A stretch of DNA of 64,000 bases. It comes from Candidatus Enterousia sp. (GTDB lineage: Bacteria > Pseudomonadota > Alphaproteobacteria > Rs-D84). The position numbers and the translations under genes were made by a program. The notes beneath the pieces are model-generated. The model searched no databases. It was not told the origin of the DNA and saw only the letters and a program-made list of their open reading frames with translations. The stretch is taken from assembly GCA_045613315.1 (NCBI GenBank), contig JAZLAV010000007.1, forward strand, positions 1,785 through 65,784, written 5' to 3'. Of the stretch, positions 1 to 64,000 are shown in pieces (positions within the stretch are counted from its first letter, which is position 1; each line of letters starts with the position of its first letter).

Positions 1-112
1 CCGGATACGCACGTGGGTACGATGGACTTGGGTGGTCCAGGGCCGTTTTAACGCCACACCCGGCAACCGCCAGTGATAATATAATTAGCAATCCCATAAA
101 TATTTTTTTCAT
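1..112 (-). CDS. small lipoprotein, N-terminal part only (gene runs off the left edge)
   Basis: Not in the ORF track because the window edge truncates it. Reverse-strand ATG at 112-110. It reads MKKIFMGLLIILSLAVAGCGVKTALDHPSPSYPRAYP..., a signal peptide plus lipobox LAVAGC, reminiscent of short LptM/YifL-type lipoproteins. Confidence 0.4.
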   Translation of the reverse strand, partial: MKKIFMGLLIILSLAVAGCGVKTALDHPSPSYPRAYP

Positions 113-251
113 ACGCACATTATAAACCGCGCATACGGCTGTTGTCAAATTGGAATCTGGTTTGTGCGTAAGTCGTTAACGAAATAAATAAAAATACTTT
201 TTCAACTTGCAATGGCTTGTTCTTCAAATATAATGCAAAAAAAGGGCCCAG

Positions 252-587
252 ATGTTCAAAAAAGAATACAAATATCCCAAAAATTGGTTCAAACACAATT
301 TAATTCCTGTTCCTACTGAATTCGTGGGTGGCAATTGCAGTGCATGTATATTTCGTGATATTCCACAATATTGTGAAAAAATGTCATGCACGTATATTGA
401 CAGTCGTTCAGATTCATTGGATGTGGCATCTGTATATTGGGTCGGTCGGGAAACACATGCAAATATGGCAACATGGACCGAATTGAACGATTTCTTTAAT
501 ACTGTACCCAAACAAAGAATACGCGATATCTCAAACGATATCAAGAACTGCGCCATATTGGTACATCGAAAACAAATGGTAAAATAA
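252..587 (+). CDS. hypothetical protein (111 aa, Cys-containing)
   Basis: ORF-track ORF with an ATG start. I recognise no family. It lies in an A+T-rich stretch next to the tRNA pair. Confidence 0.4.
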   Translation: MFKKEYKYPKNWFKHNLIPVPTEFVGGNCSACIFRDIPQYCEKMSCTYIDSRSDSLDVASVYWVGRETHANMATWTELNDFFNTVPKQRIRDISNDIKNCAILVHRKQMVK

Positions 588-690
588 TTCTTTGACCCGT
601 ACCAATATACGTGTGTTTACAATGACAAGTTTGTTGACAAATATCCAAAGTATGTTATTGTTGCGTCATAAATATTGAAAAGGATAAAAT

Positions 691-1011
691 ATGAGCAAAA
701 AGTCAAGTGGATTAAGCGATACAGATACTTATTCTTTGCGGTTCCAAGATTTGATGGATGCAATCCCGGGTTCGACAGTGGCCAAACACATTGACCTGAT
801 TCGTGATGGCGGTGAAATGTATCGTTCAACTACGTGGGTACTTGACGGATATACTGTTTATTCCAATTTGCGGGATGTTTACTCGGTCGATTATAACGGC
901 AGGGAAAAATTTGAATTCTTGTTGAAACGCACGGATTATAAAAAATTTGTGGCGGTGTGCGAAAAAAGACGGGCCGAGATTTCAAAACAAATTACCGTCA
1001 GAAAAAAATAA
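691..1011 (+). CDS. hypothetical protein (106 aa)
   Basis: ATG is preceded by AAAAGGATAAAAT. No recognisable family. Confidence 0.45.
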   Translation: MSKKSSGLSDTDTYSLRFQDLMDAIPGSTVAKHIDLIRDGGEMYRSTTWVLDGYTVYSNLRDVYSVDYNGREKFEFLLKRTDYKKFVAVCEKRRAEISKQITVRKK

Positions 1012-1193
1012 GCAAAGCGATATAAAAAGGTCATGTTCTGTGGCCTTTTAATTTTTATGGGGCCATTGGTTTTGACAAACGATAATCAACCGTAAATGCG
1101 AAAACTCTATTAAGCATATCCGTTTTTGTGGGTTTGCTAATAGTTCATCTGCGTATTGGTCATGCACTTCGCTCTGACCCATCTGTTTGGGGC

Positions 1194-1237
1194 TGCCAAA
1201 ATAAAAAAACCGCAGAAGCGGTTTGTTTATTTTGGCA
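1194..1237. terminator. long nested hairpin (bidirectional terminator-like)
   Basis: CTGCCAAAATAAA...TTTATTTTGGCAG encloses an inner AACCGC-AGAA-GCGGTT hairpin, with A- and T-runs on either side. Confidence 0.45.
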
Positions 1238-1329
1238 GGGCCATCTGTACAATTCACGAGCAGAGTTTATTCGTGAATTGTTGTCGTTCGGGAAAGAAAT
1301 TAAGATATTTTTGAAATTATTTTAACAAA

Positions 1330-1593
1330 TTAATGTGTTTTTTCTTTCAATGCTTTTAGATATATTGGGCAAGGATGCAACATATATTTAGGGCTGGCAT
1401 ATAAACACAAATTTGGTTCGCCCTGCATAATTATTCTTGGACTATGTTGTTCAGCTAAATCATTTATAAATTTAGCATAATCTTGAAAATGTTGTGTTGC
1501 CATCTCACACTTTTCACCTGTTGCAGAACATATATAGCAACCATTTGACCCTTTTTCGTATAGCGGCTCTAAATTTTTCTTTTCATTGGTCAT
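1330..1593 (-). CDS. hypothetical protein (87 aa from the internal Met)
   Basis: The ORF 1330..1734 overlaps the tRNA-Glu region. The internal ATG at 1593 follows AAAAAAGGATATGTA and gives MTNEKKNLEPLYEKGSNGCYICS... Confidence 0.4.
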   Translation of the reverse strand: MTNEKKNLEPLYEKGSNGCYICSATGEKCEMATQHFQDYAKFINDLAEQHSPRIIMQGEPNLCLYASPKYMLHPCPIYLKALKEKTH

Positions 1594-1768
1594 TACATAT
1601 CCTTTTTTGATTTCGCGTATCATTATGCTATAATAAAATATGAAAACAACTTTTTTAAACAGTTCGTAAATGTGTAAAACGGTGGTGGTTTTTGACATCC
1701 AACTTACGAACTTGTGAAAGTATTGGAAATCCAATCAAAAAAACACCCAAACGGGTGTTTTTGATTTT

Positions 1769-1844
1769 TGGCAGCCCCAAACGGATTCGAACCGTTGTTC
1801 TCGCCTTGAAAGGGCGGTGTCCTGGGCCTCTAGACGATGGGGCC
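1769..1844 (-). tRNA. tRNA-Glu (anticodon UUC)
   Basis: The reverse complement is GGCCCCATCGTCTAGAGGCCCAGGACACCGCCCTTTCAAGGCGAGAACAACGGTTCGAATCCGTTTGGGGCTGCCA. It folds as a cloverleaf with a CTTTCAA anticodon loop, a GGTTCGAATCC T-arm and an encoded CCA. Confidence 0.93.
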
Positions 1845-1886
1845 AAAACTTTTATAATACCGCCGATTTATCGGCGGCAAAATAAC

Positions 1887-1964
1887 TGGCGGGATGTAAG
1901 GGGCTCGAACCCTCGACCTTCTGCGTGACAGGCAGACGCTCTAAACCAGCTGAGCTAACACCCC
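1887..1964 (-). tRNA. tRNA-Asp (anticodon GUC)
   Basis: The reverse complement is GGGGTGTTAGCTCAGCTGGTTTAGAGCGTCTGCCTGTCACGCAGAAGGTCGAGGGTTCGAGCCCCTTACATCCCGCCA. The acceptor pairs GGGGTGT with ACATCCC, the anticodon loop is CTGTCAC and CCA is encoded. Confidence 0.92.
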
Positions 1965-2089
1965 GCAAAGCCCACATATCTTATACCGACAAAGTTATAA
2001 ATGCAAGTATTTTTTTACGAAAGTGTATATTCTTGACAATTCGGTGTTTTGTGTTGTAGAGTTGTTGGAAACAGCCCAAGGGGATTATT

Positions 2090-2584
2090 ATGAAAAACTT
2101 TTTAGATGTTTTGGTTAATAAAGTATTCAATGCCAAGCCGAAACAAAAAACATTTGAGCCCGTGGCAAAACCGAAATATGATTTTGTGGAACAATATACA
2201 ATTGTTGATCCCAAAAAGGTATTCTATGGCGGATATGATTCATGGGTTGGGTGTGAAAATATACCGGTCGTGTGTGAAGAACATTACAAAACGCCAAATG
2301 GGGTCGGATACTATGCGGAATTGCCGGCCAAGATAGTTATGGGTTTTTTGATGGAATTGCAACGCAAATCGGCGGCCGAAATTGAAAACCCAAAAATGCG
2401 GACTTTGTCGATAATTCACATTTCGAAACACCATCGTGTGATTATTGGCCCGAATTTTTATTCACCAAAATTCCCTGTGTTTTGGGTGATTACGGATGAC
2501 GCGGACAGGAAAGATTGGGTGTTTTATGTAACGCCCGAAATAAATCGTGCAATTGTTGACGCGTTAAAAATACATACTCGTTAA
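2090..2584 (+). CDS. hypothetical protein (164 aa)
   Basis: ATG is preceded by CAAGGGGATTATT and the gene ends just before a terminator hairpin. No family recognised. Confidence 0.5.
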   Translation: MKNFLDVLVNKVFNAKPKQKTFEPVAKPKYDFVEQYTIVDPKKVFYGGYDSWVGCENIPVVCEEHYKTPNGVGYYAELPAKIVMGFLMELQRKSAAEIENPKMRTLSIIHISKHHRVIIGPNFYSPKFPVFWVITDDADRKDWVFYVTPEINRAIVDALKIHTR

Positions 2585-2585
2585 A

Positions 2586-2616
2586 AACAAGACCCGCATT
2601 TGCGGGTCTTGTTTTA
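2586..2616. terminator. bidirectional intrinsic terminator
   Basis: AAGACCCGCA-TT-TGCGGGTCTT stem flanked by an A-run and a T-run, between convergent genes. Confidence 0.7.
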
Positions 2617-3615
2617 TTTGATTAAACGGCCAATCGTCACGGCGGTGTCGCACATGCGGTTGGAAAATCCCCATTCATTATCATACCACGCCGTCACATG
2701 GACCATTTTATCGCCCAATACTTTTGTTTGTGCGGCATCAAAAATGGAACTGTGTGCGTCGTTGGTAAAATCAACCGAAACCAATGGCTTGTCGTTATAG
2801 CCAAATGTTTCAGATTGTGCAGCACGCATTGCGCTATTAACCGTTTCAACTGTGGCCGATTTTTCCAAATTTGCAACCAATTCAACAACCGAAACATCCG
2901 GTGTTGGAACGCGGATTGCCATACCGTCCATCTTTCCAGCCAGGTTCGGCAACACCAACCCAATCGCACGCGCCGCACCAGTCGATGTCGGTATCATAGA
3001 CATCGCCGCCGCACGTGCACGGCGGAAATCCTTGTGATTCTTGTCCAATAACTGTTGGTCGCCGGTGTATGCATGAACCGTTGTCATCCATGCGGAAACT
3101 ATACCAAACGTTTCGTCCAAAACTTTCGCAACCGGGGCCAGGCAGTTTGTTGTGCACGATGCGTTTGATACAATCAAATCATCTGCGGTCAATGTGTCTT
3201 CGTTCACGCCAAACACGATTGTTTTGTCCGCGCCCGTCGATGGTGCAGATACCAAAACACGTTTTGCCCCCGCGTCCAGATGGACCCGCGCCTTGTCGGC
3301 GGCGGTAAATAACCCCGTGCATTCCATAACAATATCAATACCCAAATCACGCCAAGGCAGTTTTGACGGGTCGCGTTCGGAAACACATTTAATTTTCTGG
3401 TTCCCAACAATTATGTATTCGCCATCCAGTTTCACATCCATTGGCAATTTGCCGTGCACGGAATCATATTCCAATAAATACGCGTTTTGTTCGGCCGGCG
3501 CCAAATCATTGACGGCAACAAATTCAATATCGTCGCGACCAGACATCAATGCCGCGCGCAAAATAAGCCGACCAATACGACCGAATCCGTTGATTGCTAC
3601 TCTTAATTTAGACAT
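2614..3615 (-). CDS. gap: glyceraldehyde-3-phosphate dehydrogenase
   Basis: N-terminus MSKLRVAINGFGRIGR, active site SNASCTTNCLAP, and C-terminal WYDNEWGFSNR. I chose the start at the internal Met after AAGGAAAAAG. Confidence 0.95.
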   Translation of the reverse strand: MSKLRVAINGFGRIGRLILRAALMSGRDDIEFVAVNDLAPAEQNAYLLEYDSVHGKLPMDVKLDGEYIIVGNQKIKCVSERDPSKLPWRDLGIDIVMECTGLFTAADKARVHLDAGAKRVLVSAPSTGADKTIVFGVNEDTLTADDLIVSNASCTTNCLAPVAKVLDETFGIVSAWMTTVHAYTGDQQLLDKNHKDFRRARAAAMSMIPTSTGAARAIGLVLPNLAGKMDGMAIRVPTPDVSVVELVANLEKSATVETVNSAMRAAQSETFGYNDKPLVSVDFTNDAHSSIFDAAQTKVLGDKMVHVTAWYDNEWGFSNRMCDTAVTIGRLIK

Positions 3616-3718
3616 ACTTTTTCCTTTCTTTGTTATTGTTATACGGGTTAATTCTAGCACTATCGGGCGACAGATTACAATTGAATTTTGTCCGTTGCCA
3701 TTTTATAATATTGTCAAT

Positions 3719-4573
3719 ATGAAGTATGACGCATACATTATTACCGGACCAACTGCATCGGGCAAATCATCATTTGCCCACGCGTTGGCACGCGAAATTG
3801 GCGGCACAATTATTAATATCGACAGTGTTCAGATATATCGCGGAATCGAAAATATTTCTGCATCGCCGTTCGCGGGACGCGAAATAACGCCGGAACTAGA
3901 CGGTGTGCCATATCGGCTTTTTTCAATATTGCCGTTAACCGAACAAATAAGTGTGATGGAATATCTGAAATTGGCGCAGGCGGAATATAATGCGGTGATA
4001 AATTCTGGCCGGATTCCGATTTTGGTTGGTGGAACGGGGTATTATATAAACGCAATTATAAATGGTATTTCGCCAATGCCCGATATAGATGCGGATGTGC
4101 GGCAACGGGCGCGTGAAATTGTCGCAAACGATATGGGGGCGGCGCGAAAAATGTTGCCGGCGGATTTTACGGCGACTGATCCACAACGTGTCGCGCGCGC
4201 AATAGAGGTGTTTTTACAAACCGGCAACCATATCACCGAATATCAAAATATGGCGCGCATTGGTGCGGTTGCCCCAAATGCGCATCGGGTTTTGATAAAT
4301 CCACAGGTCGATGTTTTGCGTGCGCGAATTGCGGCGCGTATACCGGAAATGATGGCCGGTGGTGCGTTGGACGAAGCGCGTGCCGTTATGAAATCGGGGT
4401 GGGATGAATCGCGTGCAATTGGCGCGGCCCAGTTGTGTGCATATCTGCGCGGGGAAATCACAATGGATGATGCGATTAAAAACTGGATTACAAAAACAAA
4501 CCAGTATGCCAAACGGCAACGTACTTGGTTTCGTACGCAATTTAATCCAGACGAGATAATTGAACAAATCTAA
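3719..4573 (+). CDS. miaA: tRNA dimethylallyltransferase
   Basis: MKYDAYIITGPTASGKSS P-loop, SVQIYRG, GGTGYY and QYAKRQRTWFR motifs. The track ORF 3152..4573 is an antisense-of-gap extension, so I used the ATG at 3719. Confidence 0.9.
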   Translation: MKYDAYIITGPTASGKSSFAHALAREIGGTIINIDSVQIYRGIENISASPFAGREITPELDGVPYRLFSILPLTEQISVMEYLKLAQAEYNAVINSGRIPILVGGTGYYINAIINGISPMPDIDADVRQRAREIVANDMGAARKMLPADFTATDPQRVARAIEVFLQTGNHITEYQNMARIGAVAPNAHRVLINPQVDVLRARIAARIPEMMAGGALDEARAVMKSGWDESRAIGAAQLCAYLRGEITMDDAIKNWITKTNQYAKRQRTWFRTQFNPDEIIEQI

Positions 4574-4618
4574 TTTTAATATATTGAATTTCATAAAAAA
4601 ACCGGGTATTTTATTGGT

Positions 4619-6826
4619 ATGTTTAATCCCGGTGATGTTGTAAAGGTTTTATTGCCAAATGTCGTAAATACTGGATACGACTATCGTCTTAATGCGCCGG
4701 CGGATATTGGTTCGTTTGTTGAATGTCGTGTTATGAATCGACCGTATATTGGTGTTGTGTGGGGTATTGGCGATTCCGGGTTGCCGGCCGATAAAATCAA
4801 AAGTGTTGTGCGCGTGTTGGATGCAAAATTGCCCGTGTGTGATTTACAATGGATAAAACGTATGTCTGATTGGACACTGATGACGCCGGGTGCGGTATTG
4901 AAACTTATTATAAATATCCCAGATGCTTTTTCGCCACCACGGATGGAACAATTGTATTCGTGGACAACAGATGAAAAAATCAAAATGACTGCCCCGCGCC
5001 AGGCGGTTGCTGATGCGTTTTCATCAAACGATAACGACCCAATGTCGGTAAATGATATTGTGAACATTGCACATGTGTCAAATGCGGTTGTGCGAACGAT
5101 GATAAAAAACGATATTTTGACCCCCGTGGATGTGCGTGCGGTGGAAAATAAAAATCGGTTTTTATATCGGTATCGTGATATGGGAACGGTTGTGTTAAAT
5201 TCGGAACAATCCACCGCCGCAAATAAAATTGGCGATGCAATTGATACCGGTGGTTTTTCGGTGTTTTTGTTGGATGGGATTACCGGTTCTGGTAAAACCC
5301 AGGTGTATTTTGATGCGGCAATTCGTGCATATAATGCGGGAAAATCGGTGTTGTTGATGATGCCGGAAATTGCGTTGACTGCACAATTTATGTCGCGGTT
5401 TGAATCACGGTTCGGGGCCGCGCCCGTTGTGTGGCACAGCAATTTAACCGCGGCGCGTCGTCGTGAAATATGGCGCGGGGTGTTAAGCGGTGAAATACGT
5501 GTTGTCGTTGGTACGCGCAGTGCACTGTTTTTGCCGTGGCAAAATTTGGGTCTGATTGTTGTTGATGAAGAACATGATACATCATATAAACAGGAAGATA
5601 TGGGAAATTATCACGCGCGCGATATGGCAATTTTGCGTGCGGCGATTGCAGGTTTTCCGGTTGTGTTGGCCAGTGCCACCCCATCGGCCGAAACATTGGA
5701 AAATGTGGCAAATGGAAAATATACGGGGCTTAAATTAACATCGCGTTTTGGTGGTGCGACATTACCAAAAATCGAAACAATTGATTTGCGGAACAATCGG
5801 CCGGAACCATACAAAACATCCATCACAGATGACGCGCCAGAAATTGCGGGTGCGTTATCCGCGCCATTGTGCGATGCGATTGCCGACACACTGGATAATC
5901 ATCAACAAATTATGTTGTTCATAAATCGGCGCGGTTTTGCACCGATTGTGCAATGTAAAAAGTGCGGATGGACGGCGACCTGTCCGGATTGCAGTGTGGG
6001 TATGACATACCATAAAAGAATTGGAAAATTGTTGTGCCATATGTGTGGTCGTACCGAACCGTTACCGATTAAATGCGCAAACTGTGGCGGTGATGTGTCA
6101 ATGCGTGGAGTTGGAATTGAAAAAATTCAAGAAGAAATCATGGCGCGTTTCCCCACCGCGCGCACCGCAATCGTGTCCAGTGATACAATCGCATCGCGTC
6201 AGAGCCTGGAACGCATTGTTAATAAAATGGAATCGGGAGAAATCGATATTGTGATTGGGACACAAATTTTGGCCAAGGGACACCATTTCCCGAATTTGAC
6301 ACTGGTGGGGGTGGTGGATGCAGATATGGGGTTGTTTGGAGCCGATTTTCGTGCGGCCGAGCATACTTTCCAACAATTGTTCCAGGTTGCCGGTCGCGCG
6401 GGGCGTGGCGCATTTCCGGGACGCGTGCTATTACAAACATATCAACCCGAACATCCGGTGTTAAATGCAATCTGTGGTGCCAATCGTGATGAATTTATGG
6501 CGACCGATATGGCTGCGCGTCGCATGGCCAAAATGCCACCGTATGGCCAGTTGATTGCGCTGGTTATCGAAGGTGCGCGCGAAAGTGTGTTGCAAAAATA
6601 CTGTGCCGATTTGGCGGTCGTTGCCCCGAATATAAACGGTGGACGAATAATGGGGCCCGTGCCGGCCCAGATTTACCAGATTCGCAATTGGTATCGTATG
6701 CGTTTTTTGGTGTCGGGTGATGTGCGTGCAAAATTACAACCGATTGTTGCTGCGTGGATTGCGCGTGTAAAACAACCCACGAACATTCGTGTAAAAATTG
6801 ATGTGAATCCAGTTAATTTTATGTGA
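4619..6826 (+). CDS. priA: primosomal protein N' (replication restart helicase)
   Basis: GITGSGKTQVY Walker A, DEEHD Walker B, Cys-rich zinc region CKKCGWTATCPDC...CHMCG, and GTQILAKGHHFP. Confidence 0.93.
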   Translation: MFNPGDVVKVLLPNVVNTGYDYRLNAPADIGSFVECRVMNRPYIGVVWGIGDSGLPADKIKSVVRVLDAKLPVCDLQWIKRMSDWTLMTPGAVLKLIINIPDAFSPPRMEQLYSWTTDEKIKMTAPRQAVADAFSSNDNDPMSVNDIVNIAHVSNAVVRTMIKNDILTPVDVRAVENKNRFLYRYRDMGTVVLNSEQSTAANKIGDAIDTGGFSVFLLDGITGSGKTQVYFDAAIRAYNAGKSVLLMMPEIALTAQFMSRFESRFGAAPVVWHSNLTAARRREIWRGVLSGEIRVVVGTRSALFLPWQNLGLIVVDEEHDTSYKQEDMGNYHARDMAILRAAIAGFPVVLASATPSAETLENVANGKYTGLKLTSRFGGATLPKIETIDLRNNRPEPYKTSITDDAPEIAGALSAPLCDAIADTLDNHQQIMLFINRRGFAPIVQCKKCGWTATCPDCSVGMTYHKRIGKLLCHMCGRTEPLPIKCANCGGDVSMRGVGIEKIQEEIMARFPTARTAIVSSDTIASRQSLERIVNKMESGEIDIVIGTQILAKGHHFPNLTLVGVVDADMGLFGADFRAAEHTFQQLFQVAGRAGRGAFPGRVLLQTYQPEHPVLNAICGANRDEFMATDMAARRMAKMPPYGQLIALVIEGARESVLQKYCADLAVVAPNINGGRIMGPVPAQIYQIRNWYRMRFLVSGDVRAKLQPIVAAWIARVKQPTNIRVKIDVNPVNFM

Positions 6827-6854
6827 TAAAGAACGGCACCAAACGGTGTCGGTG

Positions 6855-7136
6855 TTATTTGTTGTGTCCGAGTATTCTTTTCAATGTCATACATAATCTG
6901 GATTTAAATTCGTTTTGCTTTCTTTCGATTTCTTCGAAATAGCGAATTTCTTGTTCTATGGATAACAGTTTTGCCACATACGGCGATTTTTCATTTGGAT
7001 GATTTTTTGCCCATACAGTTGCCATATAGTGATTAAAATCGTTACGACGTGCGTTGATTACATTGCCAAATTCGTCAATCAAATTCAATCGCAGCATTTC
7101 CGCATCTGAACCATCGTATTTAATGTTTTGGGTCAT
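6855..7136 (-). CDS. hypothetical protein (93 aa)
   Basis: Lies directly downstream of the VirB11-like gene on the same strand. No family recognised. Confidence 0.45.
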   Translation of the reverse strand: MTQNIKYDGSDAEMLRLNLIDEFGNVINARRNDFNHYMATVWAKNHPNEKSPYVAKLLSIEQEIRYFEEIERKQNEFKSRLCMTLKRILGHNK

Positions 7137-7156
7137 AGTTTTTATTCCTTTGGTAA

Positions 7157-8134
7157 TTACACGACTTCGGTGACAGCGCGCAACGCGCCATCGCGCGATA
7201 ATTGTACAACACGGATTTTCTTTTTCATTTCATCCATTAACTGGGCGCGGTCGTATGCCGGTTGTGTGTGCAAAATACGATCCGCAAATGCGGCATATGC
7301 GGCTTCGGCACTTTCGGCATGAATAGTTGTGTAAAAATGTTCGTGGCCCGTCCCCAGCATTTCCCACAATACCGACGCGTTGTCCGTTGATATTTCGCCA
7401 CCAATAATCACGTCAGGGGTCATACGTACAACCAAATCCAATAATCGCGCATAGTTAAAATCGTTCGTCTGTTCGGTACGCGAAAGAACGAAATGCACCC
7501 GATTGTCCTGGGGGACACGAATTTCACGTGCGTCTTCGACCGTGATGACACGACTGTTTTGGTCAATAAGGGTCAGCATATGATTCAAAAAAGTTGTTTT
7601 ACCCGTCGCCGTCGCCCCAGATATTAAAATAGGGCTGCCGTCATTTATGGCGGACATTAAACGATCGTACGGGTCGTCGGGTCGAATCTTGGCCCGGGGT
7701 TTAACCTTTAATAACTTTTTCCCGCGTTCCAGATGATAATTTTCAAACGATGTGTCCGGGGCACCGCCACCACGAATACTCATCGCAACGCCACCGGTTA
7801 TATCGCGTTCGTCAAATTGGACATTTGGCCCGGTAATCGCCGAAAAGCGGTGGTTCCCCGGCAAAGTTGCATATACAACCGGCATACCGTGAATTGGGTC
7901 AAATGGGCGTTCATAGATGTTCGCAACCGTATGAATCAAATCGACCAAATATTGTTTCGTTAATTGTGGTGCGTCATATGCAACCCATGGCACGCGTGCC
8001 CCGTGCAGGCGCATCCAAACCTGGCCTGCGTGATTTATGGCGATTTCTTCGACGAATTCGGGTTTATAAAACTCGGCCAGTGGTTCCAACAAAGAATCAA
8101 GTACAACATTTGACATTTGCTTTAATTTTATCAT
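7157..8134 (-). CDS. virB11: VirB11/TrbB-family type IV secretion ATPase
   Basis: Walker A SGATATGKTTFLN, Asp box VITVEDAREI, Walker B RMTPDVIIGGEIS, His box GHEHFYTTIHAES. The 325-aa size is typical of VirB11. Confidence 0.75.
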   Translation of the reverse strand: MIKLKQMSNVVLDSLLEPLAEFYKPEFVEEIAINHAGQVWMRLHGARVPWVAYDAPQLTKQYLVDLIHTVANIYERPFDPIHGMPVVYATLPGNHRFSAITGPNVQFDERDITGGVAMSIRGGGAPDTSFENYHLERGKKLLKVKPRAKIRPDDPYDRLMSAINDGSPILISGATATGKTTFLNHMLTLIDQNSRVITVEDAREIRVPQDNRVHFVLSRTEQTNDFNYARLLDLVVRMTPDVIIGGEISTDNASVLWEMLGTGHEHFYTTIHAESAEAAYAAFADRILHTQPAYDRAQLMDEMKKKIRVVQLSRDGALRAVTEVV

Positions 8135-8194
8135 AAATCGACCCTTGAATCAAAATGCTTTATTTGATAAAATGAAAAAAAAGAGAGAAACAAA

Positions 8195-8755
8195 ATGAAA
8201 AAATCTTTGGTTTTGGCAATATGTTCAATTTTGGCATTGGGTGCGTGTTCCACGGGTGATACACCGTATAATACGGATGATTTTGAACACGGTGGCGCAG
8301 ATGCCCCATTGTACAACGAACGGACCAGCCAATTTATGCAGGCGGAAAACCAGTATTCCAATATCGATTCGTATAAACCTAAAACCGCCGCGGAAAAAGA
8401 ACAAAGCGATAATAAATGGCGCACATCGCGGATGGAAACCCGTTGGCAGGAATACAAGGGGGCAATGGTTCGTGTGCAAATCTTGCTGGGGAACAGCGAT
8501 GTTCGCGAAATGCGTCTGCGGTTAATGCAAAATGCCGATGGTATGGATATTGACGGGGATTCGCGTACCATTTTGGCCAAGGTTGCAGATTACGAAATGA
8601 AACGCATTTGTGGCCGTAACACCGACAGTATCGTTATGATATACGATAAACCGTCGTTTGATGTTATGCGCCCAACCCCGTATTATGATTACAGGATGGA
8701 GGCCGAAGGCGCCACCATGCGCGAATACGGATTTCGTTGCGTTTATAACAATTAA
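8195..8755 (+). CDS. lipoprotein, function unknown
   Basis: MKKSLVLAICSILALGACSTG is a signal peptide plus lipobox. An RBS AAGAGAGAAACAAA lies upstream. Confidence 0.6.
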   Translation: MKKSLVLAICSILALGACSTGDTPYNTDDFEHGGADAPLYNERTSQFMQAENQYSNIDSYKPKTAAEKEQSDNKWRTSRMETRWQEYKGAMVRVQILLGNSDVREMRLRLMQNADGMDIDGDSRTILAKVADYEMKRICGRNTDSIVMIYDKPSFDVMRPTPYYDYRMEAEGATMREYGFRCVYNN

Positions 8756-8847
8756 CAAGATCGGCAATTATGCCGGTTCTTTTTTACTTGCATTTTATGG
8801 TGTCAATTTAATATATTAGATTTGGACAAAAACAAAAGGGGATAATC

Positions 8848-9174
8848 ATGAAAAAATTTATGTCTGTATTGGGTATCTGTGGTGCCGCGTTTTTGGCGGC
8901 GTGCGACAGTAATGCCGGTGCGAAAAACGGTGATACGGTTATTATCGATTTCGCGGGTTACCTGGATGGTGAACAATTCGAAGGCGGTACTGCGGCCGGT
9001 TTCCCATTAAAATTGGGCAGTGGTCAATTCGTTCCGGGATTCGAAGAACAGATTGTCGGTATGAAGGTTGGCGAAACACGTGATATTAACATCACATTCC
9101 CAGAACAGTATGTTGAAAACTTGGCTGGCAAGGCCGTTGTGTTCAAGGTAACAGTTCAGGATATCCAAAAATAA
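8848..9174 (+). CDS. FKBP-type peptidyl-prolyl cis-trans isomerase (lipoprotein)
   Basis: Lipobox FLAACDS. The [20 protein letters not shown]...[16 protein letters not shown] block matches the FKBP / trigger-factor PPIase domain. Confidence 0.8.
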
Positions 9175-9190
9175 TTCATATCTTGTAATT

Positions 9191-9219
9191 AAAAAACCGC
9201 CCAAACGGGCGGTTTTTTA
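9191..9219. terminator. bidirectional intrinsic terminator
   Basis: AAAAAACCGCCC-AAAC-GGGCGGTTTTTT between convergent genes. Confidence 0.75.
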
Positions 9220-10050
9220 ATCAACCGCGACGATGAATATTTTTGCCCGGTTTGCTTCGCGTATTACATTTTCGCGGTCAACAACGAAACATGTTTTTGT
9301 GTTGACCACAATTCCGCGAATGTGCGCCGCCGCAACGGCGTGCACGGTATCAACGCCAATGGCCGGAATGTCGATGCGTAAATCTTGGCCCGGCTTGGTC
9401 ATTTTGGCAAAGACCCCACTTGGGTGGCGTTTGTTTTTGCGCATTTCAACAACCCGATCCAGCATTCGCGCGGTGCCTTCGGCGGCTTCGACTGCGATGA
9501 CCTGTTTGTCGACAACGACCGATGCACCGATGTCCATTTCACCGATTGTATGTGATACTTCCATGGCGCGACGAATATCCGCCATATCCGATTTTGTGGG
9601 TTTGGTTTTTGTCTGGATGCCGGCGTTTTCAAATGTTAATTCCGGTGCTAAATCCTGGGCAGCCAGGACACTGAATCCACGTTTTTCCAATACCTTGTTT
9701 AAAGTGACCGCCATTGAATCGTACCCCCGTTGGTTTTTCATAATGCTTAACAATGCGCCCAGCGACCACAAATCGGGGCGAATGTCATAAAGGTTTGGGT
9801 GCCCAATCGCACCAACAAATGTTAAATTTTTTATACCGCGACGCCGAAATTCGCGTACCGCACGACCCGCGCCACCCAATCGTACAACAATGTCGGGATT
9901 TAATGCCGGATCAACAAAGTTTTTAAGGCCGACAACATACACGTCCCAACCCGCACGACGCAACGCGTCACGCGTAAAGAACGGTAATTGTAATGCGCCG
10001 GCAACCAGTGCAATTTTTTTGTCGCCTGTTTGATTTTTGATTTTTGTCAT
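9217..10050 (-). CDS. lpxI: UDP-2,3-diacylglucosamine pyrophosphatase LpxI (DUF1009 family)
   Basis: N-terminal IALVAGALQLPF. Overall LpxI-like pattern including DIGASVVV and DIPAIGVDTV. Confidence 0.7.
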   Translation of the reverse strand: MTKIKNQTGDKKIALVAGALQLPFFTRDALRRAGWDVYVVGLKNFVDPALNPDIVVRLGGAGRAVREFRRRGIKNLTFVGAIGHPNLYDIRPDLWSLGALLSIMKNQRGYDSMAVTLNKVLEKRGFSVLAAQDLAPELTFENAGIQTKTKPTKSDMADIRRAMEVSHTIGEMDIGASVVVDKQVIAVEAAEGTARMLDRVVEMRKNKRHPSGVFAKMTKPGQDLRIDIPAIGVDTVHAVAAAHIRGIVVNTKTCFVVDRENVIREANRAKIFIVAVD

Positions 10051-10138
10051 AATGTTAAATGGTACGCATAAATCGGGCTGGAATCAAGTTGCAATTTATG
10101 ATAATATTTGTATAAAGTAAAAATTGGGTGTAATGCAT

Positions 10139-10903
10139 ATGAAAAAAATATCTTGTTTAGTTGTTGCGTTGTTGGTGGCTATGCCGGCACACGCGAAATA
10201 CAGTGACAGACAATTCCGGTCAGAAGTTGCACGTGGCATAGATATCGTTGGCGCGGAATTAAATGTCGACGTAATACCAGATGATGCACCGGGTGCATTG
10301 GGACGCGATGTGTACCAGAAGGTTGGTACCGCCGACAATTCCGGTATAACAATGTTTATTCCGACAACAATGTATGTGCGTGCGGGGGCGGGGTTGAATT
10401 TGCCATTTGCAACCGATTATGCCGGTGTTGGTAATGAAAAGCATTCGTCCAGTGGTTCGTACACCGCGCAAATTGGCCTGGGGTGGAATTTGTCATCGTA
10501 TGTGCGTACGGAAATTGACGCACAAACGTCAACATTTACATTTTCCAATGTGAAAAATCGTGTGGCCAATTATCAAACGTTGGGCGGAATGCTGTATTTT
10601 GATTTGGCGCGTCGGTATGTTCAAACGGGTGATATTACGCGTATGCGTCATTTTGTACCATTTATTGGTGTCGGTGCGGGGTTCGGCCATTATGAATTCG
10701 AAGGTGCGGGCGGTTCAGATGGGTTTGTTATTGCGGCACCACGTGCAACGTTCGGGTTTAATATAATGCTGACCGATTTAATCGGTATTGATGTTGCGTA
10801 CCAATATCAAATGATGATTGGTAATGGGTTTGGGTGGAATGTTCGCCATGGTGGTGTTGATAACGTCAGCAACATTATCGCGTCATTTCGTGTAAATTTC
10901 TGA
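10139..10903 (+). CDS. outer-membrane beta-barrel protein
   Basis: Signal peptide MKKISCLVVALLVAMPAHA, alternating-hydrophobic strands, aromatic C-terminus FRVNF. Confidence 0.7.
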   Translation: MKKISCLVVALLVAMPAHAKYSDRQFRSEVARGIDIVGAELNVDVIPDDAPGALGRDVYQKVGTADNSGITMFIPTTMYVRAGAGLNLPFATDYAGVGNEKHSSSGSYTAQIGLGWNLSSYVRTEIDAQTSTFTFSNVKNRVANYQTLGGMLYFDLARRYVQTGDITRMRHFVPFIGVGAGFGHYEFEGAGGSDGFVIAAPRATFGFNIMLTDLIGIDVAYQYQMMIGNGFGWNVRHGGVDNVSNIIASFRVNF

Positions 10904-10916
10904 TGGGGTGAAAGAT

Positions 10917-11579
10917 ATGAAAACAAAATTCTTGATTGGTGCATTATGTTTAATTGCGACATCTGCGAACGCGGCGATTCCGTATCGCGTGCGCCAGGTG
11001 ACAACCCCGCCGGCCGAAATCCCGGGCGGTAATGACGACGAGGCCTTTGCCCGTGTTCACCGATTTTATGTCGGTGGTATGTATGATTTTTCAATGTGGC
11101 AATCATATACAGACAGCGCCGATAAACATTTTAGCGGTAAAAACACATCGTCGTTTGATGTGGTTGCTGGTATTCGCATATATGATACATTCCGGTTGGA
11201 AGCGAACTATACACGTACCCGTGCAGAATTTAGTGATATTAATAGTGATATTAAACTGGATGGGAATACCGTTTTCCTTAATGCGTTTGCGGATGCTCGT
11301 ATCGATAGTATGTATCGTTTGTTTCACTCGCAACATTTGGTGCCGTATGTCGGTGCCGGCGTTGGTTTAAGCGGGAACAAGGCGGATAATGCAAAAATTG
11401 ACGACAAAATAAGCCCCGCGGTCGCGGTGATGGCTGGATTGGGTATCGAATTGGGTGAATATTTCACAATTGATGCGGGATATCGTTATATGTATATGTT
11501 TTCACCAAAATTCAATGTCGTGGATGGGCTGAACCCGACTGCACATCAGTTCCGTATTGGTGCGCGTGTTAATTTTTAG
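10917..11579 (+). CDS. outer-membrane beta-barrel protein (paralogue of the preceding gene)
   Basis: Signal peptide MKTKFLIGALCLIATSANA and C-terminal GARVNF. I preferred ATG 10917 after GGGGTGAAAG to the track's GTG at 10908. Confidence 0.7.
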   Translation: MKTKFLIGALCLIATSANAAIPYRVRQVTTPPAEIPGGNDDEAFARVHRFYVGGMYDFSMWQSYTDSADKHFSGKNTSSFDVVAGIRIYDTFRLEANYTRTRAEFSDINSDIKLDGNTVFLNAFADARIDSMYRLFHSQHLVPYVGAGVGLSGNKADNAKIDDKISPAVAVMAGLGIELGEYFTIDAGYRYMYMFSPKFNVVDGLNPTAHQFRIGARVNF

Positions 11580-11585
11580 TCCAAA

Positions 11586-12509
11586 ATGAAAAGATGTCCG
11601 TTTTTTGGTATTTGTGGTGGATGTAAATATGATTTTACATCGGCCGATTATCACGAACAAAAATTGTCCGTGTTGCGCGATTTACCGGTAATGGATAATC
11701 CCCGGTGGGTCGATGCGGGAACGCGTCGCCGTGGGGATTTTTGCTTTGCCGGGAATCAGTTTGGTTTATTCGAAACGCGGTCCAAAAACATTGTACCGGT
11801 GCGCAACTGTCCAAATATGGTACCGGAAATAAATGCGATTTTGCCACGCGTGGCAACGTTGCCGTGGGGCGCGTCGGGGTCTTGTTTAATTACCGCATGT
11901 GAAAACGGAATTGATATTGTGATAAATGCCGATGTGCCGTATTTTACGCCCGAATTCAAATCGGCGGCGTCGCAGGTCGGCGCGATTCGCGTTGTGTGGA
12001 ACGATAAAACAGTTGTCCAATTTGCCCTGCCAATAATCAAATTTGATGATGTTGCGGTGGATTATCCACCAAATGCGTTTTTACAACCCGGTCGCCAGGG
12101 CGAATCGATATTGCGCGAAATGGTTGTTGATGCGGTTGGCCAATCTGGACATGTTGCAGATTTGTTTTGTGGCCTGGGCAGTTTTACATTTGCAACGGGT
12201 GCCGATGGATTTGATATTGTTGGGGCGGGGGTCAAACGCGATTTGTTCGCGCATCCGTTAACCGTCGGGATGCTGAAAAAATATGATTGTGTGATAATGG
12301 ATCCGCCTCGCGCGGGCGCATTGGCCCAGTGTCGTGAATTGGTTAAATCGGATGTTCCACGCATTGTATATGTTTCGTGTAATCCGCAAACATTTGTGCG
12401 TGATATGAACATATTGGTGCGTGGTGGGTATAAGATGTGTAAACTGGTTCCAGTTGACCAATTTGTTGGCAGTGCCCATTGGGAATTATTTTCTGTATTT
12501 GATAAATAA
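11586..12509 (+). CDS. RumA/TrmA-family RNA (uracil-5)-methyltransferase
   Basis: N-terminal Fe-S cysteines CPFFGICGGCKY, SAM-fold motifs DLFCGLGSF and VIMDPPRAG, and catalytic YVSCNPQT. Confidence 0.8.
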   Translation: MKRCPFFGICGGCKYDFTSADYHEQKLSVLRDLPVMDNPRWVDAGTRRRGDFCFAGNQFGLFETRSKNIVPVRNCPNMVPEINAILPRVATLPWGASGSCLITACENGIDIVINADVPYFTPEFKSAASQVGAIRVVWNDKTVVQFALPIIKFDDVAVDYPPNAFLQPGRQGESILREMVVDAVGQSGHVADLFCGLGSFTFATGADGFDIVGAGVKRDLFAHPLTVGMLKKYDCVIMDPPRAGALAQCRELVKSDVPRIVYVSCNPQTFVRDMNILVRGGYKMCKLVPVDQFVGSAHWELFSVFDK

Positions 12510-12539
12510 AAAAACGCCGCCGTTTCCGGCGGTGTTTTC
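12507..12539. terminator. bidirectional intrinsic terminator
   Basis: ACGCCGCCG-TTTC-CGGCGGTGT stem with an A-run before and a T-run after. It serves the methyltransferase gene (+) and the sRNA candidate (-). Confidence 0.75.
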
Positions 12540-12680
12540 CGAATGCTCTTGAAAGGAAGGAAAGGAGAAAAAGAAATAGAGCATTCTTAACTTGTGTGGG
12601 GCCCAGAGCTCAGAGGAGAGAGAATGTAGGAGGGAGTCTGAATCCCTGAACCCCGTGTCGTTGGGTTTAACCCCTTGGAC
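12510..12680 (-). ncRNA. candidate small RNA (about 170 nt) with anti-Shine-Dalgarno tracts
   Basis: Minus-strand promoter TTGACA (12715-12710), 17-nt spacer, TATATT (12692-12687), and the terminator at 12507-12539. No ORF. It has a GAAUGCUCU/AGAGCAUUC stem with a C/U-rich loop plus CUCCCUCCU and CUCUCCUCU tracts. Confidence 0.5.
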
Positions 12681-12882
12681 AGTTATAATATAAGACAACA
12701 AAAGTTATTTGTCAAGTATTTTGTCAAAAATATTTTTTGGGTGGGTTTTTGTTGCTGCGTTTTTGTGAAAAATGCCGAAAATTCAATATGTTCCTAGGAA
12801 ATGGTGCCTGTTGCGAAACGGGGGGTGTTGGCATAAAATCGTTGGTGAATAAAAAATTTTTTGGCAAAACGGGGGGGACAAA

Positions 12883-13128
12883 ATGACACATGACGAAGTA
12901 TGGCGCGCCATAGAACGATTCGCAACGGAACACGGGATGACTTGTTCGGGGTTGGCAAAATGCAGCGGGTTGGACCCAACAACATTTAATCGCAGTAAAC
13001 GTTGGTCCCGCGCCGGCCAGCCACGTTGGCCATCGACCAACAGTATTTCCAAGATTTTGGCGTCAACGGGATCTTCTATACGCGATTTTACCAAATATAT
13101 TGATATGCCACCGCCCGAACACGAATAA
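12883..13128 (+). CDS. HTH DNA-binding protein resembling the N-terminal domain of S24 (CI/LexA-like) phage repressors, without a peptidase domain
   Basis: The pattern VWRAIERFATEHGMTCSGLAKCSGLDPTTFNRSKR...RWPSTNSISKILASTGSS is typical of alphaproteobacterial prophage-repressor N-termini. At only 81 aa it has no S24 domain. Confidence 0.6.
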   Translation: MTHDEVWRAIERFATEHGMTCSGLAKCSGLDPTTFNRSKRWSRAGQPRWPSTNSISKILASTGSSIRDFTKYIDMPPPEHE

Positions 13129-13134
13129 ATTTAT

Positions 13135-13638
13135 ATGGTTGATATTATTTACCACAATGTTTGTATGTTGTGGTATTTTTTATGGACAACGCAAAATATA
13201 TACTTTATTCTGAACGGTATGTTAAAAGGGATTCGGGTTTATTCCGCCGACAATGTGTGGCGTAACATATTGCGTGATTTGGGCGCAACGGTGTTGGATG
13301 CGCCAACAAATACGGATGTGAACCTGGATTCGTTAAGTATAACGATGCCGATATCCCCATTGGATTTAAAGGCCGCACTTATTACGGCGGCGGACAATTC
13401 GCAAATTATTCGTGATATATTCGGCGCAAATGCACATTTGTCTTATTTGCACACGCAGATTGTTGCGCAACTTTATAAATCGGGCGGTATGGATACAACA
13501 CAACTGAAAACGTCGTTGGGATACAGTGCGGATGCCACAACACATACGGTTGATACGGCAATTTACCAATTGCGTAAAATGTACGGACACAATTTTATCG
13601 TTAATGAAAACGGGGTGTACAAGATTGGTAAATTATAG
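13135..13638 (+). CDS. OmpR/PhoB-type winged-helix DNA-binding protein with a non-receiver N-terminus
   Basis: The C-terminus THTVDTAIYQLRKMYGHNFIVNENGVYKI matches the trans_reg_C recognition helix and wing. The start is uncertain; the alternative is ATG 13219. Confidence 0.55.
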   Translation: MVDIIYHNVCMLWYFLWTTQNIYFILNGMLKGIRVYSADNVWRNILRDLGATVLDAPTNTDVNLDSLSITMPISPLDLKAALITAADNSQIIRDIFGANAHLSYLHTQIVAQLYKSGGMDTTQLKTSLGYSADATTHTVDTAIYQLRKMYGHNFIVNENGVYKIGKL

Positions 13639-14296
13639 GGTTGTTTCTTTTGATAAAATCCCCAGTACGCAAACATATGCGCACGATATGATTGCGGCGG
13701 GAATTGGCGCGGATCATGTTGTGGTTTTGGCGGATGCACAATCGGCTGGACGTGGTCGTTATCAACGCAAATGGGTTTCGCATCATGGTAATTTGTATGC
13801 AAGTTTTATATACGCATGTGAAGAACGTGACGCGCGGTTGGCATATTCGGTTGGCGTCGCGATTGCAGAAACGCTGATTTCGTTTGGTGTTCATGCAACA
13901 ATTAAATGGCCGAACGATATTTTGGTCGATGACAAGAAAATTTCTGGTACACTTATTGAATATTCTGGACGGTTTGTTGTTGTTGGAATTGGTATAAACA
14001 TAAAAACGAATCCCACGGTTCGGGCGTCGTATAAAACGACCAAAATGGATAACTTTGTATCCGTCACCCGGGACGAGGTGTTAAATAAACTTATGCGTAA
14101 TCTGGATCGGTGGCGCAACGCTGATTTTCGTGTCGTGCGTGCACGGTGGACCGAATTGGCAACGGGACTTAATCACAATGTAAAATATCAGGGCGAATCG
14201 GCCGAGCTGATCGGAATAAATGAAAATGGTGCACTTATATTGCGCCGAAAAAGCCGTTATTTATTGGTGTATGGCGATGAAATAATAATGGAATAG
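13604..14296 (+). CDS. birA: biotin-[acetyl-CoA-carboxylase] ligase (group I, no HTH)
   Basis: FDKIPSTQTYA, the signature GRGRYQRKWVS, and KWPNDILVDDKKISGTLIE. The start is uncertain between ATG 13604 and TTG 13625. Confidence 0.85.
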   Translation: MKTGCTRLVNYRVVSFDKIPSTQTYAHDMIAAGIGADHVVVLADAQSAGRGRYQRKWVSHHGNLYASFIYACEERDARLAYSVGVAIAETLISFGVHATIKWPNDILVDDKKISGTLIEYSGRFVVVGIGINIKTNPTVRASYKTTKMDNFVSVTRDEVLNKLMRNLDRWRNADFRVVRARWTELATGLNHNVKYQGESAELIGINENGALILRRKSRYLLVYGDEIIME

Positions 14297-14307
14297 AAAT
14301 ATACATC

Positions 14308-14336
14308 TTGACTTTTATGTCAATTTGTGATATTAT
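14308..14336 (+). promoter_or_regulatory. sigma70-type promoter of the phage-like operon
   Basis: TTGACT (14308-14313), 17-nt spacer, TATTAT (14331-14336). Confidence 0.6.
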
Positions 14337-14362
14337 GTGAGACATCAAAGATAGAGATTTTG

Positions 14363-14418
14363 TCCGCACGAGAGTGTGGATTTTTTAATTCCGCGACCCA
14401 TTATCGGGTCGCTTTTTT
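14363..14418 (+). terminator. two tandem intrinsic terminators in the operon leader
   Basis: Hairpin 1 is TCCGCAC-GAGA-GTGTGGA followed by TTTTTT (14363-14386). Hairpin 2 is GCGACCC-ATTATC-GGGTCGC followed by TTTTTT (14393-14418). Both lie between the promoter and the first RBS. Confidence 0.65.
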
Positions 14419-14445
14419 ATTTACCAATCCACAGGAGAAAGAATA

Positions 14446-14865
14446 ATGGAATTGAACATAATATCAAATCCAGATGTCACCCAATGTCCCGCGTATAAAA
14501 TTGCGCGCGTTATATATGCAGAAACATATATGCCAACATTACCAGCAGTCGAAGCGATGGCGTCAATGATTTCCAATATTGCCAAACAATCAAATCGTGA
14601 TGTTGTTGATGTCGTTGATGATGTTGATATATTCGGGGCCGTTGATTCGAAATCGCCGCGTCATAAATATATGAACGTTTCGGTATCGAACCGCGCGTTC
14701 CAGATGTGTGTGCGTGTTGCAAAACGTATGTTGCGTGGTGTGTTGCCGGATAAATGTTCCGGCGCAACGCGATTCCATCGGGCGGACGAATTGCCTGCGT
14801 GGGCGATGGCACGTGGATATATTGCCGATATTGATGGATTACTGTTTTACATAATGGGGGAATGA
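14446..14865 (+). CDS. cell-wall hydrolase (SleB/Hydrolase_2-like), putative endolysin
   Basis: ARVIYAET..., ...GATRFHRADELPAWA... and YIADIDGLLFY follow the SleB-type hydrolase pattern. RBS is AGGAGAAAG. Confidence 0.6.
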   Translation: MELNIISNPDVTQCPAYKIARVIYAETYMPTLPAVEAMASMISNIAKQSNRDVVDVVDDVDIFGAVDSKSPRHKYMNVSVSNRAFQMCVRVAKRMLRGVLPDKCSGATRFHRADELPAWAMARGYIADIDGLLFYIMGE

Positions 14866-15059
14866 TGCGGGGTGATTTTATTCGTGGCGGAATGTTGTCA
14901 GATAAAAAATCATATGTGATGTTTGGGGTCGGTGTATTATCCGCCATTGCATCATATTTGGTTGGCGACACCGATGTATTCGTTATGTGCCAGGCAATAT
15001 TTACATTGGCGGGTATGTATTTTATTCATAAATCTGATAATACAAACAAAGGGAAATGA
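14862..15059 (+). CDS. holin-like small membrane protein (2 TM)
   Basis: Its start overlaps the hydrolase stop (ATGA). Two hydrophobic segments, VMFGVGVLSAIASYLVG and VFVMCQAIFTLAGMYFI, and a charged C-terminus. Confidence 0.5.
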   Translation: MMRGDFIRGGMLSDKKSYVMFGVGVLSAIASYLVGDTDVFVMCQAIFTLAGMYFIHKSDNTNKGK

Positions 15060-15060
15060 T

Positions 15061-15717
15061 ATGGAAAAAATACCAGAAAAGTTTTTGAACGGTGATGGTA
15101 CACTTAATTCAGATTCGTTATTAAAATCATATAATGAATTGGAAAAGAAAATTGGAACAATGGTGTCCGTGCCAAATTCTGAATCAGATGACGCGACACG
15201 TATGCGGTTTAATCGCGCCATTGGCGTTCCAGATGATACGGCACAATATCCAACCAACGATATGTTTGATGACGAATCGGTTCGACAAAAATTTCGTGAA
15301 ATCGGATTAACCTGTCCACAAGTTGAGCAAATATACAAAATTGCGAACGAATATTTATTACCGCTGTTATCAGATTTATTTGCAATGCAAAATGAAACAA
15401 ATGCATACCAAGAATTGAAAAATTTTTTCGGGTCCACTGAAAAAATGAATGACGCATTACATGCCATAGATGCGTTCGGAAATAAATTTTTACCACACGA
15501 TGCATTTGATGTGTTGTGTTCTACACCTGCCGGAATCCAAGGCGTGTACAAGATGATGCAATCGATGGAACCACATGTTGAAACACAAAAAAATGAAAAC
15601 GAAAATTTAACAGATAATGATTTACGACGTATGATGCGCGATCCAAAATATTGGCGTGACAATGATCCAGAATATGTTCGCAAAATCGAAAATGGTTTTA
15701 AAAAATTGTATTCATAA
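15061..15717 (+). CDS. acidic scaffolding-like protein
   Basis: ATG lies 2 nt after the holin-like stop. The protein is acidic and predicted helical, and it sits before the capsid gene as T7 gp9 does. Confidence 0.45.
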   Translation: MEKIPEKFLNGDGTLNSDSLLKSYNELEKKIGTMVSVPNSESDDATRMRFNRAIGVPDDTAQYPTNDMFDDESVRQKFREIGLTCPQVEQIYKIANEYLLPLLSDLFAMQNETNAYQELKNFFGSTEKMNDALHAIDAFGNKFLPHDAFDVLCSTPAGIQGVYKMMQSMEPHVETQKNENENLTDNDLRRMMRDPKYWRDNDPEYVRKIENGFKKLYS

Positions 15718-15825
15718 AATAAAAAAATTCACTTTCTGCTTTACTATTTTTTTTCTTTCATATAAAATGGAAGTAAGAACAAAGAAAAATTTTGTTCTAT
15801 CCAAAAACAATGAAAGGAGAGAAGA

Positions 15826-16125
15826 ATGGCATTCACATTCTTGAAACCAGCTGCGAAAAAAACTGCTGCAAAGCCAGCGGCGAAACCGGCTGCAAAAAAA
15901 CCGGCTGCTAAAAAAGTAGCTGCAAAAAAACCAGCTGCAAAGAAACCAGTTGCAAAGAAACCAGTTGCAAAAAAACCGGTTGCTAAAAAAGCAGTTGCAA
16001 AGAAACCAGTTGCTAAAAAAGTAGCTGCGAAAAAGCCAGTTGCAAAAAAAGCCGCGGTTAAAAAACCAGTTGCTAAAAAAGCAGTTGCGAAAAAACCATG
16101 CGCAAAATGTGCAAAGAAAAAATAA
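15826..16125 (+). CDS. Lys/Ala/Pro-rich histone H1-like basic protein
   Basis: RBS AAAGGAGAGAAGA. 99 aa made almost entirely of (P/V)AAKK-type repeats, ending [10 protein letters not shown]. Confidence 0.7.
15841..16110 (+). repeat. coding tandem repeat (about 15-nt units, AAGAAACCAGTTGCA-like)
   Basis: Visible repetition of GCAAAGAAACCAGTT / GCTAAAAAAGCAGTT units encoding the [10 protein letters not shown] repeats. Confidence 0.8.
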
Positions 16126-16155
16126 TAAATACCACAATTGTGGTTGTTATTTTCG

Positions 16156-16179
16156 GGGCCGGTTTTCCGGCCCTTTTTT
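16156..16179 (+). terminator. intrinsic terminator
   Basis: GGGCCGG-TTTT-CCGGCCC followed by TTTTTT. Confidence 0.7.
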
Positions 16180-16365
16180 GTTAAAACAATATCAGTCAGA
16201 TTTGCGCAGGTCTGACTGATACTGTTGTTGGACAATCCCGTTTGGGGACCCGTTTGAATTTTTGTTTGTGGCACAGTTTTTCTGTACAACCAAAAACAAA
16301 ATATAAATTGTCGTGCGATGTTTAATCGCACTTTTTCATTTTATAAACACAAAAGGGGTGTATCT

Positions 16366-17181
16366 ATGTCAGTTAGCATAGACCAAGTCTTCGTAAAACA
16401 ATTCGAAGCAGATGTTCATTTGGCTTATCAGCAAATGGGCACAAAATTGCGTTCGTCTGTACGCAGCAAATCGGGCGTCGTTGGCGCAACAACAACCTTT
16501 CAGAAGGTTGGCAAAGGAATCGCCAGTACAAAATCACGTCATGGCATTGTTCCGGTTATGAATCTTAATCATGAACCGGTGGAATGCACATTGGTTGATT
16601 ACTATGCGGGTGATTGGGTTGATGCGTTGGATGAATTGAAAACAAATGTCGATGAACGTCGTGTTGTTGCCGCCGCCGGCGCGTATGCGTTGGGACGCAA
16701 AACAGACGAATTGATTGTTGATGCAATGAAAACAACAACAACCAATGTCGGCAGTTATTCCAATGCTTTTTCCAAAGCGTCGATTTTGGAAGCCATCGAA
16801 CAACTGAATGAAAACGATGTGCCGGATGATGGTCGCCGTTTCGCGGTTGTTGGTGTGCAACAGTGGAATATATTGTTGGGGTTGGATGAATTCGTGTCGG
16901 CGGATTATGTTGGTGATACGCCACTTGCCACCGGGTTCGAATCGAAAAAATGGTTGGGCATTACATGGTTAATGTACAACGGTTTGCCGTTAAGTGGCAC
17001 GCAACGCGATTGCTTTATTTATCACGCGTCCAGTATCGGACACGCCTGTGGCCAAGAAGTCAAAACAGACATTTCGTGGCACGGTGAACGCGCAGCACAC
17101 TTTATCAGCAACAGCATGTCCCAAGGCGCCGTGTTAATAGACAACGACGGTATTGTGCGGGTCAAATGTAAAGAATCATAA
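16366..17181 (+). CDS. major capsid protein, T7 gp10-like
   Basis: RBS AAAGGGG. The blocks VFVKQFEADVHLAY...TFQKVG and VECTLVDYYAGDWVDALDELK...AAAGAYALGRKTDELIV parallel T7 gp10 as I recall it. Confidence 0.65.
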   Translation: MSVSIDQVFVKQFEADVHLAYQQMGTKLRSSVRSKSGVVGATTTFQKVGKGIASTKSRHGIVPVMNLNHEPVECTLVDYYAGDWVDALDELKTNVDERRVVAAAGAYALGRKTDELIVDAMKTTTTNVGSYSNAFSKASILEAIEQLNENDVPDDGRRFAVVGVQQWNILLGLDEFVSADYVGDTPLATGFESKKWLGITWLMYNGLPLSGTQRDCFIYHASSIGHACGQEVKTDISWHGERAAHFISNSMSQGAVLIDNDGIVRVKCKES

Positions 17182-17205
17182 ACATAAAAAATAAATGGGG
17201 AAAAA

Positions 17206-17436
17206 ATGGCATTTCAAAATAAAAGTTTGTCTGTAATTGCATATGCAAATGGTTTTACATTGTGGCACTATGCCGCCGACGAAACGTTAGCGACGATTAC
17301 GACCGCCGGATATTTCAATTCCGTGAAAACGTTGATGAATATTGGCGATATTGTAATTGTTAATGGTTCCGATGACACGTCAATCAAGGTTGTTGGTGTC
17401 GCGAACGATAATATAACACTGGGTGCGTTGGCATAA
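17206..17436 (+). CDS. hypothetical small virion-module protein (76 aa)
   Basis: Lies between the capsid and adaptor genes. RBS GGGGAAAAA. No family recognised. Confidence 0.5.
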   Translation: MAFQNKSLSVIAYANGFTLWHYAADETLATITTAGYFNSVKTLMNIGDIVIVNGSDDTSIKVVGVANDNITLGALA

Positions 17437-17492
17437 AATCAGGGGGTGGCAAATCGCCGCCCCCGGTAATTATTGTAAAAAAAGGCGGGAAA

Positions 17493-26908: not shown

Positions 26909-27169
26909 ATGTCAAACAAACAAAATACGTTATCAAATCTGGTTGATACATTACGGGGCGGGTGGTTTTTAATTGCATTTATTGCCGGTATGGTTTATTG
27001 GGTTGCCCGTCAGGATTTTTCACTGGACGATTTATCGCGTGCAAACGAACGCATAACGGCATTGGAAAACCGCACCACGATTTTGGAAACAGGCATCGGG
27101 CAATTGCAAATGAAAATTGACGGAATCAAAGAAGATGTCACACTTATAAAAAGTGCGGTTATAAAATAA
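26909..27169 (+). CDS. membrane-anchored coiled-coil protein (i-spanin-like or holin-like)
   Basis: N-terminal TM GWFLIAFIAGMVYWVA followed by heptad-like ITALENRTTILETGIGQLQMKIDGIKEDV. Confidence 0.45.
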   Translation: MSNKQNTLSNLVDTLRGGWFLIAFIAGMVYWVARQDFSLDDLSRANERITALENRTTILETGIGQLQMKIDGIKEDVTLIKSAVIK

Positions 27170-27200
27170 AAGAACCCCACAAATGTGGGGTTTGTTTTTT
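27170..27200. terminator. bidirectional intrinsic terminator
   Basis: AACCCCAC-AAAT-GTGGGGTT with an A-run before and a T-run after. Confidence 0.75.
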
Positions 27201-28620
27201 ACTGGTTATTGTTTCCCAAAAAACGGCGATAAACCCTGTCGTTTATTTTTATCGGGTATTCACGAATCAAGAACGAATTGTAATCGTCGGTGATTTGTCG
27301 TGCCGATAATTTTTGGACGTCGGTGGTTGTGTCAGCCATCTTTTTGGTGTTGATGGCCGGTTTTACATCCGATTTAACCGACATAACATAAAACGCATTG
27401 TCGCCCGCAACGATTTCGCTGGATCCGACGTCCGATTTGAATGCCGCAACCAAAACAGCATCCGGTGCGCCGTTTGTGCGTGATACGGTTGCCGATTTTT
27501 TGTTGGCCATATCGCCACCGGCATTAACATCAACCAAAATCTCGTTTGCACGAACATACGCCTGTTTGCGTTTTGAGTCGCGTGTCCAATCCGCCACCAG
27601 CGATTTTTTCACCGTTTCAAATTCGGCGGTGTGTGCGGGTTCTATTTTATCAACACGCATAATTACGAATCCCGATTTTGTTTCAATCATTTCGGATTCC
27701 GTTCCCATATCCATCGACAACAATTTAGATATCATCGCATCGGTCAAAACGTCATCTGTTGGACGATTCTTGGCGGTGAACGGTTTTAATGAAATAAATT
27801 TTGCCTTGTTCTTGGTTGCGGCGTCGACCATGGAATCGCCACCAATAATGGCGTCTTCGACCCGGACCGCGATATCATATGCCGCACCGTATTCATCCGG
27901 TTTTGACATATCCGCCGGCACCAACACATATGACGCAGTGCGCGTTTCATCGACCGTTTGCGGGTTTTGAGCATAGAAATTACGCAAATCTTCATCCGAT
28001 GGGGTGCCCGCCTTGAAATCGTCAAATTTTATTGTTGTGTATTCAATACCACGTTCCGCGTTGCGTGCATTATACATCGCGGTGGTGACAAATGTCGGGG
28101 TTTTTATTGGCGCACCAACCGCCCCCAGCACCATGGAACGTAAAACGGATGCCCGCAGGATTTCTGCAAATTCCGCTTCGGAATAGCCGGAATTACGCAA
28201 AACGGTATCAAATTTCAGTGTTGAAAATGCACCGTTTTCCTGGAATTCTGGATATTCGCGAATTTCGCGTGCGATACGGTGATCGGACACGATAAATCCC
28301 ATTTTTTCGCCACGGTTTTCAACCATTTTCTGGGTGGTTAATTTTGAAATAATGTCATTTTGGAATTTTGCCGACGCGACCGGGTCAACATATATATTGC
28401 GCATTTCGTCGCGTGACATGGTGGCCATTTCGCGTGAACGTTCCAAATTATATTGTTGAACGGAAACATTTTCCGGGCCAACACGCACCAGTGTGGTATC
28501 ACTCATCACATTTCCGAAAATCCATTCTGCAACGCCCCATCCAACAAAAGAAAAGGCCAAAATTGTAATCAAAACTTTCGCAATCGGTTTTTCCGACGCA
28601 TTACGTAAATATTCTAGCAT
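27199..28620 (-). CDS. ppiD: PpiD-like periplasmic chaperone (SurA N-terminal-domain protein)
   Basis: MLEYLRNASEKPIAKVLITILAFSFVGWG is an N-terminal anchor typical of PpiD. Size and overall pattern fit. I saw no clear parvulin signature. Confidence 0.65.
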   Translation of the reverse strand: MLEYLRNASEKPIAKVLITILAFSFVGWGVAEWIFGNVMSDTTLVRVGPENVSVQQYNLERSREMATMSRDEMRNIYVDPVASAKFQNDIISKLTTQKMVENRGEKMGFIVSDHRIAREIREYPEFQENGAFSTLKFDTVLRNSGYSEAEFAEILRASVLRSMVLGAVGAPIKTPTFVTTAMYNARNAERGIEYTTIKFDDFKAGTPSDEDLRNFYAQNPQTVDETRTASYVLVPADMSKPDEYGAAYDIAVRVEDAIIGGDSMVDAATKNKAKFISLKPFTAKNRPTDDVLTDAMISKLLSMDMGTESEMIETKSGFVIMRVDKIEPAHTAEFETVKKSLVADWTRDSKRKQAYVRANEILVDVNAGGDMANKKSATVSRTNGAPDAVLVAAFKSDVGSSEIVAGDNAFYVMSVKSDVKPAINTKKMADTTTDVQKLSARQITDDYNSFLIREYPIKINDRVYRRFLGNNNQ

Positions 28621-28687
28621 TTAATCCCCTTTTGCGATACCATAGCAAAACGATATAATGAAAATCAACGAAAAAAAGGGGAAAATA

Positions 28688-29389
28688 ATGAAAATTATCG
28701 CGGGTAATTGGAAAATGAACGGGTCGCGTTCGGGGGTGCGTGAAATGCAGACCGCGTTGGCGAACATTGACACCGAAAATACCGTGATTTTGTGTGTGCC
28801 GTTTATATTTTTGAACGGTGAATCTGGGCCCGCATTTATTGGTGCCCAGGATGTGTCCCCCCACGACCATGGCGCATTTACGGGCGAAATTTCGGCGTCT
28901 ATGTTGCGGGATGCGGGGGTGAAATATGTCATCGTCGGGCACAGTGAACGCCGTATGTATCACGGCGAAACAAATGAAATTGTCCGGCACAAGGCGGAAA
29001 TGGCCCTGGCGCATGGAATAACACCGATTGTTTGTGTTGGTGAAACTTCTGATGAACGCGATGCGGGCAAAACACTGGAAATTATTGAATCCGGGGTTCG
29101 GGAATCGGTCCCGGAAACGGGTGGTGATGTCATTGTGGCGTACGAACCACGTTGGGCGATTGGGGCGGGAATTACACCCACGGCCGAAGATATTGCGGCG
29201 GCACACACACTTATTGCAGAAATTCTGATGAAAATGGGGCGGGGCGGCACACCGATTTTGTATGGCGCATCGGTTAACGGTTCGAATGCCGCGCAAATTA
29301 TGTCGATTCCGCATGTAGATGGGGTGCTGGTTGGTGGGGCGTCCTTGAAACCGGACGATTTCATACCTATAATAATGGCAACGAAATAG
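28688..29389 (+). CDS. tpiA: triosephosphate isomerase
   Basis: MKIIAGNWKMNG, VGHSERR, AYEPRWAIG and GGASLK. The start follows AAAAGGGGAAAATA. Confidence 0.93.
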   Translation: MKIIAGNWKMNGSRSGVREMQTALANIDTENTVILCVPFIFLNGESGPAFIGAQDVSPHDHGAFTGEISASMLRDAGVKYVIVGHSERRMYHGETNEIVRHKAEMALAHGITPIVCVGETSDERDAGKTLEIIESGVRESVPETGGDVIVAYEPRWAIGAGITPTAEDIAAAHTLIAEILMKMGRGGTPILYGASVNGSNAAQIMSIPHVDGVLVGGASLKPDDFIPIIMATK

Positions 29390-29445
29390 TAATATGTTAA
29401 TAACCGGGGGCGAATCCGCCGCCCCCAAACAGGACAGGTGTTGTT

Positions 29446-29973
29446 ATGGACGAAACAAAAGAAGAAATAAAAATTGATGCCGTATCGGTTGACGACGCGG
29501 GCATAAATACGGAATCCACCGAAACACCGGTGGACGACCCCAAAAACCCAGAAATTGAAAAATTGACCGCAACAATTGCCGAATTAAACGACAAATATTT
29601 GCGGGCGGTGGCGGAATTGGAAAACACGCGCCGTCGTGCGGCGATTGACGCGGACGCATTGGCGCGCAATCGTGCGATGTCGGTGGTGCGGCAATTTTTG
29701 CCGGTGATTGATGCGGTGGCGGCGGCATTGGCGCATACGCCCGATGATGCGGGGTTGCAATCCATGGCGCGTGCGATTGACGCGGCGTGTGGGGCGATTG
29801 GTATGGTAAAAATCGAAACAGTGGGCAAGGTTTTAAACCCCCAATTTCATAACGCAATCCAGGTTGTAGAAACCGCGGACACAGAATCAAATATAATTGT
29901 TGATGAAATGCAGGCGGGGTATATGTTTGGTGATTCTGTTTTACGACCGGCAATGGTTATTGTCAGTAAATAA
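29446..29973 (+). CDS. grpE: nucleotide exchange factor GrpE
   Basis: LRAVAELENTRRR and a GrpE-type C-terminus including FHNAI and LRPAMV. Confidence 0.9.
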   Translation: MDETKEEIKIDAVSVDDAGINTESTETPVDDPKNPEIEKLTATIAELNDKYLRAVAELENTRRRAAIDADALARNRAMSVVRQFLPVIDAVAAALAHTPDDAGLQSMARAIDAACGAIGMVKIETVGKVLNPQFHNAIQVVETADTESNIIVDEMQAGYMFGDSVLRPAMVIVSK

Positions 29974-30000
29974 AAACGCCCAAACGGGCGTTTTTATTTT
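29972..30000. terminator. bidirectional intrinsic terminator
   Basis: AAAAACGCCC-AAAC-GGGCGTTTTT. Confidence 0.75.
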
Positions 30001-30150
30001 TTAGCAACCACCGGTGATATTGCCGATGATTTTAGAAATTGAAATATCTTTGTGCAGCAAGAAATCATATTCGCAATTACCCTGTTTATATGAACCAGTG
30101 CATGCAGCCAATGTCAAAACGGCGAACAATGCCAACATTACTTTTTTCAT
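30001..30150 (-). CDS. small lipoprotein (49 aa)
   Basis: Internal Met of ORF 30001..30372. It reads MKKVMLALFAVLTLAACTGS... with a lipobox, and the RBS is AGGAGACATC. Confidence 0.5.
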   Translation of the reverse strand: MKKVMLALFAVLTLAACTGSYKQGNCEYDFLLHKDISISKIIGNITGGC

Positions 30151-30220
30151 GATGTCTCCTTTCTGTTTAAAAAGTACAAAGACATTATACAGGAATAAAG
30201 TTCGTTGGCAAGGGATATTT

Positions 30221-30580
30221 TCACAATGTTCCGCGCGCCCAATAAATGCGCCACCCCGTGACCAAAATTGCGTCGAAACGTGCGTCGCCCCGCCAACCCG
30301 TTCTCGCGATAAAGTTTTCCGCCGCCCGGCGCAGGCGCACCCGTTGTGCACGCGTGATTGCATCCCATGCAATTTCGATGTTGTGGCGACGTTTTACCTC
30401 GACAAAAATCATTAAATTACGACGGCGCGCAATAATGTCTATCTCTGCGCGACCCGTATTGCGCCCGGTAATATATCGCGACCGCACAATGCGAAATCCG
30501 TGGGCGCGCAAATACATTTTCGCCAAAAATTCAGCAAAAAGTCCAGATTGATATGAATTCATATGAACATTATAGGACAC
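30221..30580 (-). CDS. yraN: YraN-family (UPF0102) endonuclease-like protein
   Basis: GLFAEFLAKMYLRAHGFRIV...GRAEIDIIARRRNLMIFVEVKRR is the UPF0102 PD-(D/E)xK pattern. Confidence 0.8.
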   Translation of the reverse strand: MSYNVHMNSYQSGLFAEFLAKMYLRAHGFRIVRSRYITGRNTGRAEIDIIARRRNLMIFVEVKRRHNIEIAWDAITRAQRVRLRRAAENFIARTGWRGDARFDAILVTGWRIYWARGTL

Positions 30581-30870
30581 TTTATTTCATAAATGACAGC
30601 GTTTTTTTTACCTGCCCCGTGGGGGCGGGACAGATTTACTTACGAACGAATGTGAGTTAGTAAATCTTGGGTGGGGTGACATATTGCGTATTCTGGTAAT
30701 CCGTCTTCGCTTCGCCGAGACTTCGCCCCACCCAAACGTTGCTAAATGTCTGGCGACATTAAGCCAACAGTATCCCGCCCCAATGGGGCGGGTTAAAAAT
30801 GTTCATTATGCAACAAGGTGTTTTTCAAACAATCAGAAAACTGGGCAGGATAAAACCAAAGGAGCAATGC

Positions 30871-31125
30871 ATGTCCAGACAAATTCAAATTCGGCGCGGC
30901 ACCGCGGCGGAACACGAAAACTTTACAGGTGCGATTGGTGAAATAACAATGGATACGACAAACAAAACAATCCGCGTGCATGACGGCGCAACCGCGGGCG
31001 GCACAGTATTGGCAAAACAAAGCGAAATACCGACCGGTTTTTTATCGGTCCCCAATTATGAAAATGGAAGTTCGTATACATTGGGGAATGTATTTACATC
31101 AGACGGGTGGTTAAAATATGTGTAA
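30871..31125 (+). CDS. phage tail-fibre protein fragment with an Mtd-N-type N-terminal domain
   Basis: MSRQIQIRRGTAAEHENFTGAIGEITMDTTNKTIRVHDGATAGG. RBS is AAAGGAGCAATGC. It stops after 84 aa. Confidence 0.6.
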   Translation: MSRQIQIRRGTAAEHENFTGAIGEITMDTTNKTIRVHDGATAGGTVLAKQSEIPTGFLSVPNYENGSSYTLGNVFTSDGWLKYV

Positions 31126-31127
31126 AA

Positions 31128-31343
31128 ATGGGCGTTGCGGGTGCCACACATGATTGCACACTGCAGATAAAAAACCAAAATGGCACGATTTTAACATCTT
31201 TTAACTACTGCGCTCAATATTTGCAAGTAATTGACATAATGATACCGGTAAAAAGTGGATTAAAATGCGAATGCGTGGGTAGTTATAACGAACTGGTTCT
31301 TACTTTTTTCATTGCTAGTTATAAAAATAACTGTCGTCATTGA
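31128..31343 (+). CDS. small Cys-containing protein, possibly the frameshifted distal part of the fibre gene
   Basis: The ORF 31107..31343 overlaps the end of the fibre fragment in another frame. It is beta-rich (CTLQIKNQNGTILTSFNYC...GLKCECVGSYNELVLTF). Confidence 0.35.
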   Translation: MGVAGATHDCTLQIKNQNGTILTSFNYCAQYLQVIDIMIPVKSGLKCECVGSYNELVLTFFIASYKNNCRH

Positions 31344-31357
31344 CGACAGTTATTGGT

Positions 31358-32344
31358 TTACATGAATTGCAATATATTTTTTAAATCTGATACAAACTTG
31401 TCATGATCATTTTCAATAACAGATCTGTAATATGCAAAATCATCAATTTTTGTGTCATAGTTTTTCATACAATCGCGAATTTGATTGATAATAGCATGAA
31501 TGTTGTTTTCTGTGACATCAAACTTGTATTCTGGTTTTATTGGTACATCACCATAAAATACCGCAGAACCACGGTTCCCAACAATAATAATATTGCCCTG
31601 GATGGCGGCTTCGCGGGGGAAACGATCTTTGCCTGGATGATTACCAAAATCTATATATACTTTACTTTCTGCACAAAGCTCTCGAACCTGTTCTGGGGTC
31701 ATGTTTTCTAATGGACGAAAAGTCAAATCTGGTGCCGATTCAATTAACTTTTTTGTAAAATCAAACCCTTTCTTTGGGTTGTATATAACGATGTCTTTTC
31801 GTTTATTGGATTTTAAATAGGCTTTTGTGGCAAAAAAATCATCCCTTAGATAATCCGCAAGGAATGCTTTGTTGCGAACGTGTTTGCGTGCTAAAAAGTC
31901 CATGGCGTATTCAGATTGTGCTAAATGTAAAATATTTTGATCGGATAAACTGATTATGTGTGGATTCTTTTTGTGTGTAATAAATGCCCAAATACGTTTT
32001 TTAAGATTTATCTTTGGTAAATGTTCAAAATAATTATCAACACTTAGCCACCAAAATACCCGTTGGGCAAATTTTACAGAGTTTAAAATATTTGCGAATA
32101 ATTCTGGCACAATGACAACATTGTGTGGCGCATCTTGTATATCAAATACATACGGCACATTAAATATTTTGAACCGTTCGCCAACAACATCTTTTTGATT
32201 TTTGACATCTGTATAATACATAACTGCGTTTACATTTAATTTGCGCATTTCATAGGCCAAGACGTGTAATGCCTCGGTCCCGCCCGTTTGAAACGAAGCG
32301 GGACATGCGATATAAACGATTGTATTATCATAAATCTGTATCAT
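31358..32344 (-). CDS. glycosyltransferase (GT-B fold, group-1-like)
   Basis: The C-terminal IDFGNHPGKDRFPREAAIQGNIIIVGNRGS resembles the GT4 E-x7-E region. 328 aa. Confidence 0.5.
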   Translation of the reverse strand: MIQIYDNTIVYIACPASFQTGGTEALHVLAYEMRKLNVNAVMYYTDVKNQKDVVGERFKIFNVPYVFDIQDAPHNVVIVPELFANILNSVKFAQRVFWWLSVDNYFEHLPKINLKKRIWAFITHKKNPHIISLSDQNILHLAQSEYAMDFLARKHVRNKAFLADYLRDDFFATKAYLKSNKRKDIVIYNPKKGFDFTKKLIESAPDLTFRPLENMTPEQVRELCAESKVYIDFGNHPGKDRFPREAAIQGNIIIVGNRGSAVFYGDVPIKPEYKFDVTENNIHAIINQIRDCMKNYDTKIDDFAYYRSVIENDHDKFVSDLKNILQFM

Positions 32345-32345
32345 C

Positions 32346-32903
32346 TTATTTTCTCTTGGCTTTTAAGACAGGTATAACCCCAAACAATTTATAACTTGTG
32401 TTGCTCTCGGTTTGTTTTATTGTCATTAATGGAATAAAATTAAACAAATAAATCTTATGCTTGGACGTGGGTTTGGAATCTGTTTGCATTTGTTTTTCTA
32501 TCCAGCGTAATCTTGCTTCGTTTTCGTAATTAATGTCCGAACAAATAGAAATAGGATAATTTAAGTTCAAAAACTTTTGATAGTAAGCCTTGATTTGTGG
32601 CATCATATCTTTGTTTTCTTCTCTATGAGAATTATACAGCAAGTGTACCATCAATGCTTTTGGACAAACAACGATGTTTGGTTTATGTTCTTTACACCAC
32701 ATGTGCATTCTGTGTTCGTCTTCATGTGGGGATGCGTTTTCTACAACATTCCAGAATCCTTTTTTAAACAGAATACAGTTAATAGACATTCGTTGTTCGG
32801 GATCAAAGCAGAAATCCGCTTGGTTGCTGCATTTGTTAACATATTCTGGCACATTTAATGTGGTGTGCATGTGCAACCATCTTGCAATATACGGGTAACG
32901 CAT
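32346..32903 (-). CDS. hypothetical protein (possible glycosyltransferase-related, possibly truncated)
   Basis: Lies 1 nt upstream of the GT gene. The longer ORF (to 32996) overlaps the next gene, so I used Met32. No firm family. Confidence 0.35.
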   Translation of the reverse strand: MRYPYIARWLHMHTTLNVPEYVNKCSNQADFCFDPEQRMSINCILFKKGFWNVVENASPHEDEHRMHMWCKEHKPNIVVCPKALMVHLLYNSHREENKDMMPQIKAYYQKFLNLNYPISICSDINYENEARLRWIEKQMQTDSKPTSKHKIYLFNFIPLMTIKQTESNTSYKLFGVIPVLKAKRK

Positions 32904-32955
32904 AATTGTGCCGGCACCCCCACGGATACCGGTTATAAATTGTATGGAACATAAA

Positions 32956-33744
32956 TTAAAATGCGTATGGTTTTGCGTTGAAATGTTCGCGCGCACCCGT
33001 CACATTTGCCGCCGCATCGTTCGCATGGCGACCATTGTCAACCAATTCCAATGCGCCAAAATATGCCGTCATCATCGGATCATAGGCGTTGTTGGATGTT
33101 AACCACCGATCCGTGCCGGAATTCGGGGTGCCGTATTTATCAACCACACCCGACCAAAATGTTAAAATCTTTTTTTGACGTTGGTCCGCGAATTTGGCCG
33201 CCGTGCCTTCGGTTTCATTGGCGTCATTGTTATATTCCACACGCCAAACACGGTTGTCGGTCGCGTTGCTGGTAAAAAATACGTCAATTGTTTCGCCCGT
33301 CAATTCCCGCACCAGATGATATTCCGATACATACATTAAACCACGGTTTTGTGCCAGGCTGCGAATACACTGTTCCAATTGGGCGGGAACAAAAATGTTT
33401 TGCTGTCTGCATTCGTAATCCAAATTATACCGCCAATCGGTCGGAATTGTATATACAACCGCATCAATCGCACGTGGTGCATAAATTCCGCCATCCGCAA
33501 ACAATGTGCGTACATCGTCAAATGACATTCCCAACATAATTCCGGCAATGTCGAACGATTCCACCGCGCGTGGCCATGCACCCGCGTTTATCGAATATGA
33601 ATCGGTCGTAATGTCGGGATCCACACTGTCGGCGATGGCAAAATTGTCAAAATCAAACGGGTCGTCATATTCGGCACCATTCGCCACGGGCGCAAATGCC
33701 GCAAACACAAACAATAAAAATATCAACCGTTTAATCATTTGCAA
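32956..33744 (-). CDS. secreted protein, function unknown
   Basis: Signal peptide MQMIKRLIFLLFVFAAFAPVANGA. It overlaps the upstream gene by 14 nt, which suggests an operon. Confidence 0.55.
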   Translation of the reverse strand: MQMIKRLIFLLFVFAAFAPVANGAEYDDPFDFDNFAIADSVDPDITTDSYSINAGAWPRAVESFDIAGIMLGMSFDDVRTLFADGGIYAPRAIDAVVYTIPTDWRYNLDYECRQQNIFVPAQLEQCIRSLAQNRGLMYVSEYHLVRELTGETIDVFFTSNATDNRVWRVEYNNDANETEGTAAKFADQRQKKILTFWSGVVDKYGTPNSGTDRWLTSNNAYDPMMTAYFGALELVDNGRHANDAAANVTGAREHFNAKPYAF

Positions 33745-34402
33745 TTCGTTCCAAATCAGTCACCAAAAACCGGAATATAACCGCGGGGTCACATTCGGTT
33801 TCAAACCTATTATAACCGCATTTTAAATATTTTCCAATATCTAATGCGGCGCCCCCCAATGTGTCGCGCAGCCCCGGTTCAAATAAAACATTCATTTGTA
33901 ATATGCCACGCGTTATTTGGGGCATCGCCGACATATCATTTGGAACGGTCCATGTTTTTAACACATATGGCACAATCCAATAATCCCCGTCCATATATAT
34001 TTCACCGTTAATATCAACGGTACGCATCATATTGTTTTCGGCCATCGATTTTATACCCGCGGCTTCGCCCCGAATCCACGCGTCAAAAACCGCCGGTGTG
34101 GACATACGGGCCAATGTCGAACGTGACGTACAACGATTTTCAATGTTGTTCGGGTCCGGAACCGCATAGAAATATTCCGTCACATATTTTTTTATCAGCA
34201 TTTCACGCATTGTTGTTTCGTTCATATCCGACAATCGTACCGGATTGCCCGGGCGCATAACCGACAATTCGTTTGTCTGGAAAAAATAGGTTTCAATGTT
34301 TTCCATGGCACCGGTGTCATAAATCGCAGATGCCAAAAACAGCATCGCCATCGTCAGAATCAGCAACAAAATTCCCGCAAAAAATGTGATGATTCTTCTC
34401 AT
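33731..34402 (-). CDS. bitopic membrane protein, VirB8-like architecture (putative)
   Basis: N-terminal TM ITFFAGILLLILTMAMLFLA plus a periplasmic domain of about 190 aa. It is in tandem with, and overlaps by 4 nt, a similarly built gene. Confidence 0.35.
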   Translation of the reverse strand: MRRIITFFAGILLLILTMAMLFLASAIYDTGAMENIETYFFQTNELSVMRPGNPVRLSDMNETTMREMLIKKYVTEYFYAVPDPNNIENRCTSRSTLARMSTPAVFDAWIRGEAAGIKSMAENNMMRTVDINGEIYMDGDYWIVPYVLKTWTVPNDMSAMPQITRGILQMNVLFEPGLRDTLGGAALDIGKYLKCGYNRFETECDPAVIFRFLVTDLERIAND

Positions 34403-35097
34403 TGGCTGATCCGGTATGTGTTAAAGTTGTTGATGTAATACCCCCGCGTCATGGGATAGTATTTCATATTGCGCGCCACCGTGGCATATCCAACAATGTC
34501 CATGGCCGCCACCCCACCATCGGTCAAAATTGTTAACTGGATGCGCCACGTGCCCCCGTCGGACGAAACGGCACCAATCGGATCGATGCGTATGGATTCG
34601 GTCACGGGAAACCATGTCGCGCCCGCAGATTCCATCGCGATATAATTCGGCAAAACACTTTCTGAAAAACGATAAAACAAATCGTCGCCCGACATACAGT
34701 ATATCGCACAATGACGCGTGTCGCCCGTGTCACCCGTACATTGTTCGCGTGCACATTTTGTTTCCCAAACGGCAACATTTCGATTGTGATTGCGCGAAAT
34801 ACCAAACCAATTTCGTGTGAATCGCCAAACCAACGATTGTTGGAATAACTGGGCATCGGTCATTTCCAGTGTCGGTGTTTCCGTGCCCGCCATAACAATT
34901 CGCCATTGGTCGTTAATTCCGTCCGTCGCCAGTATATATGGTTCGACACGTGCGGAACGAATTGTCCATATTAACATCGCGCAAAGAAAGATTATTACAA
35001 GAAAAGCAGACATAATTCCAATACCCATCGCACGGGAAACAGCAATGCTTTTCCCCGCCGGAAATGTCGGTGTATTAAAATCGTCTGGATAATTCAA
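34399..35097 (-). CDS. bitopic membrane protein, VirB8-like (putative)
   Basis: Short cytoplasmic N-terminus, TM GIGIMSAFLVIIFLCAMLIW, then EPYILATDGIN..., LFQQSLVWRFTRNWFGI and C-terminal RGYYINNFNTYRI, paralleling the VirB8 PYVV.VD / YV..RE.Y / NPLGF.V..YR pattern. Confidence 0.4.
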   Translation of the reverse strand: MNYPDDFNTPTFPAGKSIAVSRAMGIGIMSAFLVIIFLCAMLIWTIRSARVEPYILATDGINDQWRIVMAGTETPTLEMTDAQLFQQSLVWRFTRNWFGISRNHNRNVAVWETKCAREQCTGDTGDTRHCAIYCMSGDDLFYRFSESVLPNYIAMESAGATWFPVTESIRIDPIGAVSSDGGTWRIQLTILTDGGVAAMDIVGYATVARNMKYYPMTRGYYINNFNTYRISQ

Positions 35098-35127
35098 TGT
35101 CGTCCCCCCAACAACAATGTTTTAAAA

Positions 35128-35274
35128 CTAGGCCTGGTAAACCATAATGCACGCGCAAGGGCTTAATTTCAGTTCATTATTGTCGTATCCAACGCCAACC
35201 GGTTCACGGTCGTAAACCTGGCCACAGCCGGCCAAAGCCAACGCAACAAATACGCCCAGAATCACTTTTTTCAT
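35128..35274 (-). CDS. small lipoprotein (48 aa), VirB7-like (putative)
   Basis: Too short for the ORF track. Strong RBS AAGGGGGAAATGATT. It reads MKKVILGVFVALALAGCGQVYDREPVGVGYDNNELKLSPCACIMVYQA, with a lipobox and a K-x-SPC motif as in ComB7/VirB7-type lipoproteins (recalled). Confidence 0.4.
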   Translation of the reverse strand: MKKVILGVFVALALAGCGQVYDREPVGVGYDNNELKLSPCACIMVYQA

Positions 35275-35406
35275 AATCATTTCCCCCTTAGATTATTTTG
35301 ATTATAAAAAAATTACGCGCGCCGTGTCAAATGATTATATGGCATAAAAAATTCCAGGGCGGCCAAATCGTCCGTCCTGGAATTTGGTTTTAATAAAACA
35401 ATGTTT

Positions 35407-36660
35407 TTATTTGTCCGATGGGTTTGCAAATGAATAATTCATTTTCAAATGATCGGCATTGTATGTCCCGTTCATAATGGCCAATGTGTCTTCCAAAATA
35501 ACCAATTCTTCGTTGGTGGCAATCATAAACAGTTTTATACGGCTGTCGGTGGTGCTGATTTCTGCTTCGGCGACCCCTTTGCGACCAACCGCGGCGTCGT
35601 TTTTCGTGGTATCCAATTTGATTCCCATTGGTTCCAGGTTTTCCAAACAACGTTGACGGATATATGGATCGTTTTCACCACCGCCGGCGGTAAACACAAT
35701 TGCGTCAACATTACCGTCCAATGTTGCCATATATGCGCCAATCGTTTGGCGAACACTTAAAATCTGTTTTTCCAACGCCATACGGCATTTTTCGTCAGTT
35801 GACATATTGCCTTCGACATCGCGCAGGTCGGAAAATTTGCACATGCCCAACAGTCCCGATTCCTTGTTCAGGTGGGTTGTTGCCTGGGCCGAGGTCAGCC
35901 CCAATTTATCCATCGCATATAACACGGCGGACGTATCCAAATTGCCCGGGCGAGTTCCCATAACCAAACCGGTAATCGGTGTGAACCCCATGGATGTATC
36001 AAAACATTTACCGTTTTTAATTGCCGCGACCGATGCGCCCGAACCCAAATGCACGGTAATCAAATTGCATTCGGATGCCGGTTTGTTCAGCATAACCGCC
36101 GCGCGTTTGGAAACATACAGGTGTGATGTGCCATGATAACCGTATTTGCGGACTTTCAGTTGTGTATACCATGCTTCTGGCACAGCATAACGGAAAACGT
36201 GTTCCGGCATTGTTTGATGGAACGCGGTATCAAAAACCGCCACCTGTTTGGCGTTTGGCATCATTTGCAATGCGGTGTTTATGCCCGCCAACGCCGGTGG
36301 ATTGTGCAACGGTGCGATTTCTGCATATTCACTTATTTTGCGGACAACATCATCGGTAATTTCGCACGAAGACGTCAATTCCGCCCCACCCAGAAGAACG
36401 CGGTGCCCAACACCCCGAATTTCGTTGGTGTCGATGGACGCTTCGCGTAATAATTTCATAACTTCGCTTAATGCTTCGCCATGGTCGCGCATCGGAACGG
36501 TGCGTTCGACTTTGTGTCCGTCAGGATATTTTTGAGAAATTACCGAATCCGGCAATTTGATTTTTTCGGCCAAACCACTTAATACCACGTCCCGTGTGTC
36601 GGCGTCAAACAATTTGTATTTAAGCGATGAAGAACCGCAATTTAACGACAAAACATACAT
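35407..36660 (-). CDS. ackA: acetate kinase
   Basis: MYVLSLNCGSSSLKYKLF, HRVLLGG, YGYHGTSH and EELVI. The start is at the internal Met after AAAAGGAAAGCAA. Confidence 0.92.
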   Translation of the reverse strand: MYVLSLNCGSSSLKYKLFDADTRDVVLSGLAEKIKLPDSVISQKYPDGHKVERTVPMRDHGEALSEVMKLLREASIDTNEIRGVGHRVLLGGAELTSSCEITDDVVRKISEYAEIAPLHNPPALAGINTALQMMPNAKQVAVFDTAFHQTMPEHVFRYAVPEAWYTQLKVRKYGYHGTSHLYVSKRAAVMLNKPASECNLITVHLGSGASVAAIKNGKCFDTSMGFTPITGLVMGTRPGNLDTSAVLYAMDKLGLTSAQATTHLNKESGLLGMCKFSDLRDVEGNMSTDEKCRMALEKQILSVRQTIGAYMATLDGNVDAIVFTAGGGENDPYIRQRCLENLEPMGIKLDTTKNDAAVGRKGVAEAEISTTDSRIKLFMIATNEELVILEDTLAIMNGTYNADHLKMNYSFANPSDK

Positions 36661-36722
36661 TTGCTTTCCTTTTTTATATTTATTTACGACGCGGTCCAGG
36701 TTAGCACCAGTTGTTTTCATTT

Positions 36723-37295
36723 TCAACAATAAATGCGGATTTTTAACCGCCATTCATCATTGGCGACATTTGTTTTTACCCCTGTTGATTTGTGAACCAC
36801 CCAAAACGTCCCGCCACCAATGAAAAGTCGCATATGTAATCCATTGTCGTCGATATATGTGTAATACATTGGGCGTGTATATTCGCCAATGCCGAATGCG
36901 GTTACTTCGTCGCCGGCGGCATATCCTGCGGCATCGGTTTGGCATACCAAAATCGGTCGAATAATAACCGGGTCTGTTGTTATGTTGTCAAAAACATATT
37001 CTGCGTATGCGGTGCCATGTATGGTGACGGGAGTACTGGTATATTCATTGAAAGGGGCGGGGGCAACGCGCGTAACAATTTCCGCCCATTTTGTATCCGA
37101 TACGGAATCGATATCAAAAGGTGTTGTGGTATCTGGTATTTCATCGGCGCGCGCCAACGCGACCCCACCCAGTGTTGCACCATCGTGGACACGAATTGTT
37201 TTTGCAGTTGTATCATAGGTTATTTCACCGACCAATCCGGTAAAATTATCGTTTTGTGCGCCTGTGCCGCGCCGAATTTGTAAAACTCGTGACAT
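36723..37295 (-). CDS. phage tail-fibre / receptor-binding protein with an Mtd-N-type N-terminal domain
   Basis: MSRVLQIRRGTGAQNDNFTGLVGEITYDTTAKTIRVHDGATLGG followed by a beta-rich domain of about 145 aa. It is a paralogue of 30871..31125. Confidence 0.6.
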   Translation of the reverse strand: MSRVLQIRRGTGAQNDNFTGLVGEITYDTTAKTIRVHDGATLGGVALARADEIPDTTTPFDIDSVSDTKWAEIVTRVAPAPFNEYTSTPVTIHGTAYAEYVFDNITTDPVIIRPILVCQTDAAGYAAGDEVTAFGIGEYTRPMYYTYIDDNGLHMRLFIGGGTFWVVHKSTGVKTNVANDEWRLKIRIYC

Positions 37296-37338
37296 ATGTT
37301 ATCCTTTGGTTTAACAAGGTTTGATTAAATGTTTGGAA

Positions 37339-37407
37339 ATAAAAAATGGCGCCGAACAATCGGTGCCAAAGTGGTTGCATTATACCATAAAATCAGGTAA
37401 AAATCAA
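37339..37407 (-). promoter_or_regulatory. promoter followed by a terminator-like leader hairpin, upstream of the fibre gene
   Basis: On the minus strand: TTGATT (37407-37402), 17-nt spacer, TATAAT (37384-37379), then GGCACCGA-TTGT-TCGGCGCC (37367-37348) followed by ATTTTTTATTT. Confidence 0.55.
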
Positions 37408-39788
37408 GCGGCATATGAATAACCGGATAAATAATCGTTGATGATTGTGCACCGTTGGGAATTAAATGCCCCCTGGGCCGATTTTTTACTGCGTGGCAAC
37501 CAATTATACATTTGCCCCATGTGTGAATCGCGTCCGGTTTCCAACATGTCCCAATATGCCATCAGTTCCCTGTATTTGTCCTGGTGTTTTTGGTCCCATT
37601 GGGCCAGTTCGTTATTCAGTTTTGTTTTGTGTTGATTTAATTCCTGGATTCGTTCGGATGCGTCGTGCCATTGTTGCAGTTCTTGGGCCTGGGAATCGGC
37701 GTTGCGTTTGTCGGTTTCGTATTGGGTAACCATATTTTGTTGCGTGGCCCAGTTTGGTGACGTTGTTATGGCGTTCAATTCGTTTGTATAATTGTTCAAA
37801 TTGGCCGTCGCATCATTTAATTGTTGCGTTATTTCCTGGATTTGTGTCCAAATTTCAACCTGGCGCGCATTTCTTGCCGCCGGTGGCATACCATTATATG
37901 TGGCGGGATTACGAAGGGCCTGTTCCAAACTATTTTTTTCGGTTTGTAATGTTGTTATATCATTATGCAATTGCGGTAATGTGTGATTGTTAAGTTCGTC
38001 GAACCGTTGCACATTTGTATTTGCCGTTTGGAAAGCAGGGTCGTTGGCGGTGTTAGCCAATTGTTGTTGGATTCGATCATTCCCAGATTTTAATGTCCCG
38101 TAATTCGCATCGGTAATCGGATTGGTGCGGGTTTGATTTATATTTACCTGGATATTGCGTTGGTTTGTGATTTCAGTATTTGCATTGGTGATTTCGGTAT
38201 TCACATACCGTTCATAATTTGCGCGGTCCGTGGTATTTTGTGTTGCCCATGCATTTTGTGCGCTGGCAATGCGGCCACGTTGACCATTAAATTTGCTGCC
38301 CGACAAACGAATTTCGTTACCAATAATTGTGATGCCGTACCCGATGCCCATAAATGCGGCCTTGATACTTTTGTCCAAAGCGTTGCTGACAAATTGAACA
38401 CCCTGGTTTTTGTTCCACGACAATTTGCCGTCTGAAAACAGTGTTATATCCGATTTGGCCATTGCATCCATTGTTTTGCTGGTGGTGGCGCCATATTTTA
38501 TGACGGATAACACTTCCATTGTGGTTTTGGCTTCGTCTATTTTGCCTTCGCGAACCGCCTTCATAATAATTTCGCCAACAATGGCACGCATTTGACGACC
38601 GTTTTGTAACGCGCCGGCGAATGCCCGTTTCATTGTGCCCGCCATTTCGTTCAGTGTCTTTTCAAACCATTCGAAATGTTTGGTTGCCGTTGGCGATTTA
38701 TATAATAAACTTTTTTTGATATCCGCGGATTTATCCAAAACCCCCTTGATACCATCGGTTGGTTTAATCTTGGCACTGTTGATGGCGCCGACGATGTTTT
38801 CGGCGTTTTTGGAAAAGTACAGGCGATCGCCGTGGAATTTAAGATATTTATCCAATAAATTATCGTATGTGTCATCCGCCCATTTTGATATCTGTTGCCA
38901 TGGGGTTAATTCGTCGTAGCGTTTCGGCGGGACATAATCATCGCTGTTTTTATCATCGTATTTTAATTTTTCGCGTGCGGCGGTTATGCGTCCCGATATT
39001 TTGCCGTCGTCATAGTTTCTGAATACATTAAAAATCTTGTCCTTTTTATACAGGACATTAAGCATCGTTTGGTGGTTGCGTTTAAAATTGTCCAACTTTG
39101 TCGGGTCAATGGTGGTGTCGGCAAATGCGTTGTTCGCAATATCCGACAGGTCTATTCCACTAAACCATCCCGCAACCGTGGGATCTTCGGTGCATTTCCA
39201 CGACAAAAAACCGATAATTTGTATCAGTTGCGCCTGAAACTTGGGGTCTGAATTATATTTTTTGGACCGCAATCCAGATTTTAAATCAGAAAACGATGGT
39301 TCGTTGTATCCGCCCTGGCGCAGGACGTATTCTAATTGCGAATTGGCACCCAACACATTGTTTATGGCGTCCAGTTGTGTGTCGTATCCGGGGGCAACCT
39401 GGGCGTTGGAAAAAAGATGTGTCGCGGACGCACCAAAATATTCGTTGATAAAACCACGGGCATCATCATTTATTTCTTCGTCGCCACGCGCCAATGACGC
39501 AGCCATGCCACGTAATGCCTTTTGATATGCCTTGAAAAGCTTTGCCCATTCGTCGTCGGTTAAATGATAATTCCCGTTGGGGTCCATTGGGTCGGGCAAA
39601 TCGTTCTGGACGTATCGGCCGGTCCCGTCGTCGTGCATAAGTTTTTTCTTCCAATCCTTCATGTTGCCACGAAAATCGTCAGATTTTACATATACATCAT
39701 ATTGGGCGCGAATTTCAGCCGGCATCGCGTTGAAACGCAGCTGCATATAATATTGCAATAAAAAATCTTTCATACCGACGTCTGCCAT
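37404..39788 (-). CDS. large (794 aa) protein with a Q/N-rich coiled-coil C-terminal half, function unknown (candidate secreted effector)
   Basis: No signal peptide or TM. An internal short repeat NTEITNANTEITNQ. Long heptad-like Q/N/T-rich stretch. No family recognised. Confidence 0.6.
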   Translation of the reverse strand: MADVGMKDFLLQYYMQLRFNAMPAEIRAQYDVYVKSDDFRGNMKDWKKKLMHDDGTGRYVQNDLPDPMDPNGNYHLTDDEWAKLFKAYQKALRGMAASLARGDEEINDDARGFINEYFGASATHLFSNAQVAPGYDTQLDAINNVLGANSQLEYVLRQGGYNEPSFSDLKSGLRSKKYNSDPKFQAQLIQIIGFLSWKCTEDPTVAGWFSGIDLSDIANNAFADTTIDPTKLDNFKRNHQTMLNVLYKKDKIFNVFRNYDDGKISGRITAAREKLKYDDKNSDDYVPPKRYDELTPWQQISKWADDTYDNLLDKYLKFHGDRLYFSKNAENIVGAINSAKIKPTDGIKGVLDKSADIKKSLLYKSPTATKHFEWFEKTLNEMAGTMKRAFAGALQNGRQMRAIVGEIIMKAVREGKIDEAKTTMEVLSVIKYGATTSKTMDAMAKSDITLFSDGKLSWNKNQGVQFVSNALDKSIKAAFMGIGYGITIIGNEIRLSGSKFNGQRGRIASAQNAWATQNTTDRANYERYVNTEITNANTEITNQRNIQVNINQTRTNPITDANYGTLKSGNDRIQQQLANTANDPAFQTANTNVQRFDELNNHTLPQLHNDITTLQTEKNSLEQALRNPATYNGMPPAARNARQVEIWTQIQEITQQLNDATANLNNYTNELNAITTSPNWATQQNMVTQYETDKRNADSQAQELQQWHDASERIQELNQHKTKLNNELAQWDQKHQDKYRELMAYWDMLETGRDSHMGQMYNWLPRSKKSAQGAFNSQRCTIINDYLSGYSYAA

Positions 39789-39914
39789 GTGAACCCCCGT
39801 AATATATTACTATATTATAATGCTTTTTATGCCATTTTTCAACTTTTTACGATATAAAAATATGGGGGTTTTGTTCCTGTATCTTTGTTGGGGTGGCGGA
39901 TATAATATGGTGGT

Positions 39915-40592
39915 ATGAAAATAAAATACCGTAATTTATTGCTTAAAACCGTTCCGTATGTGTTGTCGATTGCCGGGGGAATCACAATATACATTATATG
40001 TGCGGACAATGTTCATAACCCAAACATGGCGGATTTGATAAATAATATATCTGCGTCGCTGTTGGCGATACCAGTGGTGTTTTTGCTGTATGATTATTCT
40101 AATTCGCGAATTTCGCGCCAAATGTCCCGGGATATGCAGAAAACTATGTCGGACAAAGTGAATATTATAATGTTTAATATAATTATGTTGTTGCGACAAA
40201 TGATGTCTGTGCGTGGGAAATTAACATTAAATGGGATGAATAAAATGCTGGGGTGGGATGTGGCAAAAATACGAGTGCGATTGGCCATGCGGCCCGTGCA
40301 CATTACCCAGATGCACGAATACCATAAAATGCTGGATGATTTTGTATATCGGGCATCCAACGCCCAGGTTTTTTCCGCAGAACAGTTGCATTTGTTGTCG
40401 GATATCGCACACGAAATGATGCGGATGACCAACACATACAAATTTCGTCGTGATACCAATATTGCGGCCAAGCATCTGGCAATAATAATGGAGAAAATAA
40501 TGGATTGGATGGATTCGGATCGTTTTTCAGAAATGTATATGACCAAAAATATGGAAATGTGGCAATCGGCCGGTGAAGTGGGGGCAAAGTGA
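39915..40592 (+). CDS. membrane protein (2 N-terminal TM) with a helical cytoplasmic domain
   Basis: TM segments VPYVLSIAGGITIYIIC and ISASLLAIPVVFLLY. No family recognised. Confidence 0.5.
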   Translation: MKIKYRNLLLKTVPYVLSIAGGITIYIICADNVHNPNMADLINNISASLLAIPVVFLLYDYSNSRISRQMSRDMQKTMSDKVNIIMFNIIMLLRQMMSVRGKLTLNGMNKMLGWDVAKIRVRLAMRPVHITQMHEYHKMLDDFVYRASNAQVFSAEQLHLLSDIAHEMMRMTNTYKFRRDTNIAAKHLAIIMEKIMDWMDSDRFSEMYMTKNMEMWQSAGEVGAK

Positions 40593-40694
40593 TTTTTTGC
40601 GATTTTTTCTTGCATTTTGATTTTATTTGTGTCAAAATTTGCGCCGAACCACCGAAATAGAATACATTTGTATCGATTTTCGGGGTCCGGTTTT

Positions 40695-40771
40695 GGGACC
40701 ATAGCTCAGTTGGCTAGAGCAACTGACTTTTAATCAGTGGGTCCAGGGTTCAAGTCCCTGTGGTCCCACCA
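40695..40771 (+). tRNA. tRNA-Lys (anticodon UUU)
   Basis: GGGACCATAGCTCAGTTGGCTAGAGCAACTGACTTTTAATCAGTGGGTCCAGGGTTCAAGTCCCTGTGGTCCCACCA folds as a cloverleaf with a CTTTTAA anticodon loop and encoded CCA. A terminator hairpin TGTACGCCCG...CGGGCGTACA follows. Confidence 0.93.
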
Positions 40772-40964
40772 CGAAAACTGTACGCCCGTGCGAATTTTTG
40801 TGCGGGCGTACAATTCAAAATAGCACACCGAACTGTATAATATGGTGTGTGGCGGGCGATTTAATACCGTCGTATACGGTATTTTTTTTGCCCGTTTTTT
40901 ATGAAACAGATTATAACGATTTTTTATACTGAATATTTAAACAAAAGACAAGGTGGGAAAAATA

Positions 40965-42218
40965 ATGAAAACTTTTCAGAAAATTGCGTTGATGGCGGGA
41001 TTGGGCGCGGTGGCGTATGTGTCGTTGGGGCCGAATAAAATAGGTGAGCAAAATGCGTCGGATACAAAAACAACAAAATGGGAAATTCGTATCAAACAAA
41101 ACGCCGATCGTGAAGAAGAAAGAAAACGTGTCGCAGAAGAAGAAAGATTGTTTTTATTTGCTAAACGTGATTCGTTGTTGGACACAATGGGATACAAATT
41201 CGTAAGAAATGGTTCCTTTGACAGGAAAGAAGCCGACAGGTTGTCGGGTATGACACAAATGGACCTTATGTGTGAAATGGTTGATACACTGGTTGCCCAT
41301 AAAACACAGCAATATGCGACCATGATTACGAATTTACTTAATGAGTACGGATTGAATTTTTCCCAAGATGAACATCAAAACGCGTCACCAAATGCGATTT
41401 TGGCCGGCCTTTGTGCACGGCAATATGGCGAAAATTGCGGCAAAGATATCGCAGATATCAAATTGCCACGCGAAATGTTCGATGCCGGGTTTGATTGGGG
41501 CAAATATAACAATGCCATGCAAAGTAAAATCAAGGATGCTGTTTTGGGGGTGTTAATACGCATGGACCAAGATATCGATAAATCAATACCGGATGTCATA
41601 AGAAAATTTGCCAAATATTATCCTGCGTTGGATTTAAGCCGGGTCTCGGCTAAGTATGCCCAATATTGTCTGAAGCTGAAACCATATTCGTGGGAAAAAT
41701 ATTCGGGAACCAGCGAAATGCATTTAAATGCACGTGCGTTAAATGGTGATTTGGTTGTCGGGCGTCGTGTTCGTGTTTATGATTCCCGGTTAACAATGGA
41801 CTTCTTTGGTAAAAATGCCACGTATAAATTGGTCAAAATTGCCAATAATAAATGGCAGGTTGTTCGTAAAGATAAAAACGGTAATGTCGCAAAAACCGAT
41901 GTGTTTGCGCATACAACGGATTACGAAATGTATGCCACGGCACATAAAGGTGCGCCAACCAATTCCAGTTTTGTGGTGGAACCCGGGATTCACAAGGGGG
42001 TGGCAATTTGGGCAAACGATGTTCTTTTTGTGCAATCGCGCCAGGTTTTGGATGATGCGTATCCGGACCCAAATGGTATAATTGCGTCCCGGATTGATTC
42101 ACTGCGCTTGGAAGCATTCGCCAAAGATGCGGAATATAACAAAATGAACGCCATATACAATCGTGCAGATTCATTGGCGCAAATCGCATTGTACCGGTAT
42201 AGACAAAATCGCAAGTAA
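40965..42218 (+). CDS. hypothetical exported or membrane-anchored protein (417 aa)
   Basis: N-terminal hydrophobic MKTFQKIALMAGLGAVAYVSLG. RBS is AAGGTGGGAAAAATA. No family recognised. Confidence 0.55.
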   Translation: MKTFQKIALMAGLGAVAYVSLGPNKIGEQNASDTKTTKWEIRIKQNADREEERKRVAEEERLFLFAKRDSLLDTMGYKFVRNGSFDRKEADRLSGMTQMDLMCEMVDTLVAHKTQQYATMITNLLNEYGLNFSQDEHQNASPNAILAGLCARQYGENCGKDIADIKLPREMFDAGFDWGKYNNAMQSKIKDAVLGVLIRMDQDIDKSIPDVIRKFAKYYPALDLSRVSAKYAQYCLKLKPYSWEKYSGTSEMHLNARALNGDLVVGRRVRVYDSRLTMDFFGKNATYKLVKIANNKWQVVRKDKNGNVAKTDVFAHTTDYEMYATAHKGAPTNSSFVVEPGIHKGVAIWANDVLFVQSRQVLDDAYPDPNGIIASRIDSLRLEAFAKDAEYNKMNAIYNRADSLAQIALYRYRQNRK

Positions 42219-42265
42219 ACAAATGGCCGTGTTTGCGGCCATTTGTTTTTGATTTTTGAATCGTT

Positions 42266-42994
42266 ATGAATTATGATTTGTCTATGTCACAATACATTGA
42301 TGCACATTGCCATATCTTGACCAATTCCGAAATGCGGACCGCGCACGCGCGTGGGGTGTGGCGGTTTATTGTAAATGCGACCCGTCCGGCGGATTGGGGC
42401 GCGGTTGTGGAATTGGCGCGACGTGATGATGTTGTGGGTGCAATTGGTGTGCATCCGTGGTATGTGTCCAAAATATCGGATGGCTGGGATGTCGATTTGA
42501 TAAATTTATTGGTCGCAAATCCCGATTTAATGGTGGGCGAAATCGGGTTGGATAAAAACAGGCCCGATATGGAATTACAGGTGTCTGTATTTTGTCGTCA
42601 AATGCAAATCGCACACGATTTGCACCGTGTGGCGCACGTTCATTGTGTTGGGGCGTGGGGGAAAATGTTGGATGTTTTGCGGGGCATTGAATTGCCCCCG
42701 GCGATTGTATTTCACGCATTTTCGGGTGCGGTCGAATTTGTGCCTGAATTGGTCGAAATGGGGGCGTATTTTTCATTTGGTGTCGGCATTTCTAACAATG
42801 CGCGGGTACGGTTGCACGGTGCGGTGCGCACGGTACCGGTGGCGCGAATACTGGTCGAAAGTGATGCGCCCGATATGGTAATGCCGGATACAATACCGGA
42901 TACAGTTGCAAAGATTGCCGAATTTCGCGGGTGTAATGCGGGATATTTGGCGAACATTATTTACAATAACACAATGGGGTTAATAAATGGATGA
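42266..42994 (+). CDS. tatD: TatD-family metal-dependent hydrolase
   Basis: YIDAHCHI, GEIGLD, VHCV, FHAFSG and ESDAPD motifs. Confidence 0.8.
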   Translation: MNYDLSMSQYIDAHCHILTNSEMRTAHARGVWRFIVNATRPADWGAVVELARRDDVVGAIGVHPWYVSKISDGWDVDLINLLVANPDLMVGEIGLDKNRPDMELQVSVFCRQMQIAHDLHRVAHVHCVGAWGKMLDVLRGIELPPAIVFHAFSGAVEFVPELVEMGAYFSFGVGISNNARVRLHGAVRTVPVARILVESDAPDMVMPDTIPDTVAKIAEFRGCNAGYLANIIYNNTMGLING

Positions 42995-43670
42995 ACGGTT
43001 TATGCGGATTCGTGCGCTGTTGGGGGATGCGGCGATGGAAAAATTGCACAGAGCAACGGTTATGATTGTGGGGTGTGGTGCGGTCGGTTCATTCGCGACA
43101 GAGGCATTGGCCCGCAGTGGCATTGGTAATCTTGTCTTGGTTGATTTTGACACAGTTGAAAAATCAAATATAAATCGGCAGTTGTTCGCACTGGATTCAA
43201 CGATTGGTATGCCCAAAGTGGATGTTGCGCGCAATCGGATTCACGATATAAACCCCGATGCAAATGTGGTTCCGATAAGGGTGTTCTTTGACGAAAATAC
43301 CGACATTAATATCCGACCCGATTTTGTGGTTGATGCAATCGATACGGTTGATTCAAAAATCGCGCTTTACAAATGGTGTGTGGCGCGCAATATCCCGTTT
43401 GTGGCCAGTATGGGCGCGGCACTGAAAAGTGATACATCACAAATAATGTCGGGTCGCATTTATAAAACAGCGGTTTGTCCATTGGCGGCGCGTGTGCGCA
43501 AAATGGCGCGTGATGCGGGATTACCCGATTTTCCGGTTGTTTATTCGACCGAATCCCCAAAAAAATCGGCCGCCACAGCCGGCCGTGTGTTTGGTTCGAT
43601 TGTCACAATAACCGGGGCGTTCGGATTACGTGTCGCAGATATGGTGATACATGAATTGGTTGTTTCATAA
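42987..43670 (+). CDS. tcdA: tRNA threonylcarbamoyladenosine dehydratase (ThiF/MoeB-like, TcdA/CsdL)
   Basis: VMIVGCGAVGSFATEALARSGIGNLVLVDFDTVEKSNINRQ, then DAIDTVDSKIAL. It overlaps tatD by 8 nt. Confidence 0.75.
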   Translation: MDERFMRIRALLGDAAMEKLHRATVMIVGCGAVGSFATEALARSGIGNLVLVDFDTVEKSNINRQLFALDSTIGMPKVDVARNRIHDINPDANVVPIRVFFDENTDINIRPDFVVDAIDTVDSKIALYKWCVARNIPFVASMGAALKSDTSQIMSGRIYKTAVCPLAARVRKMARDAGLPDFPVVYSTESPKKSAATAGRVFGSIVTITGAFGLRVADMVIHELVVS

Positions 43671-43699
43671 ACGATAAAAATCTGATACAATCATATCCC

Positions 43700-44626
43700 A
43701 TGATGGTGAATATATTTTTTTTGATTTTGGGTTTTGTTTTATTAACCCGTGGGGCCGATGTCTTTGTTGATGGTGCAGCGGCGATTTCGCGACGCCTGCA
43801 TATTCCGGAAATAATAATTGGATTAACGGTTGTTGCCATGGGAACCAGTGCGCCCGAAGCCGCCATCAGCATCCAGGGCGCATTGCGTGACGCGTCGGGA
43901 ATATCCATCGGCAACATAATCGGCAGTAATATTGCCAACATTTTACTTATATTGGGTGTGGCGGCATGTATATCGACATTGCGGGTTGGTCGCAATACAT
44001 TGCGGTATGAAATGCCGTTTATGGTGTTCATAACGTGTGTATTGGGAATTGTTGGCGCAAATTTTGGCGAAATTAACCGTGTCGGCGCGGCGATATTGTT
44101 CGGATTGTTTATTGTATTTTTGGGGTATTTGTTCGCAACGACCACACCAGATGCGTCGGACGGCCAAATCGAAAAAATATCTGGGGTTCATATTGTTGTA
44201 ATGATTGTGGCGGGGCTGGCCGCACTTGTTATTGGCAGTAATATGATAATAGAATCCGCAACGGAAATCGCGTTGTGTCTCGGCGTTTCGGAACGCACGG
44301 TCGGATTAAGTATTGTGGCATTTGGCACAAGTTTGCCAGAATTATCAACATGTGTTTCCGCGGCTATAAAGAAAAAATCAGATTTGGTAATCGGAAATAT
44401 TATAGGTTCCAACATATTTAATATTTTGTTTGTGTTGGGAATTGCGGGTATGGTTGAAACGATACCATTTGATTCCCGGTTTGTTGGCGACACAATGTTC
44501 GCGATTTTGATGGCCATAATGTTGTGGGTGGCATCTATGGGCAAAAAACACGAATTGGGTCGATTTACGGGTGTTTTGTTTGTTGTATTGTATGTGATTT
44601 ACATCGTATATATTATTGTGATGTAA
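43700..44626 (+). CDS. CaCA-family cation/Ca2+ antiporter (YrbG-like)
   Basis: Two alpha-repeats, GNIIGSNIANILLILG and GNIIGSNIFNILFVLG. Polytopic. Confidence 0.8.
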   Translation: MMVNIFFLILGFVLLTRGADVFVDGAAAISRRLHIPEIIIGLTVVAMGTSAPEAAISIQGALRDASGISIGNIIGSNIANILLILGVAACISTLRVGRNTLRYEMPFMVFITCVLGIVGANFGEINRVGAAILFGLFIVFLGYLFATTTPDASDGQIEKISGVHIVVMIVAGLAALVIGSNMIIESATEIALCLGVSERTVGLSIVAFGTSLPELSTCVSAAIKKKSDLVIGNIIGSNIFNILFVLGIAGMVETIPFDSRFVGDTMFAILMAIMLWVASMGKKHELGRFTGVLFVVLYVIYIVYIIVM

Positions 44627-44775
44627 ATGTGGCAATTTGTTCGCGGTTTTTATATGGCGATTCCCAACAAGAACCTTTTCCTAAATGCCGTATTATGTTT
44701 GCGTGTGATATAAAAAGCGGTTATAATGTTTGGGTCCATTATGGACAAATACAAACCTTGAAAGGAGAAAAACAG

Positions 44776-44985
44776 ATGAGAGGATTTAATCATTACGTTC
44801 TTGTTCCATTGATGTTCATCGGGGCGCTTAACTGGGGGCTGGTTGGAATCTTTGGATTTGATTTAGTGGCATTTTTGTTCGGGCCGGCAACATTACTGAC
44901 GAACATTGTATACGCCATTATCGGAATCGCCGCAATTTCGTGGTTGATTATTGGTTCAATCGATCGTCCAACAAATGCACGATAA
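44776..44985 (+). CDS. DUF378-family small membrane protein
   Basis: RBS GAAAGGAGAAAAACAG. GALNWGLVGIFGFDLVAFLFG is the DUF378 signature. Confidence 0.7.
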   Translation: MRGFNHYVLVPLMFIGALNWGLVGIFGFDLVAFLFGPATLLTNIVYAIIGIAAISWLIIGSIDRPTNAR

Positions 44986-45042
44986 AAACTAAATGCAAAA
45001 TGTTTTCATGTCAATCGCCCCATATTGATATGAGGGCGTTTT

Positions 45043-45450
45043 TTATTCCACAAAATGCGCATCCAAAAACATGGATTGCGATAACGCATTAAAGAAATTT
45101 TGATATGCGGTCGGATTTGTTATTTCCCGCAGGTTTGATTGCGCGTTTGCACGAACAATCGTTTGCTTGTCACCGGTTGTTCGCACAGAAACGGTCATTT
45201 TGGAACCATTTGCAAATGATGTGCCACTGACCGTGCCCAATTTTTCATCCGCCCGTTCAATGATAAAATCTAAATCCTGCATTGTTGCGATTATCGAACG
45301 CATAACCGCCGATTTGTCGCCTGTTTCGAACATACGCGATTGATAGTTGCGGGTGGCAACCTGGGAGCTGGATGTGTTTAATGCCTGGTAATCGGTCATG
45401 CAACCCGTTAAACAAATTGCTAAACACGATGCGATTAAAATACGTTTCAT
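45043..45450 (-). CDS. lipoprotein, function unknown
   Basis: MKRILIASCLAICLTGC lipobox. It is a paralogue of the next gene through the shared ...Q.F....SQS.FL.A... C-terminus. Confidence 0.6.
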   Translation of the reverse strand: MKRILIASCLAICLTGCMTDYQALNTSSSQVATRNYQSRMFETGDKSAVMRSIIATMQDLDFIIERADEKLGTVSGTSFANGSKMTVSVRTTGDKQTIVRANAQSNLREITNPTAYQNFFNALSQSMFLDAHFVE

Positions 45451-45464
45451 TTTACAGCCCCATT

Positions 45465-45986
45465 TTACAAATCGTTTGCATTTAAGAACAACGATTGACT
45501 TAATTTATCAAAAAATTCTGAATACATACTTTGCGAATCCATTTGTTCGACACGACTGTCGCCGGTGTTGTCCCAAACAACGCGTCCAAATTTTACGCGG
45601 ACATTATATCCAGAATTCGTTTTGCTTTTTGTGGAAACGGTGGTCGCATATATACGTTGCCGAACGTCATAAACAGGTTGTGTGTTTTTGCCCGCCGATG
45701 CGGCCAAAAAGATAACAGCCATCTTTTGCGCGGTACTGCCGGCCTCGCGATCTTTGATGCCCGTGACCAACCCCAATTCGGTTTCACTTTCGTCAATGGT
45801 GTATCCCAAATCCTGTAAAACGGCGGCGGTGGCGGATAATATTTCGTCCTCGGTTTTCGCTTCGAACCGACGGGTTTCCATTTGGCGCATGGCCTGGTAA
45901 TTGTCCGGCAATTGGTAATAACCGTCCATCGACACGCATGCCGACAATCCCGATATGGCGCCAAAAATCACGGTTTTTTTAAGCAT
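45465..45986 (-). CDS. lipoprotein, paralogue of 45043..45450
   Basis: Lipobox ISGLSAC. Shared blocks are ILSATAAVLQDLGYTIDESETELGLVTG and FFDKLSQSLFLNA. Confidence 0.6.
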   Translation of the reverse strand: MLKKTVIFGAISGLSACVSMDGYYQLPDNYQAMRQMETRRFEAKTEDEILSATAAVLQDLGYTIDESETELGLVTGIKDREAGSTAQKMAVIFLAASAGKNTQPVYDVRQRIYATTVSTKSKTNSGYNVRVKFGRVVWDNTGDSRVEQMDSQSMYSEFFDKLSQSLFLNANDL

Positions 45987-45998
45987 TATGTTTCGTAA

Positions 45999-46403
45999 TT
46001 AAAATGTTGATGTGCGGTATGCAAAATCACGAACGCGATTATCTTCGTCAAACTTTACAATGATGGTCAGTGTGCGTTGTGTACTGGTGTATTTATGATT
46101 GTCTGTACCGGCCCCCATAACCAGCAACCACACACCTGCACCCGAATTTGATGACTGGACAGTTGTGGAAACACGGTCATAAACCCATGTCTCACGGCGT
46201 TTCGCATCCGTTGTGACCATGTTTGGGGAACCCAAAACTTCAATTACTTCGGCGGATGTCATACCGATTTTTATTTCGCGTTGTGCCATCGCAATGGTCA
46301 TATTGTCCGCCACAACCGGATCGGTGTTGCGTACGCATGCGGTCATTGTTGACATTGTTATGGTCAGCGCAATTAACATGGGTAATTTCGCAAATATTTT
46401 CAT
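45999..46403 (-). CDS. BamE/SmpA-OmlA-like lipoprotein
   Basis: Lipobox MSTMTAC. IKIGMTSAEVIEVLGSPN matches the BamE-type domain. Confidence 0.5.
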   Translation of the reverse strand: MKIFAKLPMLIALTITMSTMTACVRNTDPVVADNMTIAMAQREIKIGMTSAEVIEVLGSPNMVTTDAKRRETWVYDRVSTTVQSSNSGAGVWLLVMGAGTDNHKYTSTQRTLTIIVKFDEDNRVRDFAYRTSTF

Positions 46404-46550
46404 TTTTTGTCCTTTCGTTGTGTGGGTATTATATTACGCACGAATATAAAAATCAAAGGATTATTTACGGGGGCAAAAATGACAAAACGTCAAACGAACG
46501 TGGTGTCGGTGCTAGATAAAAATACCCCCACCAATCGGTGGGGTTTGGTA

Positions 46551-47726
46551 TTATAATGTTTTTGTTTGGCGCATCGGTATAACCCAACAAACAAATATTA
46601 TGGCGGCACATATTGCGATTGCATATGGCATATGCGTGTATGCAAAACCGCCCAAGGCAACTGTTAAGCCCGACGCTATTATCGGGGTTAAAAATTGTGA
46701 TAGATATAATGCAGCCGATAATAGTGGCATTACGGTCATCATCGCATTTTTACCGGCGACAGCCGAAGCGCTGGATATTATAAATGGTATTCCCAATCCG
46801 TTTGCAAATCCGATAAGTGCAGAACCAATAATAACTGTTGTCCATCCTGGCGAAGCCATCAATAAACAGTATCCGCACAGAAACATCATTGGCGCTATAA
46901 ATCTTACAGTATGCGCCATACGTGATTTAACCCGCACATAACAAAGCCCACCAATAAACGCAATTAAATCCATAGATGCCATTATTATCGGAATATATTT
47001 TGCATCGATAACATCATCAGAAGCGGTAATAATTGCAAAATTACATGGATATATAAAGAACACAAACATTAACAAAAACATTGCGACTATAAATTTATAG
47101 TATTTTTTTATCTGGGCAAAGATTGACTTGTGTTCGCTGTTGATTGCAGGTTCGTTTGAAATCATTCTTTCATTTGGCATAAATATTGCACACAAAATAA
47201 TACTGATAAGCCCCATCAGGTATACCAGAAAACTGGCGCGCCAACTGATTGTGCTTAACATTCCCGACAGTAATGTAGCGACAACGCCACCCATCTGGTT
47301 CATTGCCGAAGATAAACCCAATAATTTATCGTGCTTATCACGGGTGTAATAGTATGTCAGCAACCCCGTGGACATAGGCATAATAATTCCAACACCAATA
47401 CCGACCAATGCCCGAGCAAACAAAACCATATAAATATTGCTGAAAGCACCAGCCGCACATCCACCAATTGTATACAATAACAACCCAATCATAACCAGGG
47501 TTCGTGTTTTGAATATCGTGCATAATTTTGGAAACACCAGATTTGTTAAAACGATGAACAGTGCCGGGATACTGATAATCAGTTGAACCAATAATTTTGG
47601 AACATCGGCAAAATATTCAGATATAACATTTAATGCCGGTGCAATCGCCGCGCCCGCCATAACCGTCAATAACGATAGCGACAAAATCGAAAGTGTGAAT
47701 AAATGTTTTCTGTCTTTATGGTTCAT
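46551..47726 (-). CDS. MFS transporter
   Basis: About 12 hydrophobic segments. The start is taken at MNHKDRKHLF. Confidence 0.7.
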   Translation of the reverse strand: MNHKDRKHLFTLSILSLSLLTVMAGAAIAPALNVISEYFADVPKLLVQLIISIPALFIVLTNLVFPKLCTIFKTRTLVMIGLLLYTIGGCAAGAFSNIYMVLFARALVGIGVGIIMPMSTGLLTYYYTRDKHDKLLGLSSAMNQMGGVVATLLSGMLSTISWRASFLVYLMGLISIILCAIFMPNERMISNEPAINSEHKSIFAQIKKYYKFIVAMFLLMFVFFIYPCNFAIITASDDVIDAKYIPIIMASMDLIAFIGGLCYVRVKSRMAHTVRFIAPMMFLCGYCLLMASPGWTTVIIGSALIGFANGLGIPFIISSASAVAGKNAMMTVMPLLSAALYLSQFLTPIIASGLTVALGGFAYTHMPYAIAICAAIIFVCWVIPMRQTKTL

Positions 47727-48140
47727 TTTATATCCTTTTTTTGCAAAAAAAATACGCAAGCCAAATTCAGTTTGGACTTACGCTAATGCGGCTACACAAC
47801 CATAGGATATTATACAGATTAAAAAAAATAATTCAATTTTTTTGTTGGCGTATAAAAAACGAGCAACCCCCACAAACAAAAACTAGCTAGAAAATTTTGG
47901 ATATTTTGGTAAAGAAATAAAATTGTCATTGTGAAGTTATACCATAATCGTATAACAAATGTATAACTGCGAATATGTAATACGTGTTTAACATTTTGTT
48001 TATTTGTTGGGGGTATTATAGGGTAGTGCGGTGGAAAAGCGTATATAAAACATTGCCGTAGTTGTGGCGGTTTTCTGCGGAAAGTTTCAGATTTGTAATG
48101 ATGTGGGGAGGTGCCACTCTGGCCGTTAACGGGCCGGTCC

Positions 48141-48340
48141 AAAAAATCGTAAAAATTTTATACACGCCTTCGCAATGCCACAGAATCTGCGGGCTTTGGC
48201 AGGTGTAGTTGTGTATTCGCTGTGTAGCAGAATTTCATTGTGTAGCTTTTGTGTAGAAAAAATTGCGCTATCGTGTAGCCACATGTGCCAAAATATACAA
48301 AAACAAGCCATCTAAAAATCTACTATGCGGAATTTTTGTT
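48141..48340 (+). repeat. TGTGTAGC-box module I
   Basis: Six direct boxes start at 48202, 48210, 48221, 48239, 48250 and 48272 (GGTGTAGT, TGTGTATT, TGTGTAGC, TGTGTAGC, TGTGTAGA, CGTGTAGC), preceded by CCACAGAATCTGCGGG. It is about 85-90 percent similar by eye to modules II and III. Confidence 0.8.
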
Positions 48341-48341
48341 T

Positions 48342-48767
48342 TTACAAATGTACGATTTCAACATCTGGAATTTGGCTTGCGATGTATTCAGCCGCTAATC
48401 GTCTGTGACACATATCTGCTGTCTTTTCTGTGCAAAGCAAACATATCCTATCAAGTTTAGATATGTCACAATTCTGTAAAGGATTGCGTTTTTGCAATAA
48501 TTCCCGATATGATCTTTCGTATTCAGACCAAGTAATTTTTTTATCTTTATATTCAGCCAAAATATCCGATGTTGGTGCAAATTCTGGATGATATTCATAA
48601 CGATTGCCCAGCACCGCCGCCAGATTATCACCATTATAATACGGGACATAAGTACTTGTCCGCCAAAGCCGAATATCCCATACGCAACTTATACGCGCTG
48701 CGTCCAATACTTCCAGGAAAACTTCTGGCTTTTTACCACTAAAACCAATCGTAAATATCTTTGTCAT
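48342..48767 (-). CDS. DUF488-family protein (copy 1)
   Basis: MTKIFTIGFSGK..., YEYHPEFAPT..., ICLLCTEKTADMCHRRLAAEYI: the DUF488 pattern including the conserved C..E....CHR. Confidence 0.75.
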   Translation of the reverse strand: MTKIFTIGFSGKKPEVFLEVLDAARISCVWDIRLWRTSTYVPYYNGDNLAAVLGNRYEYHPEFAPTSDILAEYKDKKITWSEYERSYRELLQKRNPLQNCDISKLDRICLLCTEKTADMCHRRLAAEYIASQIPDVEIVHL

Positions 48768-48771
48768 AAAA

Positions 48772-49107
48772 TCAGTATTTAATTTTATCCAGTATCAAAT
48801 AAAAATCAGGAATATTTTTGGGTTTCATACCATTTAATAAATCAACGGAAGCAACAGATCCGAATGGCGCATAAAAATTGTCATTAAATTCATAATATTC
48901 ACGAATTGCCCCATTGATTTTATTTTCTAATTCGGGCATCTGCATATGAATCATCATAGTCCAAACTTTTTCCTGAATTTCATCATATTTATAATTACTA
49001 AATCTGTAATTATCCCAAAAATAAGACAAAATTTGTTTTGCTTGTTTTTCATTTAAATCTTTTATTGATTTTGGAAAATTATAGCGAGGATGCGTAGCCC
49101 GATACAT
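48772..49107 (-). pseudogene. fragment related to the middle of a GH108-type muramidase
   Basis: ATHPRYNFPKSIKDLNEKQAKQILSYFWDNYRF parallels ADHPEFHFPDNVKDLTGEQAQQIYGEDYYDERH of 49301..49789. It lacks the catalytic N-terminus and the PG-binding C-terminus. Confidence 0.45.
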
Positions 49108-49300
49108 ATCAAGTTTTTCTTGATTTACACTATAGGCATTTATACGTCCAGTATAATGGTTGCTTTGCGTATTTTCATATTCAAGTATTTTGTTAAAAAA
49201 TCACTGCGCCTATCGGCAATAACAACCATCGGGAGCAGCAATAATAATACCAATACTAACTTTTTCATACACTTATTATTGCAGGATATACATCAAAAAA

Positions 49301-49789
49301 TCAATATCTATTTGTACGACTTGTCCAATCATCTCCATATTTATCCCATCCAGATAATCCACGCAAATATTCAATTCTGTTTTCTTTTAAATTGTCCATA
49401 AAATCGTCAATTTTATCGTCGGGTATATTGTTCAAGGCATTGATTGTATTATCACCAATTTTACCGTCAACTTTTAAGTTTGCACCCATTGAATCGTTTA
49501 ATGTTTCTTGAACAATTTTTCCTACATTGTTAAAGTTGCTCATAACTCCCATATCAAATACAGCATTCGCAATCCGTTCGTTTTCTATTTCGCCAATATG
49601 GCGTTCGTCATAATAATCTTCACCATAGATTTGCTGTGCTTGTTCGCCAGTTAAATCTTTTACATTATCCGGAAAATGAAACTCTGGATGGTCCGCATTA
49701 TATTTATCCAATGTTGGTTGTGTTATGCCAGAATTTGTTGGTTGGTCTATTATATTTGGGGTGTCAGCATAGCCGCCTTCTTCCGCCAT
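49301..49789 (-). CDS. GH108-type lysozyme with a PG_binding_3 domain (possibly degenerate)
   Basis: EEGGYADTP...NSGITQ (GH108 N-terminal motif, GG to NS variant) and LKVDGKIGDNTINAL (PG_binding_3). The reading frame stays open upstream to 49978 through a MuF-like CEEC...HHPNCRC motif. Confidence 0.55.
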   Translation of the reverse strand: MAEEGGYADTPNIIDQPTNSGITQPTLDKYNADHPEFHFPDNVKDLTGEQAQQIYGEDYYDERHIGEIENERIANAVFDMGVMSNFNNVGKIVQETLNDSMGANLKVDGKIGDNTINALNNIPDDKIDDFMDNLKENRIEYLRGLSGWDKYGDDWTSRTNRY

Positions 49790-49978
49790 AGTTTTATGAA
49801 TAATGTCTTGTTTGCGATTATCTATAACAGGCTTGTCATTATCATCTAATTCAATTTCTTCTATCCAACACCGACAATTTGGGTGGTGTGGGTGTTCTGG
49901 TATATCTTCTCCATTCTCATAAATTGTTTCAGAGTATTCTAGGCATTCTTCACACGTTCTTTCGTCTATTTCTGCGTG

Positions 49979-50206
49979 CTAAATCCAGGCTTTTCTTATT
50001 GCTACGTTGCGTCCAGTTGCATCAATCGTGCTATTGCCATATTTATTTTCAAAATAATTATCAGTATGCAACGATTTTCTAAAGAAGCGTCTTTTACCGT
50101 TAACGTATGGTAATTCAATCATATAATAGAAGATATTTTTACGCAAGATTATTCGTGGTTTTGGTCCAAATGTACCACAGGGCGTATCACACTTTTCAAA
50201 CAACAT
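49979..50206 (-). pseudogene. N-terminal fragment of a tyrosine integrase (arm-binding region)
   Basis: RKNIFYYMIELPYVNGKRRFFRKSLHTDNYFE is typical of integrase N-termini. It ends at a TAG that is in frame with the MuF/GH108 frame downstream. Confidence 0.5.
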
Positions 50207-50533
50207 ACTTTTTAGTCCGTTCGATGTTTAACCAGTGATACAAAAGTGTTGAAAATCCAATGTTTTTGAATTTTTGGGTTTTGGAAATTGCTGTTTCCCA
50301 GCAAAGCCCAAGCCATTTATTCAAAAAATACCATAGAATAAAGAAAACCCAACGATTTCGCTGGGTCTACAATATCATAAAATTTCTTGGCTCACAGGTT
50401 TAAATAATCTTCGAACGACATACAGACAAGATGTCCTAATGATGAAAAATATATTTAACCAAGAAAATCCAATAAAAATTGATACAAGTACTGAAAATCT
50501 AACAAATATTGACTAAAATATGCATCCACCCAA

Positions 50534-50759
50534 CCGACATACGGATTAACAGCAAGCCCGCAGGTTGCCCTGATTTTCTTGGGTTGCAGCGTGTAAGACG
50601 CATGAATCAGCCACTTTTTCGCATATAGCTGTGTAGCCATTGTGTAGCTGTTTTTTTATGTGTAGCTCCTGTGTAGCAAAAAAATTGCACTATCGTGTAG
50701 CCACATGTGCCAAAAACATACAAAAGAGAGAATGCACAAACCAACTTTTACGGAATATT
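50534..50759 (+). repeat. TGTGTAGC-box module II
   Basis: It begins CGACATACGGATTAACAG. Boxes start at 50630, 50641, 50659, 50670 and 50694 with 11/18/11/24 spacing. The tail CACATGTGCCAAAAACATACAAAAGAGAGAATGCACAAA is shared with module III. Confidence 0.8.
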
Positions 50760-51182
50760 TTATAAATGCGTAATTTCAATGTCTGGTAATATTTCTGCAA
50801 TATATTCTGCCGCTAATCGACGATGACACTGTATAGCGGTCTTTTCTGTGCACAGCAAACATATTCTATCAAGTTTAGATATATCGCAATTTTGTAACGG
50901 ATTGCGTTTTTGCAACAATTCACGATACATTTTTTCATATTCAGCCCAGGTGATCTTTTTATCTTTGTATCCTGCCAAGATATCTGATGTTGGCGCAAAC
51001 TCCGGGTGATATTCATAACGATTGCCCAGAACATACGCCAAATTATCACCGTTATAATATGGAACATAAGTACTGGTTCGCCATTGCCGAATATCCCACA
51101 CGCAACTTATGCGTGCCGCGTTCAGCACATCCAGAAATGCTTCTGGGCTTTTACCACTGAAACCAATCGTGAATATCTTTGT
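50760..51182 (-). CDS. DUF488-family protein (copy 2)
   Basis: MTKIFTIGFSGKSPEAFLDVL...ICLLCTEKTAIQCHRRLAAEYI. It is about 80-85 percent identical to copy 1 by eye. Confidence 0.75.
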   Translation of the reverse strand, partial: TKIFTIGFSGKSPEAFLDVLNAARISCVWDIRQWRTSTYVPYYNGDNLAYVLGNRYEYHPEFAPTSDILAGYKDKKITWAEYEKMYRELLQKRNPLQNCDISKLDRICLLCTEKTAIQCHRRLAAEYIAEILPDIEITHL

Positions 51183-51186
51183 CATA

Positions 51187-51837
51187 TCAATACAAAAATA
51201 GCCCATTAAGCATTAAATAGCAATGATTTTCCTGAATCAAAAATTTACGCGCCAAACCAATTCTGCAATGTGCATATTGTGATTCAGCAACCATGTTATT
51301 CAACACAACAACATCTTTAGTTTTATCAAAAATGTCCCGTAAATATTTGCAACTGACTTTCATATCATATTTTTGTTTAGAAAAGTCGGTTATGCTGGCA
51401 CGCAATTTGCCATCTTCTGTAAAAAATTCTATATCTCGTGCAGAAACTACTATTGCCCCAAGTGACGGACATTTTGTATTTTGCAACACATAAGATTTTT
51501 CTTTTACATGATGATTAAATATGGATTGAATATCTTTTGAAACTGTATCCTTTAAACAATCGGCTAATTCTTTGCCTGGTTCAAAGAATTTTATAATTTC
51601 TATGGAATTATAATTTATATTCACATCTTCGGTTCTGTGCGGGTAATCACGTGGTTCATCAAAAGGTTCATTTTCAACCATTATTTGACAATAAGTTTTT
51701 GGAATTTGATTTTCGTCCCAGTATCCACTATCAATCATTAGCCGCTTCATGCGTTTTTCATATGTGTCGAAACCGGCAATACAAAACTTTTCTTTCATAC
51801 ATGTTATATCTGAAATAATAATATTTGATTTTTTCAT
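51187..51837 (-). CDS. hypothetical protein (216 aa), operon partner of DUF488
   Basis: Its stop lies 4 nt before the DUF488 start. Motifs are ISDITCMKEKFCIAGFD and DYPHRTEDVNI. No family recognised. Confidence 0.6.
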   Translation of the reverse strand: MKKSNIIISDITCMKEKFCIAGFDTYEKRMKRLMIDSGYWDENQIPKTYCQIMVENEPFDEPRDYPHRTEDVNINYNSIEIIKFFEPGKELADCLKDTVSKDIQSIFNHHVKEKSYVLQNTKCPSLGAIVVSARDIEFFTEDGKLRASITDFSKQKYDMKVSCKYLRDIFDKTKDVVVLNNMVAESQYAHCRIGLARKFLIQENHCYLMLNGLFLY

Positions 51838-52047
51838 TTTATATCCTTTGTTAAACGAAAAAAAGCCCGCATAAAGCGAGCCATAAAAAACGGCACAAAA
51901 TGTGCCTTTGAAGTTGAGAGCATTATATCACGAAACAACAAAAAAATCAATATGTTTATATGTGTAACGAATATGTCGTATGTTAACAAAATACCTTGCT
52001 TAAATCAGTATAAATGGCTATGCTAGTGATGATTTAATAATGGTGAT

Positions 52048-52332
52048 ATGATGATAAAATCATTTAATTGTCGCGAAACGGAAAAGATCTTTCGGGGTGA
52101 ACGGTCTAAGAAATTCCCAACCGATATTCAGCGACGGGCATTTCAAAAATTGGCTATGCTGGATGCATCTGAAAATGTGGACGATTTGCGTATTCCTCCA
52201 TCCAATATGTTAGAAACCCTGTCTGGTGACCGTAAAGGGCAATGGTCTATTCGTATCAATCATAAATATCGGATTTGTTTTACATGGGCTGACCACGAAG
52301 CAAATAATGTTGAAATAGTAGAATATCATTGA
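52048..52332 (+). CDS. higB: HigB-type toxin (plasmid maintenance system killer, RelE/ParE superfamily)
   Basis: MIKSFNCRETEKIF...LETLSGDRKGQWSIRINHKYRICFTW...VEIVEYH matches the HigB pattern. Confidence 0.85.
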   Translation: MMIKSFNCRETEKIFRGERSKKFPTDIQRRAFQKLAMLDASENVDDLRIPPSNMLETLSGDRKGQWSIRINHKYRICFTWADHEANNVEIVEYH

Positions 52333-52399
52333 AAAAGCGCTTGACTTTTATGTGTTATATATTATATAATACATAACAAGATAAGCAAGAGGTATCAAA

Positions 52400-52729
52400 A
52401 TGTCTAATTATATCGATATTGACCATGTTGGAACAATTTTGCGTGAAGAGTTTATGGAACCGTTGGGGTTGTCCATGAATGCTTTGGCACGTGCGATTGA
52501 TGTCCCGGCAAACTATATTCATGGTATCGTGCATGGAACACGTGGTATTTCTGCTGCAATAGATTTGCGACTTACTCGTTACTTTGGTTTATCCCAAGGA
52601 TACTTTCTGCGTATTCAAACGCATTATGATATGGTGTTGGCCTCTCGTAATATAAGCGATAAAGAACTGGCAAAAATTATCCCACTTGACCGACCGGCAA
52701 ATAGTGATTTGAATGTTGCTGTGATGTAG
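52400..52729 (+). CDS. higA: HigA-type antitoxin (XRE HTH)
   Basis: HVGTILREEFMEPLGLSMNALARAIDVPANYIHGIVHGTRGISAAIDLRLTRYFG matches the HigA/VapI pattern. Confidence 0.85.
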   Translation: MSNYIDIDHVGTILREEFMEPLGLSMNALARAIDVPANYIHGIVHGTRGISAAIDLRLTRYFGLSQGYFLRIQTHYDMVLASRNISDKELAKIIPLDRPANSDLNVAVM

Positions 52730-52925
52730 CGTTGGTTCGTTTTTTGAATGACACTCCCTATGAGGCGTGTTTTTTTATTGTATATGTTGTGTAATGTGCT
52801 TTGTGTAGCTAATATGTAGATTTTTGTTTTTTTGGCGGTGTTCTGCTATAAATATAGAAAATTTGTAGCAGACACACGGACTGCAGTGCCTGTTTCCTGC
52901 AGGTTTTAAGAGTTTTTTTATTGTG

Positions 52926-52947
52926 ACATACGGACTAGTCCGTATGT
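52926..52947. repeat. perfect 22-bp palindrome ACATACGGACTAGTCCGTATGT
   Basis: Read directly from the sequence. The half-site GACATACGGA recurs at the start of modules II (50537) and III (53062, GACATATGGA). Confidence 0.9.
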
Positions 52948-53061
52948 TTAGGGATGTTTTTTGTAAAAATGGCCATTTTTATGCTTTTATAAACAATCAA
53001 TATTTTATCAAAATTTCGCAGAAATCTGCTGTTTTTGCACGTGTAATTTATCTGGCAAAGT

Positions 53062-53290
53062 GACATATGGATTAACAGTGGCCCCCAGAAAATCGCTAAA
53101 TTTTTATACGCGTCTTCGCAACGCCACAGAATCTGCGGGTTTTAGCGTGTGTAGCTGTGTATCCACTGTGTAGCAGAATTTCATTGTGTAGCTTCTGTGT
53201 AGCAAAAAAATTGCACTATCGTGTAGCCACATGTGCCAAAAACATACAAAAGAGAGAATGCACAAAGCAACTTTTACGGAATATTTTTGA
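53062..53290 (+). repeat. TGTGTAGC-box module III
   Basis: It begins GACATATGGATTAACAG, followed by CCACAGAATCTGCGGG. Boxes start at 53148, 53156, 53167, 53185, 53196 and 53220. Confidence 0.8.
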
Positions 53291-53297
53291 TGGTTAT

Positions 53298-53356
53298 TAC
53301 ACAAAAGTCGTCCGGAAAATGTGCTATAAATACACAAAAGTCGTCCGGAAAATGTG
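53298..53356 (+). repeat. two 26-bp direct repeats TACACAAAAGTCGTCCGGAAAATGTG (33-bp period), putative operator or activator sites
   Basis: Exact copies at 53298-53323 and 53331-53356, immediately upstream of a consensus promoter. Confidence 0.85.
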
Positions 53357-53363
53357 TTTTTGG

Positions 53364-53392
53364 TTGATTTTTAGTAAAATTTGATGTATAAT
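53364..53392 (+). promoter_or_regulatory. sigma70-type promoter of the AAA ATPase gene
   Basis: TTGATT (53364-53369), 17-nt spacer, TATAAT (53387-53392). Confidence 0.6.
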
Positions 53393-53414
53393 GCAGTCGG
53401 ATGAAAAGGGGAGA

Positions 53415-54731
53415 ATGATGAAAAGATATGCACTAAAACAATTAAAAGATTGGAAAAATAGCAAGATAAGAAAACCTTTGCTCGTTCAAGGGGCGAGACA
53501 GGTTGGAAAAACTTGGTTATTAAAAGAATTTGGCAGAGAGTGCTACGAAAATACAGCTTATGTTAATTTTTATGATACTCCAGAAGCACATAATGTATTT
53601 GAAGGATCTTATAATGTTGCAAATATAATTTCTGCTCTAGGATCAATCACTAATGAGCAAATTGTTCCAGGTAACACTTTAATAATACTCGATGAAATTC
53701 AAGAATGCGAACGTGCTTTAAACGCTTTAAAATTTTTCAAAGAAAATGCACCGCAATATCATATAGCTGTGGCTGGGAGCCTTTTGGGTGTTGCGCTAAA
53801 CCATAATAAAATGTCTTTTCCTGTCGGACAAGTGGATTTTATGACGCTACATCCATTAAGTTTTTGTGAGTTTTTAGAAGCGGTTGGTAAAGAGGTGTTA
53901 GCAAAAAATATACAAGAAAATAATATTGATGTGTTGCGTATGCTTCATAATGACAGTGTTCAATTACTAAAACAGTATATGGTTATAGGTGGTATGCCGG
54001 AAGCTGTCAAAACCTTTATAGAAACAAGAGATTACGAGAGTGCACAAAAGATTCATAAAGATATTTTGGTCAGCTATCAAAATGATTTCGCTAAATATAC
54101 AACAGGGAATAATGCGGCAAAAATAATGGCTGTTTGGAACTCTGTTCCTGTACAATTAGCAAAACAAACTAGAAAAACGAAAAGATTCTTTTTCTCAGAC
54201 GTATTCCCTGGTGCCAGATCTCGTAACTTAGAAGATGCGATAGAATGGTTAAGATTATCGGGGCTTATACACTTAGTTCCAAAAGTATCAAAGCCTAGTT
54301 TACCTTTGGCTAGTTATATAGAATCTGGAGTGTTTAAGGTATATATGATAGATACGGGCTTGTTAAGCACCATGTCTGGTTTAGCAGCAAAGACAGTTAT
54401 CGATGGCGATCGGATATTTCAAGAGTTTAAAGGTTCTCTGACTGAACAATACGTATTGCAAGAGTTGGTACTGAATGATATACGGTTGAATTATTGGGCA
54501 TCTGAAAGTGAATCAGAGATAGATTTTATGTTCCAACATGAAGGCGACATTGTACCAGTTGAGGTTAAGGCGAATATAAGTTTGCAGGCAAAAAGTTTGC
54601 ATGTTTATCGGCAGAAGTATAAACCAAAATTCTCTGTGCGAACGTCTTTAGCGGGGTACGAAGTAAACAACGGCTTGTACAATATCCCATTATACATGAT
54701 AGGGAATGTACTAAGAATTATTTCGGAATAG
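53415..54731 (+). CDS. AAA-family ATPase (AAA_14 plus DUF4143) with a PD-(D/E)xK-like C-terminus
   Basis: Walker A GARQVGKTW, Walker B LIILDEIQ, C-terminal SESEIDFMFQHEGDIVPVEVKAN. RBS is GAAAAGGGGAGA. Confidence 0.75.
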   Translation: MMKRYALKQLKDWKNSKIRKPLLVQGARQVGKTWLLKEFGRECYENTAYVNFYDTPEAHNVFEGSYNVANIISALGSITNEQIVPGNTLIILDEIQECERALNALKFFKENAPQYHIAVAGSLLGVALNHNKMSFPVGQVDFMTLHPLSFCEFLEAVGKEVLAKNIQENNIDVLRMLHNDSVQLLKQYMVIGGMPEAVKTFIETRDYESAQKIHKDILVSYQNDFAKYTTGNNAAKIMAVWNSVPVQLAKQTRKTKRFFFSDVFPGARSRNLEDAIEWLRLSGLIHLVPKVSKPSLPLASYIESGVFKVYMIDTGLLSTMSGLAAKTVIDGDRIFQEFKGSLTEQYVLQELVLNDIRLNYWASESESEIDFMFQHEGDIVPVEVKANISLQAKSLHVYRQKYKPKFSVRTSLAGYEVNNGLYNIPLYMIGNVLRIISE

Positions 54732-55372
54732 TTTGCTATTGCGTTTATCTGCTTCTTCTGTAGAACAAAGGTTTGCTTCTGCATAATTACGGCTGTCACA
54801 AAAGTCGTCACAGTCCCATTCTAGCCCACGATCAAATTGGTCGCGTGGAGTTAACTTTGGTTTAAACGTTGAAAAAGATTGGTGCCTATCCGGTATTGCT
54901 CGATATCTTAGCATACACATCTGATCGCACAGTTTTTGTTGTCGCACATGGTTATATCTGGCATTTTTGTCTCCTTTGCTGTGTGTATTAGCAGGTTAAG
55001 TTGGTTTAATCAACATAAAACACACTTATTTTTGCGCTGGTATTTTTATAGAAAAAAGCACACATTTTTCTATAAAAATCGATTCGTTTGAAAGTGATAA
55101 TTTTTTTGTTGGGTGACGCCGATGAACAAATTTTATAAAATTTAACAAAACTGTATTTAGATGCGTTTGAATATGCTTTTATATGCTTTTGATACATTAT
55201 GATACAATTTCATTGCTAAAAAAAGTTATATTTTCTGCGGCTTTTACAAGACTTTTATTTTTTAGCATGCTATAATTTGCATGTAAGGATATCAAAAATT
55301 GCTGTGAGTTTAGATGATACTTTATAGCGTTTTTGAACCGAACAAAACCATCAAAACCCAAAGGAGAAAAAC

Positions 55373-55636
55373 ATGGAACATGAGTTCTTGAATTATGGGG
55401 GGATGGAGAGAGAAGAAACAGATTACAGATTCATAAATATAAAGGAAGACGTTTTGGAAGGTAGACTTCTTAAACCAAGAGAAGCGGCTGCATATCTCGG
55501 ATCATCTGTTTCGGCATTAAGCCAATATCGTGCGCTGGGGATTGGACCAGAATACTTCAAAGTCGGCAAAATGGTACGATATCGCAGGTCTGATATAGAC
55601 AAGTGGCTTGAGCAGAAGAAAAGCAGCAAAAAATAG
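55373..55636 (+). CDS. AlpA/excisionase-family HTH protein
   Basis: LLKPREAAAYLGSSVSALSQYRALGIGPEYFKVGKMVRYRRSDIDKWL. It lies directly upstream of the integrase. An extended -10 TGCTATAAT sits at about 55267-55275. Confidence 0.65.
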   Translation: MEHEFLNYGGMEREETDYRFINIKEDVLEGRLLKPREAAAYLGSSVSALSQYRALGIGPEYFKVGKMVRYRRSDIDKWLEQKKSSKK

Positions 55637-55702
55637 TTGTTTCTACTGGATATTCCGTATTTATCGTGCATTGTTGTGTAGCTGTAACAAAGGAGTACAC
55701 AT

Positions 55703-56911
55703 ATGGCAGAACAATGGAAATGTTATACCAAGGCGTTTCGCGATACATGGATACGTCTGTTAAATTCGGATATCAATTTGCAGGTCAGTGATGGGACAAT
55801 ACCGGGGCTTTTCCTGCGATATTCGGCGGCAACACGCGCCATTAGGTTTTTTCTGGGCTGTAAAATCGATAACAAGAAATGTAATTTATATATTGGGCGA
55901 TATAACGATTATTCAATCAAAGATATTCGCGATATGGCGTGGAATATGCGACACCAGCTTGCCCAGGGACATGATCCACGTCGTGAGAAAATAGAACAAC
56001 AAATGAAAGAAAAAGAGGCTCTTGGCGAAAAATTCCAAGACCTTTTCCCGCAATATATGGATAAATATTCCAAGATTTATAAGAAACCAAGAACACAAGA
56101 TTCCAACTGGGGACAATATCGACTTTATATCGGCCCGCTATTTGGCAAGATGTACATGCGTCAGATAGAAGAAAAGCATGTAATGGACGCTTATACCAAA
56201 TGGGTAAAAAGGACGTCGTTTTCAACAGCCAACAAAGCATTATCACTATTATCTAACTTTTGGGACTGGTGCGAAATGTACAAATACGTAGATCGCAATA
56301 CAAACCCTTGCAAATATGTCCGCAAGGGCGCAAATAAAGTTTATAAACCGCAAATATTGGATCAAGAAGGATACAGGGCATTATCGCATGCGCTGGATGT
56401 TGGACCAGAAGTGTCTAAGATGCATCCGCGTTTGTTCAATGCATTGCGAGTGTTGATGCTAACTGGCTGTCGTGCATCTGAAATCACAGGACTAGAAGTG
56501 GACGAGCTTGTCCTTATGCATAAAGTGATACATTTGAAAGACAGTAAAACAGGAGCCCGAGATGTGAAACTGTCTGATGCGGTTATACCATATTTACAAA
56601 CTGCGTTGGATGAAGCTGTTGCACTAGGTAGCAAATATGTATTCCCAGGTGTTGGTAATATACGACGTCCGATAAATAATATCCGCAAACCGTTTGAATG
56701 GGCGCTTGAATATGCAAAGTTGCCACACATGCGGATACACGACCTGAGACACTCGTTCATCAGTATGGGGGCGAATATCGGCGAAAATATGGCCGCCATG
56801 AAGGAGGCAGCAGGCCACAGTCGCATAACCACTACCGAAGGCTATACTCATATCATGGACAGCAGTACTTACAAAGCCATCAATAACGTTGCTAATGCAA
56901 TATGTGGTTAA
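55703..56911 (+). CDS. int: tyrosine site-specific integrase (P4-like)
   Basis: C-terminal catalytic region TGCRASEI, HDLRHSFISMGAN and GHSRITTTEGYTH. A TGTGTAGC box (55675-55682) lies 20 bp upstream of the ATG. Confidence 0.9.
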   Translation: MAEQWKCYTKAFRDTWIRLLNSDINLQVSDGTIPGLFLRYSAATRAIRFFLGCKIDNKKCNLYIGRYNDYSIKDIRDMAWNMRHQLAQGHDPRREKIEQQMKEKEALGEKFQDLFPQYMDKYSKIYKKPRTQDSNWGQYRLYIGPLFGKMYMRQIEEKHVMDAYTKWVKRTSFSTANKALSLLSNFWDWCEMYKYVDRNTNPCKYVRKGANKVYKPQILDQEGYRALSHALDVGPEVSKMHPRLFNALRVLMLTGCRASEITGLEVDELVLMHKVIHLKDSKTGARDVKLSDAVIPYLQTALDEAVALGSKYVFPGVGNIRRPINNIRKPFEWALEYAKLPHMRIHDLRHSFISMGANIGENMAAMKEAAGHSRITTTEGYTHIMDSSTYKAINNVANAICG

Positions 56912-56970
56912 TTGTGCGCTGGTGCATCGTGGTGAGTCGCTTTTACCCCTTTTGGGGCTTTTTATTTAGG

Positions 56971-57104
56971 GGGTAACGGCGAGCGCAACACCTTGTCACA
57001 CACAGCAGTCCAAAATGTGTTCGCAGTTCGCACTTTGGGGTTGTAAACCGCAGAAATCTAAGAAATATGGGGTGCGAACACATGCGAACACCTAGTGCGA
57101 ACAC
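56971..57104 (+). repeat. iteron cassette A (unit GTTCGCAC)
   Basis: GGGTAACGGCGAGCGC (56971-56986); GTTCGCAGTTCGCAC (57019-57033); about 38-bp spacer containing CGCAGAAATCT; inverted GTGCGAAC at 57072, TGCGAAC at 57083, GTGCGAAC at 57095. Confidence 0.8.
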
Positions 57105-57118
57105 ATATCATCAAATTA

Positions 57119-57403
57119 TTAAAAAGTATATTTGCGACCTTTGTTCTGGCCGGTGGCAGTCAAAAAGCCTTTATTTACCAAAACAGTAAACAATTGACGG
57201 ACTCGTTGGGGTGATTTACCAGTCATCCTTACCGCGTCTGCGGCGGCGATTTCACCTTTGCTAATAATGACTGCTGCGATGGTTACAAAGAACCTGCGTT
57301 CGGTATCGCTCAGCATATCGATAGATTTATCGCTAGTTATATCGCTAACTTTTTTATCGCTACTAGCGATATATTGGTCACAATTGGAATTTTTATCATA
57401 CAT
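57119..57403 (-). CDS. small winged-helix DNA-binding protein
   Basis: The C-terminal AADAVRMTGKSPQRVRQLFTVLVNKGFLTATGQNKGRKYTF is wHTH-like. It lies between iteron cassettes A and B. Confidence 0.5.
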   Translation of the reverse strand: MYDKNSNCDQYIASSDKKVSDITSDKSIDMLSDTERRFFVTIAAVIISKGEIAAADAVRMTGKSPQRVRQLFTVLVNKGFLTATGQNKGRKYTF

Positions 57404-57534
57404 AAATTTGTGCCTTTTCTTTGATTCTAACCCATTTTTACGGAAAATCTAGTTTTTTAATAATTGCATAACAGCCCTGTATCGTGATGTATCATCGAAT
57501 ATAAAAAGGTACTGTCGGGACATTTTTCTACTGA

Positions 57535-57664
57535 GGGTAACGGCGAGCGAGGCACTTCGCTAGCGTCAGGAATAAAAAAATGGTTCGCAGGTTCGCACTT
57601 TGGGGATTTATTGCGTAAAAACAAAGCATTAAGTGCGAACCTAAGGTGCGAACCAGGTTCGCAC
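57535..57664 (+). repeat. iteron cassette B (unit GGTTCGCAC)
   Basis: GGGTAACGGCGAGCG (57535-57549); GGTTCGCAGGTTCGCAC (57582-57598); spacer; inverted GTGCGAACC at 57633 and 57646; direct GGTTCGCAC at 57656. Confidence 0.8.
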
Positions 57665-57945
57665 CCTAAATACAAAACAAATTCTCTGATTTCAATTCTG
57701 AAATCAATACTGAAATCAGATATGATATCGTGAGTAATAGAAGAAAGAAGAAAAGAAAATAAAATATAAAATAAATAAAAATAAAATTAAAAGAAGAGAA
57801 AGAAGTAATGTGTGTTCAAATTGTTGAAAAATTGTTGAAAACTCACGTACATCTGTTGGTATAAGTTATAATGCTTTGCAATGTGTTTATAGCAATCTTA
57901 ATCAATAATAATGTCAATAATCTATGGTAATGTATTGCTTTGCAA

Positions 57946-58074
57946 GGGTGATTACTAGCGCAACACCTTGTCACACACTGCAACAAAAAATAGGTGCGCA
58001 GGTGCGCACTTTGGATATTTATTCCGTAAAAACAAATAACTAAGTGCGTACCAAGGGTGCGTACCAAGTGCGCA
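57946..58074 (+). repeat. iteron cassette C (unit GGTGCGCAC / GTGCGTACC)
   Basis: GGGTGATTACTAGCGC plus AACACCTTGTCACACAC, shared with cassette A; GGTGCGCAGGTGCGCAC (57993-58009); spacer; GTGCGTACC at 58044 and 58057; GTGCGCA at 58068. Confidence 0.8.
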
Positions 58075-58113
58075 TCAAAACAAAAAAGGTACTGTGACGG
58101 AAGTTTTTATCAA

Positions 58114-58251
58114 GGGTAACGGCGAGCGCGGCACCTCGCTACACACAGAAATAAATTTTAAGCCGCAGGCCGCACTTTTTCTTTCTGTGTTGCAGAAATC
58201 TGGGATTTTAGTGCGGCTTTGTGCCGCGGCAGTGCCGCACTTATGCCGCAC
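58114..58251 (+). repeat. iteron cassette D (unit GCCGCAC)
   Basis: GGGTAACGGCGAGCGC (58114-58129); GCCGCAGGCCGCAC (58162-58175); spacer with TGCAGAAATCT; GTGCGGC at 58211, GTGCCGC at 58221, GTGCCGCAC at 58232, TGCCGCAC at 58244. Confidence 0.8.
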
Positions 58252-58602
58252 CAACACCTTAAATTAGCCTGAAATTAGACTTGATATTAGCGGTAAAGAT
58301 AAAGAAAAGTAGTATAGAAAAAGATAATGATAAAGATAAAAAAATTGATAATTGTAAAGAAAAAGAAAGTAGTATATACCGGTTCACAGTTGAAAATTTG
58401 TTGAAAAATTACGTGCATATGTTGGTATAAATTGTAATGTGTTAATCTGTTTTCAGATAAATCTATATCCAAAAATTTCTTATTTTTTTATCCAAATGTA
58501 TCGTGGTGTATCATAATGTGTCAACCCTAAAACGCGCAGAAAATAAGGACTTTACAAATCAAATTTTTTCATGCATGGTGGTGATGAAGCAAAGGATTTT
58601 TT

Positions 58603-58983
58603 ATGAACGATTTTGAGTTTGTTGTTGATTTGTTAAGCAAAACAGGAGCTGTTGGCAATTGCCTTATAGACCTGGAAATAACAAAACGGAATTTTATCGC
58701 TTTAAAGGGTAAAAATGATGTGCGGATACAAAAACAACTCAACATCAGTTTGCAAAGATATCACAATGAAATTGACGAACTGCACAGAATGGTTGGTGTC
58801 AATCTGCCATCACCAAACGAACCAATAAACCATAACCCCAGAAACGAATTGGAATACATAACTGACAGAATCCCAGCATATGTTGCTTTGCGTGAATTAA
58901 AAGGCGAAGTTAGAGAACGTACAATAGAATACCTGTTACCCAGATTATATCCAGAATGTAAAAACGAGGGAGACATAGGATAA
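58603..58983 (+). CDS. hypothetical protein (126 aa), first gene of the R-M-like operon
   Basis: RBS AAAGGATTTTTT before the ATG. No family recognised. Confidence 0.55.
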   Translation: MNDFEFVVDLLSKTGAVGNCLIDLEITKRNFIALKGKNDVRIQKQLNISLQRYHNEIDELHRMVGVNLPSPNEPINHNPRNELEYITDRIPAYVALRELKGEVRERTIEYLLPRLYPECKNEGDIG

Positions 58984-59011
58984 TATGGGATGTTCTACTT
59001 GACTTTATCCC

Positions 59012-60040
59012 TTGTTTTGGGCTAAGTTTTTAAGAAAGGAAAGGTTAGATCTCGTGGAATATGAAATTGATGTAAAAGAGAACATGATTTTGCAAAAGTG
59101 GCCTGATTTATTGGGAATCCTTTTGCGTGACCATACCACGGGAAAAAACATATTCTGGGCTACGGATCTTTATGAACAACAATATGGCCACCGTTACGCA
59201 TTTCGTTCTCAAATAATGCCAGAGTTAATCACTGGTGAAAATGGCAACATTATTAAGCCGCGTGTTGCAAAAACGAAGAAAGCACAACAAGACAGAGTTA
59301 AAGATAAGGCTGAAGTTTTTACACCGGCATGGATTTGCAATAAACAAAACAACCTGATTGATAACGATTGGTTCGGTTATGAAGGTGTTTTTAATAACGA
59401 AAAAGATGATAATACTTGGATGGCCACCAAGAAGCCTGTTGTATTCCCAGAAAACAAAACATGGGTTGATTATGTTCGCGAATTGCGTTTAGAAGTTGCT
59501 TGTGGTGAAGCACCGTATCTTGTTAGCCGTTACGATATCACCACAGGCAAAAAAATAAAATTACAAAATAGAATTGGATTATTGGATCGTAAAATACGCA
59601 TAGTAAACGAAAACGCGGCCAGCGATAGTGAGTGGCTTGCGATGGTAAAATGGGCATTCAAAAGCACATATGGATACGAATGGCAAGGAGATAATTTATT
59701 ACTTGCTCGCGAAAATCTGTTGTTTACATTTATCGATTATTTTGAAGACAGATTTGGCAAAGAACCAGATCTGGATTTGTTAAAAGAAATAGCAGAAATA
59801 ATCTCTTGGAACATCTGGCAGATGGATGGCATCCGTGGTGTGCTGCCATGTACATGTTGTAATTCAAAATATATAGATTTGTTCGGCGAAAAGACAATGG
59901 ATTGTTGTCTTGGATGCAAAACGGGTGACATTCATAGCCATAACGGAAAGTACTGCTATATCGGTGATTGGAACAAAATGACATCGAAAGGCCAACCAAC
60001 AAGAATTAAATATATTTCATTACTAAAGGGTAAAAAATGA
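59012..60040 (+). CDS. methyltransferase-fold-like protein with degenerate motifs and a C-terminal Cys/His cluster
   Basis: AEVFTPAWICNKQNN resembles MTase motif X. RLEVACGEAPYLVS sits where motif I (LEPACGSGAFL) would be. There is no NPPY. The C-terminus reads CTCCNSKY...CCLGCKTGDIHSHNGKYC. The track start is TTG; GTG 59054 after GGAAAGG is an alternative. Confidence 0.6.
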   Translation: MFWAKFLRKERLDLVEYEIDVKENMILQKWPDLLGILLRDHTTGKNIFWATDLYEQQYGHRYAFRSQIMPELITGENGNIIKPRVAKTKKAQQDRVKDKAEVFTPAWICNKQNNLIDNDWFGYEGVFNNEKDDNTWMATKKPVVFPENKTWVDYVRELRLEVACGEAPYLVSRYDITTGKKIKLQNRIGLLDRKIRIVNENAASDSEWLAMVKWAFKSTYGYEWQGDNLLLARENLLFTFIDYFEDRFGKEPDLDLLKEIAEIISWNIWQMDGIRGVLPCTCCNSKYIDLFGEKTMDCCLGCKTGDIHSHNGKYCYIGDWNKMTSKGQPTRIKYISLLKGKK

Positions 60041-63000
60041 GTAACTTTGAATCAGCTTTCAGTGGATATAAACTTATTTACGTTTTTAGCATGCCTTACG
60101 CAGATCACGAGGGCGCGTTAAAGATTGGTGAAGCAACAATAAACACTGATGGTTCGCCAGATGCTCTGACACCAAATTGCCAAGAGTTAAATGCTGCCGC
60201 TAACAAACGTATTAAGCAATATACACAAACAGCAGGCCTGAGGTACGATTTGTTATACACAGAACTTGCTAAGACAAACGCTGGTAAGGCTTTTTCTGAT
60301 CATGATGTTCATAAAGTTTTAAATCGTTCAAACATAAAGAAAAAACAATTTGAAGAAGTTGATGGATCTAAAGAATGGTATATAGTTGGTTTGGATGTTG
60401 TCAAAAATGCGATACAAGCCGTTAAAGAAGATAGAAAATCATTAGATCCGAACGAAGTGATTTCGTCTTGTACACCAATTCATTTGCGTGATGAACAGAA
60501 AGATGCAGTAAAGAAGACAATTAAACGCTTCAAATCTGGACACAATCGTATGTTGTGGTACGCAAAAATGCGTTTTGGTAAAACTTTGACAGCAATGTCT
60601 TTAGTTGGCGAGCTTGGGTTAAAGCGCACGATAATTATTACACACAGACCGGTGGTAAAAGATGGTTGGTATGACGATTTTAAAAAGCTGTTTTGTGATA
60701 AACCAGAATATAAATTTGCATCTCGTACCGTTGGGGAAAATTTTGCAGATGTAGAACGTGATGCGAAGCACGATAGATGTAAATATTTGTATTTTGCGTC
60801 TATCCAAGATCTGCGTGGAGCAGAAGCCGCTGGTGGGAAATTTGATAAAAATGATGCCATCTTCAGTACCGATTGGGATATGGTCATTATTGATGAAGCA
60901 CACGAAGGAACTCAAACAGAACTTGGCAAAAACATAGCCGAATTGTTAGTCAAAGACAAAACATACTTGTTGCAATTGTCGGGTACACCGTTCAACTTGT
61001 TGGATAATATAGACGAGGACGAGGTCTATACCTGGGATTATATTATGGAACAACGTGCCAAAGCAGACTGGCATAAAAAACATCTTGGTGAACCAAATCC
61101 GTACGCATCATTACCTAAGATGAATATATTCACTTACGATATGAGCCAAATAGAGGGTGGTAAATATGGATCTTATACCGAAGATAAATATTTCAACTTT
61201 TCTGAATTTTTCAAGACCAAACCTAACGGTGATTTTGTTCATGAAGACGATATACGTGGTTTCTTGAACTTATTAGTGAATGATAAAACAGATAGCAATT
61301 ATCCTTTTTCTAAACAGGAATATCGTGATAATTTCAGACATTCTTTGTGGATGGTACCTGGCGTTAAAGAAGCTAAAGCACTAAGTAAATTGCTTAAAGA
61401 ACACCCTGTGTTTGGAAAGTTCAATATCGCTAACGTGGCTGGTGATGGTGACGAAGAAACAAACTTTAAAGATGCGCTAGATTTAGTGCGTAAAGCGATT
61501 ACAGATCATCCACAAGACACATATTCCATAACGATTTCTTGTGGTCGTTTAACAACAGGTGTAACTGTACCAGAATGGACAGCGGTGTTTATGTTGGCTG
61601 GTGCATACTCAACGGCTGCATCAACATATATGCAAACTATATTCCGTGTTCAATCTGCGGCAAATATCAATGGGCGTATCAAAGAAAATTGCTTTGTGTT
61701 TGATTTTGCACCGGATCGTACATTGAAATGTGTTGCGGAATCAGTTAAAGTTTCAACTCGTGCCGGTAAAACGCGTGCTACAGATCGTGTAATAATGGAA
61801 GATTTGTTGCAATTCTGCCCGATTATTTCGGTAACAGGTTCACATATGAACCCATATAATGTCAATGGTATGCTTGAACAGTTAAAGCGTGCGTATATTG
61901 ATCGAATTGTTACGCATGGATTTGAAGATCCAAACCTGTTCAATCGCGATATGTTGTTGCAGTTGGACAAATCGGCAGTTGAAAAATTTGACGCACTACA
62001 ACAATTGGTCGGAAGTTCCACGTCTAAAAGTTCTGACACAGATAAAGCAAAAAAGATTATTGTTACAGATAACGGCATGAATCCAGATGGTGCAAAACAA
62101 ACCAATCAGCCGCCGCAAACACCTCTAACAGATGCTGAACGTGCTGCGCTGGAAGAACGTAAAGAGGCTAAATCTAAACGTGAAAAGGCGTTAAAAGCTT
62201 TAAAAGGTGTTGCTATTCGTATACCCATGTTGATTTATGGTGCAGATATTGATGTGAACCAAGATATTGACTTGGAACAGTTTGTCGACATGGTTGATCC
62301 GATTTCTTGGGATGAATTTATGCCACGTGGTATAGATAAAGAAGTATTCAAACAATTTATTCCATATTTTGATCGTGATGCATTTATTGGTGCTGGTAAA
62401 GAGATACGGCAACGTATTAAACGTGCTGACCGTATGGAACCAACAACCAGAACGCGTTTTATGACCGCACTGTTCTCCACCTTTAAGAACCCTGACAAGG
62501 AAACAGTTTTAACACCATGGCGCGTTGTAAATATGCATATGGGTGATTGTTTGGGCGGATATAATTTCTATGACTCGGAATACAAAAATCCAATTCCAGA
62601 TACCGAAGATGTAAGGTATATGGACATCCCAGATGTCACAGACGAAGTGTTTGGGCCAAAAGACACCAAGATTTTAGAAATAAATTCAAAATCTGGATTA
62701 TATCCATTATACGTTACATATACAATTTGGCGCAAAAGATGTACGGAAAATAATATTGATATAACAAAATTAACCGAAGATGATACGTTGTTTGCCAAGG
62801 CTCTTGAAACATGGGATAGCGTTGTTCAGAATAATGTTTATATCATATGTAAAACTCAAATGGCAAAAAGCATTACACAAAGGACATTATGTGGGTATCG
62901 TGATGTAAAAATAAATGCACATGCTTTTGATAATTTGATTACAATGATTAAAGATGGTAAAAGTAATAAGTTTATAGAAAAAGCTACCTCTTGTGATACA

Positions 63001-64000
63001 TACAATTCTAAATGCAAGGAGAAGAATATGAAATTTAACGCAGTAGTAGGAAACCCTCCTTATCAGGTTAGTGATGGTGGTGGTACTGGAGATAGTGCAA
63101 AACCAATATATAATTTATTTGTAGATGCAGCTAAATTGTTAAACCCACAATTCGTATCTATGATTATGCCTTCTAGATGGTTAAAAAAGGGTAAGGGTTT
63201 AGACTCATTTAGAGCAGAAATGATGTCTGATACAAGAATACGGACAATTCATGATTTTGCTGACGAACATGAGTGTTTTCCAGGAGGTGTGCATATTGAT
63301 GGTGGTATAATGTTCTTTTTATGGGACAAGCATTATGATGGTAAAGTAAAATACTTATTCAAGCCGGCTAATGGTGAATTAGAGGTTTCTGAAAGGTTCT
63401 TAAAAACAGATCTTTCAAGCACGGTTGTGAGAGACGCCAGACAAATATCCATTCTAGAGAAAATAGCAAAACATAAAAAAACGTCATTTAGTCAGCTTGT
63501 ATCTATAAGAAATAATTATGGTTTTGCAACGGATTTATTCAATAGACCGCAAAATTATCCAGACGCACATCTTTGTTTGGAAAAACAAAACAAAAATTTT
63601 GTAAAAATATATGGCGTAAAGGGTAACAAAGGCGGAGCTAAACGTGTAATAGGCTATGTCGATAAAAATAGTATAAAAAAAGATTTGTCTTCAGTAAATC
63701 TGTATAAATTGTTCTTTTCTTATGCTTACTCAACTGGGGCAACTGTGCCACCGGAAATTATTGTTGGGAAACCAGGAGAAATTGCCACAGAAACGTTTTT
63801 ACGTATAGGACCATTTGATAATGAATTATATTGTAAGAACTGTTTAAATTACATGAAATCGAAGTTCTTTAGAGCATTGTTATTTTTTAACAGAATATCA
63901 AAAAATTCGTCACAGACTACTTTTGAACTTATACCTGTTCAAGATTTCACAGATAAGTCTGACATAGATTGGTCTAAATCTATTGCTGAAATAGACAAAC
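60037..64000 (+). CDS. fusion protein of T5orf172/GIY-YIG-like domain, SF2 helicase and gamma-class N6-adenine DNA methyltransferase (Type ISP-like); 3' end beyond the window
   Basis: Absent from the ORF track because it has no stop in the window. I read 1,321 codons without a stop from ATG 60037, which overlaps the upstream TGA. N-terminus: KLIYVFSMP..GALKIGEAT...DHDVHKVL...GSKEWYIV. Helicase: LWYAKMRFGKTLTA (motif I), VIIDEAHEG (II), LSGTP (III), TISCGRLTTGVTVPEW and QTIFRV (VI). Methyltransferase: ILEINSKSGLYPL (degenerate motif I) and FNAVVGNPPYQ (motif IV). Confidence 0.8.
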   Translation, partial: MSNFESAFSGYKLIYVFSMPYADHEGALKIGEATINTDGSPDALTPNCQELNAAANKRIKQYTQTAGLRYDLLYTELAKTNAGKAFSDHDVHKVLNRSNIKKKQFEEVDGSKEWYIVGLDVVKNAIQAVKEDRKSLDPNEVISSCTPIHLRDEQKDAVKKTIKRFKSGHNRMLWYAKMRFGKTLTAMSLVGELGLKRTIIITHRPVVKDGWYDDFKKLFCDKPEYKFASRTVGENFADVERDAKHDRCKYLYFASIQDLRGAEAAGGKFDKNDAIFSTDWDMVIIDEAHEGTQTELGKNIAELLVKDKTYLLQLSGTPFNLLDNIDEDEVYTWDYIMEQRAKADWHKKHLGEPNPYASLPKMNIFTYDMSQIEGGKYGSYTEDKYFNFSEFFKTKPNGDFVHEDDIRGFLNLLVNDKTDSNYPFSKQEYRDNFRHSLWMVPGVKEAKALSKLLKEHPVFGKFNIANVAGDGDEETNFKDALDLVRKAITDHPQDTYSITISCGRLTTGVTVPEWTAVFMLAGAYSTAASTYMQTIFRVQSAANINGRIKENCFVFDFAPDRTLKCVAESVKVSTRAGKTRATDRVIMEDLLQFCPIISVTGSHMNPYNVNGMLEQLKRAYIDRIVTHGFEDPNLFNRDMLLQLDKSAVEKFDALQQLVGSSTSKSSDTDKAKKIIVTDNGMNPDGAKQTNQPPQTPLTDAERAALEERKEAKSKREKALKALKGVAIRIPMLIYGADIDVNQDIDLEQFVDMVDPISWDEFMPRGIDKEVFKQFIPYFDRDAFIGAGKEIRQRIKRADRMEPTTRTRFMTALFSTFKNPDKETVLTPWRVVNMHMGDCLGGYNFYDSEYKNPIPDTEDVRYMDIPDVTDEVFGPKDTKILEINSKSGLYPLYVTYTIWRKRCTENNIDITKLTEDDTLFAKALETWDSVVQNNVYIICKTQMAKSITQRTLCGYRDVKINAHAFDNLITMIKDGKSNKFIEKATSCDTYNSKCKEKNMKFNAVVGNPPYQVSDGGGTGDSAKPIYNLFVDAAKLLNPQFVSMIMPSRWLKKGKGLDSFRAEMMSDTRIRTIHDFADEHECFPGGVHIDGGIMFFLWDKHYDGKVKYLFKPANGELEVSERFLKTDLSSTVVRDARQISILEKIAKHKKTSFSQLVSIRNNYGFATDLFNRPQNYPDAHLCLEKQNKNFVKIYGVKGNKGGAKRVIGYVDKNSIKKDLSSVNLYKLFFSYAYSTGATVPPEIIVGKPGEIATETFLRIGPFDNELYCKNCLNYMKSKFFRALLFFNRISKNSSQTTFELIPVQDFTDKSDIDWSKSIAEIDK

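Follow-up and report, generated by a model that had tools for sequence, protein, structure and literature searches.

Candidate lambda-type cos sites of phage origin in a defence-carrying island of Candidatus Enterousia

In the genome of Candidatus Enterousia sp., four neighbouring cassettes share one layout of repeats, and the repeat units themselves differ from cassette to cassette. The locus raises the question of what such an array of differently addressed sites is recognised by, and to what end. A preliminary description of this DNA had pointed to the layout of iteron-type replication origins, and had listed regulatory sites for paralogous DNA-binding proteins, decoy sites and structured RNAs among the other options. 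We consider it likely that each cassette is a phage-derived cos site of the lambda type, keyed to particular types of the phage small terminase (TerS), and that the array belongs to a small satellite packaged by several phages. The cassettes are homologous to the sequence at the terminase end of phage genomes, match the mapped end of an isolated phage in position, have the layout of lambda cos, and show co-variation of their left and right units.

Architecture and co-variation of the cassettes

The four-cassette architecture first proposed was confirmed, in positions and in parts, within the 64-kb stretch of DNA that was analysed (the window; Table 1). Common to all four cassettes are a 15-nt head, two abutting direct copies of a short unit at +46 to +65 from the start of the head, an A+T-rich spacer and a set of inverted units. 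The left unit pairs are TGTTCGCA/GTTCGCAC in A, GGTTCGCA/GGTTCGCAC in B, GGTGCGCA/GGTGCGCAC in C and GCCGCA/GGCCGCAC in D. Each pair is directly followed by CTTT, then by the spacer of 32–38 nt and by one to three inverted units, and an extra direct copy closes cassettes B, C and D. The left units abut at 8–9 bp; the right units are inverted and lie 10–13 bp apart.

The head GGGTAACGGCGAGCG, which contains a short dyad (GCGA-N10-TCGC), is found exactly at 56971, 57535 and 58114, and the rest of the window has no other copy. With both strands counted (128 kb), chance would come nowhere near giving three perfect matches to a 15-mer. The bare 15-mer was also scanned in the genome collection, where all of the matches listed (at least 120) were chance ones. 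Among 66 distinct cassette sequences compared, the head is the best-conserved block, and the loops and spacers vary. The conserved element had been thought to begin at the head. In B and D, however, it begins about 28 nt upstream, at the heptamer AGGTACT, which shares with the head the strongest conservation where it is present. The cassettes are also mosaic, since the type of head hairpin groups A with C and B with D, and the type of spacer groups A with D and B with C. A blastn search with the region found no match in the PLSDB plasmids or the INPHARED phages.

Table 1. Features of the island in the window
Feature	Position	Strand	Description
AlpA-like HTH_17 protein, 87 aa	55373..55636	+	Pfam HTH_17, 2e-10; PHROG 'excisionase and transcriptional regulator'
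P4-type tyrosine integrase, 402 aa	55703..56911	+	Pfam Phage_integrase and Arm-DNA-bind_3
Cassette A	56971-57112	+	cos-like; no upstream cosQ-like heptamer
A, head	56971-56985		
A, direct units	57016-57033		TGTGTTCGCA GTTCGCAC
A, spacer	57034-57071		
A, inverted units	57072-57106		three copies, GTGCGAACAC-type; final direct unit absent
Winged-helix protein, 94 aa	57119..57403	-	between cassettes A and B
Cassette B	57535-57676 (57507-57676 with heptamer)	+	complete cos-like site
B, cosQ-like heptamer	57507-57513		AGGTACT
B, head	57535-57549		
B, direct units	57582-57598		
B, spacer	57599-57632		with IHF-like AAACAAAGCATTA
B, inverted units	57633-57641, 57645-57654		
B, final direct unit	57656-57665		
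X1	57677-57945	+	copy of phage segment: short iterons (TCTGAAATCA-type), A-rich tract, TGTTGAAAA repeats
Cassette C	57946-58087	+	cos-like; no cosQ-like heptamer; diverged head GGGTGATTACTAGCG at 57946
C, direct units	57993-58009		GGTGCGCA GGTGCGCAC
C, inverted units	58044-58052, 58057-58065		GTGCGTACC
C, further unit	58068-58074		GTGCGCA
Cassette D	58114-58255 (58087-58255 with heptamer)	+	cos-like
D, cosQ-like heptamer	58087-58093		AGGTACT
D, head	58114-58128		
D, direct units	58162-58175		GCCGCA GGCCGCAC
D, inverted unit	58211-58217		GTGCGGC; more GTGCCGC/GCCGCAC to 58252
X2	58255-58470	+	second, more diverged copy of phage iteron and A-rich segment; varies between islands
Leader before variable defence cargo	58448..58602	+	conserved; TGTATC repeats of 10-bp period at 58497-58526

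The left and right units had been described as changing together, and a formal alignment bears this out. The alignment covered 13 distinct left/right unit pairs, taken from the window and from related islands and phages. Of their cells, 97.1% are complementary, against 86.3 ± 2.2% in 500 shuffles. The covariation score is 0.391, against 0.178 ± 0.032, and none of the 500 shuffles reaches the observed value in either measure. Shifting the register drops the complementarity to 12–57%. Most of the variation falls at a single position of the 8-mer (GT-N-CGCAC), with D differing at position 2 as well, and all four types of Watson–Crick pair are present at unit position 3. Exchange of blocks between cassettes accounts for part of the concerted change, and C-type units are found in the B orthologues of two related islands (L133 and L137). 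Units are also swapped between related phages (GGTTCGCAC in L173 against GGTGCGCAC in L181/L264).

Counterparts at phage packaging ends

Further members of the family were found outside the window, in related islands and in metagenomic phages. At least five of these phages carry one cassette per genome, and the single cassettes are at L170 (the same as L141/L416), L171 (L418), L249 (L419), L422, L448 and L449. The phage copies contain the pre-head, head, A-run, direct units, spacer and inverted units, and L170 also has the final direct unit. AGGTTCT or AGGTACT stands 28 nt before the head in every one. At all six loci the cassette is directly upstream of a gene with ParB_N and N6_N4 methylase domains. 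The next genes in L170, L171 and L249 encode a TerS of 159 aa, a large terminase (TerL) and a portal of the lambda family; the TerL has GpA_ATPase and GpA_nuclease domains (about 1e-85 to 1e-95). Three other phage genes, ORF206, ORF158 and ORF186, gave nothing useful from Pfam, PHROGs or NCBIfam. The ends of IMG/VR contigs carrying TerS relatives were tried as a proxy for genome termini, and were uninformative as the contigs are fragments.

Each island cassette can be related to these phages. Cassette A matches L422, L448 and L449 (blastn, 1e-15 to 1e-18), and its unit set is close to that of the last two (ATGTGTTCGCAGTTCGCAC ... GTGCGAACACATGCGAACAC ... GTGCGAACAC). Cassette B matches the cos regions of L170, L171, L249, L448 and L449 (1e-21 to 1e-25). 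The unit type of C is that of L249/L419 (GGTGCGCAGGTGCGCAC ... GGTGCGCACC; 1e-11). In D the head and pre-head match phage cos regions, and IMG/VR, when searched for phages whose units are of the D type (GCCGCAC) or GTCCGCAC, gave chance matches only.

A relative with mapped ends is Rhodobacter phage RcKemmy (MW677517; RcC cluster of Rhodobacter capsulatus phages), an isolated phage with defined ends and a mapped 11-base 5' overhang (PMC8601537). It encodes a homologue of the TerS (E 7e-12, 29% identity) and a gpA-family TerL, in the gene order ParB-like, TerS, TerL, gpW-like and portal. The RcKemmy record begins GGGGGCGGAAGCGCG, and its base 1 aligns with the cassette head. Downstream of this are CTAGCGTGACAC at +24 and three direct copies of GGTTTCCAC between +45 and +80. 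At the right end, AGGTTCT stands 28 nt before the terminus; the heptamers of cassette B and of the phage copies lie at this distance from the head, and that of D is one nucleotide closer (27 nt). The junction thus matches the cassette feature for feature. Similarity anchored at this position was reached by few shuffles (2 of 5000 for B, 5 of 5000 for L170 and 16 of 5000 for L171). RcKemmy is distant, and unanchored local alignment of its junction with the cassettes is not significant. Its cos differs in the unit, which occurs in direct copies only and lacks an inverted set, and the phage has a G+C content of 64%.

The same order of parts is known from lambda cos. There it runs R3-I1-R2-R1, R2 being inverted relative to the other two R sites; R3 occupies bp 50–65, and the IHF site falls between R3 and R2 (PMC9026076). 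The lambda sequence itself was checked for the comparison of layout. As in lambda and its relatives (21, phi80, N15 and Gifsy-1), an upstream heptamer is followed by a G+C-rich end or nicking region and by the parts of cosB in order. The putative first TerS site comes about 50 nt in (in each of the four cassettes the direct units span +46 to +65), then an A+T-rich spacer that may be of the IHF type, an inverted site (at about +98 to +121 in the cassettes) and a direct site. The phage copies share with lambda a place upstream of the small-terminase gene, a large terminase of the gpA family, and a cosN-type sequence common to phages beside a phage-specific cosB. The heptamer GGGTCCT, which we take to be the cosQ of lambda, stands 30 nt before the end. 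Of the four cassettes, only B and D have the cosQ-like AGGTWCT, which precedes the head by 28 nt and 27 nt, respectively. The similarity to lambda in sequence is suggestive only (GGGTCCT against AGGTWCT; GGGCGGCGACCT against GGGTAACGGCGA). The cassettes differ from lambda in their R units, which are 8–9 bp long and doubled where those of lambda have 16 bp, and cassette-bearing phages, unlike lambda, have a ParB-like gene between cos and terS.

An IHF-like motif (WATCAANNNNTTR with one mismatch) occupies a fixed place directly before the first inverted unit in spacers of the B/C type and of the phages, and there its specified positions hold and its N positions vary. The mean best mismatch is 1.8, compared with 2.6 in shuffles; A-type spacers give no match, and D-type spacers were not scored.

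These parallels suggest how the cassettes might work. The head would be the cosN region, nicked by a gpA-family large terminase to give cohesive ends. The direct units would serve as R3, the A+T-rich spacer as the IHF bend site I1, the inverted units as R2, the final direct unit as R1, and the AGGTWCT heptamer as cosQ. The units would be bound by the N-terminal domain of TerS, which is a Cro/Nu1-like HTH, and phages with other recognition helices would use other units. Left and right units would then change together because all units in one cos must fit the same TerS. In six phage loci, a small sample, the unit type goes with the first three residues of the recognition helix: SDT or SDA is paired with GGTTCGCA (TT) in four loci, TEG with GGTACGCA (TA) in one and YES with GGTGCGCA (TG) in one. 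The ParB-like protein is another possible binder, as the units always adjoin its gene.

The island around the cassettes and other readings

In the island core the order is alpA, int, cassette A, the winged-helix gene, cassette B, X1, cassettes C and D, and X2, and variable defence cargo follows. The core (55043-58254) is found at 93.6–97% identity in rumen metagenome contigs with different cargo. Conservation has its left border at 55043, the cargo extends beyond the window, and homology between islands with different cargo stops at the last unit of cassette D. The leader is 81–92% conserved across islands with different first cargo genes. The cargo itself differs between islands and includes a KAP NTPase, type I and IIG restriction-modification, AbiE, HipBA and Fic.

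The integrase is 57% identical to that of L170, a phage with a single cassette and the same alpA-int arrangement. The AlpA-like protein is probably the excisionase or an activator of the island. It was also considered as a Q-like antiterminator, but the Pseudomonas AlpA is larger, 21Q-like and unrelated to the 87-aa HTH_17 protein. The pre-head GGGAC/GGTA resembles the Pseudomonas AlpA binding element, but with the half-sites in reversed order. The 94-aa winged-helix protein has no match in Pfam, PHROG or NCBIfam, and its 64 homologues (59–97% identity) are all unnamed or annotated as hypothetical. In an AF2 model (pLDDT 78) the winged helix spans residues 33–93, and the nearest folds are the MecI/BlaI, ArsR/SmtB and MarR repressors. 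A TerS-like or Rpp-like role was rejected, as sequence and fold searches give generic winged helices of the repressor type. The protein, which is missing from the island variant L165, is thus probably a repressor-type regulator of the island and not terminase-like.

X1 has its homologue inside phage ORF206 (L170 5051-5224; also in L171 and L422), in a segment that contains 5.2 tandem copies of TGAAATCAGATA (12-bp iterons) and then an A-rich tract. From this resemblance, X1 and X2 may be borrowed phage replication origins. They are the only ori-like cis segments of the island core, in which no Rep, primase or helicase was found. The absence of rep, primase and partition genes had been remarked on from the start, with the 94-aa protein as the only nearby ORF, and for the island core both points stand. 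The island also has no TerS, TerL, portal or capsid gene and no structural or lysis genes; an integrase, AlpA and a packaging signal of the helper type are present. Having no terminase, portal or capsid, it would depend on infecting or resident phages of this family, and cassettes with no terminase gene beside them are what would be expected of a pirated site. The terminase of such a phage would recognise the matching cassette and cut at its head, and packaging of island DNA would then proceed rightwards, through the cargo, and allow the island to be transferred. X1 and X2 may let the same phages replicate the excised island.

Some of the copies may be relics or serve for initiation only, since A and C have no cosQ-like heptamer and the head of C is diverged. 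To our knowledge, no array of four directly oriented cos sites in 1.3 kb has been described before. Terminases of the lambda type as a rule require a pair of cos sites separated by roughly the length of a genome, a spacing that does not account for the packaging of a short island.

Among the options first listed, the nearest to what was found are decoys and sites for paralogous DNA-binding proteins. The same terminase sites could act as a decoy or sink that titrates the TerS of several phages or turns cutting and packaging onto host or island DNA, and so lowers the phage burst. This would fit a variable downstream cargo that includes anti-phage defence genes. Known satellites redirect TerS to interfere with helper packaging, and cosQ and cosN are required for termination (PMC9026076), so that A and C, without that termination element, would suit a sink better than a productive cos. 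A decoy, however, has no need of an integrase/AlpA module, a conserved cosQ-like element or origin-like X copies, and the cassettes are always oriented to send packaging into the cargo. On balance we think this use of the sites unlikely.

Lower still is the probability that the cassettes are non-functional remnants of recombination with, or decay of, related prophages, kept by linkage to the integrase. The mosaic head and spacer types and the diverged head of C would agree with such a history. So would the island variants, several of which have deletions or fusions inside cassettes (L131 in B, L133 with a C-D fusion, L137 in D); a duplication is also seen, and one variant has a single cassette. 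These changes indicate that selection on every cassette copy is not strict. However, the four-cassette set is kept at the identity given above across the examined islands with unrelated cargo, the head and heptamer are conserved where loops and spacers vary, and left/right complementarity is maintained in every unit type. This history therefore seems quite improbable.

The cassettes might instead be plus-strand structured leader RNAs, of an attenuator or antitermination kind, that govern read-through from int or X promoters into the cargo, with the direct, inverted and direct units forming alternative hairpins. They are co-directional with int and the cargo, their fold z-scores range from -1.4 to -3.9, and many variants fold slightly better on the plus strand, where G.U replaces A.C. 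The final inverted and direct units of L170 make a hairpin, with TTTTT after it, immediately ahead of the start codon of the methylase gene. The strand asymmetry is weak, however, and the window cassettes have no U-run after their hairpins on the plus strand. No Rfam family matched, whether the window was searched with the gathering thresholds or the region with E values of up to 10; three tRNAs outside the region and matches at the level of chance were all that came up. Promoter-like and terminator-like sites are no commoner than in shuffles. Repeated protein sites would show the same complementarity, and an RNA would leave the match to a mapped end and the geometry of lambda cos unexplained. 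There is little to recommend this option, which dates from the preliminary description.

The reading as iteron-type origins was right in part, in that differently addressed repeats for a protein around a bendable A+T-rich core do fit the cassettes. A role in replication does not fit, and is the least credible of these explanations. With no rep gene in the island, the initiator would have to come in trans from the helper. The phage copies adjoin packaging genes at the terminase end and have no replication gene as a neighbour. The left units abut at 8–9 bp, whereas repeats in helical phase would be spaced by about 11 or 22 bp. It is to the separate element X1/X2 that the 12-bp tandem iterons and A-rich tract of the phages correspond. 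Moreover, the head lines up with a cohesive end that has been mapped in RcKemmy, and the order and spacing of the parts are those of lambda cosQ, cosN and cosB.

Two further candidates were rejected, namely mimicry of a tRNA gene or att site (the tRNA-Lys of the window, at 40695, is unlike the units and has no repeat) and an integron attC array (the integrase is P4-type with an arm-binding domain and not IntI-type, one ORF lies among the four sites, and no further site follows the multi-gene cargo in any locus).

Comparison with known satellites

Taken as phage-derived cos sites, the cassettes lead to a wider proposal, namely that the island is a satellite acting in cis only and served by several helpers. 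It would have four cos sites of at least three TerS specificities and two origin-like copies, and no packaging, capsid or replication protein of its own. We regard this as plausible, and put it forward tentatively. If true, a defence island would widen its range of carrier phages by collecting packaging signals, without a hijacking protein. Such a master-key arrangement for the spread of defence genes would matter for the movement of anti-phage systems from strain to strain in the rumen and other dense communities. The TerS recognition helices and their 8-bp sites (TT, TG, TA, TC and CC) would form a natural matched set that could be used to study packaging specificity of the gpA type. In addition, metagenomes can be screened for cos sites, and for islands that bear them, with the signature AGGTWCT-N21-GGGTAACGGCGAGCG followed by repeat units.

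The Gram-negative PICIs (of the EcCICFT073 type), SaPIbov5 and P4 resemble the island in having integrase and AlpA without morphogenesis genes, and in depending on a helper terminase. PICIs, SaPIbov5 and P4 encode replication genes, and often genes for capsid size. Satellites of the cos type have one cos each, and the cosB of PICIs has no R repeats and needs Rpp, a protein of the island, to redirect TerS. The PICMIs, minimal satellites of Vibrio, have a tiny gene set (int, alpA) and rely on the helper for nearly everything; they encode a primase or replication function and have virulent helpers. We know of no cos array described for PICMIs. Satellites of the cos type carry the cos of the helper, and in PICIs TerS is redirected (PMC9026076). 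The island differs from the PICIs, SaPIbov5 and P4 in that its putative cos sites number four and have R units of the phage type, with three or more specificities, in that it has no Rpp-like or Rep protein, and in carrying defence genes as its cargo.

Cassette architecture and unit co-variation

The four-cassette architecture given in the preliminary description is confirmed. The 15-mer GGGTAACGGCGAGCG forms the exact head of cassettes A, B and D and has no other copy in the window; the head of cassette C is GGGTGATTACTAGCG. The left part of every cassette consists of two abutting direct units, 46–65 nt past the head start, followed by CTTT and an A+T-rich spacer of 32–38 nt. The right part contains one to three inverted units, with an additional direct copy in B, C and D. 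The claimed co-variation of left and right units is also borne out, by a formal test on 13 distinct unit pairs drawn from the window, related islands and phages. Complementary cells amount to 97.1% (86.3 +/- 2.2 in shuffles) and the covariation score is 0.391 (0.178 +/- 0.032 in shuffles). None of 500 shuffles matches either observed value, and sliding the register abolishes the signal. At the variable unit position (GT-N-CGCAC with GTGCG-N'-AC) all four Watson-Crick combinations are present. Because the cassettes are mosaic, with a hairpin type common to A and C versus B and D and a spacer type common to A and D versus B and C, part of the concerted unit change reflects block exchange.

Positions of features in and around the island
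Feature	Position	Remarks
150–200 bp repeat, three copies	48139-48340, 50615-50761, 53085-53302	left of island
HigB/HigA	52048-52729	left of island
DUF4143 AAA ATPase	53391-54731	left of island
TGCGCTGGT	55033, 56915	second copy just past int stop codon
Inverted repeat TATAGAAAAA-N9-TTTTTCTATA	55035-55075	coincides with core left border
Conserved core	55043-58254	order: AlpA-like HTH_17 gene, P4-type integrase, A, wHTH, B, X1, C, D
TGTATC-type motif	55191-55206 (-)	upstream of alpA
TGTATC-type motif	56923-56938	past int
Cassette A	56971-57112	
wHTH gene (94 aa)	between cassettes A and B	opposite strand
5' end of wHTH gene	57304-57375	TATCGCTA repeats, perfect palindrome ATATCGCTAcTAGCGATAT
TGTATC-type motif	57478-57495	wHTH promoter region
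Cassette B	57535-57676	
Segment X1	57677-57945	
Cassette C	57946-58087	
Cassette D	58114-58255	
Segment X2	58255-58470	variable; after cassette D
Cargo leader	58448 to 58580 or 58602	conserved; includes GGACTTTACA
TGTATC-type motif	58497-58526	cargo leader
Cargo	58603-64000	

Phage copies at the terminase end

A genome scan with the bare 15-mer head returned chance matches only, and blastn against plasmids and phages returned none. A more specific head pattern located a cassette in one IMG/VR contig, and relatives of the adjacent small terminase (TerS) were then fetched; the pattern also retrieved many further island contigs from metagenomes. The phage loci L170 (=L416), L171 (=L418), L249 (=L419), L422, L448 and L449 each contain exactly one cassette, immediately in front of a ParB_N + N6_N4 methylase gene. 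In every copy the stretch preceding the head and the head itself are followed by an A-run, direct units, a spacer and inverted units. Beyond the methylase in L170, L171 and L249 lie genes for a 159-aa TerS, a TerL in which GpA_ATPase and GpA_nuclease domains are recognised (E about 1e-85 to 1e-95) and a lambda-family portal. Units of the A/B type are found in L171 and L422, and the unit set of cassette A closely matches L448 and L449; C-type units occur in L249, and L170 has an additional type, GGTACGCA. More distant, G+C-rich phages have the same array, with GGTTCGCAC of L173 exchanged for GGTGCGCAC in L181 and L264.

The cognate helix-turn-helix gene sought in the preliminary description is not in the island, and its candidate is the phage TerS. 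This protein begins with a Cro-like helix-turn-helix, which matches lambda Cro weakly, and in a small sample the first three recognition-helix residues follow the units: SDT or SDA occurs with GGTTCGCA (L171, L422, L448, L449), TEG with GGTACGCA (L170) and YES with GGTGCGCA (L249). Separately, in L178, L179, L183, L190 and about 20 further IMG/VR prophage contigs, GGTTCGCAGGTTCGCAC is followed by two inverted TGCGAACC inside an unrelated ORF, the N-terminus of which appears terminase-small-subunit-like by eye (DWEAIKREYCAGQLSIRALAEKYGVSDTAVRKRAKADEW). Going by sequence, this arrangement would be a pac-like use of the same 8-mer.

TerS homologues exist in isolated phages. In Rhodobacter phage RcKemmy a ParB-like gene is followed by three small genes and then, in order, by TerS, gpA-family TerL, gpW-like and portal genes, and in phages of the RcC cluster the ends are defined and bear 11-base 5' overhangs (PMC8601537). 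The RcKemmy record start, GGGGGCGGAAGCGCG, aligns with the cassette head, and CTAGCGTGACAC occurs at +24, with CGCTAGCGTCAG or CGCTACACACAG at +24 to +26 in the cassettes. A homopolymer run and three direct GGTTTCCAC repeats (+45 to +80) come next. At the right end AGGTTCT lies 28 nt before the terminus, the same place as AGGTWCT in the cassettes. Unanchored local alignment of the RcKemmy junction with the cassettes was not significant. When the RcKemmy end and the head were superposed and shared 5-mers counted within +/-3 nt, shuffles as good numbered 2/5000 for cassette B, 5/5000 for L170, 16/5000 for L171 and 370/5000 for L448.

Read as structured RNAs, many variants of the cassettes give slightly better folds on the plus strand, since their mismatches are G.U and not A.C, and one phage copy terminates in a hairpin and T-run. 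However, this fails to explain the context at the phage terminase end or the matches to a mapped end and to lambda cos. The cassettes have no Rfam family match, and the frequency of promoter-like or terminator-like sites does not exceed that of shuffles. The iteron-type replication origin initially favoured is unsupported, as the phage copies adjoin terminase genes and the layout is that of lambda cos.

The island core and its variants

The exact 94-aa wHTH protein is encoded on contigs of many metagenomes (indexed in 56 collection blocks), which were judged from sample names to be of rumen origin. In 10 contigs examined the core is 93.6-97% identical, yet the downstream defence cargo differs (e.g. 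KAP NTPase, type I/IIG restriction-modification, SNF2 helicases), and differing toxin-antitoxin or Abi genes lie upstream. The core arrangement is kept in diverged relatives (wHTH 59-80% identical), where B heads are linked to C-type units and a further unit type, GTCCGCAC/GTGCGGAC, appears. Rearrangement end points in island variants fall in cassettes. L131 has a cassette B without hairpin and left units; L133 is a C-D fusion in which the left units of C are joined to the last direct unit of D via CCGCAC microhomology; cassette D of L137 is truncated after its first unit; and L140 has a tandem duplication of A and the wHTH gene with its junction through the heads. One variant has a single cassette and no wHTH gene. 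The only phage-gene homologues in the window and related islands are alpA and int (the island and L170 integrases are 57% identical); TerS, TerL and portal genes were not found in either.

Homology links the A/G-rich segments X1 and X2 to a stretch (L170 5035-5240) within a phage ORF of 206 aa; this stretch contains 5.2 tandem 12-bp copies of TGAAATCAGATA together with an A-rich tract and repeats of TGTTGAAAA. Lambda ori sits inside gene O, and the phage stretch recalls the same design, its layout resembling an origin embedded in an initiator gene. Since the 206-aa ORF has no family assignment, an origin function for X1 and X2 is a lead only.

The 94-aa protein is modelled as a plain winged helix, with MecI/BlaI, ArsR/SmtB and MarR repressors as nearest folds, and a role in regulation is more likely for it than one in packaging. 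The repeats and palindrome in its coding sequence could function as an autoregulatory operator; homologues (93-97 aa) differ in how many copies of the 12-nt repeat they have. TGTATC-type motifs with a 10-bp period (TGYATCGTGRTGWATC) have four matches against 0.35 expected, and from their placement they are candidate operators that an island regulator would bind. A box similar to that in the cargo leader, GGGACTTTACAC, precedes a strong hairpin and T-run ahead of phage ORF186 (L170 5925-6015), a likeness by which the cargo might have a phage-type promoter. The cargo opens with a 126-aa and a 342-aa ORF, both without family matches, and then, by homology to L127, a roughly 1335-aa ResIII/Eco57I-type enzyme extending beyond the window. 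Left of the island, the 150–200 bp repeats, about 2.4-2.5 kb apart, lie on either side of small sets of genes (DUF488 pairs, HigBA, GH108 lysozyme); these pieces are reordered in related contigs, which makes this a cassette-like variable region.

Proposed function and comparison with lambda cos

The best-supported reading of the cassettes is that they are phage cos sites in tandem array, differing in cosB specificity and carried on a minimal satellite-like defence island. What is observed is limited to homology, geometry and co-variation; TerS binding, cutting, packaging and transfer of the island are inferred. The trigger would be infection by, or induction of, a phage of the cassette-bearing family. 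Its TerS would bind the cassette with units fitting its recognition helix, IHF would bend the spacer, TerL would nick in the head, and packaging would run rightwards from the cassette through the cargo. Cassettes B and D, with the cosQ-like heptamer, could terminate packaging too; A and C would serve in initiation at most. AlpA and Int would provide excision and integration, and X1 and X2 might allow helper-driven replication, hence concatemers.

Cos-bearing satellites are already known. To our knowledge no cos array of this kind has been described, and limited phrase searching in the literature turned up none. The upstream heptamer lies 27-28 nt before the head in the cassette and 30 nt before the end in lambda, where it is GGGTCCT, presumably cosQ. 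Lambda cos comprises cosQ, cosN and cosB; cosB is ordered R3-I1-R2-R1, with R3 at bp 50-65, an IHF site between R3 and R2, and R2 opposite to R3 and R1, and initiation requires cosN and cosB, termination cosN and cosQ (PMC9026076). As the putative first TerS site the direct units correspond to R3, and the A+T-rich spacer would correspond to the IHF site I1. In the B/C-type and phage spacers an IHF-like motif, WATCAANNNNTTR with one mismatch, always ends right where the inverted units are about to begin; variation falls on its N positions, and its specified positions are constant. The inverted units (about +98 to +121) correspond to R2 and the final direct unit to R1. In its parts, and in their order, orientation and spacing, the cassette matches lambda cos.

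Follow-up and report, generated by a model that had tools for sequence, protein, structure and literature searches.

The last part of a 64,000-nucleotide stretch of Candidatus Enterousia DNA (the window) carries a long gene joining a putative nuclease, an ATPase and a DNA methyltransferase, which raises the question of whether it encodes a self-sufficient restriction-modification enzyme or one that depends on its neighbours. The first-pass annotation described it as a Type ISP-like single-chain enzyme with an exchanged nuclease and two upstream accessory genes. The frame that it reported is open from ATG 60037 to the window edge at base 64000 (1,321 codons), and all motifs quoted for it are found in the translation. 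The large gene (60037..64000, + strand) is cut by this edge. Its homologues span 1,317–1,351 aa, and P0001, a protein 97% identical to it, has 1,346 aa; the full product is therefore about 1,346 aa, and the C-terminus sought beyond the window amounts to only about 25 residues before the stop, with no long extra extension. Computational analysis showed the order of its predicted modules to be a T5orf172 domain, an SF2 DEAH ATPase, a linker, a gamma N6-adenine methyltransferase of the Eco57I family with an NPPY motif, and a hypervariable C-terminal recognition domain. Pfam and PADLOC matches bear out the order proposed earlier.

The T5orf172 domain (60076..60423, + strand; Pfam PF10544, residues 14–129) belongs to the GIY-YIG superfamily and is a putative nuclease. 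When the N-terminal 150 aa were scanned alone, the Pfam T5orf172 match had an E-value of 9.2e-5 and 23.3 bits against a cut-off of 20, and the same match was found in 14/14 family members tested, as expected from the earlier assignment of this N-terminus. Y15, K29, G31, R58, E76, H92, E113 and W114 are invariant in the family. The AF2 model of the domain has a pLDDT of 82.6, and its best BFVD Foldseek matches are T5orf172 proteins (probability 0.97–1.0, E from 4e-3, TM 0.41–0.48), while a PDB structure search with both AF2 models gave no significant match. T5orf172 domains can be active nucleases, as in Gp88 of phage ICP1 (PMC8263062), and the domain has been recognised as a nuclease module in N6A restriction-modification systems (PMC4738411). 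The following SF2 helicase-like ATPase (60478..61956, + strand; Pfam ResIII at residues 148–319, E 5e-18) is a putative dsDNA translocase. Its motifs I (GKT), II (DEAH), III (SGTP) and VI (QTIFRV) have invariant residues in 24 homologues. The PADLOC profile REase_MTase_IIG PDLC03626 aligns collinearly with the large protein. The linker or coupler region (61957..62478, + strand), delimited by its conservation profile, holds a variable, charged stretch at about residues 660–700 and gave no match in family-profile scans.

The methyltransferase (Pfam Eco57I methylase, residues 932–1081, E 2.8e-30) consists of two parts. The internal N-terminal half (62479..63027, + strand) was delimited by hhalign and by positions 1–88 of the Eco57I profile, which align to residues 932–1013. 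It contains an X-like motif ETVLTPW, the motif I variant ILEINSKSGLYPL and the motif II variant IICKT, in which Lys replaces the acidic residue (K in 78/85 members, acidic in none). Motif I had been called degenerate, but it is nearly invariant across 85 family members and represents a conserved variant, not decay. By hhalign, this half resembles the N-terminal halves of complete methyltransferases, annotated as such and not assayed, with 76% probability and E 2e-5. The catalytic half with the variable target-recognition domain follows (63028..64000, + strand); motif IV, GNPPYQ, lies at 63046–63063, and PADLOC MTase_II PDLC03375 matches residues 993–1320. The ATPase, NPPY and T5orf172 motifs are all invariant in the family.

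The gene directly upstream proved more important than an accessory gene. The small partner gene (59054..60040, + strand) encodes 328 aa when read from GTG 59054 and 342 aa when read from TTG 59012; the GTG is favoured by the gene calls of relatives and by an exact 328-aa protein on record. The ATGA overlap that joins the 342-aa frame to the large frame, and with it the proposed translational coupling, was confirmed. The small protein contains motifs X (AEVFTP), I (LEVACGEAPYL), II (YGYE) and III (NIWQMDG), lacks an NPPY motif, and has E or D at the acidic position of motif II in 78/78 members. A Cys-rich C-terminal tail is restricted to Bacteroidota. A Pfam scan gave no match for this protein; PADLOC identified it as MTase_II PDLC03390 (E 2.9e-113), and hhalign placed it on the N-terminal halves of complete 520-aa methyltransferases with 94% probability (E 1e-7). 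Judged by these motifs and alignments, the small protein is the predicted AdoMet-binding half (motifs X, I, II and III) of a gamma methyltransferase whose catalytic half is absent, so that the earlier view of a methyltransferase-like fold holds for the relationship and not for a complete fold. It lies directly upstream of the large gene on the same strand in 81/88 loci from many phyla. The two genes co-occur almost without exception, and the small protein is an obligate partner.

The 126-aa ORF (58603..58983, + strand) exists as reported, but it is a lineage-specific neighbour outside the conserved system. Among 88 loci, it is present only in the window and in the 97% relative L001, by which it was ruled out as a system component, and family-profile scans gave no matches for it. 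The GTG 59054 start also widens its distance to the small gene from the reported 29 bp to 70 nt. The three-gene operon proposed earlier is thus reduced to the coupled small and large genes.

Two explanations of this arrangement can be weighed. It is probable that the genes form an ATP-dependent restriction-modification system in which a nested product of the large gene modifies DNA together with the small protein, while the full-length chain restricts. A rather unlikely alternative is a conventional single-chain enzyme of Type ISP-like design that carries out all modification with its own methyltransferase domain, the small protein being accessory or regulatory (for example sensing AdoMet, assisting assembly, or acting on the second strand together with another copy of the large chain). 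The internal N-terminal half speaks for the latter, because its nearly invariant motifs X, I and II align with the N-terminal halves of complete methyltransferases; the large protein may therefore be able to methylate by itself, and the small protein may serve another role. In addition, Type ISP and MmeI-type enzymes need only one methyltransferase and modify a single strand (PMC3874165, PMC2731913). However, natural variants of the family argue against it. Phage PTm1 carries just the small protein, an HTH gene and the NPPY half, and in phage FNU4 the small protein is fused to the NPPY half, with a single Pfam Eco57I match spanning the junction. Both cases indicate that the missing half can come from the small protein. 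In the fully split operon found at L096–L099, the NPPY half is a separate polypeptide (L096, 336 aa), and a three-gene variant locus with an explicit T5orf172 Pfam match was also found. Stand-alone homologues of the NPPY half begin at the same Met that precedes NPPY in the large protein (PTm1 gp277, L096 and 10/13 short matches). Close relatives are mosaics around this Met, with 91–99% identity before it and 22–63% after it, and the small protein stays about 90% identical while the cassette is swapped. Computational comparison thus shows the predicted segment that runs from this Met to the end of the protein to be an independent module, which is swapped between genes, encoded separately in some operons and phages, and fused to the small protein in one phage.

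The same Met is the candidate internal start. In the window, a candidate ribosome-binding site AAGGAG (63016–63021) precedes ATG 63028–63030 (feature 63016..63030, + strand, read directly from the sequence). Seven residues ahead of GNPPY, the codon is ATG in 75, GTG in 5 and TTG in 3 non-redundant loci; it is start-capable in 83/83, and Val and Leu replacements are encoded only by GTG and TTG, which a purely structural residue does not readily explain. Anti-Shine-Dalgarno pairing reaches −6 kcal/mol or lower in 35/42 loci outside Bacteroidota (−8.3 in the window). The signal tracks host phylum, again at odds with a single-chain enzyme; Bacteroidota do not use Shine-Dalgarno sequences, and their loci are therefore not informative. 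On the side of the single-chain enzyme, the Met is also found at the same position in complete 520-aa methyltransferases and could be structural, and the Shine-Dalgarno-like sequence may simply result from encoding a linker rich in Lys, Gly and Glu, or be left over from an ancestor in which the cassette was a gene of its own. A nested start in the large gene is likely.

In the two-gene system, the recognition and methyltransferase domains would read a short asymmetric site. On unmethylated DNA, the ATPase would translocate along dsDNA and the T5orf172 domain would nick or cut, a scheme modelled on Type ISP and Type I enzymes. Initiation at ATG 63028 would yield an extra product of about 348 aa, comprising the catalytic half and the recognition domain, which would complete the fold with the small protein to form a nuclease-free modification enzyme. 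This enzyme and the restriction chain would share exactly the same specificity.

Type ISP enzymes (LlaGI, LlaBIII) are similar in that a single chain holds a nuclease, an SF2 ATPase, a gamma N6-adenine methyltransferase and a C-terminal recognition domain; both groups occur on plasmids and in defence contexts, and in both recognition domains are swapped between near-identical enzymes. In contrast, Type ISP chains have about 1,570 aa, against about 1,346 aa here, and an Mrr-type PD-(D/E)xK nuclease in place of T5orf172/GIY-YIG, and the obligate small partner gene and likely nested start are features of the present family. HMMER detected no relative of the large protein among solved structures, including LlaBIII (presumably entry 4XQK). 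The earlier idea of a nuclease swapped within a Type ISP enzyme therefore holds as an architectural parallel with another nuclease, that is, as analogy and not as shown descent, and the translocation-collision mechanism is likewise pure analogy. LlaGI and LlaBIII themselves are more than 95% identical except for the recognition domain (PMC3553950).

Type IIG/IIL enzymes (Eco57I, MmeI, DrdV) share the Eco57I-family gamma methyltransferase, to which a recognition domain is fused, and a conserved C-terminal helix, and PADLOC classes the large protein as REase_MTase_IIG. Eco57I also has a companion methylase. These enzymes differ in having no ATPase motor, a PD-(D/E)xK nuclease that cuts at a fixed short distance and, where a companion is present, a complete methyltransferase. 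A methyltransferase fold divided over two polypeptides occurs in M.AquI and M.EcoHK31I, which are two-subunit C5 methyltransferases acting on cytosine with no link to a motor-nuclease. Here, the predicted split separates motif III from motif IV of an N6-adenine enzyme, whose catalytic half also belongs to the restriction chain.

DnmA(YeeA)-YeeB-YeeC, a predicted Type I-like system of separate subunits (PMC2731913), likewise combines a gamma methyltransferase with a recognition domain, an SF2 helicase and T5orf172/GIY-YIG. Likened by description, it differs in having three proteins, a C-terminal T5orf172 domain and an MmeI-like methyltransferase, whereas here nuclease and helicase precede the methyltransferase in one fused chain; a counterpart of the small half-methyltransferase is not described for it. 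Deletions within this cluster in B. subtilis altered neither phage sensitivity nor transformation, and no restriction was observed (PMC9973331). This is consistent with a very improbable explanation in which the present locus is a methylation-only element or decayed relic that marks DNA for gene regulation after losing restriction. However, the window frame is intact, members from different phyla keep invariant motifs in nuclease, ATPase and methyltransferase, the swapping of recognition domains and the setting in defence islands indicate selection for defence, and a Vibrio relative, the yeeAB or YeeA-YeeB(-YeeC) set, protects Vibrio crassostreae from phage (bioRxiv 10.1101/2021.05.05.442762).

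The proposed defence role is plausible, given the location of relatives in defence islands and the exchange of the recognition region among near-identical genes. Genes found beside these relatives include AbiEii, HEPN, an OLD-family ATPase, a KAP NTPase, a ThsB-like TIR protein and Mrr, and HTH controller-like genes lie upstream at some loci. The window shares a TatD-ThiF chromosomal neighbourhood with relatives. Some members reside on Firmicutes plasmids, and the occurrence of relatives on conjugative plasmids of Enterococcus and in a small number of phage genomes, together with an integrase 3 kb upstream in the window, would fit an anti-restriction or offensive function like that of phage P1 DarB, guarding incoming element DNA and not the host. 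This likeness was judged without direct comparison to DarB and is the least credible explanation. Only 10/50,697 phage records match, none covering 80% of the protein; most loci are chromosomal and beside other defence genes; the counter-defence-like phage versions (PTm1, FNU4) dropped nuclease and motor; and the conservation of a nuclease domain at the N-terminus and the presence of controller-like HTH genes are in keeping with a restriction system.

The restriction-modification system favoured here would follow Type I logic: a nuclease-free methylase and an ATP-driven translocating nuclease would both rely on a single specificity module. The ATPase is weakly HsdR-like (NCBIfam EcoAI HsdR, E 4.5e-7; PADLOC REase_I). 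Unlike in Type I systems, HsdS and HsdM are absent and the nuclease is not PD-(D/E)xK, and a separate S subunit would be replaced by complementation of a split methyltransferase fold. The family is carried by at least 595 species-level genomes, and the 80 loci retained represent Bacteroidota, Bacillota, Spirochaetota, Verrucomicrobiota, Planctomycetota, Synergistota and others. The large and small proteins each form at least 8,000 clusters at 90% identity, and PADLOC already labels them as Type IIG/Type II restriction-modification components, so the "poorly described" of the first-pass annotation does not mean rare. The two-gene module is common in many phyla, yet apparently unstudied.

The large gene is open from the ATG at position 60037 on the plus strand through base 64000, giving 1,321 codons, as the first-pass annotation had claimed, and all of the peptides quoted there were found in this frame. 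Its homologues are 1,317–1,351 amino acids long, and the closest among the matches listed, P0001, is 97% identical and 1,346 amino acids long. About 25 residues, which in the homologues form a conserved C-terminal helix (...QLYKKYGLDKKEIDFIESMIKPME), lie beyond the window edge. This missing end and the downstream genes were read from a proxy, the 97% identical relative L001. Megablast of 58400–64000 against E. coli genomes, plasmids, and phages gave no match. The domains follow the order that was initially proposed, namely putative nuclease, SF2 translocase, and gamma-class methyltransferase, with a C-terminal recognition domain after them, all in one polypeptide. Pfam placed ResIII at residues 148–319 (E 5e-18) and the Eco57I methylase domain at residues 932–1081 (E 2.8e-30). 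ATPase motifs I (GKT), II (DEAH), III (SGTP), and VI (QTIFRV) are invariant in 24 homologues, and methyltransferase motif IV (GNPPY) is present in 83 of 85 family members. The least conserved block lies at approximately residues 1050–1230, as expected of a recognition domain. The 1,359-position single-chain PADLOC model 'REase_MTase_IIG' is collinear with the helicase and methyltransferase parts, while the first 148 residues had no PADLOC match. Searches of solved structures with phmmer and profiles, using the large protein, its helicase part, or its methyltransferase part, returned nothing meaningful.

The N-terminal domain is of the T5orf172 type, in line with the earlier reading. It matched Pfam PF10544 (E 9.2e-5, 23.3 bits against a cut-off of 20) when the N-terminal 150 residues were scanned alone, whereas a whole-protein scan at E ≤0.01 did not report it. 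The match covers profile positions 3–100 of 101, and 14 out of 14 diverse family members match the same profile. Residues Y15, K29, G31, R58, E76, H92, E113, and W114 are invariant; among them, R58, E76, and E113 are candidate counterparts of the catalytic Arg and Glu. The best matches of the AlphaFold2 model of this domain (pLDDT 82.6) among the predicted viral structures in BFVD were T5orf172 proteins, with probabilities of 0.97–1.0 but E values of only 4e-3 to 5e-2 and TM scores of 0.41–0.48. Foldseek comparison of the model with the PDB gave nothing significant, and the GIY-YIG enzyme At-HIGLE ranked 22nd (E 2.4). T5orf172 is part of the GIY-YIG superfamily, and Gp88 of phage ICP1 shows that such domains can be active nucleases (PMC8263062). 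T5orf172 has also been counted as one of the nuclease modules found in N6-adenine restriction-modification systems (PMC4738411).

Immediately 5' of the large gene is the small gene. Its frame at 59012–60040 overlaps the large frame by ATGA, so the translational coupling claimed for the pair was borne out. The GTG at 59054 is favored as its start by the gene calls of relatives and by an exact 328-amino-acid protein on record. The pairing is obligate: of 88 loci that hold the large gene, 81 match a small-protein profile directly 5' of it and in the same orientation, and in the other seven no more than about 740 nt of sequence precedes the large frame. A 126-amino-acid frame at 58603–58983 is real, but its proposed role as a component did not hold, as it occurs only in the window and L001. 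The small genes downstream were also rejected as components, being conserved among close relatives only. As the small gene is so constant, and both the 126-amino-acid gene and the first downstream gene are confined to close relatives, the core consists of two genes, not three.

The small protein had been described as a 342-amino-acid protein with a methyltransferase-like fold. This was too generous, as its motifs are limited to X, I, II, and III, and (D/N/S)PP(Y/F/W) is absent. These motifs appear in the family as AEVFTP, LExxCGEAPYL, YG(Y/F)(E/D), and NIWQMDG, which correspond to gamma-class X, I, II, and III. No Pfam match was found for the small protein, and sequence searches of the structure database gave no solved relative. 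Its AlphaFold2 model (pLDDT 75.9) had no significant match in the PDB by Foldseek, with DrdV at rank 17 and MmeI at rank 44. PADLOC and NCBI label it a methyltransferase. In a distant homologue encoded on a plasmid, the canonical FLEPSAGDGNFL is present and Pfam MmeI_Mtase matches weakly, as it also does in the short small-like proteins of three loci (L100–L102). Profile comparison by hhalign aligned the family with the N-terminal halves of 70 complete methyltransferases of about 520 amino acids at 94% probability (E 1e-7), with motifs X, I, and II in register. Together with the motifs and the gene fusions and fissions described below, this comparison shows that the small protein is only half a methyltransferase, the AdoMet-binding half. 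The small protein did not match the whole large protein in hhalign, and the relation between them runs through complete methyltransferases and fusions. Another candidate, a PD-(D/E)xK nuclease (E161...D175...D192-x-K194), was dropped because these residues fall within methyltransferase motif I and the following helix, in a family that aligns with methyltransferase N-terminal halves. A Cys/His cluster (C282, C299, C302, H310, and C315) occupies small-protein residues 282–315 (window ~59855–59960). It is invariant in Bacteroidota small proteins and missing from the Firmicutes and Spirochaete homologues, and forms a lineage-specific, zinc-ribbon-like tail.

The large protein also has an AdoMet-binding half of its own. 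This internal half aligns with the N-terminal halves of complete methyltransferases at 76% probability (E 2e-5, hhalign); the ~520-amino-acid proteins used as reference are annotated, not assayed. Its motif I is NSKSG, not the canonical GxG, and the motif II position is Lys in 78 of 85 members and acidic in none of the 85. In the small protein, motif I is CGEAPY and the same motif II position is E or D in all 78 sequences. The acidic motif II residue of class I methyltransferases binds the AdoMet ribose. This substitution suggests that the two N-terminal halves differ in function.

Several relatives divide the same parts differently. In L096–L099, the small protein (326 amino acids) is accompanied by a separate protein of 336 amino acids, containing the NPPY half and the recognition domain and 61% identical to that of the window, and by a T5orf172-helicase protein of 1,103 amino acids. 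The latter ends with the internal N-terminal half, just before motif IV. In L100–L102 and the gut phage NatCom_35866, a short small-like protein is found with a complete methyltransferase (506–523 amino acids) and a T5orf172-helicase protein (928–974 amino acids), whereas in the window-type arrangement the helicase protein is fused to the methyltransferase. The extra AdoMet-binding half is kept in all cellular and NatCom variants. Of these parts, phages PTm1 and FNU4 retain just the small protein together with the NPPY half. In Tenacibaculum phage PTm1, the small-protein homologue is gp279, which is full length (E 5.5e-163), and gp278 is an HTH protein; gp277 (344 amino acids) begins MKFDIIVGNPPYQ and corresponds to the final 345 residues of the large protein (E 8e-97). 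In Fusobacterium phage FNU4, the small protein (profile positions 17–321) runs directly into VKFDVVIGNPPYQ... and a recognition domain within one open frame of 630 codons, and a single Pfam Eco57I match spans the junction. In this region (L091 2167–4056; vB_FnuS_FNU4, OQ808964.1), the annotated methylase gene covers 546 amino acids of that frame. The first 84 codons of the frame specify the conserved N-terminal region of the small-protein family, AEVFTP included, and contain no ATG, GTG, or TTG; the gene may have lost its 5' end beside the integrase, or its translation may begin at an unusual start.

The boundary of the NPPY half coincides with a sharp change in identity. Four close relatives (P0002, P0003, P0005, and P0007) are 91–99% identical to the window over residues 1–998 and only 22–63% identical from residue 999 to the end, and P0019 has the opposite pattern. 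The breakpoint is the Met seven residues before GNPPY. Judged from these alignments, the segment from NPPY to the end is a modular, swappable cassette. The small protein is about 90% identical whichever cassette is present and thus does not set specificity.

The breakpoint Met also carries a start-site signature. Stand-alone proteins begin at this Met, including gp277 of PTm1, the 336-amino-acid protein of L096, and 10 of 13 short matches. Across 83 non-redundant loci, its codon is ATG in 75, GTG in 5, and TTG in 3, and never a non-start codon. The Val and Leu codons trace to about four independent substitutions, each of which gave a start codon. FNU4, the sole protein with the small protein fused in front, has GTA at this position. 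Pairing energy with the 16S anti-Shine-Dalgarno sequence was computed over the 17 nt upstream of the Met codon. In phyla other than Bacteroidota, the median was −8.9 kcal/mol, and 35 of 42 loci reached −6 or lower, against a gene-wide mean of −2.3 kcal/mol; in many of these loci the pairing site ranks among the best 1% of positions gene-wide. In Bacteroidota, the median was −0.5 kcal/mol, and only 3 of 38 loci reached −6. Bacteroidota mostly initiate translation without a Shine-Dalgarno lead, and their loci are A-rich upstream of the Met codon (0.55 against 0.30 locus-wide). The amino acids encoded upstream of the Met differ by phylum (KKGG/KEG versus NNDDN), so the nucleotide signal follows the initiation rules of the host, not a protein constraint. 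In the window, a candidate internal ribosome-binding site, AAGGAG, at 63016–63021 is followed by six bases and the ATG at 63028–63030, with a pairing energy of −8.3 kcal/mol. An internal translation start at this Met is probable on sequence grounds. The same Met is also conserved in complete methyltransferases, and the Shine-Dalgarno-like signal could have been left behind by a separate ancestral gene. That the family is a plain single-chain enzyme, served by a methyltransferase-like subunit in an accessory role, is less likely but not negligible.

The preferred reading is that the two genes form a restriction-modification system with an obligate half-methyltransferase partner, which we consider fairly probable. 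A more specific mechanism, in which one gene encodes two enzymes with one DNA-recognition module, is proposed tentatively and at somewhat less than even confidence. The recognition domain and the methyltransferase domain would read an asymmetric site. If the analogy with Type ISP and Type I enzymes (PMC3874165) holds, an unmethylated site would start ATP-driven translocation and the T5orf172 domain would cut, so that the full-length chain would act as a motor-driven nuclease. The internally initiated product of ~348 amino acids would consist of the catalytic methyltransferase half and the recognition domain. By completing its fold in trans with the small protein, it would become a nuclease-free protective methylase of identical specificity. 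Such fold complementation would keep the restriction and modification specificities locked together. If true, the mechanism would explain why the segment from NPPY to the end is swapped as a unit and why phages captured just two halves; PTm1 and FNU4 would have taken exactly those needed to pre-methylate their own DNA.

The family is widespread. A protein search returned at least 8,000 clusters for the large protein and at least 8,000 for the small protein. With one genome per species, relatives were found in at least 595 places, all full length and 40–52% identical. They occur in Bacteroidota, Bacillota, Spirochaetota, Verrucomicrobiota, Planctomycetota, Synergistota, Cloacimonadota, a Sutterella genome, and others, and on plasmids of Enterococcus faecium, Lactococcus, Staphylococcus, and Limosilactobacillus. 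Close relatives lie within defence islands, with AbiEii, HEPN, an OLD-family ATPase, a KAP NTPase, a ThsB-like TIR protein, and Mrr as neighbors. In some loci, a short HTH gene resembling restriction-modification controller proteins overlaps the small gene. This context, together with motif conservation and cassette swapping, argues against a decayed relic capable only of methylation, which is improbable. The same evidence speaks against a DarB-like anti-restriction function, and full-length copies are rare in phages; that explanation is the hardest of all to credit. The E. faecium plasmid p16-164_1 (L089 7836–9080) has a GmrSD_N (DUF262) protein and a 269-amino-acid protein directly after the large gene. 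Its large protein has an extra N-terminal extension of ~110–150 amino acids, also found in the Lactococcus plasmid pUCCL635C, and NCBI names its small partner a 'restriction endonuclease'. Directly 3' of the system in L001 (14916–16771), which by homology is just past the window edge, a gene for a 397-amino-acid AAA_15/AAA_21 ATPase is followed by one for a 220-amino-acid protein of no assigned family, with a one-base overlap between the ATPase stop codon and the next start; this pair may be a separate two-gene defence candidate.

Upstream in the window, a tRNA-Lys (40695–40771) is followed by a 421-amino-acid ORF without a Pfam match and then by TatD (42266–42994), ThiF (42987–43670), and a Na/Ca exchanger (region 40695–44626). 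L002 and L003 share this TatD-ThiF neighborhood, in which the pair flanks a different defence island, so the site looks like a hotspot for variable defence genes. The upstream island contains a GH108 lysozyme-like protein with a peptidoglycan-binding domain (49301–49789, minus strand), an AAA_14/DUF4143 ATPase (53391–54731), and a tyrosine integrase (55703–56911). A 94-amino-acid ORF (57119–57403, minus strand) is conserved in L001. Between the integrase and the 126-amino-acid ORF, a 1.2 kb non-coding stretch (56971–58200) holds four diverged repeat copies of 56–143 nt, the putative iteron/promoter unit of the first-pass annotation. The repeat begins GGGTAACGGCGAGCG...CAC, then GTTCGCACTTTGGGG, and short tandem TGTATCGTGNTGTATCAT and AAATTGTTGAAAAATT motifs lie close by. 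Rfam gave no match in 55000–64000, repeats included, and a strict Bacteroides-type promoter pattern was not matched upstream of the operon.

Type ISP enzymes combine a nuclease, an SF2 translocase, a gamma methyltransferase, and a C-terminal recognition domain in one polypeptide (PMC3874165). The large protein has this domain order in common with them, and to that extent the original Type ISP-like designation stands. In contrast, the Type ISP nuclease is an N-terminal Mrr-like PD-(D/E/Q)xK domain in place of T5orf172, and Type ISP enzymes are self-contained, whereas the small gene adjoins the large gene across phyla. Neither phmmer nor a 24-sequence profile of the large protein found any PDB chain at E up to 1–10, and hence no similarity to a solved Type ISP enzyme; this comparison covered deposited structures, among which that of LlaBIII is expected. 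The system at best works like a Type ISP enzyme and is not a member of that class. LlaGI and LlaBIII form a mosaic in their recognition regions (PMC3553950), of the same kind as the cassette swap among relatives of the large protein. YeeA-YeeB-YeeC, predicted to be a Type I-like system (PMC2731913), has the same three activities in separate proteins encoded by neighboring genes (an MmeI-like methyltransferase, an SF2 helicase, and a T5orf172 protein), whereas they are fused in one gene in the window; three-gene relatives of the window family also exist (L100–L102 and L092). YeeA-YeeB-YeeC showed no restriction in B. subtilis (PMC9973331) but protected Vibrio crassostreae against phage (bioRxiv 10.1101/2021.05.05.442762). 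An earlier paper also mentions, as uncharacterised, 'large single polypeptides' that combine endonuclease, helicase, and methyltransferase domains (PMC2731913). BREX, DISARM, and MANTIS (Gao_RL) were rejected, as their signature proteins PglZ, BrxC, DrmA/B, and MtsA/B are missing from the PADLOC results and the neighborhoods. PADLOC returned only restriction-modification models and negligible BrxH/DrmD/PbeA helicase matches. Campylobacter Cj0690c was considered as a characterised relative from which the PADLOC model might derive and was rejected, being a Type IIG enzyme of the usual kind that cuts at a fixed distance (PMC3526280). The literature searched contained no description of the family, its half-methyltransferase partner, or the internal start.

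The first-pass finding is real, and its core interpretation largely stands. Because existing restriction-modification profiles already match this widespread family, it does not represent a new kind of system. It is instead a variant, as yet uncharacterised, that is unusual in two respects: its methyltransferase is split, and it probably contains a nested gene. Its members are currently labeled 'Eco57I methylase domain-containing protein' or 'restriction endonuclease subunit M'. If the proposed mechanism is true, this family of gut Bacteroidales, Firmicutes plasmids, and several other phyla would be a distinct class of ATP-dependent restriction-modification system. It would be distinguished by a GIY-YIG-type nuclease driven by a helicase motor, by a methyltransferase split between motifs III and IV, and by a nested start that gives restriction and modification a single, swappable recognition cassette in common. 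For many gut bacteria, methylome motifs would become assignable to these genes, and barriers to genetic manipulation in Bacteroidales and enterococci would become predictable. The cassette boundary would offer a natural design point for re-targeting specificity, and phage counter-defence that carries only the two methyltransferase halves would be explained.
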